Below are positions 1 through 64,000 of a stretch of 64,000 bases of DNA, one piece after another; positions within the stretch are counted from its first letter, which is position 1, and every line of letters starts with the position of its first letter. The translations under genes were made by a program, and so were the position numbers. This DNA is from an uncultured Clostridia bacterium (GTDB lineage: Bacteria > Bacillota > Clostridia > TANB77 > CAG-508), in assembly GCA_963556905.1 (NCBI GenBank), contig CAUWAY010000005.1, positions 279 through 64,278 of the forward strand, given 5' to 3'. A model generated the notes under the pieces. The model was not told the origin of the DNA. It searched no databases and was given only the letters and a program-made list of their open reading frames with translations.

Positions 1-1
1 T

Positions 2-3000
2 AAAATAACAGGAAAAGTAACAGGACAAGAAATATACAAAACTAATATATGTGTTGCAAATGGAGAAATAGAAGATATAACATGTGAATGCTTAGATTAT
101 AAAGGGAGATATGCTGCATGTAAACATATAGTATCAACAATGATGGAATTTTCAGAAAACAACAAATATGAAGAAATTCTAAAAGAACAAGGAAAAATAG
201 AGGTAAATAAAAACATAAGAACAGACCTAAAATACAGAACCTTTAATCAAATAATAAACGAACTATATGAAGAAGAAATGCAAGAAGCGGAAGAAACTCA
301 AATAGAAAAAGATTCAGAAAATAAAATAAAAATTGAGCCAAAACTAATATTTGATAAATATTACAATAACTTAAGGCTAGAATTCAAAATAGGAAACCAA
401 AGAATGTACAAAATAAAAAATCTAACTGAATTTTATGAAAGAATGATAAATAAAGAAAAATATAAATATGGAAATAAACTAGAATTCAAACATACTAAAG
501 AATCATTTGAAGAAGAAGACAGACAATTATTAGAATTCATATTAAAACATGCAGAAATGATAAAATTTGTAAACTCTAGTGCAAACTCAAGCTATAGATA
601 TTATTCTAAAGTTTTAAGTGAAGAATATATAGTACTAAACAGTAGTGAATTAGATGAAATATTTGAAATATTAAAAGAAAAAGAAATATTATTTCAAAAA
701 GAAAGTGAAGAAATAAAAGTAAAACTTAAAGAACAAGACCCAGATCTACACTTTGTAATAAAAAAATCAAAAGGAGAAGAATACAAAATTGTAACAAACA
801 AAAATAATGGAATAGTAAGAAATATAGAAATATTTAATGGAAAATTATCAAAATATATATTACAAGAAGATTATATTTATAAATGTAGCGAGAAATATGA
901 AAAGTCAGTACTAAGACTAATACAAATATTTAAACAAAACTATATAACAGAGATAACATTTGGAAAAGAACAATTACCAGAATTATTTTCAATAATATTA
1001 CCAAAAATGAAAGATAACATAGAATTTAAAGGAATAAAAGAAGAAGAATTAGAACAATATAAACCAAAAAAATTAGGAATAAAAATCTTTTTAGATAATG
1101 ATGAAAATGACTATATAATAGCAGATGTTAAATTTTGTTATGGTGAAGAAGAATTTAACCCATTAGAACAAAAAATAAATATTAAATATCCAAGAGATAT
1201 AATAGCAGAAAACAAAGCAATAAACATTTTTAGAAAAACAGGTTTTATGTATTATGCCCAAAAACAATGTTTCATATTACCAGATGAAGAAAAAATTTAT
1301 AACTTTTTATCAACAGAAATAAATACATATATGCAAAAATTTGAAGTAATGGCAACAGACAACTTTAAAACAAAACAAGTAAAACAACCTAAAATAGGAA
1401 AATTAGGAGTAAAAATAGAAAATAATTTATTAACAATAAATCTAGACAAGCTAAATATCGACATAAAAGAACTAGAAGAAATAATGGAAAAATATAATCT
1501 AAAGAAAAAATATCATAAATTAAAAGATGGAAGCTTTGTGAATTTAGAAGAAAATCAAGATATAGAATTTATAGATAAACTAATTTCAGGAACAAATATA
1601 ACATATAAAGAATTAGACAAAGGAAACGTAAAACTACCAATAAACAGAAGCTTATACTTAAACCAGTTATTAAAAACAATTCCTGATACACAAGTAGACA
1701 AAAATTTGGAATATAAAAAAATTGTAAATAGACTAGATAAAGAAGATAATGAAGATGATATTCAAATTCCACAAAGTATTGAAAAAGTGTTAAGGTATTA
1801 CCAAAAAACAGGATATAAATGGCTTAAAGTAATAGATAATTATAAATTTGGTGGGATTTTAGCAGATGACATGGGACTTGGAAAAACAATACAAATGTTA
1901 TCAATAATAATAGGCTATATTGAACAAGAAGATGAAAGTAAAAAAAAGGCATCAATAGTAATATGCCCAAGTTCGTTAACACTAAACTGGCAAAATGAAG
2001 CACAAAAATTTACCAATGGATTAAAAACAATAGTAATAAGAGGAACTGCACAAGAACGTGAACAACAAATTAAACAAATTGAAAAATATGATTTAGTAAT
2101 AACATCTTATGATTTATTAAAAAGAGATATAGAAATATATAAAGAAAAAAAATATCAATTTAGATTTTCAATAGCAGATGAAGCACAATATTTAAAAAAT
2201 AGTAATACACAAAATGCAAAAGCAGTAAAAGAAATTTCAGCAGACACTAGATATGCTTTGACAGGTACACCAATAGAAAATTCATTAGCAGAACTATGGT
2301 CAATATTTGATTATATAATGCCAGGATATTTATTTACATATAAAAAATTTAAAACAGAATATGAAACACCAATTATAAAAGAAAATGACCAAAGAGTTAT
2401 GAAAAAATTAAAAATGTTAATAGAACCATTTGTGCTAAGAAGAACAAAAAAACAAGTACTAACAGAGTTACCTGAAAAAACATTAACAATATTAAATAAT
2501 CAGATGAAAGAAGAACAAGAAAAAATATATATAAATTATCTAGCGCAAGCAAAACAAGAGGTAGCAGAAACAATAAACTTAAATGGAATTGAAAAAAGTC
2601 ATATTCAAGTATTAGCAGCACTTACAAGACTAAGACAAATTTGTTGTCATCCAAGTTTATTTATTAAAGACTACCAAGAAGGAAGTAGTAAATTAGAGCA
2701 ATGTGTAGAAATTATAAAAGATGCAACAGAAGCGGGACATAAAATTTTACTATTTTCAGGATATACATCAATGTTTGAAATTATTGAAAAAGAATTAAAA
2801 GAAAAAGAAATAACATATTTTAAACTAACAGGGGCAACAAAAGTTGATGAAAGAATTAAAATGGTAGATGAATTTAATGAAAATAAAGAAATAAAAGTAT
2901 TTCTAATTTCACTTAAAGCAGGAGGAACAGGACTAAACTTAACAGGGGCAGATGTTGTAATACATTATGATCCGTGGTGGAATGCATCAGCTGAAAATCA

Positions 3001-3196
3001 AGCAACAGACAGAGCTTATAGAATAGGGCAAAAAAACAATGTTCAAGTATATAAATTAATAACTAAAAACTCAATAGAAGAAAAAATTTATGAATTGCAA
3101 CAAAAGAAATCTCAGCTTATAGATGATATGCTTAATACAAAAACATCATTTATAAGTAAACTTTCAAAAGATGATATAATGAAACTATTTGAATAA
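2..3196 (+). CDS. SWIM zinc-finger / SNF2-family DNA helicase (YwqA-like), 5' end outside window
   Basis: The frame is open from the window edge. Residues before the ORF-track Met140 read [17 protein letters not shown], a SWIM CxCxnCxH finger, so Met140 is internal. Helicase motifs are present: [10 protein letters not shown] (I), DEAQ (II), LTGTPIEN (III), [11 protein letters not shown] (VI). Confidence 0.9.
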
Positions 3197-3233
3197 AAAA
3201 TTAATATATAAATTATATAAGGAATGTGAAAAA

Positions 3234-4598
3234 ATGAAAGAATATATAACAGTAATAGGCGGAGGACTTGCAGGAAGTGAAGCTGCATATCAAATAGCCA
3301 AAAGAGGAATAAAGGTAAAATTATTTGAAATGAAACCCAGAAAATTTACAGAAGCACATAATAATCCAAATTTAGCAGAAATAGTCTGTAGTAATTCACT
3401 TAAATCAAATTTACATACAAATGCATGTGGGCTACTAAAAGAAGAATTAAGATATTTAGACTCATTATTAATAAAAATAGCAGATAAAACGCAAGTGCCA
3501 GCAGGTCAAGCACTAGCTGTAGACAGAGAATTGTTTGCAAAAGAAGTTACAAAAGAAATTGAAAAAAATCCATATATAGAAGTAATTCATGAAGAAATAA
3601 CAAATATATCTCAAATGAGTAAAGAGGGAATCGTAATAATAGCAACAGGTCCATTAACAACAGAAAAAATGGCAAAAGAAATAGCTAAAATAACAGGAGA
3701 AGACAAACTATATTTTTATGATGCAGCAGCGCCAATAATAACTAAAGAAAGTATAAATTTTAATATTGCATTTTATGGAAATAGATATGACCAAGAAAAA
3801 GCAAAAGAAGAAAGTATAGAAATGTGGAAAGAAAGAATAAAAACACAAAATGCAAGTTATATAAATCTTCCAATGAATAAAGAAGAATATGAAAAATTTG
3901 TACAGGAACTAATAAGTGCAGAAGTAGTAACACTACATGACTTTGAAAAAAGAGAAATATTTGAAGGGTGTATGCCTATTGAAATAATGGCGAAAAGAGG
4001 AATAGATACATTAAGATTTGGACCATTAAAACCAGTAGGATTTGACGATCCAAGAACTGGTAAGAGACCATATGCAATAGTACAATTAAGACAAGATGAC
4101 AAAAATGGTATAATATATAATATTGTTGGATTTCAAACAAATTTAAAATATGGAGAGCAAAAAAGAGTATTTAGCATGATACCAGGACTAGAAAATGCCG
4201 AATTTGTAAAATATGGAGTAATGCATAGAAATACATATATAAATTCTACAAAATTATTAGACAATACATACAACTTAAAAAATAACCCTAATATATTTTT
4301 TGCAGGACAAATAACTGGAGTTGAAGGATATGTAGAATCGATTTCATCAGGAATGATATCAGCATTAAATGCAATTACAAAATACAATTTACAAGAAAAA
4401 ATAGAATTTTCAGAACAAACAATGATAGGAGCATTATCAAAATACATATCGACACCAAATGACAAATTCCAGCCAATGAATGCGAATTTTGGAATTTTGC
4501 CAGAACTTGATGAAAAAATAAAAGACAAAAAGATAAAATACGAAAAACTAGCAAATAGAGCAATAGAAAAATTAAAACAAACAAAAATCTTGCAATAA
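3234..4598 (+). CDS. trmFO: Methylenetetrahydrofolate-tRNA-(uracil54-C5)-methyltransferase TrmFO
   Basis: N-terminal [17 protein letters not shown]-binding motif and CSNSLKS motif; about 455 aa, typical of TrmFO/Gid. ATG 3234 follows AAGGA. The ORF-track TTG 3189 overlaps the upstream gene and is unlikely to be the start. Confidence 0.92.
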
Positions 4599-4651
4599 AA
4601 ACATATAAAAAATCTCTCTGACAAAAAAATAAAAAAATCGACGGCAAACCC

Positions 4652-4680
4652 TTGCATAAAAAAGAACCTTGTGATATGAT
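4652..4680 (+). promoter_or_regulatory. Sigma-A-type promoter for ORF 4753
   Basis: TTGCAT-N17-TATGAT with upstream TG (TGtGATATGAT). Confidence 0.6.
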
Positions 4681-4716
4681 GATGTTATCGCAGTATATAA
4701 AACAAAAGAAAGGAGT

Positions 4717-4743
4717 TTATTAAGTAAGCAAACTACTTGATAA
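4717..4743 (+). promoter_or_regulatory. Hairpin inserted between SD (AAAGGAG 4709-4715) and the ATG 4753
   Basis: ttattaagta(a)g-caaa-ctacttgataa: about 11 bp, one G-U pair and one bulge. 1 nt separates SD from stem, and 9 nt separate stem from ATG. Confidence 0.55.
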
Positions 4744-4752
4744 GACTAGGAA

Positions 4753-6300
4753 ATGAATAGTTTAGAGAGAATAGAAGAAAATTTAAGAAATTACATAAAA
4801 AACAAAAAAGATAAACAAGAACAGATAAAGAAAATAGAAAATCAAAGAATAGATTTATCATGTAAAAGAAATGAAAAAAAAGCAGAAAACAAAATTAACA
4901 ATAATGCAAATACTTGGGAAGAAATAAATCTTTTAGGAAGACAAATATCAGAACTAGGAAATCAAAGTCAAGAAATACAAAATCAAATAGACACAAAACT
5001 TGTTGAAATCAAAGCACAAGCATATATAGAAATAGACAACTTAATAGTAGAAGAATTAAGAAAAATGCATATAATAGATGAAGAAATACAAGAGATGTCT
5101 GAAACTAATTCAAAACTAGAAGAAAAAAGCCTAAAATATGAACTAGAAAAACAAGAATTTTTTACAAGATTTGGAAGAATGCCAGAGCTATCTCAAAAAG
5201 CTATTCAAGAGAGCAAAAAACAACAAGAGATACATGATTCAAATATTAAAGAAATCAAAAAATTAAATAGTGTGAAACAACAAACAGAGCAAGAAATACA
5301 AAATTTATCAAAAACAAAAAGAAAAATAAAGCATGGAGAAATTTATGAATTTTTAGAAGACAAACAACAAAGCACAATTCAAACTATAACAAACCATGAA
5401 GAAATAGAAGATATATCAATAGAAATAGAAAATGAACCTATAGTAGAAGAAAAAATTCTCTTAGAAGTTGAACCAATAGAAGAAATTAAAGTAGAAGAAT
5501 TCGAACCAATACAAGAAATACAAGTGGAAGAGCTTGAACCAATACAAGAAATACAAGTAGAGGAACTTGGACCAATACAAGAAATGCAAATAGAAGAATT
5601 TAAACAAGAAGAAATGTCAGAAGATTCAGAAGAAGATTTAATAAGAGAAATAGAAAAACAATTAATAGAAGAACAAGACATAATAACATTTGAAGAAAAT
5701 AAAAAAAATATAGATATAATAGAAGAAATAAATAAAAATCTACCATTAGCAATACAAGACATAGTAATAAAGATAGAAAACAAAGAACTAGTTTATAAAG
5801 CACAAATAAGTAATGGAGAAGAAATAATAGTATACCCATGCAAAGAAAGTAAAATAATAGACGACAAAAAAACAAAAAAAGAATTAAAAGAAAAATTAGC
5901 AGAATATTCAAAAATAGAATATAAACAATTTGACAAAAATGCAATAAGAAAAATAGATCCTATAATATGTACAATGTTATCTAATTTTGCAGAAAAATAC
6001 AATCAAAGTGCAAACAATTTAATATATAATTATGTAATGTCATTTTCAAATAATGGAGAATGTGACTATGATTTACTACCAAAGATAACATATAATCTAT
6101 CATATATAAAAGAAGCAAACATAAGCAAAAAAGAACAAAAAAAATTAGAAAAAATATGTGCAAATGCAAACAAAAATGATCAAATAAATACAATAGGGCT
6201 TTTAAGCAAAACAGACAAAATTAAATATTTTATAAGAAAAACATTTAATATAACAAAAGCAAAATTACTAACAGAAGGAAAAATACAAAATTTTAATTAA
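4753..6300 (+). CDS. Hypothetical K/E/Q-rich coiled-coil protein with 11-aa acidic tandem repeats
   Basis: 515-aa ORF with coding-strand A-richness like its neighbours and its own TTGCAT-N17-TATGAT promoter. No recognisable catalytic motif. Confidence 0.7.
   Translation: MNSLERIEENLRNYIKNKKDKQEQIKKIENQRIDLSCKRNEKKAENKINNNANTWEEINLLGRQISELGNQSQEIQNQIDTKLVEIKAQAYIEIDNLIVEELRKMHIIDEEIQEMSETNSKLEEKSLKYELEKQEFFTRFGRMPELSQKAIQESKKQQEIHDSNIKEIKKLNSVKQQTEQEIQNLSKTKRKIKHGEIYEFLEDKQQSTIQTITNHEEIEDISIEIENEPIVEEKILLEVEPIEEIKVEEFEPIQEIQVEELEPIQEIQVEELGPIQEMQIEEFKQEEMSEDSEEDLIREIEKQLIEEQDIITFEENKKNIDIIEEINKNLPLAIQDIVIKIENKELVYKAQISNGEEIIVYPCKESKIIDDKKTKKELKEKLAEYSKIEYKQFDKNAIRKIDPIICTMLSNFAEKYNQSANNLIYNYVMSFSNNGECDYDLLPKITYNLSYIKEANISKKEQKKLEKICANANKNDQINTIGLLSKTDKIKYFIRKTFNITKAKLLTEGKIQNFN
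5470..5601 (+). repeat. Four in-frame 33-bp tandem repeats (11-aa unit EPIQEIQVEEL) inside ORF 4753-6300
   Basis: The unit gaaccaatacaagaaatacaagtRgaRgaRctt occurs at 5470, 5503, 5536 and 5569 with a few substitutions. A degenerate fifth copy lies at 5434-5469. Confidence 0.9.
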
Positions 6301-6305
6301 AAGCA

Positions 6306-6334
6306 TTGACATAATAAGGAAAAGATGATAAAAT
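6306..6334 (+). promoter_or_regulatory. Sigma-A-type promoter of the rpsL-rpsG-fusA operon
   Basis: TTGACA-N17-TAAAAT with extended TGa. Confidence 0.7.
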
Positions 6335-6433
6335 AAAGACCGCGATGAAGTGCAATATAAAATGCAATTCAAAGAGGTCTTTAAATTGTAATTACGCAAT
6401 TTAAACAAAAATAAGAAAAGAGGTGAAATTTAA

Positions 6434-6847
6434 GTGCCAACAATTAATCAATTAGTAAGAAAAGGAAGAAAAATAACAACGGCAAAATCAACAGCACCAG
6501 CATTACAACATGGATGGAACTCAAAAAATAAAACATTAACAAATAGTAGAGCTCCACAAAAAAGAGGAGTATGTACAGTAGTAAAAACTGTAACACCTAA
6601 AAAACCAAACTCAGCATTAAGAAAAGTTGCCAGAGTTAGACTTTCAAATGGTTATGAAGTAACATCATATATTCCAGGAATAGGACATAACCTACAAGAA
6701 CACAGTGTAGTTCTAATCAGAGGAGGAAGAGTAAAAGACCTTCCAGGTGTTAGATACCATATTATAAGAGGAACATTAGACACAGCAGGAGTAAAAGACA
6801 GAATGCAAGCTCGTTCAAAATATGGAGCAAAACGTCCAAAAAAATAA
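6434..6847 (+). CDS. rpsL: 30S ribosomal protein S12
   Basis: [13 protein letters not shown]... and [16 protein letters not shown] are canonical S12. GTG start 7 nt after AAGAGGTGA. Confidence 0.97.
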
Positions 6848-7079
6848 GCCGAATATTCTATAAAATTGAATAAAAGCAAATACAACAAAAAATAAGTTGT
6901 ATAAATAAAAAGATTAGTGCACACAATTTACTAAATTAAGGTACTTAAATTTAGAATAGATTATGTAGCACTATGCGGGAAAGCAAAAGCTTTTCAGAGT
7001 AACTTAAGATATCTATATAGGTATCACGAATATAATAAGGAAGCATAAAAAATGTAACCTTAATAGAGAAAAGGAGTGA

Positions 7080-7556
<477 letters not shown>

Positions 7557-7661
7557 TAAAACAAGAGTAATCACTAATTCGTAAAGAAAAAAGTTTTATC
7601 TGAATTAGGAGAAAAGGGGAAATTTATTTCCTCAGACAGATAAGGGAGGGAAATATAAAAT

Positions 7662-9743
7662 ATGGCAGGAAGAGCATACCCACTAGAAAGAACAAGAAAT
7701 ATAGGAATAATGGCACATATAGATGCAGGAAAAACAACAACAACAGAAAGAATATTATTCTATACAGGAAAAGTTCACAAAATAGGAGAAACACATGAAG
7801 GTGCAGCTACAATGGACTGGATGGCTCAAGAACAAGAAAGAGGTATAACAATAACATCTGCTGCTACAACATGTTTCTGGAATAATAACAGAATAAACAT
7901 AATAGATACGCCAGGACACGTAGACTTTACAGTAGAAGTACAAAGATCTTTAAGAGTACTTGATGGAGCAGTAACAGTATTAGCCGCAAAAGGTGGAGTT
8001 CAACCACAAACAGAAACTGTTTGGAGACAAGCAGATAAATATCAAGTACCAAGAATGGTATATGTAAATAAAATGGATATAGTTGGAGCAAACTTCATGT
8101 TATGTGTTGACCAACTAAAAAACAGATTAAAAGCAAATGCCATCCCAATTCAATTACCAATTGGAGCAGAAGACAATTTCAAAGGAATTGTAGATTTAAT
8201 AAAAATGAAAGCATTTATTCACAAAGATGATTTAGGAAGAGATGTTGAAGAAATTGAAATTCCAGAAGAAATGATGGAACAAGCAAAAGAATTCAGAACA
8301 TCAATGATAGAAGCAGTTTGTGAACAAGATGAAGAATTAATGATGAAATACTTAGAAGGTGAAGAACTTTCTGAAGAAGAAATCAAAAAAGGACTACGTA
8401 TAGGAACAATAGCAAATAAAATAGTTCCTGTAACATGTGGTTCTTCATACAAAAACAAAGGTGTACAAGAATTATTAGATGCAATAGTTGATTATATGCC
8501 ATCACCACTAGATATACCACATATCAAAGGAACAACATTAGATGGAGAAGAAACAGAAGCAAAAACATCTGATTCAGAGCCATTTGCAGCATTGGCATTT
8601 AAAATTGCAACAGACCCATTTGTTGGAAAACTATGTTTCTTTAGAGTATATTCTGGAGTATTAGAAACAGGTTCAACTGTATTAAACTCAAGTAAAGACA
8701 AAAAAGAAAGAATAGGAAGAATCCTACAAATGCATTCAAACCATAGAGAAGATATTGAAAAAGTATATGCTGGAGACATTGCAGCAGCAGTAGGATTAAA
8801 AGATGTTACAACTGGAAATACTTTATGTGATCCAGAACATCCAGTAATATTAGAATCAATGGAATTCCCAGAACCAGTTATTGATATAGCAATAGAACCA
8901 AAAGACAAAGCAGCTCAAGAAAAAATGGGAATAGCATTAACAAAACTAGCAGAAGAAGATCCAACATTTAAAGCATACACAAATCAAGAAACAGGTCAAA
9001 CAATTATTGCAGGAATGGGAGAATTACACTTAGACATAATAGTAGATAGATTAAAAAGAGAATTCAAAGTTGAATGCAATGTAGGTAAACCACAAGTTGC
9101 TTACAAAGAAACAATAAGAAACAAAGTAAAAGTTCAAGGAAAATTCATACGTCAATCAGGAGGAAAAGGACAATATGGTGATGTATGGTTTGAAATGGAA
9201 CCATTAGAAGCTGGAAAAGGAATTGAATTTGAAAGCAAAATAGTTGGAGGAGCAGTTCCAAAAGAATATATTAAGCCAATTGAACAAGGAATGAGAGAAG
9301 CTGCAGAAAGCGGTATATTAGCAGGATATCCAGTAATAGACTTCAAAGTATCATTAGTAGACGGTTCATATCATGAAGTAGACTCTTCAGAGATGGCATT
9401 CAAAATAGCTGCTTCAATGGCATTCAAAGAAGGATGTAAACAAGCAAATTCAGTACTATTAGAGCCAATAATGAAAGTTGAAATAACAGTACCAGAAGAA
9501 TACATGGGAGATGTTATAGGAGATGTAAACTCAAGACGTGGTAGAATGGAAGGAATGGAAGCAAATGACGGAATGCAAGAAATAAAAGCATTTATTCCAT
9601 TATCAGAAATGTTTGGATATGCAACAGACTTACGTTCAAAAACACAAGGAAGAGGAACATACTCAATGGAACCATCACATTATGAAGAAGTTCCAAAATC
9701 AGTTTTAGAAGCAATAGTTAGCTCAAGAGCAAAAAAAGACTAA
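7662..9743 (+). CDS. fusA: Elongation factor G
   Basis: [28 protein letters not shown], 693 aa, located in the str operon. Confidence 0.97.
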
Positions 9744-9791
9744 TATTGTTTAAGCAAATAACTAGTAATTAAAGTAATTTTATAAAAACAC

Positions 9792-9820
9792 TTGCATTTT
9801 TTATAGAAATGTTATAAAAT
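9792..9820 (+). promoter_or_regulatory. Sigma-A-type promoter upstream of tuf
   Basis: TTGCAT-N17-TAAAAT, about 100 nt upstream of the tuf start. Confidence 0.6.
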
Positions 9821-9920
9821 GCAATGTAATAAAATGTTATTAAATTTAAAAAATAAAAAGTAGCATGAAGTAATTTTTAAAATTGCTTCATTGCTAACTA
9901 AAAACAAGGAGGAATAAAAA

Positions 9921-11123
9921 ATGGCAAAAGCAAAATTTGAAAGAACAAAGCCACACGTTAACATCGGTACAATCGGACACGTTGACCATGGAAAAACAAC
10001 AACAACAGCTGCTATCACAAAATACCTAGGATTATTAGGTAAAGCTCAATTTACAGCTTATGATAAAATAGACGGAGCTCCAGAAGAAAAAGCAAGAGGA
10101 ATTACAATTAACACAGCTCACGTAGAATATGAAACAGAAAATAGACACTATGCACACGTAGACTGTCCAGGACATGCTGACTATGTAAAAAACATGATTA
10201 CAGGTGCAGCACAAATGGATGGTGCAATACTTGTAGTATCTGCTGCTGATGGTCCAATGCCTCAAACAAGAGAACACATACTATTAGCAAGACAAGTAGG
10301 TGTAAAATATATAGTAGTATACTTAAATAAATGTGATATGGTTGATGACCCAGAACTATTAGAATTAGTAGAAATGGAAGTTAGAGACCTATTAACAGAA
10401 TATGGATTCCCAGGAGATGAAATTCCAGTTATAAAAGGATCTTCATTAAAAGTATTAGAGAGCACATCAACAAATCCAGATGATGAAGTATATGCTCCAA
10501 TGAAAGAATTAATGGCTGCTGTTGATAGCTATATACCAACACCAGAAAGACCAGTAGATCAACCATTCTTAATGCCAGTTGAAGACGTATTCACAATTAC
10601 AGGACGTGGAACAGTTGCAACAGGTAGAGTAGAAAGAGGAATAATAAAAGTTTCTGACGAAGTTGAAATCGTAGGATTATCAGCAGACAGAAAGAAAACA
10701 GTAGTTACTGGTGTAGAAATGTTCAGAAAATTATTAGATCAAGCAGAAGCTGGAGACAATATAGGAACATTATTAAGAGGAGTTGATAGAAAAGATATCG
10801 AAAGAGGTCAAGTACTAGCAAAACCAGGATCAATAAATCCACATACAAAATTCACATCAGAAGTATATGTTCTAACAAAAGAAGAAGGTGGAAGACATAC
10901 TCCATTCTTCAATGGATATAGACCACAATTCTATTTTAGAACAACAGACGTAACAGGTGTTATTGAATTACCTGCTGGAACAGAAATGGTTATGCCAGGA
11001 GATAACGTATCAATGACAATTGAATTAATTACACCAATCGCTATCGAAAAAGGATTAAGATTTGCTATTCGTGAAGGTGGTAGAACAGTTGGTTCAGGAG
11101 TTGTAGCTGATATTATAGCTTAA
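9921..11123 (+). CDS. tuf: Elongation factor Tu
   Basis: [39 protein letters not shown]; 400 aa. Confidence 0.98.
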
Positions 11124-11141
11124 TTTGCATAAATATATATA

Positions 11142-11171
11142 AGAGAAGTCAAGAAATTGGCTTCTTTTTTT
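11142..11171 (+). terminator. Intrinsic terminator after tuf
   Basis: Stem of about 8 bp (gagaagtc / ggcttctt, one G-U pair) followed by a T7 run. Confidence 0.75.
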
Positions 11172-11230
11172 CTATATAAAACATGATAAAAACTATATAT
11201 AATTAATAAAATAGAATAAATTAGTTAAAA

Positions 11231-11259
11231 TTGACAATTTTTTTAAACTATGATACAAT
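11231..11259 (+). promoter_or_regulatory. Sigma-A-type promoter for ORF 11301
   Basis: TTGACA-N17-TACAAT with extended TGa. Confidence 0.7.
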
Positions 11260-11300
11260 TATTATGTAGATAAATAAAAATAAATTTAAGGAGGAAATGT

Positions 11301-12593
11301 ATGAACCATAAAGAGAAAAAATGGGAAAAACAATACAAAGAATATGAAACAACTATAGATACTAAATTATCAGATTTAGAAAATAAAGTAAAAGAAAAAA
11401 GCATTAAAAGAGAAGAATACGGAGAATATCAAAAATTATTAAAAATAAAGAATAATATGTCACAATTAAAAAATTTATCAGAATATATATTAGAAGCTGA
11501 AAAAATTAGAGAAAAAATAGAAGATGAGTTAGTTAATAGAAACAATTCTAAAGACACGACTAAGCCAGAACTTGATAAATTAGACTTAGAAGATGAAAAA
11601 ATTAATTCAAAAATAATGTCAATACAAAAACAATTAAAAGATTCAAAATTATCAGAAGCTCAGAAAACAGTATTAAAAGAAGAATTAAGACAAGAAATTG
11701 AAAACAAAAAAGAAAATAATAATAAATACTCTGCTATATATAATAAAAAAGAAGAAATAAAAGAAGAAACAGAATTTACTAAGATGTCATCAAAAGAATT
11801 AATAGAAGCACATAAAAAAATATGTATGAAAATATCTAAAGCTCATTATTTAGGAAAAAAATTATCAGAAGGTCAAAAATTACAAGATATAAATTTACAA
11901 TATAACAAAGAATTTGATGAATCAAAATTTGCTCATAACTTAAATATAAATAGAATTATTGAAAATAGAAAAAAATTTACTGCAAAGGATAAACAAGCTC
12001 AAAAACTAGAAGGATTAAAAGAGGCAGCAAAAGCAGAAAATATAGAACTTAAATTGGAAAAAAATGACAAAGATACTGAAAAGACAAGTAGAAAATTGAA
12101 TTTGGAAAATGTAAAAAAAGAGATAAATTCAGAAAAAACTGATAAAGAAGACAAAAAACAAGAAGAATCTTTAGTACTTATTAGTGAATTTGATCAAAAA
12201 CATCCTAGAATTGCAAAAATTAAAAACTTCTTTAAAGAAATTAAAGATAAAGTTACAAGGAAATTTAATAAAGAAGAAACTGAAATTGAACAAAAACCTA
12301 AAGCTGAGGAAAAAACTGAAGTCGAGGAAAAACCTAAGGTTGAAGAAAAACAAAAAGAAGACACACAATATGAAAAGTTTAGAAAATCAATTAGCTATAA
12401 AGAATTTGAAAAATACGATGTATCAACTATTGCAGAAAAAGGTTTAGACGCATTACAAGAAGAAAAGATAAACAATGCTAGAGAAACATTAATTGCTGCT
12501 AAAATATCTGGAGGAATGGCAAAAGAATCAGCAGAAAAGAGTGTAGACAATGCGGTAAACAGATTACATAGAGAAGATGGTAATGAAAGATAA
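11301..12593 (+). CDS. Hypothetical highly charged (K/E) coiled-coil protein
   Basis: 430-aa ORF with strong SD (AAGGAGG), its own TTGACA-N17-TGnTACAAT promoter and a downstream intrinsic terminator. No enzymatic motif recognised. Confidence 0.7.
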   Translation: MNHKEKKWEKQYKEYETTIDTKLSDLENKVKEKSIKREEYGEYQKLLKIKNNMSQLKNLSEYILEAEKIREKIEDELVNRNNSKDTTKPELDKLDLEDEKINSKIMSIQKQLKDSKLSEAQKTVLKEELRQEIENKKENNNKYSAIYNKKEEIKEETEFTKMSSKELIEAHKKICMKISKAHYLGKKLSEGQKLQDINLQYNKEFDESKFAHNLNINRIIENRKKFTAKDKQAQKLEGLKEAAKAENIELKLEKNDKDTEKTSRKLNLENVKKEINSEKTDKEDKKQEESLVLISEFDQKHPRIAKIKNFFKEIKDKVTRKFNKEETEIEQKPKAEEKTEVEEKPKVEEKQKEDTQYEKFRKSISYKEFEKYDVSTIAEKGLDALQEEKINNARETLIAAKISGGMAKESAEKSVDNAVNRLHREDGNER

Positions 12594-12601
12594 CAAAATT
12601 G

Positions 12602-12628
12602 AAAGATAGAGTTTACTCTATCTTTTTT
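12602..12628 (+). terminator. Intrinsic terminator after ORF 11301
   Basis: aaagatagag-ttta-ctctatcttt plus a T-run. Confidence 0.85.
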
Positions 12629-12676
12629 GTAGAGTTAAAAGAAACTTTGAGGGTTCTATAAAATTTTACAAAACTA

Positions 12677-12705
12677 TTGCAATTTTATAAAAAGAATAAT
12701 AAAAT
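12677..12705 (+). promoter_or_regulatory. Sigma-A-type promoter upstream of plsX
   Basis: TTGCAA-N17-TAAAAT. Confidence 0.55.
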
Positions 12706-12782
12706 ATAATCATTATGAATAATAATAAACTAATATAAAATAAAAGCTAAAATAAGAACAGAAAATGAAAGGAAATGAAAAC

Positions 12783-13796
12783 ATGAACATACTACTAGAT
12801 GCAATGGGAGGAGACAACGCACCAGATGCAAATATAAAAGGAGCAATAAAGGCAATACAGCAAATAAAAGCAGAAGTAACATTAATAGGAAAAGAAGAAA
12901 CAATTAGAAAGAAAGTAAAACAATTTACAGGAAAAGAGATTGAAGAAATATCACCACGACTAAAAATCAGAAATGCAACAGAAACAATAGAAATGGAAGA
13001 TGGACCAACAGATGCAATAAAACATAAAAAAGACTCATCAATGGTAGTTGGATTTAAAATGTTGAAAAATGGAGAAGGAGATGTATTTATATCTGCTGGA
13101 AACTCAGGAGCACTATTAGTTGGGGCAACACTATTAGTAGGAAGAATAAAAGGAATAGATAGACCAGCACTAGCAGGAATACTACCAGCATATAAAAGTA
13201 GATTATTACTAATAGATTCTGGTTCAAACACTAATTGTAAGCCAATAAACCTATTACAATTTGCACAAATGTCAACAATATATTTAAGAAACACATTTGG
13301 AATAGAACATCCAACAATAGGCTTGTTAAATATAGGAACAGAAGAAACAAAAGGAAATGAACTAGTAAAAGAAAGTTACCAACTATTAAAAGAAAAATCA
13401 AAAGAATTAGATATAAACTTTATAGGTAATGTTGAAGGAAGAGATGCTTTTTCAGGAAAAATTGATGCAATAGTAACAGACGGATTTACAGGAAATGTAT
13501 TTTTAAAAACAACAGAAGGACTTGGAAAATTTGTAAAAAGAACATTATCAGAAAGTTTAACAAAAAACATTATATCTAAAATATGTACAATACCATGTCT
13601 ACCAGCAATAAACAGATTTAAAAAAACTATGGACTATAAAACATATGGAGGAGCACTATTTTTAGGAGTAAAGAAACCAGTAGTAAAAGCTCATGGAAGT
13701 AGTGATGAAAAATTATTTGAATTTACAATAAAACAAGCAGAAAAATTTGTAGAAAATAAAGCAGTAGACAGAATGATAGAAGAATTCGAAAAATAA
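12783..13796 (+). CDS. plsX: Phosphate acyltransferase PlsX
   Basis: MNILLDAMGGDNAP N-terminus and GNVFLK motif. ATG 12783 is preferred over ORF-track 12765 (better SD, and a canonical PlsX N-terminus). Confidence 0.92.
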   Translation: MNILLDAMGGDNAPDANIKGAIKAIQQIKAEVTLIGKEETIRKKVKQFTGKEIEEISPRLKIRNATETIEMEDGPTDAIKHKKDSSMVVGFKMLKNGEGDVFISAGNSGALLVGATLLVGRIKGIDRPALAGILPAYKSRLLLIDSGSNTNCKPINLLQFAQMSTIYLRNTFGIEHPTIGLLNIGTEETKGNELVKESYQLLKEKSKELDINFIGNVEGRDAFSGKIDAIVTDGFTGNVFLKTTEGLGKFVKRTLSESLTKNIISKICTIPCLPAINRFKKTMDYKTYGGALFLGVKKPVVKAHGSSDEKLFEFTIKQAEKFVENKAVDRMIEEFEK

Positions 13797-13965
13797 AATT
13801 TTGAACGGTCAGTACAAAAAAATGAAAATATACTTGACAAAAATATAAACATATAATATAAATGTTAAAGACATTCAAGGCAAAGCAATGTATATAAAAA
13901 CATGCTTAAAACATGAAAAGTAAAAGAAATATATTATGTAACACTTGGGAGGAGGTGAACTTGTT

Positions 13966-14205
13966 ATGAGTTCAGAAGAAGTATTTGAAAAAGTAAAAGG
14001 AATAATTGTAGAACAATTAGGAGTTGCTGAAGCAGCAGTTACAACAGAAGCATCATTTATAGATGATTTAGGAGCAGACTCTTTAGATATAGTAGAATTA
14101 GTAATGGCATTAGAAGAGGAATTTGATATTGAAATTCCAGACGCAGATGCAGAAAAAGTTGTTACTGTAGGAGATGTAGTAGATTACATAAAAGAAAATG
14201 TATAG
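13966..14205 (+). CDS. acpP: Acyl carrier protein
   Basis: [20 protein letters not shown] contains the phosphopantetheine-attachment Ser. ATG 13966 lies 9 nt after GGAGGAGG; the ORF-track start 13945 lies inside the SD. Confidence 0.93.
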
Positions 14206-14210
14206 TAAAT

Positions 14211-14243
14211 AAAAAGCTATGTTATTTTATAACATAGCTTTTT
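14211..14243 (+). terminator. Intrinsic terminator after acpP
   Basis: aaaaagctatgttat-ttt-ataacatagcttttt: a long perfect stem running into the T-run. Confidence 0.85.
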
Positions 14244-14292
14244 GCTTTATAAAAAGCACCATTTATATAACAGAAAAACTTTACATAAACCA

Positions 14293-14321
14293 TTGCGAAA
14301 ATTGTCTAAATGTGATATAAT
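14293..14321 (+). promoter_or_regulatory. Sigma-A-type promoter of the deaminase-fusion gene
   Basis: TTGCGA-N17-TATAAT with extended TGa, downstream of the acpP terminator. Confidence 0.65.
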
Positions 14322-14385
14322 AGAAAGCAATATTTTCAAAAAATAAAAAACAAAAACTAAAATCTAGAAAGAAAAGAGGAATAAA

Positions 14386-16881
14386 ATGATAAGTAAATTT
14401 TATTTAGACAAAGAAAAAGACATAATAGTAAAATTAGACAAAACAGGAGATGATGAAATTACATACACACTAGAAACCCCAAATCATAATACAGGTAATT
14501 TAATCACAAATTTAGCTCAAATATGTAATCTAGAAACAGTAAAAAACGAAAAAGACATGAAAATAATCAAAGGAAAGATATCAGCTAGTGTAAATGGGGA
14601 CAATGAAGAAGTATATATATTCAGATTAGGTGGAATAAAAATTGCCAATATATATGAAAACAGAATAGAAATAAAAGCACAAATACCAGCAATAACTAAA
14701 ACATTAATGTCACAAACAAAACATTATAAACTGCCAATAGAAAAAACAATTGTAAAAACATATATATTAAAAAAATCAAAATTCAGAACAGACTTACATA
14801 CACATGCAAATGCAAACTTATCACCAGACTGTTTAATAGCCTTAGGAATAGCACATCAAGTAAGATATCCATTATATTATATCAAAAAATTAAATTTAAA
14901 ATTAACTCAAGAACAAGAAGAAAAAATATATAAACAAAGAAAAGATACAGAGAAACAATATAAAGACAGTTCTTTACAAGGAAAATACCTAACCAGAAAA
15001 ATAGATGACAATACATTTATAAACTTTGCAGACTTTATATTAAACAATATAGAAAATGCCATGTACAATATAGAAAAAATAAGAACAAGTTTAGCAATAC
15101 TAAAAGACGGTCAAGCAGTATTTACTAACCTAGAAAAATGTTATATTTATAGATATGTATTTGCAAAAGGAATAGAATCAAACGAAAAAATAGAATTAAC
15201 AGAAAATTTAATTAGAACAATACCAGAAGAAGATATTAAAAATATAGTACTAAAAATGTTAGAAGACAAAAAAGCAAAAAGTCCATATAAAAACAATACA
15301 TTAAGACAAGATAAACTTTTATGGATTGCAAGAGAATACCAAAAACAAGGAATAAAATATGTAGAATTAGCAGATACAGACTTAGCCAAAATAGGAGAGC
15401 CAGCAGTAAAACTATTGCAGGAAGTACACGATATTTTTCCAGAAATAGAAAAAGAAACAGGAGTAAAAATAAGATACTTATTAGCAATAAGAAGAATACC
15501 ATTAACAATAATAAAAGACCAAAAAACTAGTAATACATACTTAAAAGAAAATATAAATGTATTAAAAGCAGTAGCAAAAAGTCCATATGTTGTAGGAAGC
15601 GACTTTATAGGAGAAGAAATAAATGACATATCAGATTTACAACCAGCAATACAAGAAATCGTAAAATATGTTAGAGAAGAAGACAAAGATTTTACAATTA
15701 GAATACACGCAGGAGAAAACGACAGTTTAAGAAATAATGTAAGAAAATCAATATTATGTGTAAAAGAGTCACTAAAAGACGGTCAAAAAATGCCAAAATG
15801 TAGAATAGGGCATGGTCTATATTCAGAAGACTTAAATAGTCAAGAAGGAGAAGAACTATTACAATTAATGAGAGAAACTGGAGTTGTAATAGAATTCCAA
15901 TTAACATCAAATGTAAGATTAAACAATATAAGTGATTTATCAAGCCATCCAATCAAAAAATTTCTGAAAAATGGAATAAAATGTGTACAAGGAACAGATG
16001 GATGCGGATTTTATGGTTCAGACACATATGATGAGCAACTAGCACTCCAAAATCTTTTAGACTTAACAAATGAAGATTTTGAAAAGATGAGAAATGTTGA
16101 AGATGAAATAATAGAAAATAGTGATAAATATTTCAAAGAAAAGAGCAAAAATTTTGAAAAATTCTTAAATGGAAGAACAATAAGAGAAGCAATACTTGAG
16201 TTAGAAGAAAAAAATATAAAAGAATCTGAAAATCAAAATGAACTAAGAACAAGTAATAATTTGGAAACAGAAAAAGAGTTATCACAAAAAATAATAAATC
16301 TCCCAACAGATAAGGTACCTGTAGTAATTGCAGGAGGAAGTTTTAATACAAAAGGAAGAGAAACATTAGTTACAGAAGAAGGTTTAAATGTATTAAGAGA
16401 ACTCATAAAAAATGCAAATAATGATAATATATATTTTGTAATAGGACATAAAATGCAAGGATATGAAAAAGCTGTAATAGACATATCAAAAGAAATGAAG
16501 AAAAAATTTGAAATAGACGCGATTGTTCCAAAAGTAGTTACTCAAAAAGTTAAAGACAGATTGTTAGACGAAAACTTAAATGGAATTTGTATTTCACCAG
16601 AAACAGAAGAATTAGGAATATATAAAAGCTTTAATTATGAAATCTTTGAAAGAAGAAAAGCAATTGTAATAGCATTTGATGGAAACTCACCAGTATTAAA
16701 CCTTGTGCAAGAAGCTAAAAATGGAAAAGGCAAATCAAAAATATATGTTAACCAAGGAAATCACCTATTAAAAGAAAAAGCAGATACATTAGAAGGATAT
16801 GTTATACCATTTAAAATGCAAGAAAATGTAACAGCAAAAATATTTGAAGACAATCCAGAAATAGTAGAATATAAAATATAA
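14386..16881 (+). CDS. Adenosine/AMP-deaminase-fold protein with unknown N-terminal domain and C-terminal LOG/SLOG-like Rossmann domain
   Basis: Amidohydrolase/ADA signature set: LHTH (H138/H140), VVGSDFIGEE, RIHAGE (441-444), CRIGHG (473-477), QLTSN, GTDG (536-539). The C-terminus (about aa 640-812) carries VVIAGGS, FVIGHKMQGYE and VIAFDGNSPVLNLVQEA. The gene has its own promoter and SD. Confidence 0.8.
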   Translation: MISKFYLDKEKDIIVKLDKTGDDEITYTLETPNHNTGNLITNLAQICNLETVKNEKDMKIIKGKISASVNGDNEEVYIFRLGGIKIANIYENRIEIKAQIPAITKTLMSQTKHYKLPIEKTIVKTYILKKSKFRTDLHTHANANLSPDCLIALGIAHQVRYPLYYIKKLNLKLTQEQEEKIYKQRKDTEKQYKDSSLQGKYLTRKIDDNTFINFADFILNNIENAMYNIEKIRTSLAILKDGQAVFTNLEKCYIYRYVFAKGIESNEKIELTENLIRTIPEEDIKNIVLKMLEDKKAKSPYKNNTLRQDKLLWIAREYQKQGIKYVELADTDLAKIGEPAVKLLQEVHDIFPEIEKETGVKIRYLLAIRRIPLTIIKDQKTSNTYLKENINVLKAVAKSPYVVGSDFIGEEINDISDLQPAIQEIVKYVREEDKDFTIRIHAGENDSLRNNVRKSILCVKESLKDGQKMPKCRIGHGLYSEDLNSQEGEELLQLMRETGVVIEFQLTSNVRLNNISDLSSHPIKKFLKNGIKCVQGTDGCGFYGSDTYDEQLALQNLLDLTNEDFEKMRNVEDEIIENSDKYFKEKSKNFEKFLNGRTIREAILELEEKNIKESENQNELRTSNNLETEKELSQKIINLPTDKVPVVIAGGSFNTKGRETLVTEEGLNVLRELIKNANNDNIYFVIGHKMQGYEKAVIDISKEMKKKFEIDAIVPKVVTQKVKDRLLDENLNGICISPETEELGIYKSFNYEIFERRKAIVIAFDGNSPVLNLVQEAKNGKGKSKIYVNQGNHLLKEKADTLEGYVIPFKMQENVTAKIFEDNPEIVEYKI

Positions 16882-16906
16882 AAAACAACAAATTTACTCA
16901 AAACAC

Positions 16907-16935
16907 TTGACAAATGTTAAAAAATAGTGTAAAGT
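16907..16935 (+). promoter_or_regulatory. Sigma-A-type promoter upstream of ylxM-ffh
   Basis: TTGACA-N17-TAAAGT. Confidence 0.55.
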
Positions 16936-17017
16936 ATATTAGCATTACACATAAATATAATTAATCTTAAATTAATATTTAAGTATAATAGCAACACTTA
17001 AGAGGTGGTAGTAAGAA

Positions 17018-17365
17018 ATGGAAGAAAAAGTGAAAATAAGTATGTTATGGCAAATATATGGAAAACTATTAACAGAAAAACAATATAAATACATAGATTA
17101 CTACTACAATAATGACTTATCTTTATCAGAAATTGCAGAAAACGAGCAAATTACAAGACAAGCAGTAAGAGATATCATCAAAAAGGGGGAAAGAAAACTT
17201 TTCGAATACGAAGAAAAGCTATTGTTTATGAAGAAGACAATTAATCAAGAACAAAAAATACAACAAGTTTTATTGAATTTAACAAAAATACAAAAAGACT
17301 CATCAGATAAACAAATAAGTAGTATTTTGGAAGAAATAAAAAAAGAATTAAATTGTTTAGTGTAA
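17018..17365 (+). CDS. ylxM: YlxM/UPF0122 putative DNA-binding protein (sigma-70 region 4-like HTH)
   Basis: About 115 aa, LSLSEIAENEQITRQAVRDIIKKGE HTH, immediately upstream of ffh as in Bacillota. Confidence 0.85.
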   Translation: MEEKVKISMLWQIYGKLLTEKQYKYIDYYYNNDLSLSEIAENEQITRQAVRDIIKKGERKLFEYEEKLLFMKKTINQEQKIQQVLLNLTKIQKDSSDKQISSILEEIKKELNCLV

Positions 17366-17385
17366 ACAAAAGATAGGAGGAAAGT

Positions 17386-18738
17386 ATGGCATTTGAAGGA
17401 CTATCATCAAGACTACAAGAGATAACAAGAAAAATAAAAGGAAAAGCAAGAATAACAGAATCAGACTTAAAAGAAATGCTAAGAGAAGTGAAGCTTGCCC
17501 TATTAGAAGCAGATGTAAACTACAAAATAGTAAAAGAATTCATAGCAAGTATACAAGAAAAAGCATTAGGTCAGGATGTAATGAAATCATTAACACCAGG
17601 GCAACAAGTAATAAAAATTGTAAAAGACGAAATGGTAGAACTACTTGGAGGAACTGAAAGCAAAATAAACTTTACACCAAATCCACCAACAGTAATTATG
17701 TTAGTAGGATTACAAGGGTCAGGAAAAACAACTACAGCAGGAAAACTTGCAAACATTTTACGAAAAAAAGGAAAAAAACCATTGTTAGTAGCATGTGATA
17801 TATATAGACCAGCAGCTATAAAACAATTACAAGTAGTAGGAGCACAACTAAACATACCGGTATATAGTAACGAAACATCCAAAGATGTTGTACACATAGC
17901 AAAACAAGCAATGAGTGTAGCAATATCAAAACTAAATGATGTAGTAATATTAGATACAGCCGGAAGATTACATATTGATGATGAATTAATGCAAGAACTA
18001 AAAAATGTAAAAGCAAATATAAAACCACATGAAATTTTATTAGTAGTAGACTCAATGACAGGTCAAGATGCTGTAAATGTAGCACAAACATTTAATGAAG
18101 CAGTAGGCATAGATGGAGTAGTACTAACTAAATTAGATGGAGACACACGTGGTGGAGCAGCACTTTCAGTAAAAAAAGTCACAGGAAAGCCAATAAAATT
18201 TGCAGCTACTGGTGAAAAATTAAGTGATATAGAAATATTTAATCCAGAAAGAATGACATCAAGAATACTTGGAATGGGAGATGTGTTATCAATAATTGAA
18301 AAAGCAGAAGAAGCAATTACAGAAGAAGAAGCTGAAAAATTAGAACAGCAACTTCGAAAAAACGAATTAGACTTAGACGATTATTTAGCACAAATAAGAC
18401 AAGTAAAAAAGATGGGATCTTTTTCATCAATATTAAAAATGATACCAGGCATGAATAAAATAAAAGACCTAAATATTGATGACAAAGAATTTGACAAAGT
18501 TGAAGCAATTATTTGTTCAATGACAAAACAAGAAAAAAGAAATGTAAAACTACTAAATGCAAGTAGAAGGCAACGTATAGCAAAAGGTAGTGGAAGAACA
18601 GTACAAGAAATCAACAAATTCATAAAATCATTTGAAATGACACAAAAAATGATGAAACAAATGAAATCAAATAAAGGTGGAATAAAAAACTTAATGAAAA
18701 ATATGAATATGGAAGATTTGAAAAATTTAAAAATGTAG
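17386..18738 (+). CDS. ffh: Signal recognition particle protein Ffh
   Basis: GLQGSGKTTTAGKLA, DTAGR, TKLDGD and a Met-rich C-terminal M domain. Confidence 0.97.
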   Translation: MAFEGLSSRLQEITRKIKGKARITESDLKEMLREVKLALLEADVNYKIVKEFIASIQEKALGQDVMKSLTPGQQVIKIVKDEMVELLGGTESKINFTPNPPTVIMLVGLQGSGKTTTAGKLANILRKKGKKPLLVACDIYRPAAIKQLQVVGAQLNIPVYSNETSKDVVHIAKQAMSVAISKLNDVVILDTAGRLHIDDELMQELKNVKANIKPHEILLVVDSMTGQDAVNVAQTFNEAVGIDGVVLTKLDGDTRGGAALSVKKVTGKPIKFAATGEKLSDIEIFNPERMTSRILGMGDVLSIIEKAEEAITEEEAEKLEQQLRKNELDLDDYLAQIRQVKKMGSFSSILKMIPGMNKIKDLNIDDKEFDKVEAIICSMTKQEKRNVKLLNASRRQRIAKGSGRTVQEINKFIKSFEMTQKMMKQMKSNKGGIKNLMKNMNMEDLKNLKM

Positions 18739-18816
18739 CTAAAATAAAACTTAGCATATAAAAAGTTCATAAATTTTTATACTTATATACATAAAAATTT
18801 TTAGGAGGTGAAAAAA

Positions 18817-19047
18817 ATGGTAAAAATAAGATTACAAAGAGAAGGAAAGAAAAAAGCTCCTTTCTATCATATAGTAGTAGCTGATTCAAAATCTCCAAGA
18901 GATGGAAAAATTATAGAACAAATTGGAACATATGATCCAATGACAAAACCATCAACAATAAATATAAACAAAGAAAAATTAGAACAATGGATAAAAAATG
19001 GTGCACAACCTACAGATACTGTTAAAGCATTAATCAAAAATGCATAA
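18817..19047 (+). CDS. rpsP: 30S ribosomal protein S16
   Basis: [27 protein letters not shown] 18817 lies 8 nt after AGGAGG; the ORF-track GTG 18808 overlaps the SD. Confidence 0.95.
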
Positions 19048-19076
19048 TTAAGTTAGATACGAGAAAGGAAATGCAA

Positions 19077-19307
19077 ATGAAAGACATTTTAGAAACAATA
19101 ATAAAAAATTTAGTAGATAACTGTGAACAGGTTGAAATTAAAGAAACAGAAAATGAAAAAAACATAATCTTCGAAGTAAAAGTTTCAAAAGAAGATATGG
19201 GAAAAATCATTGGAAGACAAGGAAAAATTGCACAATCTATAAGAACAGTAATGAAAGCTGTAGCAAGTAAAAATAATAAAAAAGTTATAGTTGAATTTAT
19301 TGAATAA
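19077..19307 (+). CDS. khpA: KH-domain RNA-binding protein (YlqC/KhpA family)
   Basis: GKIIGRQGKIAQSIR contains the KH GxxG motif; conserved position between rpsP and rimM. ATG 19077 has better SD spacing than 19071. Confidence 0.82.
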   Translation: MKDILETIIKNLVDNCEQVEIKETENEKNIIFEVKVSKEDMGKIIGRQGKIAQSIRTVMKAVASKNNKKVIVEFIE

Positions 19308-19385
19308 ACACAAAAACAAATAAGGATGAAGTTATAGAATAAATCCTAAAAGCAAAAGTTATACCATGAAAGGAATGGTACAAAC

Positions 19386-19892
19386 ATGCAACAAAAACTA
19401 GAAATAGGTCAAATTGTAAATACATTTGGAATAAAAGGAGAAATTAAAATTACACCTTTTACAGATGATATAAAAAGATTTGATAATTTAAAAGAAGTAT
19501 ATGTAAAAACAAAGAAAGACTCAAAACTATATAAAGTAGAGACTGTTAGATATCATAAAAACATGGTATTACTAAAATTGGAAAAAATAAATACACCAGA
19601 ACAAGCAGAACTGTTAAAAAATGCATTTCTTGAAGTTGATAGAGAGCATGCAGTTCCACTTGAAGAAGGAACATATTTTATAGCAGATCTGATAGGAACA
19701 AAAGTTTATACAGATCAAAACCAATTACTTGGTACTGTTGAAGATATTTATAATACAGGTAGTAATGACATATATGTTATAAAAAATGAACTTGGAAAAC
19801 AAATTTTATTACCAGGAATAAAAGAAGTAATAAAACAAGTTGACTTAGAAAATGAAAAAATAATAGTTCATTTAATACCAGGTTTGATTTAA
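19386..19892 (+). CDS. rimM: 16S rRNA processing protein RimM
   Basis: IGQIVNTFGIKGEIKI N-terminus, PRC-barrel C-terminus, conserved rimM-trmD synteny. Confidence 0.92.
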   Translation: MQQKLEIGQIVNTFGIKGEIKITPFTDDIKRFDNLKEVYVKTKKDSKLYKVETVRYHKNMVLLKLEKINTPEQAELLKNAFLEVDREHAVPLEEGTYFIADLIGTKVYTDQNQLLGTVEDIYNTGSNDIYVIKNELGKQILLPGIKEVIKQVDLENEKIIVHLIPGLI

Positions 19893-19920
19893 AAAATGTA
19901 AAAATAAAATGGAGGAAAAA

Positions 19921-20640
19921 ATGAAATTTGATGTGTTAACACTTTTCCCAGAAATGTTTAATCCATTAAAAGAAAGCATAATAGGAAGAGCAAAAGAAAA
20001 AAAACTAATAGATATTAACTTAATAAATATTAGAGATTTTTCAAAAGACAAACACAAAAAAGTTGATGACACTCCATATGGTGGAGGAGCAGGCATGGTA
20101 ATGCGTGCGGATGTAGTATATGAAGCATATAAATCAGTAAAATCTGAAAATTCGAAAGTAATATATTTAACACCACAAGGAAAAGTTTTAAATCAAAAAA
20201 AGGTAGAAGATTTGAGTAAAGAAAAACATCTTATTCTACTTTGTGGACATTATGAAGGAATAGACCAAAGAGTAATAGACAAAATTGTAGATGAGGAAAT
20301 ATCTATAGGAAACTATGTACTAACAGGAGGAGAGATTCCAGCAATGGTATTAATTGATAGTGTTAGTAGATATGTTGATGGAGTTCTAAGTGAAGATTCA
20401 ACATCAGAAGAATCATTTTCACAAGGAATATTAGAATATCCTCAATATACAAGACCAGAAACTTTTGAAAATATAAAAGTTCCTGAAATATTACAAACAG
20501 GTCATCATCAAAATATAAGCAAATGGAGAAGATATGAAGCACTAAAAAACACATATTTAAAAAGACCAGAACTTTTAAAAGATGTAGAATTGTCTGAAAA
20601 AGACAAAAAAGATTTAGAAGATATAAAATCTAAAAAATAA
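19921..20640 (+). CDS. trmD: tRNA (guanine37-N1)-methyltransferase TrmD
   Basis: MKFDVLTLFPEMF..., DDTPYGGGAGMVM, LLCGHYEGIDQRV. ATG 19921 lies 6 nt after GGAGG. Confidence 0.95.
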   Translation: MKFDVLTLFPEMFNPLKESIIGRAKEKKLIDINLINIRDFSKDKHKKVDDTPYGGGAGMVMRADVVYEAYKSVKSENSKVIYLTPQGKVLNQKKVEDLSKEKHLILLCGHYEGIDQRVIDKIVDEEISIGNYVLTGGEIPAMVLIDSVSRYVDGVLSEDSTSEESFSQGILEYPQYTRPETFENIKVPEILQTGHHQNISKWRRYEALKNTYLKRPELLKDVELSEKDKKDLEDIKSKK

Positions 20641-20714
20641 AATAAAAAAGATACAATGTGCTAACTTTCAATTCAAGGCACCGCTTGTATGCAAGAAAGA
20701 AGGAGGTAAATACG

Positions 20715-21167
20715 ATGGATATCATAAAATCAATAGAACATGAACAATTAAAAAACTCTATTCCAGACATTAAAGTTGGAAACACAGTAAGAGTACATGT
20801 TAGAATAAAAGAAGGAAACAAAGAAAGAATCCAAGTATTTGAAGGAATTGTAATTAAAAAACAAGGTGGAGGAGTTAATGAAACATTTACAGTAAGAAAA
20901 ATTTCTTATGGTGTAGGTGTTGAAAAAACATTCTTAATTCACTCACCATTAGTTGAAAAAGTAGAAGTAGTTAGAGTTGGTAAAGCAAGAAGAGCAAAAC
21001 TATACTATTTAAGAGAAAGAACAGGTAAAGCTTCTAAAACTAAAGAATTAGTTGGAGCTAGAATCGAAAATAAAGAAATAACAATAAAAGAAAAATTAAC
21101 AGAAACAGTTGAAGAAACACCAGCTACAGAAACAGTTACAGAAAATACTGAAAAAACAGCAGAATAA
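20715..21167 (+). CDS. rplS: 50S ribosomal protein L19 (with about 35-aa acidic T/E-rich C-terminal tail)
   Basis: [31 protein letters not shown] is canonical L19. ATG 20715 follows AGGAGG; the ORF-track 20658 start is upstream of the SD. Confidence 0.95.
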
Positions 21168-21180
21168 TAAAAATCAAAAT

Positions 21181-21206
21181 GCATCTCAAAAATGAGGTGT
21201 ATTTTT
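21181..21206 (+). terminator. Intrinsic terminator after rplS
   Basis: gcatctca-aaaa-tgaggtgt (with G-U pairs) followed by atttttat. Confidence 0.65.
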
Positions 21207-21295
21207 ATATAATATGGAAAGCTATTTATTAATATATGAAAATTTTAAATCTGATATTTTTCCAGAAATTTCAACCAGAAAATTCGATAAAAATC

Positions 21296-21324
21296 TTTAC
21301 AAAAAAACAGAACTAATATAAAAT
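21296..21324 (+). promoter_or_regulatory. Sigma-A-type promoter of the Lon-related protease gene
   Basis: TTTACA-N17-TAAAAT. Confidence 0.55.
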
Positions 21325-21387
21325 AAAATAGATGAATAAGGACAAAATAAAAACATAAAAAGTGTTTTTTAGAAAGGAAAGCAAAAG

Positions 21388-23775
21388 ATGAAAGAGAAAA
21401 ACGAATTAAGTTATAAAGACCTAAAAATGGTATGTAATAAAGATATGTTTCATTTTGAAACAACACAAGAATTAGAACCTGTAAATGATGGAATAGGACA
21501 AGAAAGAGGAATAAAAGCATTAGAATTTGGTGTAAATGTAGATGTAAAAGGTTATAACATATATTTGGAAGGACCAAGTGGAGTTGGAAAAACGATGTAT
21601 ACAAAAAATTATTTAGACAGCATTGCCAAAAAGAAAAAAATTCCAAATGACTGGTGTTATATATATAACTTCAAGAATCCAAATGAACCAATAGCAGTAT
21701 CATTACCAGCAGGACAAGGGAAAGAATTTAAAGAAGCAATGGATGGCTTTATACAAGAAGTAAAAAAAGACATAAAGAAAACATTTAATGCTGATGATTT
21801 TGAAAAAGAGAAAGCACTAATAAAAAGAGAATTTGAAGAAAAAAGAGAAGTTGTAATGAACAAGCTTAGTGAAGATTCACAAAAACATGGATTTCAAGTA
21901 AAATCAGCACAAAATGGTATATATATGATGCCAATAATAAATGGAAAAGTAGTACAAGAAGAAGAATTTGAACAACTAGAAACTTCAATAAAACAAGAAT
22001 ATGAAGAAAAATCAGTTATTGTTCAACAACAAATAATGGAAGCAATAAGCCAAATAAAACAAATAGAAAGACAATCAGACAAAAAAGTATCTGAATGGCA
22101 GTCAAATGTAGCATTGCTAACAGTAAATGCACACATTAATTTTATAAAATCAAAATATAAAAGAAACAAAAAGATAAATCAATTTTTAAATGATGTAAAA
22201 CAAGATGTATTAAAAAATGTGTCATATTTTTTAGAAGAAGAAAAAATAGAAAATCAACAACAAATGCAACAAGGTCCAACGCAAAGGAGACTAGATCCAT
22301 GTTTGAACTATAGAGTAAATTTATTTATAGATAATAGTAATCAAGAAGGATGTCCAGTAATTATGGATTCTAACTATACATTTCATAACTTATTTGGAAA
22401 ATTAGAATATGAAAATTATTATGGACAACTAAAAACAGATTATACAATGCTAAAACCAGGATTATTGCAAAAAGCAAATGGAGGATATATCATATTTCAA
22501 GCTAAAGATTTATTATCAAATGGAATATGTTATGAAGAACTAAAAAGAGTTTTAAGAATAAAAGAAATAGCAATAGATAATTCAATGGAGCAACGTTCAT
22601 CAATGGCAATGATATCATTAAAACCAGAACCAATTCCATTAGAATTAAAAGTAATATTAATCGGAAATGCAAATATATATCATACACTACTTTCGATGGA
22701 TTCGGATTTTAGAAAATTATTCAAAATAAAAGTTGAATTTGAAGAAACAGCACCTATAAATGAGCCAAATGTAAATAAATTAGCACAATTTGTTCATACA
22801 TTTTGTGAACAAGAAGAATTACCTCATTTAGATAGAGGAGCAATGGCGAGAATTGTAGAATACGCTTCAAAAATTGCAGGAGATAACAGCAAACTTTCAA
22901 CAAGATTTACAGAATTAGGTCAAGTTGTAGGAGAAGCTGGAACATGGGCAAAACTTGCAAAAGCAAAAGTAGTAACAGCAGAATTTATAGATAAAGCACT
23001 AGCAGAAAGAGTTGAAAGAATAAAAAAATATGATGAAAGATATATTGAAATGATAAAAGAAAATACACTTTTAATAAACACAAAAGGCTCATTAGTTGGA
23101 GAACTAAATGGATTAACAGTAATGACGATAGGAGATTACACATTTGGAAAACCAGCCAAAATCACTGTAAACACATATACAGGAAAACAAGGAGTAGTAA
23201 ATATTGAAAGAGAAGTTGAACTTTCTGGTTCTACACATTCAAAAGGTGTATATATTCTTTCAGGATATATAGGGCAACTATTTGCACAAGATATGCCATT
23301 ATGTTTAACTGCAAGTATATGTTTTGAACAATTATACAACGGAGTAGACGGAGACAGTGCATCAAGTACAGAATTATACGGACTACTTTCTAGTTTATCT
23401 GAAATACCAATCAAGCAATCAATTGCTGTAACAGGTTCAGTAAATCAGAAAGGTCAAATTCAACCAATAGGTGGAGTAAATGAAAAAATTGAAGGATTTT
23501 TTCAAATATGTCAAATGCGTGGCTTAGATGGAACACATGGTGTTATGATACCAATACAAAATGTTAATAATTTACAACTTTCAGATGAAGTTGTTGAAGC
23601 AGTAAAAAATAAAAAATTCCATATATATGCAATATCAAATATTGATGAAGGAATTGAAGTATTAACAGGAGTTCCAGCAGGGAAAAGAGACAAAGACGGA
23701 AAATTTCCAGCAGGAACTATAAATTATCTTGTTTATGAAAAATTAAAAAAATATGCAAAAGCATGTGAAGAATAA
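21388..23775 (+). CDS. Lon-related (LonC/archaeal-LonB-like) AAA+ serine protease
   Basis: Walker A GPSGVGKT (aa 62-69), a long charged helical insertion, and a C-terminal S16 protease domain with DGDSASS (catalytic Ser) and a downstream Lys (VNQKGQIQPIGGVNEKIEGF). Confidence 0.85.
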   Translation: MKEKNELSYKDLKMVCNKDMFHFETTQELEPVNDGIGQERGIKALEFGVNVDVKGYNIYLEGPSGVGKTMYTKNYLDSIAKKKKIPNDWCYIYNFKNPNEPIAVSLPAGQGKEFKEAMDGFIQEVKKDIKKTFNADDFEKEKALIKREFEEKREVVMNKLSEDSQKHGFQVKSAQNGIYMMPIINGKVVQEEEFEQLETSIKQEYEEKSVIVQQQIMEAISQIKQIERQSDKKVSEWQSNVALLTVNAHINFIKSKYKRNKKINQFLNDVKQDVLKNVSYFLEEEKIENQQQMQQGPTQRRLDPCLNYRVNLFIDNSNQEGCPVIMDSNYTFHNLFGKLEYENYYGQLKTDYTMLKPGLLQKANGGYIIFQAKDLLSNGICYEELKRVLRIKEIAIDNSMEQRSSMAMISLKPEPIPLELKVILIGNANIYHTLLSMDSDFRKLFKIKVEFEETAPINEPNVNKLAQFVHTFCEQEELPHLDRGAMARIVEYASKIAGDNSKLSTRFTELGQVVGEAGTWAKLAKAKVVTAEFIDKALAERVERIKKYDERYIEMIKENTLLINTKGSLVGELNGLTVMTIGDYTFGKPAKITVNTYTGKQGVVNIEREVELSGSTHSKGVYILSGYIGQLFAQDMPLCLTASICFEQLYNGVDGDSASSTELYGLLSSLSEIPIKQSIAVTGSVNQKGQIQPIGGVNEKIEGFFQICQMRGLDGTHGVMIPIQNVNNLQLSDEVVEAVKNKKFHIYAISNIDEGIEVLTGVPAGKRDKDGKFPAGTINYLVYEKLKKYAKACEE

Positions 23776-23843
23776 AAAGTAAAACCGGTTATTAGACTAT
23801 ATGTTTAATACTGGTTTCTAGATTTTTTAGTATGGAGGTCATA

Positions 23844-24710
23844 ATGAAAGAACAGGAATATAAAATAGAAAATATAAAATCATTTGAATTAGAAGACATA
23901 TTTGACTGTGGCCAATGCTTCAGGTGGAATAAAAGAGAAGATGGAAGCTATACAGGTATATTTAAAGATAATGTAATAAATGTGCAAAAAAAAGAAAACG
24001 CAGTTATTTTTAAAGGAATATGTAATGGAGATATAAAAGAAATTGTAGAAGATTATTTTGACCTTAAACGTGATTATGAAATCATAAAAGAAAAGTTATC
24101 AAAGATAGATGAAAATATAAAAACAAGTATAGAATATGGAAAAGGAATAAGGATATTAAACCAAGATTTGTGGGAAATGATAATTTCATTCATAATTTCA
24201 GCAAATAATAACATACCAAGAATAAAGGGAATAATAGAAAGACTATCAAAAGCATATGGTAGAGAAATTGAATGGAATGGACAGAAGTATTATACATTTC
24301 CTAAACCTGAAGAACTAAAAAATGTAAAACCTGAAGACTATAGAAATTTAGGAGCAGGATTTAGAGATGTGCGTTTATATGAGACTGTACATGCTGTATT
24401 AGACAAAAAAGTAGACTTAGAGAAAATGCAAGAAAACCCTAATACAATAGAAGTAAGAGAAGAACTTTTAACTTTATCAGGTGTTGGCCCAAAAGTTGCA
24501 GATTGTATTTTACTGTTTTCAACACTAAAGAGATTTGAAGTTTTTCCAATTGATGTTTGGGTAAGACGTGTAATGAATGAACTATATATAAAAAATGAAG
24601 ATGAAACAAAAGTAAATAAAAAAGAAATAGAAAAATTGGCACGAGAAAAATTTGGAAATCTTGCAGGAATTGCACAGCAATATTTATTTTATTGGAAAAG
24701 AGAAGCGTAA
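23844..24710 (+). CDS. ogg: 8-oxoguanine DNA glycosylase (clostridial Ogg type, HhH-GPD)
   Basis: LSGVGPKVADCILLF (HhH with catalytic Lys) and PIDVWV (Asp). Size of about 290 aa matches clostridial Ogg. ATG 23844 lies 5 nt after GGAGG. Confidence 0.85.
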   Translation: MKEQEYKIENIKSFELEDIFDCGQCFRWNKREDGSYTGIFKDNVINVQKKENAVIFKGICNGDIKEIVEDYFDLKRDYEIIKEKLSKIDENIKTSIEYGKGIRILNQDLWEMIISFIISANNNIPRIKGIIERLSKAYGREIEWNGQKYYTFPKPEELKNVKPEDYRNLGAGFRDVRLYETVHAVLDKKVDLEKMQENPNTIEVREELLTLSGVGPKVADCILLFSTLKRFEVFPIDVWVRRVMNELYIKNEDETKVNKKEIEKLAREKFGNLAGIAQQYLFYWKREA

Positions 24711-24750
24711 AAATATAGCCAGTATCAAATTTAGATACTAGCTATATTTT
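24711..24750. terminator. Bidirectional terminator between convergent ogg and leuS
   Basis: aaatatagccagtatc / gatactagctatattt, about a 15-bp stem with one mismatch, A-run on the left and T-run on the right. Confidence 0.8.
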
Positions 24751-24753
24751 TTA

Positions 24754-27165
24754 TTATTTTACTACTACATTATAAATTTTATTTTTTACATAAATTTCTT
24801 TAACAATAGATTTTCCGTCAAGTTTATCATTTAAAACAGAGTGAACTTTTTCCTTAACAGAAGCTTCATCTTCATCTAAAGAAATCTTAATAGTACATTT
24901 TAATTTTCCATTAACTTGAACAGGAACTTCTACTTCATCATCTATAGTCTTACTTTCATCATATTCAGGCCAAGAATATGTAGAAATATCTTCTTCAAAT
25001 CCTGCTAATTTATTTAATTCTTCAGTAATATGAGGTGCAAAAGGATTTAATAAAGTTAAAAATGTTTTGAATTCAGCTTTATTAACATGTTTTAATTTAA
25101 TAAATTCATTTACCATAGTCATAAATGTAGAAATACAAGTATTAAATTTCATATCTTCTACATCATTAGAAATTTTCTTTATAGCTTTATGCATCATTTT
25201 TTCATGTTCTTTTGAATAAGCATTACCATCTACTAAAATATTTTGTAAATTCCAAACTTTATCTAAAAACTTAAAACATCCTCTAATACTATCCATAGAC
25301 CAACTTGCTGTTTGATCAAAAGGCCCCATAAACATTTCATAAACTCTAAAAGTATCTGCACCAAATTCATTTATAATGTCATCAGGATTAATAACATTAC
25401 CTTTAGACTTTGACATTTTTTCACCATTTGAACCTAAAATCATACCATGTGAAGTACGTTTTGCATAAGGTTCTTTAGTTGGAACAACTCCAATATCATA
25501 TAAAAATTTATGCCAAAATCTTGAATATAATAAATGAAGTGTTGTATGTTCCATTCCTCCATTATACCAATCAACAGGAGACCAATATTCAAGAGCTTCT
25601 TTTGAAGCTAAAGCATCATGATTATGTGGGTCCATATATCTTAGAAAATACCAAGAAGAACCAGCCCACTGAGGCATTGTGTCTGTTTCTCTTTTTGCAA
25701 GTTTACCACATTGTGGACAAATTGTATTAATCCATTCAGTTTGCTTTGCAAGAGGGGATTCTCCATTTTCACCAGGCAAGAAATCTTCAACTTCAGGAAG
25801 AGTTAAAGGTAAATCTTTTTCATCAATAGGAACCCAACCACAATGCTCACAATAAACCATTGGAATAGGTTCTCCCCAATATCTTTGGCGAGAAAATACC
25901 CAGTCACGAAGCTTATAATTAACTTTTTTAGTTCCTATTTTATTTTCTTCAAGATATTTTATAACTTTTTCTTTTGCATCTTTTACAGATAAGCCTGATA
26001 GAAATCCAGAATTTATAGAAATTCCAGTTTCTACATCTGTAAATGGTAATTCCACATTTGAATTATTTGTAGGAGCTACTACTTGAATTATTGGTAAATT
26101 AAATTTACTTGCAAATTCAAAATCTCTTGTATCATGTGCTGGAACAGCCATTATAGCACCAGTTCCATATGAAGATAAAACATAATCTGAAGTCCAAATT
26201 GGAATTTCTTTATTTGTTAAAGGATTAATAGCTTTAATTCCTTTTATTTCAATACCAGTTTTGTCTTTATTCATTTCGCCACGTTCAAAATCTGATTTTA
26301 AAGCAGACTTATGCTGATAATCTTTAATTTCATCTAAGTTTGTAATTTTATATGCAAACTTTTCTATTAACTTATGTTCAGGAGCAACAACCATATATGT
26401 AGCACCAAATAAAGTGTCAGGTCTTGTTGTATAAACAAGTAATTCATCATCAGTGCCAACAATTTTAAATTTTACTTCTGCACCTTCACTACGTCCTATC
26501 CAATTACGTTGTTGTATTTTAATTTTTTCTAAGAAATTAACATCATCTAAATCATCTACTAATCTTTGAGCATAATCAGTAATTTTTAGCATCCATTGAG
26601 ATTTTTCTTTTTGAACAACAGGACTTCCACATCTTTCACAAGCACCGTTTACAACTTCTTCATTTGCTAAACCTACTTTACAGCCAGTGCAAAAATTAAT
26701 AGGCATAGTTGCTTTATAAGCTAATCCTTTTTTATATAATTGAATGAAAATCCATTGAGTCCATTTATAATATTCAGGGTCAGTTGTATCTACTACTCTT
26801 GACCAATCAAATGAAAAACCAACAGATTTTAGTTGTTCTGTAAAATGTTCTATATTTTTCGCTGTTGTGATTTTTGGATGTACATTAGTTTTAATTGCAT
26901 AATTTTCAGCAGGTAATCCAAAAGCATCAAAACCAATAGGAAATAGTACATTATAACCTTGTAACCTTCTTTTTCTTGCTATTATATCTAATGCTGTATA
27001 ACTACGAGGATGCCCTACATGTAACCCTTGACCAGATGGGTAAGGGAACTCTATTAGACCATACCATTTCTTTTGATTTTTGTAATCAGTACTTGCACTA
27101 AAAGTACCTTCTTTTTCCCACTTATTTTGCCATTTTTGTTCAATTTCTTTAAAATTATATGCCAT
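24754..27165 (-). CDS. leuS: Leucine-tRNA ligase
   Basis: [13 protein letters not shown] (HIGH) and KMSKSKGN (KMSKS); 803 aa. Confidence 0.97.
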
Positions 27166-27236
27166 GTTAAAATCCTTTCTTTAAGCAAAATAAAGTATAT
27201 AATTATTTTGCTTACATAATATAATTTAATATATTG

Positions 27237-27265
27237 ATTATACTAGCAAAAAGGCTAAAAGTCAA
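27237..27265 (-). promoter_or_regulatory. Sigma-A-type promoter of leuS (minus strand)
   Basis: The minus strand reads TTGACT-N17-TATAAT, which leaves only about 65 nt of leader. Confidence 0.6.
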
Positions 27266-27340
27266 CGAAAATTGCAATAATAAAATAAAAAGTATATAAA
27301 AATTTACTATTATGAAATATATAAAAAAGTCCTAAAACTC

Positions 27341-27369
27341 TTGATAAAAAAGCAAAAAAAATATATAAT
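27341..27369 (+). promoter_or_regulatory. Sigma-A-type promoter of the HD-topB-ORF590-mfd-trmH-like operon
   Basis: TTGATA-N17-TATAAT. Confidence 0.65.
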
Positions 27370-27441
27370 ATAAAAAGCAAAAAGGTTGAACGAAATAATT
27401 CAGCCTGTTTTATGTATTATTAACTAAGAGAGGAACAAAAA

Positions 27442-28215
27442 TTGAGTATAGATATAGAAAAGGCAAAAAAAATACTAAAAAAATATATAGAAAAATATGA
27501 TATAGAAAATTCAAGAATACAAATAAAAGCAAACCATATTTATAGAGTAGCGGAAAAAAGTAAAAAAATAGCACAGAACATTGGATTAAAAGAAGAAGAT
27601 GTAAAATTAGCAGAACTAATAGGACTATTACATGATATTGGAAGATTTGAACAAATAAAAAAATATAATACATTTGCAGATAGAATGAGTGAAGACCATG
27701 CAGAACTTGGAATAAAAGTATTACTAGAAAACAATTTCTTAAATGAATTTTTAGAAGACAAAAGTGAACAAGAAATATTAATAAAAGCAATAAGAAATCA
27801 TAATAAATATAAAATTCAAGAAAAATTAAATAAACAAGAATTATTACATGCAAAAATAATAAGAGATGCAGACAAACTAGACATATATGAAGTTATAATA
27901 AAAGCAAATATAGAAGATTCATCATGGTTTAAAAGTGAAAACATTGATGAAGAAAAATTAAATAACAAAATGTATGAAGACTTTATAAACCAAAGACCAA
28001 TATTATATGAAAACATGAAAAATAGTGTAGACCAAATTGTAACATGGATAGCATACATATATGATTTGAATTTCCCAATAAGTTTAAAAATAGTAAAAAA
28101 GAATGAATACATAAATAAATTAGTAAAAAAAATAAACTATAAAGATGAACAAACAAAGCAAAGAATGGAACAAATAGAAAAACAAGCAGAAGAATATATA
28201 AAAAAGCAAATATAA
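27442..28215 (+). CDS. HD-domain metal-dependent phosphohydrolase
   Basis: LLHDIGRFEQ (HD dyad), a later H...H, and RDADKLD. TTG start 7 nt after AGAGAGGA. Confidence 0.8.
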   Translation: MSIDIEKAKKILKKYIEKYDIENSRIQIKANHIYRVAEKSKKIAQNIGLKEEDVKLAELIGLLHDIGRFEQIKKYNTFADRMSEDHAELGIKVLLENNFLNEFLEDKSEQEILIKAIRNHNKYKIQEKLNKQELLHAKIIRDADKLDIYEVIIKANIEDSSWFKSENIDEEKLNNKMYEDFINQRPILYENMKNSVDQIVTWIAYIYDLNFPISLKIVKKNEYINKLVKKINYKDEQTKQRMEQIEKQAEEYIKKQI

Positions 28216-28239
28216 AAAATACAAGAAAGGAGAAACTAA

Positions 28240-30210
28240 ATGTCCAAAAAACTAATAATAACAGAAAAGCCATCTGTAGCAATGGAATTTGCAAAAGTAT
28301 TAAAAATAAATACAAACAGAAAAAATGGATATATAGAATCAAATCAGTGGATAATAACTTGGTGTGTAGGGCATTTAGTAACAATGAGCTACCCAGAAGA
28401 ATATGATGAAAAGTTAAAATTTTGGAGACTAGACACATTACCATTCATACCACAAGAATGGAAATATGAAATAATACCAGCAGTTCAAAACCAATTTAAA
28501 ATAGTTCAAAGTTTATTACAAAGAGAAGATGTAGAAGAAATATATAATGCTGGAGACTCTGGAAGAGAAGGAGAATACATACAAAGGTTAGTATTTATGA
28601 TGGCAAAACCAAACCCAAAAGCAAAAATAAAAAGAGTTTGGATAGATTCACAAACAGAAGAAGAAATATTAAGAGGAATAAAAGAAGCAAAAGACCAAAG
28701 TGAATATGACAGTCTATCTGATTCAGCTTATTTAAGAGCAAAGGAAGACTATTTAATAGGAATAAATTTTTCAAGACTATTATCAATAATATATGGAAAA
28801 AAAGTTGCAAAAGAAATAAATGAAGAAAAAGTTTCAATATCAGTAGGAAGAGTAATGACATGTGTTTTAGGAATGATAGTAGAAAAAGAAAGAGAAATAA
28901 GAAATTTTGTAAAAACAAAATATTATAAAATAGTAGGAGAATTTGGAAAAGAAGAAGGGGAATTTAAAGCAGAGTGGAAAGTAAATGAAAAATCCCAAAT
29001 GTTTGAAAGTCCCAAATTATATAATGAAAGTGGATTCAAGAAAGAAGATGATGCAAAACAACTAATTAATAATTTAGCTGGAAAAAAAGCAATAATAACT
29101 GAACTAAAAAAAGTAAAGCAAAAAGAAAATGCACCACTACTATTTAATTTAGCAGAAATTCAGAATGAATGTACAAAAAGATTTAAAATAAAGCCAGACG
29201 AAACACTAGAAATAATTCAAAACTTATATGAAAAAAAATTAGTAACATATCCTAGAACAGATGCAAGAGTACTATCTAGTAGTGTAGCAAAAGAAATTTC
29301 GAAAAACTTAAATGGATTAGTAAAAGGATATAAAGATGAAGAAACACAAAAACTTTTAAATAAAATGATAACTGAAAAATATTCAACAAATTTAATAAAG
29401 ACGAAATATGTAAATGATAGTAAAATAACAGACCATTATGCGATAATTCCAACAGGGCAAGGATATGAAAATTTTGAAAAATTACCAGAATTACAAAAAA
29501 ATATATACAATGTGATAGTAAAGAGATTTATTGCAATATTTTATCCACCAGCAGAGTATAATAAAATAACATTAACAATAGAAGTAGAAAATGAAACATT
29601 TAATTCAAGTGGAAAAATATGCACAAATCAAGGATATTTAGAAGTATTAAAACCACAAAATAAGCCGAAACAATACACAGAAAAAGACCCAAATGTGGAA
29701 AAAAACATAAAAAATACAATAACTAGCGAAGAAATAGAAAATAATTTAGAAATATTAAAAAATTTAAAAAAAGGTCAAGAAGTAATTGTAAAAAACTATG
29801 AAATAAAAGATGCAGAAACATCACCTCCAGCAAGATATAATTCAGGTTCAATAATACTTGCTATGGAAAATGCAGGAAAATTAATTGAAGAAGAAGAACT
29901 AAGAGAACAAATAAAAGGTGCAGGAATAGGAACAAGTGCAACAAGAGGAGAAATAATAAAAAAATTAGAAAAAATAAAATATATAGAAATAAATTCAAAA
30001 ACGCAAATAGTAACACCAACAAAAAAAGGTGAAGTAATATATGATGTAGTAAAATACTCTATGTCAGATATGCTTAATCCAAAACTTACAGCAAGTTGGG
30101 AAAAAGGACTAGACATGGTAGCAAAAAAAGAAATAAAATCAAATGAATTCATGACAAAATTAGAAGCATATATAAATTCAAAATTTAATAAATTAGTAAT
30201 AAAAAGATAA
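28240..30210 (+). CDS. topB: DNA topoisomerase III
   Basis: Toprim N-terminus KLIITEKPSVA, WCVGHL, TYPRTDA (active-site Tyr region), about 650 aa, no C-terminal Zn ribbons. Confidence 0.92.
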   Translation: MSKKLIITEKPSVAMEFAKVLKINTNRKNGYIESNQWIITWCVGHLVTMSYPEEYDEKLKFWRLDTLPFIPQEWKYEIIPAVQNQFKIVQSLLQREDVEEIYNAGDSGREGEYIQRLVFMMAKPNPKAKIKRVWIDSQTEEEILRGIKEAKDQSEYDSLSDSAYLRAKEDYLIGINFSRLLSIIYGKKVAKEINEEKVSISVGRVMTCVLGMIVEKEREIRNFVKTKYYKIVGEFGKEEGEFKAEWKVNEKSQMFESPKLYNESGFKKEDDAKQLINNLAGKKAIITELKKVKQKENAPLLFNLAEIQNECTKRFKIKPDETLEIIQNLYEKKLVTYPRTDARVLSSSVAKEISKNLNGLVKGYKDEETQKLLNKMITEKYSTNLIKTKYVNDSKITDHYAIIPTGQGYENFEKLPELQKNIYNVIVKRFIAIFYPPAEYNKITLTIEVENETFNSSGKICTNQGYLEVLKPQNKPKQYTEKDPNVEKNIKNTITSEEIENNLEILKNLKKGQEVIVKNYEIKDAETSPPARYNSGSIILAMENAGKLIEEEELREQIKGAGIGTSATRGEIIKKLEKIKYIEINSKTQIVTPTKKGEVIYDVVKYSMSDMLNPKLTASWEKGLDMVAKKEIKSNEFMTKLEAYINSKFNKLVIKR

Positions 30211-30225
30211 AGGAAAGAAGAAAAA

Positions 30226-31998
30226 GTGGAAAATGAATTTAATAAACTATTGAGAATATCAATACAAACAAGTAGAAATAAATCACTTGGAAATATAGAA
30301 GAATTTCAAAAAAATGCAGAAATAGTAAAAAAACGTTTATTACAAGAATATGAAAAAAATCCAAATGCGGCAGAAGAAGATATAAGAGAAGAAGTAGAAG
30401 ATTTCGTAGAAAAAATATCTAAAGAAACAACAATGTTAAAAGACTTTAGAAGTGACATTTTAAGAAGAAATGCGATTCAATATTTGCAAAAACATCCAAA
30501 TGAATTAGAAAATGAATATAAAAAGATAAATGAAAGTGAAAGAAAAAGTGGAAAACAAGTAGTATGCCCTAATGTAATAATATATAGTTCTAATAGAAAA
30601 AAAGCGATAAGACAAGTAATTGTAGAAATTTTATCTAGCATTAGAATGGAAATAGAACAATTAGATGACAGAATTGTAGAAATAATAAAATACGGAAACA
30701 TAAATGACATAGAAAAATTAAGAAAAAAACTAACTGCCAAAAATCCTTCAAGACAAGACAGAAAAGCAACAGACAGAATAATAAATATGATAAGAACAGA
30801 TTCAGAACTAGAAAAAATAAAATATGATTTTAAAGAAACATATAACTTAGAATCTACAGACAAAGAACTAAAAGATGACTTAGTACAAGCAATTTTAAAA
30901 TCAGTAGAATTATTAGATCAATTTGAAACAATTGACACATATTTTAATAGACAAAATGTTTCTAACTCACAAATGGGAATTGATGAATTTGACTTAGACC
31001 CAAATAAAATATTTGATGAACAATACTTAAAAAAACAAGGAGTATCAAAATTATTAGCATTATATGCTTTTTGGAATAACCGTTTAGTAAAAGAAACTAT
31101 AAAATTTTATAAAACATATTATATGATGTATGAACTTGGACTTGATAAAAAATCAAACTTAAATAAAGAAAACGTAACACAAGACATTACTAAAGATGAT
31201 ATGGAAATGCTAAGAATAAAAACAGCATTATTAGAAATAAAAACAACAGAATTATTCAATAAATACAGAAAAAGAAATGAAAGATCTGTTGTAATTACTG
31301 ATGATTTAGAACAATTAAAAAAACAATATGGAGAAGAATATAAAAAATATTTTTTAAAGATAGGTGGATTTTCAAAAACAAATAATGATTTTGAAGATGA
31401 TTTTACACTATATTTAAGATATGAAAATACAGTTAAAAATTTATATGAGCAGAAAGACTATACAATTATCGGAATGTTAGACCTATTATATAATGGAAAT
31501 ATATCTAATAATTGGGGAATAATAGAAGAAAACAAAAAATCTAAATATGTTCTAATAGGTGCAGACATTGAAGGATTAAATATGCCATTACGATTGCACA
31601 TAGAAAAAGATATAATAACAAAATATATAAGAGCCAGTCAAGGAAATTCATTAATACCAATATATTCAGGTAAAGACGATTTTAAAATCGGAGGAAAAAA
31701 TTTGGGAACATATGCATTAGCACCTTTAAACCAAGAACAAATAAAAAAAATACAACAAGCAAGCCAAAGAACTAGAGAAACAGATTATAGAGCAAAATTT
31801 ATCAAACACTTAAACTTTTTGACTAATACACAAAACTTTCCAGAGCACTTACAACAAAAAAGAACTGTAATAAAAAAAGGAAAAACCAAAACAAAATATG
31901 AAAGACAAATAGAATTTTTAGATATAGAAACACAAGAAAAATATATACAAAAAAAAGATGGAAATATGTATCCTAAAATCGAAGAAGAAGGAAGATAA
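30226..31998 (+). CDS. Hypothetical 590-aa protein, no recognisable domain
   Basis: Long ORF, 15 nt after topB and 53 nt before mfd, with the same compositional signature as neighbouring genes. GTG start after AAAGGAAAG. Confidence 0.7.
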   Translation: MENEFNKLLRISIQTSRNKSLGNIEEFQKNAEIVKKRLLQEYEKNPNAAEEDIREEVEDFVEKISKETTMLKDFRSDILRRNAIQYLQKHPNELENEYKKINESERKSGKQVVCPNVIIYSSNRKKAIRQVIVEILSSIRMEIEQLDDRIVEIIKYGNINDIEKLRKKLTAKNPSRQDRKATDRIINMIRTDSELEKIKYDFKETYNLESTDKELKDDLVQAILKSVELLDQFETIDTYFNRQNVSNSQMGIDEFDLDPNKIFDEQYLKKQGVSKLLALYAFWNNRLVKETIKFYKTYYMMYELGLDKKSNLNKENVTQDITKDDMEMLRIKTALLEIKTTELFNKYRKRNERSVVITDDLEQLKKQYGEEYKKYFLKIGGFSKTNNDFEDDFTLYLRYENTVKNLYEQKDYTIIGMLDLLYNGNISNNWGIIEENKKSKYVLIGADIEGLNMPLRLHIEKDIITKYIRASQGNSLIPIYSGKDDFKIGGKNLGTYALAPLNQEQIKKIQQASQRTRETDYRAKFIKHLNFLTNTQNFPEHLQQKRTVIKKGKTKTKYERQIEFLDIETQEKYIQKKDGNMYPKIEEEGR

Positions 31999-32051
31999 TA
32001 AAATACTTAAAAGATGATAGTCATAAAAATTAAGGAAGGAATGAAATAAAA

Positions 32052-35000
32052 ATGAACACAATATTAGGAGAACTAGGAAAAAATTCCAAATTTTGTGAAT
32101 ACATAAAAAGCATAGAAAGCCAAAAAAGCCCGATAGCTATATCGGGCTTAACAGACGTTGGAATGGCACAAATAATTTCTGCAACAAAAGAATTTTTAAA
32201 AAGACCGATATGTATAATAACATACAATGAAATACAAGCAAGAAAAATAGTAGAAGACTTAAAATACTTTTCAGATAAAGTAATATATGTGCCTAAAAAA
32301 GAAATCATAACATATGATTATATAGCAGAAAGCAAAGATTTACCATATGAAAGAATAGAAGCATTAAATAAAATACAAGAAATGAAAAGTGGTATTATTG
32401 TAACAACAATAGAAGCTATATCACAAAAAATGATTAGCAAAAAAGTATTATATAAAGATATTTTAAAATTTAAAATAAGAGATGAATACAAACTAGAAGA
32501 TTTGAAACAAAAACTGGTCAATTTAGGATATGTAAGGTATGATTTAATTGACGGGAGAGGTCAATTTAGCATAAGAGGAGGAATTGTAGACATTTCAGTA
32601 ACAGAAAAATATGGAATAAGAATTGAATTTTGGGGAGATGAAATAGATTCAATAAGATATTTTAATATTATTAGTCAAAGATCAACAGAAAATTTAGAAA
32701 AAGTTTCAATTTATCCTGCACATGAATATATATTAGAAGACAATATAGAAGAAGTAATAAAAAGAATTAAAAACACTATATATGATGAAAAAATTCAAAA
32801 TCAAGTTAATCAAGACATAGAAACAATACAGTCAGGAAATTATATAAGTAAAATTGATAGATATTTGAATGCATTTTATAAAGAACAAGAAACGATATTA
32901 GATTATATAACAGAAAAATATTTAGTTGTATTAGATGAACAAAATAAAATAAATCAAAGATTAAATAATGTAGACAAAGATAGCCAAAATATAATACAAT
33001 TATTGTTAGAAAAAGAAAAAATAGTTCCAGATGTGTTAAAAAACATATTAAATATTGAACAATTCGAAGAAAAATTAAAAAATAGACAGATAATATATAT
33101 CCAAAAATTTGATGACGAAGTAAAAATACAGGCCGAAAAATATAAATGGACATATAAAGAAAAAAACTTTTATAAAAGTGAAATAGAGATTTTATTTAAA
33201 GAATTAATAAAAGCCCAAGAAGAAAAAAAGAAAATTTATATATTAGCAGAGACAAAAGAAAAAGCAAAAAAAATATGTACATTATTAAATGAGCATGAAA
33301 TTATAAACAAATATGAAGAAACACTAAATCAAACTATAATTGTTAAAAATACAGAAAGCTTAGTAACAGTAACTATAGGGAAACTATCTGCTGGATTTGA
33401 GTGTTTTGATACAAATCAACTTGTAATTACATCACAAGAATTAATAGAAGGAGAAAAAAGAAAAACATATAAAAATTCAGCATTTAAAGAAGGAGAAAAA
33501 GTAGTATTTGCCGATTTAAAAGTAGGAGACTATGTTGTACACAAAAATTATGGAATAGGAATATTTATAGGTGTAAATACTATAAGTGCAGATGGAACTA
33601 CAAAAGATTATATAAAAATAAAATATTATGGAGATGATATTTTATATGTCCCAACAAACCAATTAGACAGTATAAGAAAATATATAGGTGGAGATGAAGG
33701 CGGACTTAAAATAAACAAATTAGGAAATAAAGAGTGGCTAAATACAAAAGCCAAAGTAAAGAAAAATTTAAGAGAAGTAGCACGAGAATTAATAGAATTA
33801 TATGCTAAAAGAGAAAAAACTAAAGGATATGCATTCTCGTCAGATACTGTATGGCAAACTCAATTTGAAGACAGTTTTCCATATCAAGAGACAGATGATC
33901 AACTTCGTTGTATTGATGAAGTAAAAAAAGATATGGAATTAGAAAAGCCAATGGACAGACTACTTTGTGGAGATGTTGGATATGGAAAAACAGAAGTTGC
34001 AATAAGAGCAGCATTTAAAGCAGTAATGGATGGAAAACAAGTTGCATATTTAGCTCCAACAACAGTACTCGCAGAACAGCAATACAAAGAATTTAAAGAC
34101 AGAATGTCTCCATTTGGAGTTAGAGTAGAAGTATTAAATAGATTTAAAACAAAAAAACAACAAAATGAAACTGCTCAAAAATTAAAAATCGGAGAAGTAG
34201 ATGTTGTTGTAGGAACACATAGAATATTAAGTAAAGACATTGAATTTAAAGACTTAGGTCTGTTGATAATAGATGAGGAACACCGTTTTGGCGTAAAGGC
34301 AAAAGAAAAAATTAAGCAATATAAAACAAATGTAGATGTTTTAACAATGACAGCAACTCCAATTCCAAGAACTTTACATATGTCAATAGTTGGAGTAAGA
34401 GATATGTCAGTAATATATGAACCACCATATAACAGGAAACCAGTTCAAACATATGTCTTAGAATATGATAAAGAGGTAATCAGAGAAGCAATAACAAAAG
34501 AATTAGAAAGAAAAGGTCAAGTCTTTTATTTATTCAACAATGTTGAACAAATAATGCAAAAAACAAATGAAATATCAGAACTTATCCCAGAGGCAAGAAT
34601 ATCATATGCACATGGTAAAATGACGGGAAATGAAATAGAAGAAATAATGGAAGAATTTGTACAAGGTAAAACAGATATATTAGTATGTACAACTATTTTA
34701 GAATCTGGAATAGACATACCAAATGCAAATACAATTATTGTAGAAAATGCTGACAGAATTGGACTTGCACAACTATATCAAATAAGAGGAAGAGTTGGCA
34801 GATCAGATAGGCAAGGTTATGCATATATTACATATAAAAAAGATAAACTACTATCAGAAGTGGCAGACAAAAGATTAAAAGCAATAAAAGAATTTACAGA
34901 ATTTGGTTCAGGCTTTAAAATTGCAATGAGAGATTTAGAAATAAGAGGAGCAGGAAGTTTATTAGGAGAAATACAACATGGGCATTTAGAACAAGTCGGA

Positions 35001-35495
35001 TATGATACATATTGCAATTTACTAGATGAAGTAGTAAGAGAAATGCAAGGAGAAACAGTAAAAACAGAATTAGATGTTCAAATAGACTTAAATGCTACAT
35101 GCTATATTCCTGACGAATATATATCAGATTCTAGCCAAAAAATTGAGATGTATCAAAATATTGCATTATGTAAAAATGAAGAAGATATTCAAAATGTAGT
35201 TGATGAAATGATAGATAGATTTGGAAATATGCCAAAAGAAATTGAAAACTTAATTGAAATTGCGAGAATTAAAATATTATGTAAAAAACATAATATAAGC
35301 AAAATTCAAAGTAAAAGAAATTTTGTATTATTCATTTTTGAATCTGGTGAAATTGATATTGATGTTAACGAACTTGTTAAAAAATATAAGAACAGAATAA
35401 AATTTACACAAGGGATAAAACCTCAAATTACTTTAGCGCTTGATAATATATCTGAAATAAAAATGCTAAGAGAAGTTAAGGAGTTTTTAAAATAA
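32052..35495 (+). CDS. mfd: Transcription-repair coupling factor Mfd
   Basis: 1147 aa; CGDVGYGKTEVA (Walker A), DEEHRFGV (DEEH), and a CarD-like VGDYVVHKNYGIG segment. Confidence 0.96.
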   Translation: MNTILGELGKNSKFCEYIKSIESQKSPIAISGLTDVGMAQIISATKEFLKRPICIITYNEIQARKIVEDLKYFSDKVIYVPKKEIITYDYIAESKDLPYERIEALNKIQEMKSGIIVTTIEAISQKMISKKVLYKDILKFKIRDEYKLEDLKQKLVNLGYVRYDLIDGRGQFSIRGGIVDISVTEKYGIRIEFWGDEIDSIRYFNIISQRSTENLEKVSIYPAHEYILEDNIEEVIKRIKNTIYDEKIQNQVNQDIETIQSGNYISKIDRYLNAFYKEQETILDYITEKYLVVLDEQNKINQRLNNVDKDSQNIIQLLLEKEKIVPDVLKNILNIEQFEEKLKNRQIIYIQKFDDEVKIQAEKYKWTYKEKNFYKSEIEILFKELIKAQEEKKKIYILAETKEKAKKICTLLNEHEIINKYEETLNQTIIVKNTESLVTVTIGKLSAGFECFDTNQLVITSQELIEGEKRKTYKNSAFKEGEKVVFADLKVGDYVVHKNYGIGIFIGVNTISADGTTKDYIKIKYYGDDILYVPTNQLDSIRKYIGGDEGGLKINKLGNKEWLNTKAKVKKNLREVARELIELYAKREKTKGYAFSSDTVWQTQFEDSFPYQETDDQLRCIDEVKKDMELEKPMDRLLCGDVGYGKTEVAIRAAFKAVMDGKQVAYLAPTTVLAEQQYKEFKDRMSPFGVRVEVLNRFKTKKQQNETAQKLKIGEVDVVVGTHRILSKDIEFKDLGLLIIDEEHRFGVKAKEKIKQYKTNVDVLTMTATPIPRTLHMSIVGVRDMSVIYEPPYNRKPVQTYVLEYDKEVIREAITKELERKGQVFYLFNNVEQIMQKTNEISELIPEARISYAHGKMTGNEIEEIMEEFVQGKTDILVCTTILESGIDIPNANTIIVENADRIGLAQLYQIRGRVGRSDRQGYAYITYKKDKLLSEVADKRLKAIKEFTEFGSGFKIAMRDLEIRGAGSLLGEIQHGHLEQVGYDTYCNLLDEVVREMQGETVKTELDVQIDLNATCYIPDEYISDSSQKIEMYQNIALCKNEEDIQNVVDEMIDRFGNMPKEIENLIEIARIKILCKKHNISKIQSKRNFVLFIFESGEIDIDVNELVKKYKNRIKFTQGIKPQITLALDNISEIKMLREVKEFLK

Positions 35496-35519
35496 AATTA
35501 AAGTTTACAAGGAGGAAAT

Positions 35520-36311
35520 ATGCAAGTAATTTCAAGTAAAGATAATGAATTAGTCAAACATATAAAAAAATTAAAAGATAAAAAATATAGAGATGAAAAT
35601 AATGAATATATTATTGAGGGTGTAAAACTTGTAGAAGAAGCGGTAAAAGAAAAAGCAAAAATAAAAGAAATAATAATATGTGAAGATACTACTAGAACAT
35701 ATGAAATACCAACAAATGTAATGTTAGAAATAGCAAAATATGAATGTATATATGTAACTGACAAAATCTTTAATTCAATTACACAAGTAACTAATCCACA
35801 AGGAATAATGGCAATAGTCGAAAAAAAATCAGAAGAAATGAATATAGATTTCTCACAAGACATAATAATAGTATTAGATGATGTACAAGACCCAGGAAAT
35901 CTTGGAACAATTTTAAGAACAGTTGATAGTATAGGACTAAACCAAATAATAGTTTCAAAAGGAACAGCTGATGCATTTAATTCAAAAGTTGTTCGTTCAA
36001 CAATGGGAGCAATTTTTAGAATTAAAGTAATAGAGGTAGAAAATTTAGTAGAAACAATAAAACAAATTAAAAAACATCATTTTAAACTATTAGTCACATC
36101 ATTACAAACTAATAACAGTATTTATGACATTAATTTCAATAAAAAAATTATTGTTATAGGAAATGAAGCAAATGGAGTGTCAGAAGATATTCAAAATATG
36201 GCAGATGAAAAAGCCAAAATTCCTATGATTGGAAAAACAGAAAGCTTAAATGCTTCTGTTGCAGCAGGAATAGTAATGTATGAATATGTAAGGCAAAAAT
36301 TAAGAAAATAA
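35520..36311 (+). CDS. TrmH/SpoU-family RNA 2'-O-methyltransferase (YsgA/RlmB-like)
   Basis: LDDVQDPGNLGTILRT, VIGNEANGVS and ESLNASVAAGIVMYE are the SpoU motifs. Confidence 0.88.
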   Translation: MQVISSKDNELVKHIKKLKDKKYRDENNEYIIEGVKLVEEAVKEKAKIKEIIICEDTTRTYEIPTNVMLEIAKYECIYVTDKIFNSITQVTNPQGIMAIVEKKSEEMNIDFSQDIIIVLDDVQDPGNLGTILRTVDSIGLNQIIVSKGTADAFNSKVVRSTMGAIFRIKVIEVENLVETIKQIKKHHFKLLVTSLQTNNSIYDINFNKKIIVIGNEANGVSEDIQNMADEKAKIPMIGKTESLNASVAAGIVMYEYVRQKLRK

Positions 36312-36320
36312 AATGAAAAA

Positions 36321-36352
36321 GGGCACATCGAAAATTATGATGTGCACCTTTT
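36321..36352 (+). terminator. Intrinsic terminator after the TrmH-family gene (end of the HD-topB-mfd operon)
   Basis: gggcacatc / gatgtgcacc stem followed by tttt. Confidence 0.75.
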
Positions 36353-36621
36353 AAGTTATTAGCAATTAGAAGAAAAAAATAAATTACTAATAACAACGAA
36401 ATAAGTAAGAAATCCGGACATCTTAGAAAATACCAATAGTATTTTTCTGTTATTAAAAATATTGTAACACAAAAAAATACAAAAAATTGTAAAAAAATGT
36501 CAACAAAAAATATAAAAATTGCGAAAATAAGACAAAAAAGGCTTGCATTTTTATAAATAAAGTATTATAGTAGAAAACATGCTGAAATAATATATGAGTA
36601 CAAAAGAAAAAGGGGGGTGAG

Positions 36622-36975
36622 ATGTTGAAAAACTTTTTTGGAAGCATCTTTATAAATCGTGATGAGCTTGAAGTAGCTGGAATAAACTATCCAATAAAAG
36701 TCGAATATTATAAAATAACAAATGAAGAAGAAAAAATAAAACAAAATAAATTAATATATGGAATACAAATAATAAAGACAGAATATAAAGACAAGATAGG
36801 AGTAGAACAAAGCAAAGTTGAGCATATAACAAATAGCGAAAAAGAAATAGAGCAAATTTTAGGTTTGATGAAAAACAATCAAGTAACTCCTATAAGTCTT
36901 GAAGATGTAATAATAGAAATAAAATGCAAGGAAGAACTTGCAAATGAAAGAAAAATAAGTTACAATTCAATATGA
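36622..36975 (+). CDS. Hypothetical small protein (117 aa)
   Basis: Strong SD (GGGGGGTGA), preceded by a 310-nt intergenic region with a promoter-like element. No motif recognised. Confidence 0.6.
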   Translation: MLKNFFGSIFINRDELEVAGINYPIKVEYYKITNEEEKIKQNKLIYGIQIIKTEYKDKIGVEQSKVEHITNSEKEIEQILGLMKNNQVTPISLEDVIIEIKCKEELANERKISYNSI

Positions 36976-37001
36976 AAGAAAAAATATAAAGAGGTGTGAA
37001 C

Positions 37002-38984
37002 ATGGCAGATAAATTAATAATTGTAGAATCACCAGCAAAAGCAAATACAATAAAAAAATTCCTAGGGGGAAATGTAAAAGTAGTAGCATCAATGGGACAT
37101 ATAAGAGATTTACCAAAATCAAAAATAGGAATAGATGTAAAAAATAATTTTGAACCAGAATATATAAATATTAGAGGAAAAGGAGACTTAATAAAAAGTC
37201 TAAAAAAAGATGCTAAGACAGCTAAAAAAGTATATTTAGCAACTGACCCTGACCGTGAAGGAGAAGCAATTGCATGGCACTTAGCCAAAGTATTAGATGT
37301 AGACAATAATAAAATAACAAGAGTAACATTTAATGAAATAACAAAAACAGCAGTACAAAAAGCAATAAAAGAACCTAGAGATATAGACATTAATTTAGTA
37401 GATGCCCAACAAGCAAGAAGAGTATTAGATAGAATAGTAGGATATAAAATAAGCCCAGTACTTTGGAAAAAAGTAAGAAGAGGTTTATCTGCTGGAAGAG
37501 TTCAATCTGTAGCAGTAAGGCTAATAGTAGAAAGAGAAGAAGAAATAGAAAAATTTATTCCAGAAGAATATTGGAATATATATGTTAAACTATTAGATGA
37601 AAACTCTAAGAAAACATTTGAATCAAAATTTTATGGAAAAGAAAATAAAAAATTAGAGATTCATAGTAAAGAACAAGTAGATGAAATACTTTCAAACATA
37701 AAAGAAGCAAAATACATAGTAAAAGAAATAAAAAAAGGTGAAAAGAAAAAAACACCTGCACCACCATTTACAACAAGTACAATGCAACAAGAAGCATCAA
37801 GAAAACTAGGATTTACATTAAAGAAAACTATGTCTATTGCACAAGGTCTATATGAAGGTGTAAAAATTCAAGATAAAGGAACAGTCGGATTAATAACATA
37901 TATGAGAACAGATTCTACTAGAATTTCAGAAGAAGCAAGAATTGCTGCAAAACAACATATAGTAAGCACATATGGAGAAAAATATTATGAAAATAGATAT
38001 TATAGAACAAACAAAGAAGCACAAGATGCTCATGAAGGTATAAGACCTACATATGCTGAGCTAGAACCAGATCAAATAAAAAATGATTTAACAAAAGACC
38101 AATATAAATTATATAAATTGATATATAACAGATTTATGGCAAGCCAAATGTCAAATGCTATATATAATACAATGTCAGTTACAATAGATGCCAATAAATA
38201 TACATTTAAAGCAAATGGTCAAAACTTAAAATTTAAAGGATTTATGACATTATATGTAGAAGGAACTGATGAAAAAGAAGAAGAAAAAGAAGAAAATATT
38301 CCAGAGTTAGTGTTAGAGCAAGAAGTAAAAAAACAAAGTATAGAGCCAAAACAAAGTTTTACAGAACCACCGGCAAGATATACAGAAGCAAGTCTTGTAA
38401 AAGCACTAGAAGAAAAAGGAATAGGAAGACCAAGTACATATTCTCCAACAATTACTACTATATTAGAAAGAAGATATATAGAAAAAGAGCAAAAACAATT
38501 AGTACCGACAGAATTAGGCAAAATCGTAAACAAATTATTAATAGAAAATTTTAAAGATATAGTAAATGTAGAATTTACTGCAAGCATAGAAAATCAATTT
38601 GACAATATAGCAGAGGGAAAAGAAAACTGGAGAAAAATGATAAAAGAATTTTATACTCCATTTGAAGAAAATGTTGAAAAAGTCGAAAAGGAATTAGAAC
38701 ATGTAGAAATGACTGAAGAAATCTCTGATATACCATGTGACAAATGTGGAAAAATGATGGTATATAAATATGGAAAATTTGGAAAATTTTTAGCATGTCC
38801 AGGATATCCAGAATGTAAGAACACTAAAGCCATTGTTGAAACAATAGATATTCCATGCCCAAAATGTGGAGGATTAGTACAAATAAGGAAAGCCAAAAAC
38901 AAAAGAAAATATTATATATGTGAAAATAATCCAAAAACATGTGATTATATTTCATGGAACAAGCCAAAAAAGAATAACTTATAA
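37002..38984 (+). CDS. topA: DNA topoisomerase I
   Basis: MADKLIIVESPAKA, DPDREGEAI, ITYMRTDS (catalytic Tyr) and two C-terminal Cys4 zinc ribbons. ATG 37002 lies 7 nt after GAGG. Confidence 0.96.
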   Translation: MADKLIIVESPAKANTIKKFLGGNVKVVASMGHIRDLPKSKIGIDVKNNFEPEYINIRGKGDLIKSLKKDAKTAKKVYLATDPDREGEAIAWHLAKVLDVDNNKITRVTFNEITKTAVQKAIKEPRDIDINLVDAQQARRVLDRIVGYKISPVLWKKVRRGLSAGRVQSVAVRLIVEREEEIEKFIPEEYWNIYVKLLDENSKKTFESKFYGKENKKLEIHSKEQVDEILSNIKEAKYIVKEIKKGEKKKTPAPPFTTSTMQQEASRKLGFTLKKTMSIAQGLYEGVKIQDKGTVGLITYMRTDSTRISEEARIAAKQHIVSTYGEKYYENRYYRTNKEAQDAHEGIRPTYAELEPDQIKNDLTKDQYKLYKLIYNRFMASQMSNAIYNTMSVTIDANKYTFKANGQNLKFKGFMTLYVEGTDEKEEEKEENIPELVLEQEVKKQSIEPKQSFTEPPARYTEASLVKALEEKGIGRPSTYSPTITTILERRYIEKEQKQLVPTELGKIVNKLLIENFKDIVNVEFTASIENQFDNIAEGKENWRKMIKEFYTPFEENVEKVEKELEHVEMTEEISDIPCDKCGKMMVYKYGKFGKFLACPGYPECKNTKAIVETIDIPCPKCGGLVQIRKAKNKRKYYICENNPKTCDYISWNKPKKNNL

Positions 38985-39012
38985 AAGAATGAGAATAAAT
39001 TTTACAAAACAC

Positions 39013-39041
39013 TTGATTTTTATACAATAAATTAATATAAT
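39013..39041 (+). promoter_or_regulatory. Sigma-A-type promoter of the REC-HD-GYP gene
   Basis: TTGATT-N17-TATAAT. Confidence 0.6.
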
Positions 39042-39074
39042 GTGTATGAAGAAAGGTCAAGGTGAGACTTTTAT

Positions 39075-40142
39075 ATGAGAAAAGCATTTCAAAATCAGAT
39101 TAATTCAGAAAACAAAAAAAAATATAGAATTATAGCTGTAGATGATGAAGAGGGAATAATAGACTCATTATCTGTTTTCTTAAAAAGGACAGACTATGAG
39201 TTTATAGGTGAAACTGACCCTGTTAGAGCAATTGAAAAGGTAAAACAAGAGCACTTTGACTTAATGCTATTAGATTTTATGATGGTTCCATTACATGGAG
39301 ATGAAGTTGTAGAAGAAATAAGAAAATTCAATAAAGAACTATATATATTATTATTAACAGGTCATAAAGATTTAGCACCACCATTAGAAACAATAAAAAG
39401 ATTAGATATACAGGGATACTGTGAAAAAAGCGATAAATTTGACCAATTATTACTATTAATTGAATCAGGAATAAAATCAATAAAGCAAATGCAAGAAATC
39501 AAACGAATAAACGAACAACTTGCAGAATCAAATGAAAAGCTAGAACAAGCATATTTAGATATGATACAAACACTAAGATATACAGTAGAAGCCAAAGACC
39601 CGTATACAAGAGGACATTCTGATAGAGTATCAGAATATGCTGTGTTAATAGGTGAAAAGATAGATCTATCAGGAGAACAAATAAAAACATTACAAGTAGG
39701 TGGACTATTTCATGACATAGGTAAAATAGGGATACCAGACAGTATATTGTTAAAAAAAGAAAAACTTACAAATGATGAATATTCAGAAATAAAAAATCAT
39801 CCATCAATAGGTGCGCACATACTAGGTTCAGCCACAATATTTAAAGATATTATACCAATTGTAAAACATCATCATGAAAGATTTGATGGAAAAGGATATC
39901 CAAATGGATTAAGTGGAGAACAAATACCTATTTTAGCGAGAATTACTGCAATTGCAGATACATTTGATGCAATGACAAGCAAAAGAAGTTATAGAAATGC
40001 ATTAGACTTAGAAATAGTTAAAGAAGAAATAGCAAGATGTAGTGGAACACAATTTGACCCCAAATTTGCAAAAATTTTTATAGATATTTTAGAGAATGAC
40101 TTTAATAAAATAATTGAAATACAAGAAAAATATGCGAAATAA
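39075..40142 (+). CDS. Response regulator with HD-GYP domain (RpfG-type cyclic-di-GMP phosphodiesterase)
   Basis: REC domain (AVDDEE..., MLLDFMM acceptor Asp) followed by HSDRV, HDIGKIGIP and HHERFDGKGYP (HD-GYP). Confidence 0.88.
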   Translation: MRKAFQNQINSENKKKYRIIAVDDEEGIIDSLSVFLKRTDYEFIGETDPVRAIEKVKQEHFDLMLLDFMMVPLHGDEVVEEIRKFNKELYILLLTGHKDLAPPLETIKRLDIQGYCEKSDKFDQLLLLIESGIKSIKQMQEIKRINEQLAESNEKLEQAYLDMIQTLRYTVEAKDPYTRGHSDRVSEYAVLIGEKIDLSGEQIKTLQVGGLFHDIGKIGIPDSILLKKEKLTNDEYSEIKNHPSIGAHILGSATIFKDIIPIVKHHHERFDGKGYPNGLSGEQIPILARITAIADTFDAMTSKRSYRNALDLEIVKEEIARCSGTQFDPKFAKIFIDILENDFNKIIEIQEKYAK

Positions 40143-40156
40143 AAAATTAAAATTTT

Positions 40157-40203
40157 CTAATAAATAATGGTGAACTTATTTTAAGTTCACCATTATTTAT
40201 TAG
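40157..40203. repeat. 22-bp perfect inverted repeat (hairpin with 3-nt loop) between the HD-GYP gene and the recombinase gene
   Basis: ctaataaataatggtgaactta-ttt-taagttcaccattatttattag. Every position of the two arms is complementary, and there is no adjacent T-run on either strand. Confidence 0.9.
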
Positions 40204-40350
40204 GATTCAAAAAAGCAATTAATGAACTTTTGCAAAAAATAATACAAATTAATAATAGGATGTTTTTTGAAATATACGCAAAAAGAGTATTTACTATGAT
40301 GCAAACATATCACAAAAAAGTTATAATAGTACTCGAAAGAGGTGGTATAT

Positions 40351-41286
40351 TTGAACATTATAGATAAAATAAGAAATGTACATCTATATGGAATAAAATT
40401 TAAAAAACTTACACAAGACTGGCTTTTATACAAAAAGCACATGGTAAAAGAATCAACATATTTGAATTATAATTATATGATAAATTTATATTTGAACAAA
40501 AGATTTGGTAACAAAAGATTAAACTATTTCTTAGAATACAATATAAATGAATTTGTTGATAAATTGGAAAATGATAATTTATCAAATAAAACAATAAGAG
40601 ACATAATTTTATTATTGAAATCAATATTAAAATATGCTGAAAGAAAATATAATGTTAATTTTAAATTAGAATTAATTTCAATTCCTATTTCAAAAAAAAG
40701 AGAAACAAAAATATTTTCAGAAAAGGAAATTAAAAAAATTGAAGATGCATGTGAAAAATCAAATGATGTAAGGTGTATTGGAATATTAATTGCAATATAT
40801 ACAGGAATGAGAATTGGGGAAATATGTGCATTAAAATGGTCTAATATAGATTTCAATAAAAAACTTATTAATGTTGAAGAAACTTTGCAAAGAGTCTATT
40901 TAGAAAAAAGTAAAACAAAAATAATAATAACTCCTCCAAAAACAAAAACATCAGAAAGAAAAATTCCAATTCCAACAGCCCTATATGATAAACTAAAAGA
41001 AAGAAGTGAATTATATTCAAAAAAAACATATGTAATAACAGGCGAAGAAAAATACATAGAACCCAGAACATTTCAACATACTTATAAAAAAGTATTAGAA
41101 ACAAGTAAAGTAAAATATAGAAATTTTCACTGTTTAAGACATACTTTTGCAACAAGATGTATTAAAGTTGGTATGGATATAAAATCTTTAAGTGAAGTTT
41201 TAGGACACTCAAATGTTAATATTACATTAAATAGATATGTACATTCTTCTTATGAAACTAAAAAGAGATTTTTGGAAAGATTATAA
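40351..41286 (+). CDS. Tyrosine site-specific recombinase (phage-integrase family)
   Basis: N-terminal SAM-like core-binding domain. Catalytic residues: TGMRIGE (Arg), HCLRHTFAT (His-x-x-Arg), LGHSNVNITLNRYVH (His...Tyr). TTG 40351 lies 7 nt after GAGGTG (alternative GTG 40342). Confidence 0.88.
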   Translation: MNIIDKIRNVHLYGIKFKKLTQDWLLYKKHMVKESTYLNYNYMINLYLNKRFGNKRLNYFLEYNINEFVDKLENDNLSNKTIRDIILLLKSILKYAERKYNVNFKLELISIPISKKRETKIFSEKEIKKIEDACEKSNDVRCIGILIAIYTGMRIGEICALKWSNIDFNKKLINVEETLQRVYLEKSKTKIIITPPKTKTSERKIPIPTALYDKLKERSELYSKKTYVITGEEKYIEPRTFQHTYKKVLETSKVKYRNFHCLRHTFATRCIKVGMDIKSLSEVLGHSNVNITLNRYVHSSYETKKRFLERL

Positions 41287-41295
41287 AAATAAAAA

Positions 41296-41342
41296 TTCAT
41301 AACTTAGTCGTATTAACTAAAATTATACGACCAAGTTATGAA
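41296..41342 (-). terminator. Long hairpin between convergent recombinase and tex genes; functions as a terminator at least for tex
   Basis: ttcataacttagtcgtat / atacgaccaagttatgaa, 18 bp with one mismatch. The T-run is present only on the minus-strand side. Confidence 0.7.
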
Positions 41343-41356
41343 CTATACAGTAAAAA

Positions 41357-43540
41357 TTATATTTTCATACTAAGGGCAACCTTTTTTCGTTCACTGTCAA
41401 TTTTTATAACTTTTACTTTTACTATGTCTCCAACAGAAACAACTTCAGATGGAGATTTTATATAATTATTACTCATTTCAGAAATATGTACAAGACCATC
41501 ATATTTAACACCAATATCTACAAAAGCACCAAAGTCAATTACATTTCGAATAGTTCCTGTCAAAATCATACCTTCTGTTAAATCCTCAAATTTTAAAACG
41601 TCACTGCGAAGAACTGGTTTTGGCATATCTTCTCTTGGATCACGACCTGGCTTAGAAAGCTCACTTATTATATCAGTTAGAGTCATTTCTCCTATATTTA
41701 ATTCTTTTGCAAAGTCAGAAATATTTATAGTTTTTAATTTATCATGTAATAATTTTAAGCTATCTTTATTGCGTAGGTCAGAAACAATAAAACCAAGTTT
41801 ATTTAATAGTATTTCTGTTTGTTCGTAGCTTTCTGGGTGAACAGCAGTGTTTTCTAATGGATTTTTTCCATCTGGAATTCTAATAAAACCAGCACATTGT
41901 TCAAAAGCAACTTTACCAAGTTTTGGAACTTTTAAAAGTTCTTTTCTTTCTTTTAATTTTCCATTTTCATCTCTGTATTTAACAATATTTTTAGCAATAG
42001 TTCCATTAATACCAGAAACGTAAGAAAGAAGTGATGGAGTTGCTGTATTTACGTCAACACCAACTTTATTAACACTATCTTCAACGACACCTGTTAAACT
42101 TTCAGATAATTTCTTTTGATTAACATCATGTTGATATTGACCAACGCCTATAGCTTTAGGATCTATTTTTACAAGTTCTGCAAGAGGATCTTGAAGTCTA
42201 CGAGCAATTGAAATAGCTCCCCTTATTGAAACATTTATATCTGGATACTCTTCTGTTGCAAGTTTAGAAGCTGAATATACAGAAGCACCAGCTTCACTTA
42301 CTATAACATAACAAATATCGTGTTTTACTTCTTTAATCATTTCTGCAACGAACATTTCTGACTCTCTTGAAGCAGTACCATTTCCAATTGCAATCATGTC
42401 TACATGGTTTTTTTCTATTAAATTTAATAAAACTTTTTTTGCACCTTCAACATCATTTTGAGGAGCTGTAGGGTATACTGTAGAAGTATCTAAAACTTTT
42501 CCTGTTTCATCTATTATGGCAATTTTACAACCTGTTCTATATGCAGGGTCGAATCCCATAACTGTTTTTCCTTTTATAGGTGCACCAAGCAATAATTGTT
42601 TTGCGTTTTGACCAAAAACTTTTATTGCTTTTTCTTCTGCTTTTTCAGTTAAATCAGATCGAATTTCTCTATCAATAGATGGTTCAATTAATCTTTCAAA
42701 TGCATCTAAAATTGTATTTTCAAGAAGTTCTTTAAATTGAGTGTTTTCTTTTATAATATCTCTTTGTATGTAATATAAGATTTTATCTTTAGGTTTATCT
42801 ATAGAAACTTTTAAATATTCTTCATTTTCACCTCTATTAATAGCTAATATTCTATGACTTGGAAGTTTATGCACTAATTCTGAAAAATCATAATACATGT
42901 TATAGTTTGATTTTTCTTCAAGTTTTGTTGCTTTTGTTTCTATAACACCTTCTCTAAAACAAACTTTTTTTATGTATTTTCTATATCCTGCATTATCAGA
43001 AATGCTTTCAGCAATAATATCTAAAGCTCCTTGAATTGCTTCTTCTTCTGATGAAACTACTTTATCTTTATTTTTCTTATCTTCATCAGATAAATCATTA
43101 ATATTTATAAATTCTTTTGCTATTTCTTCAAGTGGACGAGTTTCTTTTTGCTCTATAATAATTTTGGCTAAAGGTTCTAATCCTTTTGCTTTTGCAACTG
43201 TTGCTCTAGTTCTTTTCTTTTGCTTGAAAGGTCTATATAAATCTTCAACTTCTGCAAGAGTTTCAGCAGATTCAATAGCTATTGTTAGTTCGTCTGTTAA
43301 TTTTCCTTGTTCATCAATAGATTTTATTACTTCACTTTTACGTGTTTCAAGATTTCTTAAATATGTTAATCTTTCTCCTAAATCTCTTAATAATTCATCA
43401 CTTAAGCCACCTGTTACTTCTTTTCGATAACGTGCTATAAAAGGAATTGTATTTCCTTCATCTATTAGTTTTACAGCATTTTCAACTTGTGTAGGTTTTA
43501 CATTTAGTTCGCCTGCAATTTTGGTAATTATTTTATCCAT
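41357..43540 (-). CDS. tex: Tex-like transcription accessory protein (YqgF/HhH/S1 domains)
   Basis: IPFIARYRKE N-terminus, YqgF-like GxDPxxRTGCK region, C-terminal S1 domain (GTIRNVIDFGAFVDIG); 727 aa. Confidence 0.93.
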   Translation of the reverse strand: MDKIITKIAGELNVKPTQVENAVKLIDEGNTIPFIARYRKEVTGGLSDELLRDLGERLTYLRNLETRKSEVIKSIDEQGKLTDELTIAIESAETLAEVEDLYRPFKQKKRTRATVAKAKGLEPLAKIIIEQKETRPLEEIAKEFININDLSDEDKKNKDKVVSSEEEAIQGALDIIAESISDNAGYRKYIKKVCFREGVIETKATKLEEKSNYNMYYDFSELVHKLPSHRILAINRGENEEYLKVSIDKPKDKILYYIQRDIIKENTQFKELLENTILDAFERLIEPSIDREIRSDLTEKAEEKAIKVFGQNAKQLLLGAPIKGKTVMGFDPAYRTGCKIAIIDETGKVLDTSTVYPTAPQNDVEGAKKVLLNLIEKNHVDMIAIGNGTASRESEMFVAEMIKEVKHDICYVIVSEAGASVYSASKLATEEYPDINVSIRGAISIARRLQDPLAELVKIDPKAIGVGQYQHDVNQKKLSESLTGVVEDSVNKVGVDVNTATPSLLSYVSGINGTIAKNIVKYRDENGKLKERKELLKVPKLGKVAFEQCAGFIRIPDGKNPLENTAVHPESYEQTEILLNKLGFIVSDLRNKDSLKLLHDKLKTINISDFAKELNIGEMTLTDIISELSKPGRDPREDMPKPVLRSDVLKFEDLTEGMILTGTIRNVIDFGAFVDIGVKYDGLVHISEMSNNYIKSPSEVVSVGDIVKVKVIKIDSERKKVALSMKI

Positions 43541-43673
43541 TTTTATTCCTCTTTCAAAAAAAATTAATCTTTAAAATGTATAATTTTTAAGTTCATTTTG
43601 CAAGTATATAATAACTTTTACAAAAAAGCAAGTAATTAGTAAAACTTACATCTAAAAAATACATATAAATTTA

Positions 43674-43692
43674 CATGCAAAAATTTTGCATG
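43674..43692. promoter_or_regulatory. 19-bp perfect palindrome CATGCAAAA-A-TTTTGCATG in the tex/pflB divergent intergenic region
   Basis: Read directly from the sequence. It lies about 80 nt upstream of the pflB -35 element and is a candidate dimeric-regulator operator. Confidence 0.5.
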
Positions 43693-43771
43693 AATTACTT
43701 AACAGGTACTAAAATCAACATAATTTATAAAAGACATTATCATAATTTAGTTTAATTTTATATATAAAATA

Positions 43772-43800
43772 TTGACAAAAAAACATATTAAAATTATAAT
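43772..43800 (+). promoter_or_regulatory. Sigma-A-type promoter of pflB-pflA
   Basis: TTGACA-N17-TATAAT, a perfect consensus. Confidence 0.75.
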
Positions 43801-43861
43801 AACTTGTGAAAAAATAATAAAATCACCAAAAATGGAAATAATAAAAACGGAGGTATAAGAC

Positions 43862-46099
43862 ATGGAATTTGAACAATGGAAAGACTTTGAAAAAGGCGAA
43901 TGGAAAAGACAAATAGATGTAAGGAACTTTATACAAAAAAATTACACACCATATGAAGGAAATAGTAGTTTCTTAGCAGAAGCAACAGAAAAAACAAAAA
44001 AATTATGGGAAGAATTATTAGAATTATATAAAAAAGAAAAAGAATCAGAAGGTGGAGTATTAGATATTGATACAAAAACAATATCTACAATATCAAGCCA
44101 TGAAGCAGGATATATAGACCAAAAACTAGAAGAAATAGTAGGACTTCAAACAGATGCACCATTAAAAAGAGCAATAATGCCATTTGGAGGAATAAAAATA
44201 GTAGAAAAATCATGTGAAGCATATGGAAGAGAAGTAGAACCAAATGTAGACCAAATATTTCACACAGTAAGAAAAACACATAATGATGGAGTATTTAGTG
44301 TATATACATCAGACATAAGAGCAGCAAGAAGTTCACACTTAATAACAGGATTACCAGACGGATATGGCAGAGGAAGAATAATAGGAGATTATAGAAGAAT
44401 TGCATTATATGGAGTAGATATCTTAATTGCAGAGAAAAAAGAAGAACTAGACATATTGAATGTAGACGACTTTACAGAAAAAATAATAAAAGAAAGAGAA
44501 GAAATTTCTGAGCAAATAGAAGCACTAGAAGAATTAAAAGTAATGGCAGGGAAATATGGATTTGATATTTCAAAACCAGCATCAAATGCTAAAGAAGCAG
44601 TACAATGGCTATACTTTGGATATTTAGGAGCAATAAAAGATCAAAATGGTGCAGCAATGAGCCTTGGAAGAACATCAACATTTTTAGACATATATATAGA
44701 AAGAGACTTAAAAAATGGAACACTAACAGAAGAACAAGCACAAGAAATAATGGATCACTTTGTAATGAAACTAAGACTAGTAAGATTCTTAAGAACACCA
44801 GAATATAATGAACTATTTAGTGGAGATCCAGTATGGGTAACAGAAAGTATAGGTGGAATGGGCATAGATGGAAGAACATTAGTTACAAAAAATTCATTCA
44901 GGGTATTACACACATTAGAAAACTTAGGACCAGCACCAGAACCTAATTTAACAGTATTATGGTCAACAAGATTACCAGAGGGCTTTAAGAAATACACAGC
45001 AAACTTATCTATAAAAACATCATCAATTCAATATGAAAATGATGATGTAATGAGAGCAACACTTGGAGATGACTATGGAATAGCATGTTGTGTATCACCT
45101 ATGAAAATAGGAAAGCAAATGCAATTTTTTGGAGCAAGAGCAAATTTAGCAAAAACATTATTATATGCAATAAATGGTGGAAGAGATGAAAAAACAGGAA
45201 AACAAATAACACCTAAATTTGAACCAATAACATCAGAATATTTAAACTATGATGAAGTAATATGTAAATTTGACCAAATGATGGACTATGTAGCAAAAAT
45301 ATATATAAAAGCATTAAATGCAATTCATTATATGCATGATAAATATTCATATGAAGCAATAGAAATGGCATTACATGATAAAGATATAATAAGAACAATG
45401 GCATGTGGAGTTGCAGGGCTATCTGTAGTAGCAGATTCACTTTCAGCAATAAAGTATGCTAAAGTAAAAGTTATTAGAGATGAAACAGGATTAGCAGTAG
45501 ACTATGAAATAGAAGGAGATTATCCAAAATTCGGAAATGATGATGAAAGAGTTGACAAAATAGCAATTGAAATTGTAAGAAAATTCCTAAATAAACTAAA
45601 AAAACATCCAACATATAGAAACTCAAAACACACATTATCAATATTAACAATAACATCAAATGTAGTATATGGAAAAGCAACAGGAAATACACCAGACGGA
45701 AGAAGAGCAGGAGCTCCATTTGGACCAGGAGCAAACCCACTACATGGAAGAGACACAAATGGAGCACTAGCAGTAATGAATTCAATTGCAAAATTGCCAT
45801 TTGAAGACTCAGAAGATGGTATATCATACACATTCTCAATTACACCAGGAACACTTGGTCAAGATGAAGAAACAAAAGTAAATAACTTAGTAAGTATGTT
45901 AGATGGATTTTTTGCACAAACAGGACATCACATTAATGTAAATGTATTTGATAGAGCATTGTTAGAAGATGCTATGGAACATCCAGAAAAATATCCTCAA
46001 CTAACAATTAGAGTTTCGGGATATGCAGTTAATTTTACAAAACTTACAAGAGAACAACAATTAGATGTTATAAATAGAACAATTCATGAAAGAATTTAA
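43862..46099 (+). CDS. pflB: Formate C-acetyltransferase (pyruvate formate-lyase)
   Basis: Active-site IACCVSPM Cys-Cys and glycyl-radical RVSGYAV motif; 745 aa. Confidence 0.96.
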
Positions 46100-46130
46100 A
46101 AAAGAAGCAAAGCAATATAGATAATAAAAG

Positions 46131-46167
46131 GCAAGTGCGAGAGGAATAATTCTTGTACTTGTTTTTT
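46131..46167 (+). terminator. Hairpin plus T-run between pflB and pflA (partial terminator/attenuator)
   Basis: gcaagtgcgaga / tcttgtacttgt (with G-U pairs) followed by T6. Confidence 0.7.
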
Positions 46168-46243
46168 ATATAGAAAGATATAAGTATTGCCCTCAGAATT
46201 TTTAATTAAAAAATTAGACAAAAATAAATTAAGGAGAAAAGTC

Positions 46244-46972
46244 ATGGAAAAAGATATAAGATATTATGCAAAGATACATTCAGTAGAAAGTTTTGGAACA
46301 GTTGATGGACCTGGAATAAGATTTGTATTATTTTTGCAAGGATGTCATCTACAATGCAAATATTGTCATAATCGTGATACATGGGATATAAACGGAGGCC
46401 AATATAAATCAATAGATGAAATTTTAGAAAAAATAAAAAAATACAAAAATTATATAATGTTTTCTGGAGGAGGAGTTACAGTAACAGGAGGAGAACCACT
46501 ACTACAAGTGAAATTTTTAATAGAACTATTTAAGAAACTAAAAGAAGAAAAAATTCACACATGCATAGACACATCTGGAATGGTAAATTTAACAGAAGAT
46601 GTTAAAGAATTATTGAGATATACAGATTTAGTATTATTAGATATAAAACATATAGATGAAGAAAAATGTAAAAAATTAGTAGGAATATCAAATAAAAGAG
46701 AACTAGAATTTGCAAGATATTTAAGTGAAAATAACATTAAAATGTGGATAAGACAAGTTTTAGTACCTGGCTATACAGATGAAGAAAAAGATTTAATAAA
46801 ACTAAAGGAATTTATATCAACATTAAAAACAGTAGAAAAAGTTCAAATTTTACCATATCATAGTATGGGAAAATACAAATGGGAGAAACTTGGAATTAAA
46901 TACGAACTTCAAGATGTAAGAGATGCAACACAAGAAGACATACAAAAAGCTAAGAAAATTATAGATATTTAA
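46244..46972 (+). CDS. pflA: Pyruvate formate-lyase activating enzyme (radical SAM)
   Basis: GCHLQCKYCHN CxxxCxxC cluster motif and GGGVTVTGGEPL. ATG 46244 lies 7 nt after AAGGAG; the ORF-track TTG 46187 is unlikely to be the start. Confidence 0.94.
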   Translation: MEKDIRYYAKIHSVESFGTVDGPGIRFVLFLQGCHLQCKYCHNRDTWDINGGQYKSIDEILEKIKKYKNYIMFSGGGVTVTGGEPLLQVKFLIELFKKLKEEKIHTCIDTSGMVNLTEDVKELLRYTDLVLLDIKHIDEEKCKKLVGISNKRELEFARYLSENNIKMWIRQVLVPGYTDEEKDLIKLKEFISTLKTVEKVQILPYHSMGKYKWEKLGIKYELQDVRDATQEDIQKAKKIIDI

Positions 46973-47060
46973 AATAAAATTTAAAAAAACACTACTAATT
47001 TATTTAAAAGTATGATAAAATAACACAAAATAAAGAAAAAAGAGAAAGGAAGAATTTGAA

Positions 47061-47768
47061 ATGTCAGAAGCAAAGTATAAAAGAGTACTTTTAAAACTAA
47101 GTGGAGAAGCACTCGCAGGAGAGCAAAAAACAGGAGTAAATGCTGAAGTAGTAGGAAAAATATGTGATAAAATAAAAGAAGTAGTAGACATGGGAGTACA
47201 AGTTGCAATAGTAGTAGGAGGAGGAAACTTCTGGAGAGGAAGAAATGGACATCAAATGGAAAGAACAACAGCAGACTATATGGGAATGCTTGCAACAGCA
47301 ATGAATGGATTAGCACTTCAAGATGCATTAGAAGTAAGAGGAATACATTCAAGAGTACAAACAGCAATAGAAATGAGAGAAATTGCAGAACCATTTATTC
47401 AAAGAAAAGCAGAAAAACACTTAAACAGAGGAAGAGTAGTAATATTTGCATGCGGAACAGGGCATCCATATTTTACAACAGACACAGCAGCAGTATTAAG
47501 AGCAACAGAAATAAAAGCAGACATAATATTACTTGGAAAAGCAATAGATGCGGTATATTCAGCAGATCCAAAAATACAAAAAGATGCAATAAGATTTGAA
47601 GAAATATCATATTTAGATGTATTAAATAAAGACTTAAAAGTAATGGACTCAACAGCAACGGCAATGTGTAGAGATAACAATATACCACTATTAGTGTTTG
47701 GAATAGCAGACCCAGAAAATATAGTAAAAGCAGTCAAAGGAGAAAAGATAGGTACAATAGTAAGATAG
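47061..47768 (+). CDS. pyrH: UMP kinase
   Basis: [23 protein letters not shown], and [10 protein letters not shown]. Confidence 0.96.
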
Positions 47769-47776
47769 GAGAAGAA

Positions 47777-48808
47777 ATGGTAATAATATTATTATTAAAT
47801 CTAATAATTATTATATATATATATTTAAAATACTATCATTTTGACAAAAACATAAAATTTACAAAAGAAAAAATAGAAGAATTAAGTCCAGCAATAATTG
47901 GGTATGTAAACAACAAAGGGATTGAAAACAATTATGATTTAATTTTATCTGAGATATTAGACTTAAATGTAAAAGGATATTTAACAATAGAATATGTAAA
48001 AGAAGATATTAGTGAATATAATTATATAATAAAACAGAACTTAGATAAAGACATAGGAAAACTAGAAAAATATGAAATAATAGTGATGAATTTTTTATTT
48101 GAAAAAAGCACACAAATTACGAGAAAAGAACTAGAAGAAAAATCAGAAATAACTTTTAAAACATATAATACACAATATAATGAACTAGGAGAAGTAATAA
48201 AAGAAAAGCTAATAGAACAAAACTTCATTGAAGAAGAAAGAAATGAAAAAATAAAGAAATTCACAAAATGGTATATAAGAATATCACTAATATTAATAAT
48301 TATATTTTTTATAATAAAAGTTTTAATATATCCAGAAAAATCTATAATATATATACAAATATATATACTTGAAAAAATAATTTCGACAATAATGCTACTA
48401 TTTATAAATCCATATACAGATAAAGGAATAGCATTAAAAAATGGAATAAATGAATATAGAAAACAATTAGAAAATGAAGAATATTTAGTTGATAACAAGA
48501 AAATGAAAGAAATAATATATGAAAAAAAATTTATAAATTCAGTAGCTTTACACATAGAAACACAAGCAAAAAAAGAATTAATAAATGAACAAATGATAAA
48601 AAATGCAAAAACAATAGCACAAAAAATAGTAATTAAAATAATAATAATAGCATTTATATTTGTTTCTATTTGTGCAATACTTTTAAAAATATCACAAAAA
48701 ATGTCAATAGTAGCATTTTTTTGGATATACATAATTATGGCTATAATTGTAGCAGGAGTAGTAGATGCAACAAAGTTAATAGCAACAAGTAACAGAAAAA
48801 AATGGTAA
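47777..48808 (+). CDS. DUF2207-like multi-pass membrane protein (lacks the usual N-terminal extracellular domain)
   Basis: N-terminal TM helix. LSPAIIGYVNNKGIENNYDLILSEILDLNVKGYLTIEY and a later YTDKGIALKNGINEYRKQLENEEYL resemble DUF2207 core motifs; further TM helices follow. The SD overlaps the pyrH stop codon. Confidence 0.7.
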   Translation: MVIILLLNLIIIIYIYLKYYHFDKNIKFTKEKIEELSPAIIGYVNNKGIENNYDLILSEILDLNVKGYLTIEYVKEDISEYNYIIKQNLDKDIGKLEKYEIIVMNFLFEKSTQITRKELEEKSEITFKTYNTQYNELGEVIKEKLIEQNFIEEERNEKIKKFTKWYIRISLILIIIFFIIKVLIYPEKSIIYIQIYILEKIISTIMLLFINPYTDKGIALKNGINEYRKQLENEEYLVDNKKMKEIIYEKKFINSVALHIETQAKKELINEQMIKNAKTIAQKIVIKIIIIAFIFVSICAILLKISQKMSIVAFFWIYIIMAIIVAGVVDATKLIATSNRKKW

Positions 48809-48826
48809 AATAAAAAAGGAAGGAGC

Positions 48827-48845
48827 TGTGCTAATAAATAGCACA
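48827..48845 (+). promoter_or_regulatory. Hairpin inserted between SD (AAGGAAGGAG 48816-48825) and the frr ATG 48856
   Basis: tgtgcta-ataaa-tagcaca, 7 bp perfect. 1 nt after the SD and 10 nt before the ATG. There is no SD adjacent to the ATG. Confidence 0.6.
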
Positions 48846-48855
48846 AAATAAAAAT

Positions 48856-49404
48856 ATGGATTATACAAATTTAAAACAAAGAATGGAAAAATCAATAGGA
48901 GCATATAATGAAAAATTATCAGAAATAAGAGCTGGTAGAGCAAATCCAGCAATATTAAATAAAATAAAAATAGATTATTATGGAACACCAACACCAATAA
49001 ATCAAGTAGCAGGAATATCTGTTCCAGAAGCAAGATTAATAGTAATACAACCATGGGATATGAGTATATTAAAAGATATAGAAAAAGCAATATTAGCATC
49101 AGATATAGGAATTAACCCTAATAATGACGGAAAAGTTATAAGATTATCTTTTCCAGAATTAAATGAAGAAAGAAGAAAAGAAATCGTAAAAGACATAAAA
49201 AAAATAGCAGAAGAAGCAAAAGTTGCAATAAGATCAATAAGAAGAGATGGAATAGACGAAGCAAAAGCAAAACAAAAAAATAGTGAAATAACAGAAGATG
49301 AATTAAAAAGTGCAGAAACAGAAATTCAAAAAATAACAGACAAAAACATAGAAGAAATAGATAAAATATTGGCAAACAAAGAAAATGAAATAATGAGTGT
49401 ATAA
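48856..49404 (+). CDS. frr: Ribosome recycling factor
   Basis: RAGRANPAILNKIKIDYYGTPTPINQVA and the LNEERRKE region; 182 aa. Confidence 0.96.
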   Translation: MDYTNLKQRMEKSIGAYNEKLSEIRAGRANPAILNKIKIDYYGTPTPINQVAGISVPEARLIVIQPWDMSILKDIEKAILASDIGINPNNDGKVIRLSFPELNEERRKEIVKDIKKIAEEAKVAIRSIRRDGIDEAKAKQKNSEITEDELKSAETEIQKITDKNIEEIDKILANKENEIMSV

Positions 49405-49419
49405 AACAAAAAGGAGGAA

Positions 49420-49441
49420 AGGTATTATAAATTTAATACCT
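49420..49441 (+). promoter_or_regulatory. Hairpin inserted between SD (AAGGAGGA 49411-49418) and the uppS ATG 49450
   Basis: aggtatta-taaatt-taatacct, 8 bp perfect. 1-2 nt after the SD and 8 nt before the ATG. Confidence 0.6.
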
Positions 49442-49449
49442 AAAAGAAA

Positions 49450-50163
49450 ATGGAATTTAATAAAGAAAATATGCCAAAACACATAGCAATAATTATGGAC
49501 GGAAATAGAAGATGGGCAAAACAAAAAGGAATGCCAACAAGTTTCGGACATAAAGAGGGAGCAAAAACTTTAGAAAAAATAGTAAGATATGCTAATAAAA
49601 TTGGACTAGAATACATAACAGTATATGCTTTTTCAACAGAAAATTGGAAAAGGGCGGAAGAAGAAGTAAAAACGCTTATGACATTATTTCAAAATTATTT
49701 AGACGATTATAGCAAAAGAGCTGATTCTGAAAATATAAAAGTAAAAATAATTGGAAGCACAGAAGAACTTTCACAAAAAATGCAAAAAAGTATAAAAGAC
49801 TGTATGAAAAGAACAGAAAGCAATACAGGGATAACATTTAATATAGCATTAAACTATGGAGGTAGAGACGAAATAGTAAAAGCATTAAGTAAAATTGTAG
49901 AAGAAGTAAAAAATGACAAAATAAAATTAGAAGATATTGATGAAAAATTAATATCAAACAATTTATATACAGCAGGTCAACCAGATCCAGACTTAGTTAT
50001 AAGAACAAGTGGAGAAATAAGATTAAGTGGATTTCTAACATGGCAATCTGTATATTCAGAATTATTGTTTATAAATAAAAACTGGCCAGACTTTACAGAA
50101 GAAGATTTGGACAATGCAATAATAGAATATCAAAAGAGAACAAGAAAATTTGGAGCAAACTAA
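49450..50163 (+). CDS. uppS: Undecaprenyl-diphosphate synthase (isoprenyl transferase)
   Basis: PKHIAIIMDGNRRWA, FSTENWKR and RTSGEIRLSGFLTWQ. Confidence 0.95.
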   Translation: MEFNKENMPKHIAIIMDGNRRWAKQKGMPTSFGHKEGAKTLEKIVRYANKIGLEYITVYAFSTENWKRAEEEVKTLMTLFQNYLDDYSKRADSENIKVKIIGSTEELSQKMQKSIKDCMKRTESNTGITFNIALNYGGRDEIVKALSKIVEEVKNDKIKLEDIDEKLISNNLYTAGQPDPDLVIRTSGEIRLSGFLTWQSVYSELLFINKNWPDFTEEDLDNAIIEYQKRTRKFGAN

Positions 50164-50236
50164 AATAGCAAAATAGATAGTAGACAACTATAAAAATTTT
50201 ATTAATAGACATAAGTTAAGAGTAAAGAAAGGAGAA

Positions 50237-50257
50237 GTGTTAGCATATTGCTAACAC
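50237..50257 (+). promoter_or_regulatory. Hairpin inserted between SD (AAGGAG 50229-50234) and the cdsA ATG 50269
   Basis: gtgttagca-tat-tgctaacac, 9 bp perfect. 2 nt after the SD and 11 nt before the ATG. Confidence 0.6.
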
Positions 50258-50268
50258 AGGCCTATAAT

Positions 50269-51084
50269 ATGGATATAAAAAGAATAAGTTCAGCACTATT
50301 AGGATTTCCATTAGTTGTAATTATATTAATACTTGGAAATAAATGTATAGTAGATATATTTTTAGCAATAATAGCAATAATAGCAATGCAAGAATATTTT
50401 AATGTAATACAAAAAGATGCAAAACCAGTACGTTGGTTAGGATATTTATCATGTACATCAATTGCATTATTACATATAGCACCAGAAATTTTACCAATAA
50501 ATACAATAAATAACATATTAACATTAGCAATACCAATATTATTACTAATATTATTTGCACAAGTAATAATAACAGATATGAAGACAAATTTCAAAGACAT
50601 AGCATATACATTATTTGGAATTTTATATATTTTAATATGTATATCATCTATATCTTTAATGAGAGGATTAAATGATGGAAAAATATTAGTATGGTATGCA
50701 ATAATTGCAGCATGGGGAACAGACATATTTGCATATATAGTTGGAAAAACATTTGGAAAACATAAATTTAGTAAAGTTAGTCCTAAAAAATCAATTGAAG
50801 GATGTATAGGAGGAATAATAGGAGCAGTAGTAATTGCAGTAATCTATACATATGCAATTAATTCTATTTATACATTAGAATATTCATATTTATATATAAT
50901 AGGAATAACAATAGTATTAAGTATAATAGGGCAAATTGGAGATTTTGCAGCATCAAGCATTAAAAGATATGTAGATGTAAAAGATTACAGTAACTTGATA
51001 CCAGGACATGGAGGGATGCTAGATAGAATTGATAGTTTAATTTTTTTAGCACCATTTGCATATATATTACTTAAAATAATGTAA
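50269..51084 (+). CDS. cdsA: Phosphatidate cytidylyltransferase
   Basis: SSIKRYVDVKDYSNLIPGHGGMLDRIDS signature; multi-pass membrane protein. ATG 50269 is preferred because the ORF-track TTG 50248 sits inside a 9-bp hairpin; the start is ambiguous. Confidence 0.9.
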   Translation: MDIKRISSALLGFPLVVIILILGNKCIVDIFLAIIAIIAMQEYFNVIQKDAKPVRWLGYLSCTSIALLHIAPEILPINTINNILTLAIPILLLILFAQVIITDMKTNFKDIAYTLFGILYILICISSISLMRGLNDGKILVWYAIIAAWGTDIFAYIVGKTFGKHKFSKVSPKKSIEGCIGGIIGAVVIAVIYTYAINSIYTLEYSYLYIIGITIVLSIIGQIGDFAASSIKRYVDVKDYSNLIPGHGGMLDRIDSLIFLAPFAYILLKIM

Positions 51085-51104
51085 TTTAATTTTAGGAGGC
51101 TAAA

Positions 51105-51875
51105 TTGATAAATTTTATAATTAATGCAATAAAAATAATATTTCTACTAGGATTTTTAATATTTATACATGAAGGAGGACACTTCCTAGTTGCAAAATTA
51201 TGCAAAGTAAAAGTAAATGAATTTGCAATAGGATTTGGAAAAACAATATGGTCAAAACAAGGAAAAGAAACAAAATATGCAATTAGAATGATTCCTTTAG
51301 GTGGATTTTGTGCAATGGAAGGAGAAGACGAAGAATCAGAACAAGAAGGAGCTTTTTCAAAAGCAAGTCTAGGTAAAAGATTTGCAATAGTAGTTGCAGG
51401 AGCAGCAGTAAACATTTTATTTGGCTTAGCAGTATACTTTACTTTAATGTCAACAGTAGGATTACAATTTGTAGATCCAGCAAGAGATACATTTATAAAT
51501 AGAATATATTATGGAGGAAAAGCAACAGGAGAATTCATATTAGCAATGTTAGAAAGTTTAAGAACTTTATTTACAGGAGGATTTGCACCAGACCAAATGG
51601 TAGGAATTGTTGGAATATCAGAAGTAGTTGCTCAAACAACTGGAATAGCAAACTATATTTATCTATTATCTGTAATATCAATATCTTTAGGAATTACAAA
51701 TTTATTACCAATACCTGCATTAGATGGTGGCAAAATTTTAATATTAATTATAGAAGCTATAAGAAGAAAACCTATGAAAATGGAAACAGAGGCAAAAATT
51801 CAAATGTTAGGCTTTTCGATATTAATTGCAATTTCCTTAATCGTAATGTATAATGACATAGTAAGAATATTATAG
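51105..51875 (+). CDS. M50 site-2 metalloprotease, RseP/RasP-like but short (256 aa, apparently no PDZ domain)
   Basis: HEGGHFLVAK (HExxH) in TM1 and a C-terminal NLLPIPALDGG motif. TTG start 6 nt after AGGAGG. Conserved position after cdsA. Confidence 0.85.
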   Translation: MINFIINAIKIIFLLGFLIFIHEGGHFLVAKLCKVKVNEFAIGFGKTIWSKQGKETKYAIRMIPLGGFCAMEGEDEESEQEGAFSKASLGKRFAIVVAGAAVNILFGLAVYFTLMSTVGLQFVDPARDTFINRIYYGGKATGEFILAMLESLRTLFTGGFAPDQMVGIVGISEVVAQTTGIANYIYLLSVISISLGITNLLPIPALDGGKILILIIEAIRRKPMKMETEAKIQMLGFSILIAISLIVMYNDIVRIL

Positions 51876-51889
51876 GAGAGGGGATTCAT

Positions 51890-52414
51890 ATGATAAAAAC
51901 AGAAATAAAAGGCAAAGTACAAAAAGAAGAAAAAACAAAAAGAAGAAAAAACTCACCAAAAGGAGTAGAACTAATTACGTTAGCAATAACTATAGTAGTA
52001 ATGATAGTTATTTCATCAGTATTAGTATATTATTCTACAAATGGAGCTAAAATAAAAAAATTGCGTGATATGGAAAATGATATCGAAATGTTAAATGACA
52101 AAATAAACATATACATTGTAAAAAATAATACATTGCCAGTAAGCATAAAATATTTAGGACCAAGAAAATTCATACCACAAGCAAATGATAATGATGTATA
52201 TTATGTAATAAATTTATCACTTATAAATGGAATATCATTAAATTATGGAAATGATTATTATAGTATAAATACAGAAAGTGATACAAATTCACTTGAAGAT
52301 GTTTATATTATAAATGAACAAAGTCATAATATTTATTATCCAAGAGGAATAAATGTAAATGGAACAACATATTTTACAGTTGATGAAGTAACAAGAGATA
52401 TAACATTATATTAA
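51890..52414 (+). CDS. Hypothetical small protein with basic leader plus pilin-like hydrophobic N-terminal helix
   Basis: KRRKNSPKGVELITLAITIVVMIVISSVLVYY, then an N/Y/I-rich globular part. Good SD (GGAGAGGGG). Confidence 0.65.
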   Translation: MIKTEIKGKVQKEEKTKRRKNSPKGVELITLAITIVVMIVISSVLVYYSTNGAKIKKLRDMENDIEMLNDKINIYIVKNNTLPVSIKYLGPRKFIPQANDNDVYYVINLSLINGISLNYGNDYYSINTESDTNSLEDVYIINEQSHNIYYPRGINVNGTTYFTVDEVTRDITLY

Positions 52415-52457
52415 AATTAATAAATACAAAACAATTATAAAACAGGAGGAGTAAAAA

Positions 52458-54200
52458 ATGTACAGAACATACAATTTAGGAGAATTAAGAATTCAAAATG
52501 TAGGAGAAGAAGTCGAATTATCAGGGTGGATACAAAAAAATCGTAACTTAGGTGGAATGATATTTATTGATTTAAGAGACCAATATGGAATAACACAAAT
52601 AGTAATAAATGATGAAGAATTACAAGAACAAGCAAAAAACTTAGCAACAGAAAGTTGTATTCACATATGTGGTAAGGTTGTGGAAAGAAGTAGCAAAAAT
52701 CCTAAGATGAATACAGGTGATGTAGAAGTTGTAGCAAATAAAATAGAAGTATTAGGAAAATGTAGAAACATTTTGCCTTTTGAAATTAATACAGAACAAG
52801 AAATAAGAGAAGACTTAAGACTAGAATACAGATTCTTAGATTTAAGAAATCAAAAATTACATGAAACAATATTATTACGTTCTCAAATCCTTAAAACAAT
52901 AAGAGATAAAATGGATGAACTAGGATTTGCAGAAATACAAACACCAATATTAGCAAATTCTTCACCAGAAGGAGCAAGAGATTTTTTAGTACCTAGCAGA
53001 TTGCATCCAGGTGAATTTTATGCATTACCACAAGCACCACAACAATTTAAACAATTGCTAATGGTAGGAGGATTTGACAAATATTATCAAATAGCACCAT
53101 GCTTTAGAGATGAAGACCCACGTGCAGATAGAGCACCAGGTGAATTTTATCAATTAGATTTTGAAATGTGTTTTGCAACACAAGAAGACGCATTCAAAGT
53201 AATAGAAGAAGTAATACCATACACATTTAAAAAATTTACAAAGTGGGAAGTCACAGAAGGACCATTTATAAGAATACCATATAAAGAAGCAATGGAAAAA
53301 TACGGAATAGACAAGCCAGATTTACGTAATCCATTAATAATACAAGATGTAACAAAAGTATTTGAAAACACAGATTTTAATGCATTTAAAGATAAAACAA
53401 TAAAAGCAATAATTGTACCAAATGGGGCAGAACAAGGAAGAAAATTTTTTGATAAAATGACAGAATTTGCTACATCAGAAGAAGTTGGAGCAAAAGGATT
53501 GGCATGGACAAAATTTGAACAAGATGGAACTGTACAAGGAGGAATTGCTAAGTTTATAACAGAAGATATAAAAGAAAAGCTAAAAAATCAATTTGAAGTA
53601 AAATCAGGAGATAGTATATTTTTTATAGCAGATGAATTACATAAAGCGCAAAAAGTAGCTGGACTTGTAAGAATAGAACTTGGAAAACGTTTAGATTTAA
53701 TAGAAAAAAATATATATAAATTCTGTTTTATAGTTGACTTTCCAATGTATGAGCTATCAGATGAAGGAACAATAGATTTTTGCCATAATCCATTTTCAAT
53801 GCCACAAGGAGGATTAAAAGCATTAGAAGAAAAAGAACCATTAGATATATTAGCATATCAATATGATTTAGTATGTAATGGATATGAAATGGCGTCAGGA
53901 GCTGTAAGAAATCATGATCCAGAGATAATGGTAAAAGCATTTGAAATAGCAGGATATACAGAAGAAGATGTAAAAAATAGATTTGGAGCATTATACAATG
54001 CATTTCAATATGGAACTCCACCACATGCTGGAGCTGCACCAGGAATAGACAGAATGGTAATGTTAATTGCAAATTCTAATAATATTAGAGAAGTAATTGC
54101 ATTTCCAAAAAATAAAAAAGCAAGAGACTTATTAATGAGAGCTCCATCAGTTGTAACAAAAGAACAATTAGATGATGTACATATTCAAATAAAAGAATAA
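52458..54200 (+). CDS. aspS: Aspartate-tRNA ligase
   Basis: GWIQKNRNLGGMIFIDLRD (OB fold), FYALPQAPQQFKQLLM, QIAPCFRDED and GTPPHAGAAPGIDR class II motifs. Confidence 0.96.
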   Translation: MYRTYNLGELRIQNVGEEVELSGWIQKNRNLGGMIFIDLRDQYGITQIVINDEELQEQAKNLATESCIHICGKVVERSSKNPKMNTGDVEVVANKIEVLGKCRNILPFEINTEQEIREDLRLEYRFLDLRNQKLHETILLRSQILKTIRDKMDELGFAEIQTPILANSSPEGARDFLVPSRLHPGEFYALPQAPQQFKQLLMVGGFDKYYQIAPCFRDEDPRADRAPGEFYQLDFEMCFATQEDAFKVIEEVIPYTFKKFTKWEVTEGPFIRIPYKEAMEKYGIDKPDLRNPLIIQDVTKVFENTDFNAFKDKTIKAIIVPNGAEQGRKFFDKMTEFATSEEVGAKGLAWTKFEQDGTVQGGIAKFITEDIKEKLKNQFEVKSGDSIFFIADELHKAQKVAGLVRIELGKRLDLIEKNIYKFCFIVDFPMYELSDEGTIDFCHNPFSMPQGGLKALEEKEPLDILAYQYDLVCNGYEMASGAVRNHDPEIMVKAFEIAGYTEEDVKNRFGALYNAFQYGTPPHAGAAPGIDRMVMLIANSNNIREVIAFPKNKKARDLLMRAPSVVTKEQLDDVHIQIKE

Positions 54201-54235
54201 TATATATGAGCAATAGGGCTAAAACAAATAAGTAC

Positions 54236-54264
54236 TTTACAAAACTTGAAAAAAGTGATATAAT
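54236..54264 (+). promoter_or_regulatory. Sigma-A-type promoter of pheST
   Basis: TTTACA-N17-TATAAT with extended TGa. Confidence 0.65.
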
Positions 54265-54270
54265 ACGAAA

Positions 54271-54299
54271 AGATTCGTCCTATTAAGGACGGATTTTTT
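54271..54299 (+). terminator. Terminator-like hairpin plus T-run immediately downstream of the pheS promoter -10
   Basis: agattcgtcc-tattaa-ggacggattt followed by ttttt. It could be the aspS terminator and/or a pheST leader attenuator. Confidence 0.6.
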
Positions 54300-54325
54300 G
54301 TAACCAAGAGAGGGGTAAACACAAA

Positions 54326-55441
54326 ATGAAAGAACAAATTGCTAAAATAAAAGAAAATGCATTAAAAGAAATTGAAGAAATCAAAAAAAATCAACAAAAA
54401 ATAAAAGAAGAAAAAGAACTTAATGAAAAAATGCAAAATGAAATAGAGAATATAATGAAAAGACTAAATGAAATAAAAGTAAAATATTTAGGAAAAAAAG
54501 GAGAATTAACAAGTGTTCTAAGAGGAATGGGAAGCCTATCTCCTGAAGAAAGACCAATTATAGGAAGTTTAGTAAATGAAGTAAGAGACGAAATAGAACA
54601 AAAAATACAAGAAACAGAAAAAGAAGTAGAAGAATTAGAACTAAAAGTAAAACTAGAAAGTGAAACAATAGATATAACATTACCAAGTACAAAAATACAT
54701 AGAGGAAGTAAACATCCTGTAAATAGAGTAATAGAAGAAATAGAAGACCTATTTGTTTCAATGGGATATGATGTAGTAACAGGACCAGAGCTAGAAACAG
54801 ACGAATTTTGTTTTGAAAGATTAAATTTACCTAAAGGACATCCAGCAAGAGACATGCAAGATAGTTTTTATATAACAAATGAATATTTATTAAGAACCCA
54901 AACGTCATCAGTTCAAGCAAGAACAATGTTATCAAATACAGAAAAAACACCAATAAGAATGATATGTGCAGGAAAAACATATCGTAGAGAAGATGATGCA
55001 ACACATTCACATCAATTTGGTCAAGTTGAAGGATTAGTAATAGATAAAAAAGAAAGAAATGTATCACTTGCAGATTTAAAGGGAACTTTAGAAGTATTTG
55101 TAAAAAAATTAATAGGAAAAAATTGTGAATTACGATTCAGACCAAGCTATTTCCCATTTACAGAACCATCATATGAAGTAGATGTAACATGTTTCAAATG
55201 TGGTGGAAAAGGATGTAATCTATGCAAGCAAACAGGGTGGATAGAAGTATTAGGCTCAGGAATAGTACATCCAAATGTATTGAAAATGAATGGATATGAC
55301 CCAGAAAAATATAGTGGATTTGCATTTGGGACAGGACTTGAAAGATTAGCAATGTTCAAATATGGAATACCAGATATGAGATATTTGTATGCAAACGATA
55401 TACGTTTTTTAACACAATTTGACAGAAAAGATGAAGAATAA
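54326..55441 (+). CDS. pheS: Phenylalanine-tRNA ligase alpha subunit
   Basis: [34 protein letters not shown] and [13 protein letters not shown]. Confidence 0.96.
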
Positions 55442-55487
55442 AATTAAAACAAATATCAGGTTATAATTTTCAAGGAGGAAATAAAAA

Positions 55488-57851
55488 ATGAAATTGAGTA
55501 CAAACTTTGTAAAAGACTATGTAGATATAGATGTAGATGTAAAACAATTGGCCGAAGACATGACTAAAGTGGGAAATGAATATGATTCAGCAGAAAAATT
55601 AATAAATGCTACAAAATTAACAATTGGAGAAATTATAGAATGTAAGGAACATCCAGATTCAGACCATTTACATATATGCAAAGTAAATATAGGAACAGAA
55701 ATATTAGACATAGTATGTGGAGCTCCAAACGCAAGAAAAGGAATAAAAGTAATAGTTGCACTAGATGGAGCAGAATTGCCAGACAAAACAATAAAAAAAG
55801 GTATGATAAGAGGTCAAGAATCAAATGGAATGTTGTGTTCAATGGCAGAATTAGGATTAGAAAGTAAATTCTTAAAACAAGAAGATAAAGAAGGAATAGC
55901 AGAATTAGATTCTGATGCAATAGTAGGACAAGACCCAATAGAATACCTAAAAATGAATGATGGAGTTATAGATTTTGAACTAACAGCCAATAGAGGAGAT
56001 TTATTAAGTATATTAGGAATGGCATATGAAATAGGAGCAATTTATGACAAACCAGTAAAAGAAGTTGATATAAATCACAAAGAGCAAGGAGAAGATATAA
56101 ACAAAACTTTTAAATCAGAAGTACAAACAGAAAACTGCAAAATGCTATTAATAAAAAAAGTCGAAAATGTAGAAATAAAAGAAAGTCCTACATTTATAAA
56201 AAATAGATTAATAGCTTCTGGAATAAGACCAATAAACAATGTAGTAGACATAAGCAATTATGTAATGCTAGAACTTGGTCAACCATTACATTTCTATGAC
56301 GCTGATAAGCTAGGAAACCAAATAATAGTAAGAATGGCAGAAGAAGGAGAAAATTTAACAACATTAGATGGAATAGAAAGAACATTAAATAATACAGATA
56401 TAGTAATTGCGGATGATAAGCATGGAGTAGGTTTAGCAGGAGTTATGGGAGGAATAGAAACTGAAGTAGAAGAAAACACCCAAAATATAATTATAGAATC
56501 TGCAATATTTGATTCTGTAAAAGTAAGATTAACATCAAAAAAAATCTTAAGAAGTGAAGCAAGTAATAGATTTGAAAAAGGAATAGATCCAAATAGAACA
56601 TATATGGCAATAGAAAGAGCATGTAACCTATTAGAAAAATATGCAAATGGAAAAGTAATCACAGGAACTGTAGTATATGATAAAACAAATAAAAAGGACA
56701 AAGAAATAGAAATTGAATTTAAAAATATAAATGATGTATTAGGAACTGTAATTCCAAAAGAAGAAATACTAAATGTATTCAGAAAACTAGGATTTTCATA
56801 TAAAATTAATGGAGAAAAAGTATTAGTAACAGTCCCACAAAGAAGATTAGATATATCAATAAAAGAAGATTTAATAGAAGAAGTGAGCCGTATATATGGA
56901 GTTGATAATATAGAAGGAAAACTTCCAATAGTCCAAATGAAAAAAGGGAGTTATGATAAAACGCAAAGAGAAATACGTAACAAAATGATAGCATTAGGTT
57001 TAAATGAAACACTAACATATATATTAATAAATGACCAAGAAGTAAATAATTATACTTTAGATAAATTTGAACCATTAAAATTATTAGACCCAATAACAGA
57101 AGACAGAAACACATTAAGATATAGTATGATAACATCATTATATAAGATATATGAATATAATAATGCACGTGGTCAAAAAGATATATCAATATTCGAAATA
57201 GGAAAAGGATTTTATAAAAAGGATGAAAAATATGGAGAGGATACAAAATTATGTGCATTAATGACTGGAAAATACTCTCTAGGTTTAAATAATAATAAAA
57301 ATGTAGATTTTTATGTAATTAAAGGAATTGTAGAAGAGATACTTGAATATCTTGGATATGCTGGAAGATATAGTTTTATTAAAGATAAAATGCCTAAAGA
57401 AATGCATCCAGGTCAAAGTGCATATATAAATGTAAATGGTACAAATGTAGGAATTTTAGGAAAAATACATCCAAATATAACAAAAGATGATGCATATGTA
57501 TTTGAAATTAATTTAGATGAATTGTTCCAAAAGAAAGTTGGAAAAATGAAATATAAAGAAATTTCAAAATTCCCAAGTGTAAAAAAAGACATAGCATTTT
57601 TGATAGATAAGCAAATACAAGCTAAAGACATTGAAAAGATTATAAAAAGTGCAGGAGGAAGTATACTTTCAGATATTGAAGTATTTGATGTATATACAGG
57701 AACAAATATACCAGAAAATAAAAAATCTATTGCATATTCATTAACATTTATAGACAACAAAAAGACTTTAACAGATGATGAAATTAATAATTTAATGAAT
57801 AAAATTATTGAAAATGTTTGTAAAAAACTTGGAGCAAAAATAAGAAAATAA
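55488..57851 (+). CDS. pheT: Phenylalanine-tRNA ligase beta subunit
   Basis: tRNA-binding domain (HPDSDHLHICKVNIG), B3/4, B5 and FDX-ACB C-terminus; 787 aa, immediately after pheS. Confidence 0.96.
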   Translation: MKLSTNFVKDYVDIDVDVKQLAEDMTKVGNEYDSAEKLINATKLTIGEIIECKEHPDSDHLHICKVNIGTEILDIVCGAPNARKGIKVIVALDGAELPDKTIKKGMIRGQESNGMLCSMAELGLESKFLKQEDKEGIAELDSDAIVGQDPIEYLKMNDGVIDFELTANRGDLLSILGMAYEIGAIYDKPVKEVDINHKEQGEDINKTFKSEVQTENCKMLLIKKVENVEIKESPTFIKNRLIASGIRPINNVVDISNYVMLELGQPLHFYDADKLGNQIIVRMAEEGENLTTLDGIERTLNNTDIVIADDKHGVGLAGVMGGIETEVEENTQNIIIESAIFDSVKVRLTSKKILRSEASNRFEKGIDPNRTYMAIERACNLLEKYANGKVITGTVVYDKTNKKDKEIEIEFKNINDVLGTVIPKEEILNVFRKLGFSYKINGEKVLVTVPQRRLDISIKEDLIEEVSRIYGVDNIEGKLPIVQMKKGSYDKTQREIRNKMIALGLNETLTYILINDQEVNNYTLDKFEPLKLLDPITEDRNTLRYSMITSLYKIYEYNNARGQKDISIFEIGKGFYKKDEKYGEDTKLCALMTGKYSLGLNNNKNVDFYVIKGIVEEILEYLGYAGRYSFIKDKMPKEMHPGQSAYINVNGTNVGILGKIHPNITKDDAYVFEINLDELFQKKVGKMKYKEISKFPSVKKDIAFLIDKQIQAKDIEKIIKSAGGSILSDIEVFDVYTGTNIPENKKSIAYSLTFIDNKKTLTDDEINNLMNKIIENVCKKLGAKIRK

Positions 57852-57861
57852 ATAAAAATCC

Positions 57862-57901
57862 AAAAAAAGAAATATAGTAAAAATTATATTTCTTTTTTTT
57901 T
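57862..57901 (+). terminator. Intrinsic terminator after pheT
   Basis: aaaaagaaatata / tatatttcttttt stem with a long T-run. Confidence 0.8.
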
Positions 57902-58005
57902 TATTTAAAAAATTTTTAGAATTTTTTTAGTACAAGCAGCATATAATATAATAAATGGCAAGAATTTCTAAGGCTTACGGAAATTGGAACAAGAAAGCAA
58001 AAAAT

Positions 58006-58034
58006 TTGACAAAATAAAACAAAAAGTGTATAAT
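58006..58034 (+). promoter_or_regulatory. Sigma-A-type promoter of the 3D-domain gene
   Basis: TTGACA-N17-TATAAT. Confidence 0.7.
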
Positions 58035-58059
58035 AAAAATATCGTTATAAGGAGGAAAT

Positions 58060-58995
58060 ATGATTAATAAAAAAGATAGGGCATCTATCTCTATTACAAA
58101 AATCATTGGTGTAAGTTTAATAATAATATTAATGTTAGGAGTAACAGCAATAGCTACGGAAATAAACATTAGGACAGTTGAAATAACAATGTCTAATGGA
58201 TACCAAATGACAGTTATAACAACAAAAACAAATGTAGAAGAAATATTAGTAGACAATAATATAATAATAGAAGAAGACGAAAGAGTAACCCCAAATTTAG
58301 CTGAAGAAATAAACGAAAGCAACAAAATATTAATAACAAATAAATCAATACAAGAAGTACAAATAGCAAAAATATCTGAAAGTGGAATTGAGACATCACT
58401 AGAAGAAATATTAAAAAGTTATTCACCAATAATAGAAAAAATAGTGGTAGAAGAAGAAATAATACCATATGAAACAATTACAAAAGACGCAACATCAGGA
58501 GCAACAGATACTAGAAACAAGGTAATTCAAAAAGGAGAAGACGGGTTAAAAGAAATAACATATAAAATAAAATACCAAAATGAAGAAGAAATTGAAAGAA
58601 CAGTACTTTCAGAAAACATAATAAAAGAGCCAGTAGATAGAATTGTTCAAATTCAAAAAAATGTAACATCAAGATCAACATCATCAAGAAGTACAGTTGG
58701 ACATACAGATGGAGCAACAAAAATATTTAAAGTAACAGCATATTGTTCATGCGCAAGATGTTGTGGAAAAACAAATGGAATAACTGCATCTGGAACATAT
58801 GCAAAAGCAGGAAGAACAATTGCAACATCTAGCCAATTCTCATTTGGAACTAAACTAAATATAGGTGGAAACATTTATGTAGTAGAAGACAGAGGAGGAG
58901 CAATAAAGGGAAATAAAATAGATGTGTATATGGATTCACATGCAGAAGCACTAGCATGGGGAGTTAAATATCTACCAGTACAAGTTATAGAATAA
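58060..58995 (+). CDS. Cell-wall associated DUF348-G5-3D domain protein (YabE / RpfB-like architecture)
   Basis: TM anchor, DUF348-like repeat, G5-like segment (KVIQKGEDGLKEITYKIKYQNEEEIERTVL) and C-terminal 3D domain (KVTAYCSCARCCGK...VEDRGGAIKGNKIDVYM). Confidence 0.88.
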   Translation: MINKKDRASISITKIIGVSLIIILMLGVTAIATEINIRTVEITMSNGYQMTVITTKTNVEEILVDNNIIIEEDERVTPNLAEEINESNKILITNKSIQEVQIAKISESGIETSLEEILKSYSPIIEKIVVEEEIIPYETITKDATSGATDTRNKVIQKGEDGLKEITYKIKYQNEEEIERTVLSENIIKEPVDRIVQIQKNVTSRSTSSRSTVGHTDGATKIFKVTAYCSCARCCGKTNGITASGTYAKAGRTIATSSQFSFGTKLNIGGNIYVVEDRGGAIKGNKIDVYMDSHAEALAWGVKYLPVQVIE

Positions 58996-58996
58996 T

Positions 58997-59028
58997 AAAA
59001 ACGAGATAGAAATTTCTACCTCGTTTTT
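58997..59028 (+). terminator. Intrinsic terminator after the 3D-domain gene
   Basis: aaaacgagataga / tctacctcgtttt stem (one mismatch) plus a T-run. Confidence 0.8.
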
Positions 59029-59096
59029 ATTATATATAAAATAGAAAATGTAAACATAATAAAAACGAAAATAATGTATAAAATTTTTTAAAACTA

Positions 59097-59125
59097 ATGC
59101 AAAAATAAAAGAAACATGGTATAAT
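59097..59125 (+). promoter_or_regulatory. Extended -10 promoter upstream of lepA
   Basis: ATGCAA-N17-TATAAT with TGg directly upstream of the -10. Confidence 0.5.
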
Positions 59126-59182
59126 AAAATAGTCAAAAAGTATGTAAAAAAATAATAATAAAAATTAAAAGCAGGAGGAATA

Positions 59183-60991
59183 ATGGATCAAGAAAATATA
59201 AGAAATTTTAGTATAATAGCGCACATAGACCATGGAAAATCGACACTTGCAGATAGGCTAATAGAAAAAACAGGATTATTAACTCAAAGAGAAATGGAAG
59301 AACAAGTTTTAGACAACATGGATATAGAAAAAGAAAGAGGAATAACAATAAAATCACAAGCGGTAAGAATGAAATACAAAGCTAAAAATGGTCAAGAATA
59401 TATTTTAAACTTAATAGATACCCCAGGACATGTAGACTTTAACTATGAAGTATCAAGAAGTTTAGCTGCATGTGATGGAGCAATTTTAGTAGTAGATAGT
59501 AGCCAAGGTGTCGAAGCACAAACACTTGCAAATGTATATTTAGCAATAGATAACAATTTAGAAATATTACCAGTAATAAATAAAATAGACCTACCAAATG
59601 CAAGACCAGAAGAAGTAAAACATGAAATAGAAGAAATAATAGGAATTCCTGCAATGGATGCACCATGCATATCAGCAAAATCAGGACTAAATGTAGAAGA
59701 AGTATTAGAAAGAATTGTAACAGATTTACCAGCACCAAAAGGAGATGAAAATAAAGAAACGAAATGTCTAATATTTGATTCATATTATGATAATTATAAA
59801 GGTGCAGTAGCTTATGTAAGAGTAAAAGATGGAAAAGTAAAAGTTGGAGATGAAATTCTTTTAATGGCAACTGGAAAAACATTCACAGTAGTTGAAGTAG
59901 GATATTTTTCACCAGGCACATATATGCCAACTAAAGAAATAAAAGCAGGAGAAGTTGGATATATAGCAGCAAGCATAAAAAGTTTAACAGACATACGTGT
60001 TGGAGATACAATAACACTAAAACAAATACCAGCCAAAGAACCACTACCAGGGTATAAAAAAGTAACACCTATGGTATATTGTGGACTATATCCGATAGAT
60101 GGAAGTCAATATGAAAATTTAAAAATAGCACTTGAAAAATTAAAATTAAATGATGCAGCACTTGAATATGAGCAAGAAACATCATCTGCTTTAGGATTTG
60201 GATTTAGGTGTGGATTTTTAGGATTATTACATTTAGAAATAATAGAAGAAAGACTTGATAGAGAATTTGATTTAGGATTAATAACAACAGCACCATCTGT
60301 AATATATAAAGTACATAAAACTACAGGAGAAATATTAGACATATATAATCCAGCAGACTTACCAACACAACAAGAAATAGCATATATGGAAGAACCAATA
60401 GTCACAGCAAGTATAATGACACCAAAAGAATATGTAGGAAACATAATGGATATATGTCAAAACCGTAGAGGAATTTTCATAGATATGAAATATCTTGATG
60501 AAAACAGAGTAACACTAATATATGATATACCACTAAATGAGATAATATATGATTTCTTTGATACCTTAAAATCAAAAACAAAAGGATATGCTTCATTTGA
60601 TTATGAATTTAAAGAATATAGAGAATCAAAACTTGTAAAATTAGATATTCATGTAAATGGAGAGCCAGTTGATGCACTGTCATTTATAGTATTTAAAGAC
60701 AATGCATATACAAGAGGAAAGAAAATGGTAGAAAAGTTAAAAGAAGTAATTCCAAGACACTTATTTGCAATACCATTACAAGCTGTAGTAGGAGGAACAA
60801 TAATTGCTAGAGAAACAATTTCAGCAATGAGAAAAGATGTACTAGCAAAATGTTATGGAGGAGACATAACAAGAAAGAAAAAACTATTAGAAAAGCAAAA
60901 AAAAGGTAAAAAAAGAATGAGACAAATAGGAAATGTAGAAGTACCACAAGAAGCATTTTTATCAGTATTAAAATTAGATGAAGAAAAATAA
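59183..60991 (+). CDS. lepA: Elongation factor 4 (LepA)
   Basis: [34 protein letters not shown] and a LepA-specific C-terminus ([21 protein letters not shown]). Confidence 0.97.
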
Positions 60992-61017
60992 AAACATAGT
61001 TAAGAAGGGATTTGAAT

Positions 61018-61905
61018 ATGAAAGAAAAAAGAAATCAATACAGAAAACAAATAAATAAAAAATTTCAAGAAAATAAAAGAAAAAATACAGTAGACAGAAG
61101 AAAAGAAGAAAGAAGACAATACATTAGAAGAGAAGGTGATAGAACAGAAAAAGAAGAAAAGAAATTTGATGACCAAATAGAAGGAAGAAATTCAGTATTA
61201 GAATTATTAGAAAGTGGAAAAGACATAAATAAAATATTTGTAACAAGAGGGGAAAAGCATGGTTCTATAAATAAAATTCTGGCAATAGCAAAAGAAAGAA
61301 AAATAATTGTAGTAGAAAAAGACAAAAAGCAAATGGATGAAATGGCACAAGAAGAAAACTATCAAGGAGTTATAGCAATAGTACCACCATTTGAATATGT
61401 AGAAATACAAGATATAATAAATGATGCAAAAGAAAAAAAAGAAGAACCATTTGTATTAATACTAGATGGAATAGAAGATCCACACAATTTAGGTTCAATA
61501 ATTAGAACAGCTGAAACTGCTGGAGTTCATGGAATAATAATACCAAAAAGAAGAGCAGCATCTGTAAATAGTACAGTAAATAAAACGTCTGCTGGAGCAG
61601 TAGAACATATGAAAATTGCAAGAGTAACTAATATAGCAGATGCAATAGAAGAACTAAAACAAGAGGGCTTATGGATATGCGGAACTGCAATAGATACAGA
61701 TAAATACTATTATAATCAGGACTTAACAGGACCACTAGGAATAGTTATAGGAAATGAAGGAAAAGGAATAGGAGAAAAAGTAAAGAAAAACTGTGATTTT
61801 CTAGTAAAAATTCCAATGAAGGGAAAAATTGGTTCATTAAATGCAGCAGTATCAACAGGAATAGTAGTATATGAATCAGTAAAACAAAGAGCAAAAAATA
61901 TATAA
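61018..61905 (+). CDS. rlmB: 23S rRNA (guanosine-2'-O)-methyltransferase RlmB with about 55-aa K/R/E-rich N-terminal extension
   Basis: IEGRNSVLELLES (SpoU substrate-binding domain), LDGIEDPHNLGSIIRTA, VIGNEGKGIG and SLNAAVSTGIVVYE. ATG 61018 follows AAGAAGGGA (the ORF track uses TTG 61012). Confidence 0.9.
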   Translation: MKEKRNQYRKQINKKFQENKRKNTVDRRKEERRQYIRREGDRTEKEEKKFDDQIEGRNSVLELLESGKDINKIFVTRGEKHGSINKILAIAKERKIIVVEKDKKQMDEMAQEENYQGVIAIVPPFEYVEIQDIINDAKEKKEEPFVLILDGIEDPHNLGSIIRTAETAGVHGIIIPKRRAASVNSTVNKTSAGAVEHMKIARVTNIADAIEELKQEGLWICGTAIDTDKYYYNQDLTGPLGIVIGNEGKGIGEKVKKNCDFLVKIPMKGKIGSLNAAVSTGIVVYESVKQRAKNI

Positions 61906-61964
61906 AAGGTTATAGGTAATTCCAAATCTAAAAAACCTAAATAAAATTAAATGAGGAAAGTCAA

Positions 61965-63788
61965 ATGAGAAATGAAAATAAAAAAAATATTTTATTAATA
62001 GTAATATTAGTAGTAGTAATATTAGCTATAATTGGTGGAATAGTAACATATTTAGCGTTAGCAACAGATACATTTAAAAGCAGTAAAGAACTATTTCAAA
62101 AATATCTAATTCAAGAAATAGAGCAAATAAAAACAATGGCAAACTCAAAAACAAAAGAAGAATATGAAAAGATAAAAAGTACAAATTCATATGATTCAAA
62201 CTCTGAAATAGCAGTAACTTATTCAGAGGGAGGAGAAGTATCTAATCCATTTAATGACTTATCAATAAAATATAAAACTCAAAAAGATGGAGTTGATTAC
62301 ATATATAAAGACTTACAAGTATTATATGACAATGAAAAACAAATAGAAGTAGAAGCAATAAAAGATAAAAGTATTTATGGAATAAGATTTACAGATGTTA
62401 TTAAGCAATTTACAAGTATAAGAAGTGGTGAAGATATAAATAAATTAGGTTTAAACAGATTAGGAATTGAGGAAGATGAATTACAAAATATAATTAATTT
62501 AATAGAAGAAAATATTGATTTTACAAAAGATATAGACAAACTAAAAAATAAATATACAAACATATTGTCAAAAATATTAGAAAGTGCTACATATACGACT
62601 CAAAGGAATTCAGTAATAACATTAAGAGGAAAGACTATAAAAGCAAATCAATATATAGCTACATTAAACTCTAGTCAAACAAAGATGTTCCTTCAACAAA
62701 TACTAAATACAGTAAAAACAGATGAGATAATATTAAATATGGTAGACACTTTTATAGAAAGAGAAGAACTTATAGACCAAATAGATGGAATAATAAATAA
62801 TCTTGAAATAAGTAAAAACATACCAGCAGTTGAAGTAACAATATATGAGCAACAAGGTAAAACTGTAAAAATTACAATTGGTACTAATACAGAAAAACTA
62901 TCAATAGAAAATTGGACAGAAAATAGTAAAAATAATATGAAAATAGAATATAATTCGCTAAATACAGAACAAGAAAAAGGAGCAATATTAGAATTATCTA
63001 AAATATCAACAGACATGCAAGAAGACTATGAAATTAAACTTCAAATAATAGCAGGTGAGGAAAACTATGAATTCGGAACAACTATAAAAAATAAATTTAA
63101 TAATGAACTTGTATCAACAGAAACAATATTTGAATATGAAACAGGAATAACGAAAATAGGAATAAATACTATAAGTAATATAACAAAAGCAAATTTAAGT
63201 AATAAATTTGAACTGACAGATAAAAATAATGTAATATTTAATGATTTAGACAATGCAAGAATAGAATATATAATAAATATTATAAAAAATGAGGCATTTA
63301 AAAGAATTGAAAATAGAATCAATATATTGATGGAAAAACTACAATCAACTAAAATATATGAAACAATTATGGATAAATTAAATATAGATATTTTTCCAAA
63401 AGATGAAGAAAATGAAAAACCAAATATAGAAGAGCCAGATGAAGAAAATCAACTTTCTCAAATAGAAATAAATAGATTCAATGCAAAATTTGAATTTTAT
63501 ACAGGAGATGAAGTTTCTTCAAAAAATGTTAAAACATTAATAGAAGAGTCTGCGGAAAATTTAAAAAGTGTTGAAATAAACAAAATACAAAATCCAGAAA
63601 ATTCTTCAAATAATAAAGAAGAACGATATTTTATAAAATTATATATACAAAAAGACAATAAAAATGAAGATTTAGCAAATGGAATTTTAGAGAAAATAAA
63701 AGATGATAAAAAATATAAAGTAACGATTTACTATAAAGATGCAAATGGATTAATAGACAATGTAACAATAGAAGAACTCGAAAAATAA
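61965..63788 (+). CDS. Hypothetical N-terminally membrane-anchored 607-aa protein
   Basis: NILLIVILVVVILAIIGGIVTYLALA signal-anchor, then a long N/K/E/I-rich extracytoplasmic region. SD GAGGAAAG. No motif recognised. Confidence 0.7.
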   Translation: MRNENKKNILLIVILVVVILAIIGGIVTYLALATDTFKSSKELFQKYLIQEIEQIKTMANSKTKEEYEKIKSTNSYDSNSEIAVTYSEGGEVSNPFNDLSIKYKTQKDGVDYIYKDLQVLYDNEKQIEVEAIKDKSIYGIRFTDVIKQFTSIRSGEDINKLGLNRLGIEEDELQNIINLIEENIDFTKDIDKLKNKYTNILSKILESATYTTQRNSVITLRGKTIKANQYIATLNSSQTKMFLQQILNTVKTDEIILNMVDTFIEREELIDQIDGIINNLEISKNIPAVEVTIYEQQGKTVKITIGTNTEKLSIENWTENSKNNMKIEYNSLNTEQEKGAILELSKISTDMQEDYEIKLQIIAGEENYEFGTTIKNKFNNELVSTETIFEYETGITKIGINTISNITKANLSNKFELTDKNNVIFNDLDNARIEYIINIIKNEAFKRIENRINILMEKLQSTKIYETIMDKLNIDIFPKDEENEKPNIEEPDEENQLSQIEINRFNAKFEFYTGDEVSSKNVKTLIEESAENLKSVEINKIQNPENSSNNKEERYFIKLYIQKDNKNEDLANGILEKIKDDKKYKVTIYYKDANGLIDNVTIEELEK

Positions 63789-63815
63789 AAAATTATAATA
63801 AATAGAGGAGGGCAA

Positions 63816-64000
63816 ATGAATCAAATTTTAGTAACTGAAAAAATTTATGTAACACCTGAATTAAAAAGGAAAAAGAAAATTTATAAAATATTATTTATGA
63901 TATCTTTATTTTGTATTATATGCTTGCTCTCTATCTACATTTATGCAGAATATGATAGAAATAGAGATGCAGGAATTTCAGAAGATATGTTACTATCATG
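63816..64000 (+). CDS. Hypothetical membrane protein, 3' end outside window
   Basis: ATG 63816 lies 4 nt after GAGGAGGG and the frame is open to the window end. It encodes MNQILVTEKIYVTPELKRKKKIYKILFMISLFCIICLLSIYIYAEY... (basic stretch plus TM helix). It is absent from the ORF track because no stop codon is reached. Confidence 0.5.
   Translation, partial: MNQILVTEKIYVTPELKRKKKIYKILFMISLFCIICLLSIYIYAEYDRNRDAGISEDMLLS

Follow-up and report, generated by a model that had tools for sequence, protein, structure and literature searches.

The ADA-SLOG gene and its flanking signals

The window, by which we mean the whole 64-kb stretch of DNA analysed here, carries a complete open reading frame of 831 aa (14386..16881, + strand; ATG start, stop included), which was assigned from Pfam, its homologues and an AF2 model as an adenosine deaminase (ADA)-fold protein with a C-terminal SLOG domain. 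Translation placed the ORF and all motifs quoted in the original prediction where that prediction had put them: H138/H140 in TDLHTH, VVGSDFIGEE at 402-411, RIHAGE with H441 and E444, CRIGHG with H476, QLTSN at 505-509 and GTDG at 536-539. The AF2 model of the full-length protein has a pLDDT of 84.4 and a pTM of 0.87. It is not a chance ORF: searches returned over 5,600 homologues, and dN/dS between close orthologues is 0.06-0.13, every domain being constrained (strong purifying selection). The GC content of the gene is similar to that of its surroundings.

A perfect hairpin with a 15-bp stem lies 3' of acpP and is terminator-like (14211..14243, unstranded). It is followed by a match to a Sigma-70-like promoter, TTGCGA-17-TATAAT with a TG extension (TTGCGA-17-TGnTATAAT; 14293..14321, +; consensus match only), and by the RBS AAGAGGA ahead of the ATG (14375-14381, +). 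The extended -10 promoter that had been proposed for this gene downstream of the acpP terminator is thus present as a putative, sequence-based element. The description of the gene as monocistronic was not upheld, since no terminator-like site was found between its stop codon and ylxM (17018). The suggestion that it occupies the place of rnc-smc-ftsY carries no weight because upstream genes vary between relatives, with pheS-pheT in close relatives and a guaD-like gene in others. No riboswitch or leader, purine-type included, was matched by Rfam at the gathering score upstream of the gene in the window and in six guaD-ADA loci, and searches of the same loci at E up to 1 returned only noise.

A deaminase core without the two classic aspartates

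Residues 131-600 (14776..16185, +) form an adenosine/AMP-deaminase-fold catalytic region, an amidohydrolase TIM barrel, as judged from Pfam, Foldseek, an alignment with Plasmodium ADA and the family invariants. The Pfam A_deaminase model (PF00962) matched aa 315-569 with 73.4 bits (cutoff 27; E 2.2e-20); it also matched all members of the family set (51/51). The core contains H138, H140, H441, E444, H476 and D538, together with the non-canonical N142 and G539. Metal ligands and the catalytic Glu (HxGE) and His (GHG) are all present and are invariant or nearly so across the family, and every ADA-region residue that is invariant in the family is retained in the window protein. Foldseek comparison of the core with ADA, ADAL, AMPD and ADA2 structures (8qch, 3iar, 1add etc.) gave E values of ~1e-10 to 3e-11, with a TM on target of ~0.65-0.74 for the ADA-type matches. 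Matches to Helix AMPD and to ADA2 extended over ~525 columns, more than those to classic ADA, and an Arg is found two residues N-terminal of the HxGE His, as in the AMPD motif.

The replacement of the second Asp by Gly, noticed in the original prediction, was confirmed by a HMMER alignment that sets TDG against SDD of Plasmodium ADA, with G539 in its place. The equivalents of mouse ADA D19 and D296 are N142 and G539 in the window protein; the D19 position is Asp in none of the family members (0/51), and Gly, Ser or Cys takes the place of D296 in them. Likewise, about 100 extra residues do separate HxH from HAGE, as H140 and H441 are 301 residues apart versus 197 in mouse ADA (H17 to H214). Only the window clade and the relatives closest to it have this extra length, the spacing in the main family being 209 (P0163, H134 to H343). 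Between HxH and the remaining barrel lies a helical elaboration (aa 141-300; 14806..15285, +), delimited from region lengths, invariant columns and model helices, which is ~50-75 residues longer than its main-family counterpart and holds the family-invariant residues F246, E250, Y253 and R256. The Arg/Lys residues R256, K302, R370 and R439 of the barrel region are likewise invariant in the family. The view that this is something other than an ordinary salvage Add was well founded: the NCBIfam add models scored ~53 bits against cutoffs of 216-459 (TIGR01430, 52.6 versus 216.55; NF006846, 52.9 versus 459), and both Add-defining aspartates are replaced.

The flanking domains

The C-terminal part (aa 641-831; 16306..16878, +) was assigned to SLOG from an AF2 domain model, Foldseek, LSDAT_prok hits of relatives and alignment. 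Modelled alone, it has a pLDDT of 77, and structure prediction followed by Foldseek, which had been proposed as a check, returned a predicted SLOG-superfamily fold. The best matches were TRPM4/8/2/3, TRPM1, DprA, LOG and Moco carrier protein (E 8e-5 to 1e-3, TM 0.5-0.7), those ranked best (E to ~1e-3) being all SLOG members. The earlier description of a LOG/SLOG-like domain therefore stands for the SLOG fold, as modelled, and is not supported for a LOG enzyme, Pfam Lysine_decarbox having given no match even at E 10. Neither the window protein nor its C-terminal domain alone matched Pfam LSDAT (PF18171/PF18139). Relatives do match Pfam LSDAT_prok (4/51, best 4.1e-5; P0401 has a precomputed PF18171 hit) and LSDAT_euk, the profile gave weak matches to TRPM2, and the relatives' motif TGGTNxGV(E) is the TRPM LSDAT motif. 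Family invariants in this domain are P645, G650, S652 (near-invariant), G692, E694 (near-invariant), G766, Q775 and N779. The glycine loops are complete in distant relatives; the window protein retains G650, S652, G687, G692, E694 and G766. Window-clade proteins have partly degenerate loops, with IGHKMQGYE in place of TGGTNxGVE and FDG in place of GGG, so that ligand binding by the SLOG domain could be altered or lost there. The window protein has FDGNSPVLN as its loop of PGGxGTxxE type, in which Asn replaces the Asp of the wider family.

At the other end, an alpha/beta domain of aa 1-130 (14386..14775, +) occurs family-wide with conserved motifs (LD.., NL, LTAFETR-like). It had been called unrecognisable, and indeed it matched no Pfam entry, PDB sequence or CARF model; its profile searched against PDB sequences gave a single meaningless match, and Pfam at E 10 on aa 1-135 and aa 601-831 gave only noise. 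It is nevertheless the most conserved part of the protein within the clade (mean pairwise identity 0.81, dN/dS 0.12). The least conserved part (identity 0.56 in the clade) is a long helical linker (aa 562-640; 16069..16305, +), recognised from that identity and from the AF2 helices H562-594 and H599-615, with a low-confidence model segment at 616-627.

A core-gene setting in the window clade and a variable one in distant relatives

The window clade comprises 40 species representatives and 80 metagenome loci (~120 loci), and all copies are full length. Within the closest group of species, the proteins are 77-82% identical to that of the window, a level similar to that of flanking core genes. 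The clade neighbours examined and identified are core genes (acpP, ylxM-ffh, pheST, rpe, pgi), and the commonest neighbour is a GuaD-type deaminase; in 26 of 98 loci a GuaD-like gene immediately precedes the ADA-SLOG gene in the same orientation, ~80 bp away. A few clade members retain the partner genes Y or NUDIX described below. Genes of the W, Y, X or NUDIX type were absent from the 64-kb window, and no ATPase, cyclase, TIR or NUDIX gene was seen near the ADA-SLOG gene in the window (TIR in large ORFs read by eye). With core-gene neighbours, no PADLOC match and none of these accessory genes nearby, a defence-island setting is not supported for this clade.

The combination of N-terminal domain, ADA core and SLOG domain defines a wide family without a name. 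It ranges over Clostridia, Bacilli, Alphaproteobacteria, Ignavibacteriales and Chlamydiales and amounts to hundreds of 50%-identity clusters in several phyla, all named 'hypothetical' or generically. Neighbourhood statistics for distant members refer to 13 loci, as a metagenome scan returned only window-clade loci. These distant members occupy variable or mobile regions, where they belong to a recurring module that also contains the small proteins W, Y and X and often a NUDIX hydrolase; recombinases were found near L041/42, relaxases near L048 and L131 and a methyltransferase near L044. L133, which is the closest outgroup, is embedded in a region resembling a defence island, with an SLFN helicase, AAA_21 and ThsB_TIR. 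Translation of Y is coupled to that of the ADA gene. NUDIX is fused to the ADA protein in 2/51 members, is no more than three genes away from the ADA gene at L043 (Nudt16-like), L047, L048 and the P0336 locus, and adjoins it in two window-clade loci (L016, L118). Ham1 and NTPase_I-T associations also occur in relatives, purA adjoins a distant homologue (L132), and another distant member (P0156) has an additional Nuc_deoxyri_tr2-like domain. Comparing gene neighbourhoods, which had been proposed as a check on an immune role, thus gave variable, mobile or defence-like settings with NUDIX partners for distant members and core-gene neighbours for the window clade.

The PADLOC CARF_ADA model matched the ADA part of 46 of the 51 family members. 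A CARF_ADA identity for these relatives was rejected, as the match spans only positions ~218-560 of 605 of the profile, on its ADA side, and reflects generic ADA homology. PADLOC gave no match for the window protein, for the module proteins W, X, Y and Z or for an amidoligase, and no cas gene name occurred among the called neighbours of the 13 distant loci. A phage or plasmid origin was also discarded, tblastn against phages and plasmids having found only ordinary add genes; family members were not found in IMG/VR. A BFVD fold search gave no informative match, hhalign of protein Z against the Pfam-RyR protein of L043 gave a probability of 4.7%, so that no RyR-domain identity is claimed for Z, and a literature search found no paper mentioning PGDYG.

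A proposed valve on the purine-nucleotide pool

We consider it an even call that the window protein is a ligand-regulated adenine-nucleotide deaminase, acting as a domesticated valve on the purine-nucleotide pool of this lineage. It would be a cytoplasmic protein; its three modules are the N-terminal domain, a zinc-type ADA-fold barrel and the SLOG domain. Its substrate would be a phosphorylated adenine nucleotide, most likely ATP/dATP and possibly AMP/ADP, because N142 and G539 replace the classic aspartates, Arg/Lys residues are invariant, and the ATP-specific Cad1/CAAD enzymes differ at the same two positions; the products would be an inosine nucleotide and ammonia. By analogy, the SLOG domain may bind a small nucleotide-type ligand and switch the barrel on or off via the long helical linker. 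Precedents for such switching are CARF in Cad1 and SLOG in ThsA and TRPM2. The gene would have originated in a multi-gene conflict-type module of other phyla (W, ADA-SLOG, Y, with or without NUDIX) and then been domesticated, as suggested by vertical inheritance, its stand-alone state, purifying selection, the core-gene setting and the frequent, predicted co-transcription with a GuaD-type deaminase. As a valve, it would convert A to I to feed IMP/GMP, or lower adenylates under stress. This reading is supported by the full ADA catalytic set, the SLOG fold, core-gene behaviour, absence from phages, plasmids and IMG/VR and the lack of a PADLOC match, and by the NUDIX partners of relatives, which parallel the published CAAD-Nudix pair. 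Against it, N142 and G539 differ from the G and N of Cad1, the barrel is closer in fold to classic ADA/ADAL than to Cad1, no purine riboswitch was found upstream, the L133 outgroup lies in a defence-island-like region and Y or NUDIX persists in a few members of the clade. Moreover, constitutive conversion of ATP to ITP would be harmful, for which an immune effector would be better suited than a housekeeping enzyme.

The main rival, which we consider rather unlikely, gives the same design an immune role. The protein would be a one-polypeptide abortive-infection sensor-effector, whose SLOG domain would detect an infection-derived nucleotide (ADPR/cADPR-like or a phage product) and whose ADA core would turn ATP/dATP into ITP/dITP and bring the cell to a halt, in the manner of Cad1/CAAD and RdrB. 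The sensor-plus-ADA architecture and the Asp substitutions at Cad1 positions agree with it, as do NUDIX partners like those of CAAD, the variable or mobile contexts of relatives (L041/42, L048, L131, L044, L133) and the coupling of Y, which resembles an immunity or regulatory partner. The gene of the window clade is, however, fixed and core-syntenic, with all domains constrained and the N-terminal domain most of all; its 64-kb window lacks the partner genes, PADLOC recognised neither the protein nor W, X, Y and Z, and phage, plasmid and viral-contig collections yielded no family member. The immune reading therefore fits the origin of the family better than the window gene itself. 'Sensor plus effector in one polypeptide', as proposed originally, is a fair description of the anatomy (SLOG plus ADA core), whereas a defence-island setting is not supported for the window clade.

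The two other explanations concern ordinary purine metabolism. In one, which is improbable, an enlarged salvage or catabolic deaminase would act on free adenosine or adenine, its extra domains would serve only oligomerisation or stability, and joint action with GuaD would funnel purines to hypoxanthine and xanthine. The apparent operon with a GuaD-type deaminase, the commonest neighbour, is consistent with this, and so are ADA and ADAL as best Foldseek matches and purA beside L132; but the protein fails the equivalog models by a wide margin and lacks both substrate-holding aspartates of classic ADA, a loss that in Cad1 accompanies the absence of adenosine activity. In addition, purifying selection acts strongly on the N-terminal and SLOG domains, in which pocket motifs are conserved, and the NUDIX, Ham1 and NTPase_I-T associations of relatives point to nucleotide products. 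The other, the deaminase-plus-nucleosidase enzyme of the original prediction, in which the ADA core would deaminate and a C-terminal LOG/PpnN-type N-glycosidase would free base and ribose-5-phosphate, was rejected as very improbable. LOG proteins do occur among the C-terminal structural matches (3sbx, 7w2i), and P0156 has its Nuc_deoxyri_tr2-like domain. The best matches, however, are the non-enzymatic SLOG domains of TRPM, DprA and Moco carrier; Pfam LOG is silent even at E 10, the PGGxGTxxE-equivalent loop FDGNSPVLN has Asn at the acidic position, and the TGGTNxGV motif common to relatives is the one of TRPM LSDAT. The closest domains in structure are TRPM-type SLOG domains that bind ligands.

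If the proposed mechanism holds, it would represent a new sensor-effector pairing in bacterial nucleotide signalling and would point to the partners W, Y and X. Adenine-nucleotide deamination is so far known mainly from bacterial immune enzymes. At somewhat below even confidence, we suggest that ADA-SLOG proteins form a family not described before, whose members deaminate ATP/dATP (or AMP) under the control of a ligand and arose in a conflict module of W, ADA-SLOG and Y, with or without NUDIX; their TRPM-type SLOG would read an ADPR-like or other nucleotide signal. One copy would be fixed stand-alone on the chromosome of an abundant gut Clostridia lineage. This copy could be the first immune effector in which a deaminase and its SLOG sensor share one polypeptide, or else the first allosteric deaminase of adenine nucleotides in bacteria, with control over energy charge and the A-to-G flux of purines. 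It would exemplify such an enzyme turned core gene in small-genome gut bacteria and let the taming of a potentially toxic deaminase be studied. The TGGTNxGV motif common to bacterial relatives and animal TRPM channels, together with NUDIX, bears on a bacterial origin of the TRPM2 ligand-sensing module.

Comparison with known systems

Add (TIGR01430, EC 3.5.4.4) shares the superfamily, metal ligands and catalytic Glu and His with the window protein, but has ~330 aa versus 831, whereas here D19 and D296 are replaced and two domains are added. AMPD and ADGF-ADA2 resemble it in having an ADA-fold core enlarged by additional domains. AMPD retains the DD pair that is replaced here; no Pfam AMP_deaminase match was obtained, and the regulatory domains are different. 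RADAR RdrB is a large ADA-fold enzyme that acts on ATP/dATP in defence; unlike it, the window gene has no adjoining RdrA or large ATPase, its protein has no PADLOC RdrB match, and RdrB lies outside the top 50 Foldseek matches.

For the sensor half, the N-terminal MHR1/2 region of TRPM channels belongs to the LSDAT clade of SLOG, with an ADPR site in TRPM2 and an ATP site in TRPM4. It provides the top structural matches of the C-terminal domain and shares TGGTNxGV with relatives, and the co-occurrence of NUDIX in the family is reminiscent of TRPM2. In contrast to a channel, the window protein is a soluble bacterial enzyme, and its clade lacks part of the glycine motif. Thoeris ThsA, a SIR2 effector with a C-terminal SLOG sensor of a nucleotide signal (review PMC13276650), is similar in joining an effector enzyme to a C-terminal SLOG domain. 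It differs in that the effector here is ADA without SIR2 and the SLOG domain is TRPM/LSDAT-like rather than STALD-type; the 50 best Foldseek matches of the C-terminal domain include no ThsA structure, and no ThsB/TIR partner was noted in the large ORFs of the window, read by eye.

Cad1/CAAD likewise joins a nucleotide-sensor domain to an ADA-fold barrel, and the classic D19 and D296 are replaced in both. TaqCad1, with D296N and D19G, has no adenosine activity, and its ATP activity is lost when Asp is restored (PMC12669630). A NUDIX hydrolase recurs as partner among relatives of the window protein, as in the published CAAD-Nudix pair. The sensor here is however a C-terminal SLOG domain instead of the N-terminal CARF of Cad1, with an extra N-terminal domain; the replacing residues are N/A and G rather than G and N; no type III CRISPR context was seen at the 13 distant loci and among the examined clade neighbours; and in fold the protein resembles Cad1 less closely than classic ADA (Foldseek E 2.5e-7 versus 3e-11). 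Literature searches, Pfam, NCBIfam and PADLOC gave no report or family model of ADA joined to SLOG. ADA-fold attack on the nucleotide pool (Cad1/CAAD, RdrB) and SLOG signal sensing (ThsA, TRPM2) are each known separately. The design is thus a variant of known sensor-plus-deaminase kinds, in which the pairing of ADA with SLOG is new.

Catalytic region and active site

The ADA-SLOG protein is encoded by an 831-codon ORF on the + strand (14386..16881) and carries a complete deaminase catalytic set, all motifs quoted in the original prediction being found at the residues assigned to them. Pfam A_deaminase covers aa 315–569 (E 2.2e-20, 73 bits vs a cutoff of 27). A confident AlphaFold2 model with 79 diverse homologues as input (pLDDT 84.4, pTM 0.87) was compared with the PDB by Foldseek: residues ~131–600 match ADA, ADAL, AMPD and ADA2 (E 3e-11 to 1e-8) and, more weakly, Cad1 (E 2.5e-7).

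When the protein is aligned to Plasmodium ADA with HMMER, GTDG falls opposite NSDD; as had been proposed, the TDD triad thus has G539 in place of its second Asp. This position (mouse ADA D296) is almost always Gly across the family, and no member has Asp two positions beyond the second His (mouse D19), where the window protein has N142 and most members Ala. Such an active site argues against a plain adenosine deaminase. Because the window protein keeps every ADA-region residue that is family-invariant, its chemistry should be that of its module-associated relatives.

SLOG and N-terminal domains

Residues 628–831 were modelled separately (pLDDT 77). The top Foldseek matches all belong to the SLOG superfamily (E 8e-5 to 1e-3, TM 0.5–0.7), namely the N-terminal domains of TRPM4/8/2/3, DprA, LOG and Moco carrier protein. 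At the level of fold this bears out the earlier guess of a SLOG domain, TRPM-type (LSDAT) domains being the nearest. A SLOG-domain profile made from the family picks up the WIITGGTNTGV loop of TRPM2, Pfam LSDAT_prok is matched by 4 of 51 family members (best 4.1e-5), and a Chlamydiales member has precomputed matches to both PF00962 and PF18171 on record.

Distant members carry the SLOG pattern ITGAS ... YxVTGGTNxGVEK ... GGGxxVxDMIQRAHN ... LMDGPxGAS. In the window protein the loops are altered (IGHKMQGYE vs TGGTNxGVE elsewhere, FDG vs GGG, Asn vs a conserved Asp), with G650, S652, G692, E694, G766, Q775 and N779 kept. Among the close orthologues of the window gene (the window clade) their own versions, AGGSFN, GIYKSFNYEIFER and NL.QEAKNGKG, are invariant, which suggests a pocket that may be functional with altered specificity. 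The N-terminal 130 residues form an alpha/beta domain in the AlphaFold2 model and, in keeping with their description as unrecognisable, have no relative in Pfam or among PDB sequences.

Extent of the family and neighbours of distant members

When 1.84 billion representatives were searched exhaustively, 877 clusters were obtained, 160 of them at E ≤ 1e-30. Many are proteins 750–1000 aa long, 22–39% identical and of the same order (N-domain, ADA, linker, SLOG), sharing the signatures TDLHTH, RxHAGE, RIGHG, SN and G(T/S)DGxGIY and the invariant residues R256, K302, R370 and R439. They are named "hypothetical" or "adenosine deaminase" in sources and come from gut "Azospirillum" MAGs, Alphaproteobacteria, Ignavibacteriales, Christensenellaceae, Clostridia, Bacilli and Chlamydiales; searches of phage, plasmid and IMG/VR collections turned up none. 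Extra C-terminal domains occur: Nuc_deoxyri_tr2-like in one protein (P0156, locus L043, 8001-11051) and NUDIX in two members of the family alignment A1 (2 of 51). Next to P0156 are genes for a Nudt16-like NUDIX protein and for a RyR-domain protein.

Around distant members (13 loci, neighbours clustered in this analysis) a module of four protein families, W to Z, recurs. W (~165 aa) weakly resembles Zn-dependent phospholipase C (E 0.012) and lies 5' of the ADA-SLOG gene in L048 (4817-5326), L129 (3275-3772) and L131 (1808-2317), with two copies in L133 (6445-6933 and 7017-7988) and a fused one in L044 (10532-11900); it is sometimes fused to Z (~295 aa; L048, L129, fused in L044). An hhalign comparison of Z with the RyR-domain protein of L043 gave a probability of 4.7%. 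X is a PGDYG-like protein (PF14083), a name for which no paper was found. It is directly beside the gene in L041 (7414-7929, "faint" match), L043 (7082-7750, - strand; E 3.3e-6), L046 (6333-6977; E 2.2e-3) and L131 (6210-6848, - strand; assigned through a BLAST link only). Y (~150 aa), which ends in a basic amphipathic helix, is directly 3', its start codon often overlapping the stop codon of the ADA-SLOG gene, in L046 (9445-9885), L048 (9465-9926), L129 (7182-7640), L131 (9430-9900) and L133 (10711-11190); L044 has further copies and L043 a fragment. Y is translationally coupled to these genes. None of W, X, Y or Z matches PADLOC, nor does Y match Pfam or NCBIfam. NUDIX genes lie at most three genes away in L043, L047, L048 and the P0336 locus, and L046 has Ham1-like and NTPase_I-T (ITPase-type) genes nearby.

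Settings vary. Genes of a mobile or defence-like kind occur in several loci, among them recombinases (L041, L042), relaxases (L048, L131) and methyltransferases (L044, L131, the latter DNA methylases). In L131 an ADP-ribosylglycohydrolase is upstream and HD_4 and RelA_SpoT (alarmone-type) genes directly follow ADA-Y (2419-3507 and 9902-11672). L133 encodes a MazG-like protein, SLFN-g3 helicase, AAA_21, a 346-aa protein without assignment and ThsB_TIR (E 4.8e-7) at 11767-17953, and looks like a defence island. L129 and L130 have housekeeping flanks, and purA adjoins the gene in L132.

The window gene and its clade

The gene lies in a 26% G+C region with nearly all genes on the + strand. A perfect hairpin lies 3' of acpP (14211-14243), where a terminator had been described, and is followed by a match to an extended -10 promoter (TTGCGA-17-TGnTATAAT, 14293-14321) and a good RBS. 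The description "monocistronic" is not established, since the stretch from the stop codon to ylxM holds no terminator-like site. The 64 kb contain no ORF for W, X, Y or Z and none with a NUDIX box. Rfam at gathering score gave no match in 1–64000, and hence neither a T-box before aspS, pheS or leuS nor a ribosomal-protein leader or tRNA. Elsewhere in the window, a 430-aa Lys/Glu-rich ORF between tuf and plsX (11301-12593), probably coiled-coil, has no NCBIfam match, and a 795-aa LonB-related protein (21388-23775; TIGR00764, 173 bits vs a cutoff of 517) is kept 3' of rplS in relatives (84–87% identity).

Full-length orthologues (57–83% identity) are present in 40 GTDB species representatives and 80 metagenome loci; the 40 all belong to uncultured gut Clostridia or to "Clostridium sp. 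CAG" MAGs, with one complete chromosome of 1.55 Mb. In the ~81% group the gene precedes ylxM-ffh-rpsP-KH-rimM-trmD-rplS, as in the window, and immediately follows pheS-pheT, whose window copies lie at 54–58 kb. This indicates local rearrangement between the window and its closest species. Compared with L003, L004, L005, L013, L026, L028-L030 and L034, the window has aspS-pheS-pheT (52458-57851) ~36 kb 3' of the gene.

The commonest neighbour over 121 loci, window included, is a 153-aa deaminase matched best in the PDB by B. subtilis guanine deaminase (E 1.6e-33) and by plant guanosine deaminase; in 26 of 98 loci it is directly 5' and co-oriented (gap ~80 bp). Core genes make up the remaining neighbours. 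In the closest species the protein is 77–82% identical to that of the window, much as flanking core genes are, and dN/dS is 0.06–0.13 among close pairs with constraint in every domain, the N-terminal one being most conserved (identity 0.81, omega 0.12).

Five clade loci keep Y (L038, L081, L091, L093, L118), paired in three with an Amidoligase_2 gene (369 aa; Pfam E 2.9e-18): L091 (2789-3898 and 3888-4337), L093 (6388-7936) and L038 (~4700-6300). Both L091 and L093 have the pair as an insertion between the guaD-like and ADA genes. NUDIX adjoins the gene in L016 and L118. The nearest outgroup (P0149/P0384, ~900 aa; locus L133), reciprocally closest to the clade, shares its longer helical insert and still has W-W-ADA-Y. 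Given this outgroup and the leftover Y and NUDIX genes, we read the stand-alone gene as descending from a module-associated ancestor; it has presumably been domesticated.

Proposed function and comparison with Cad1

The reading that we favour, and to which we give about an even chance, is a ligand-regulated adenine-nucleotide deaminase that this lineage keeps as a standing valve on its purine-nucleotide pool. The SLOG domain, probably an allosteric sensor, would read a ligand and regulate the deaminase. Its main rival, possible but clearly less probable, has the same enzyme as an abortive-infection effector; the defence-like surroundings in L133 would suit it, and the core-gene flanks of the clade the valve. 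Plain salvage Add is improbable: the fold is that of ADA, but the protein falls far below all cutoffs of the curated add equivalog models (e.g. TIGR01430, 52.6 bits vs 216.55) and the D19 and D296 positions are substituted. A deaminase joined to a LOG nucleosidase is very improbable, LOG being one SLOG match with TRPM-type domains nearer.

Membership of RADAR, ThsA and LOG was rejected, as was that of Cad1, since no CARF domain was seen and no CRISPR context in the loci examined. The study of the ATP-specific TaqCad1 (PMC12669630) reports that precisely D296 and D19 of canonical ADA are replaced there, by Asn and Gly, that both residues touch ATP, that adenosine activity is absent and that putting the aspartates back abolishes ATP deamination. 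CAAD/Cad1 is also reported to pair with a Nudix hydrolase processing ITP (PMC13276650, PMC12993439). Since the ADA-SLOG family is substituted at the same two positions and has NUDIX and ITPase-type partners, its substrate would by analogy be a phosphorylated adenine nucleotide. This is a parallel and not an identity, G539 with N142 or Ala standing in the family where TaqCad1 has Asn and Gly. The ADA-SLOG proteins, for which we found no curated model or literature, represent a further form of the sensor-plus-ADA design.
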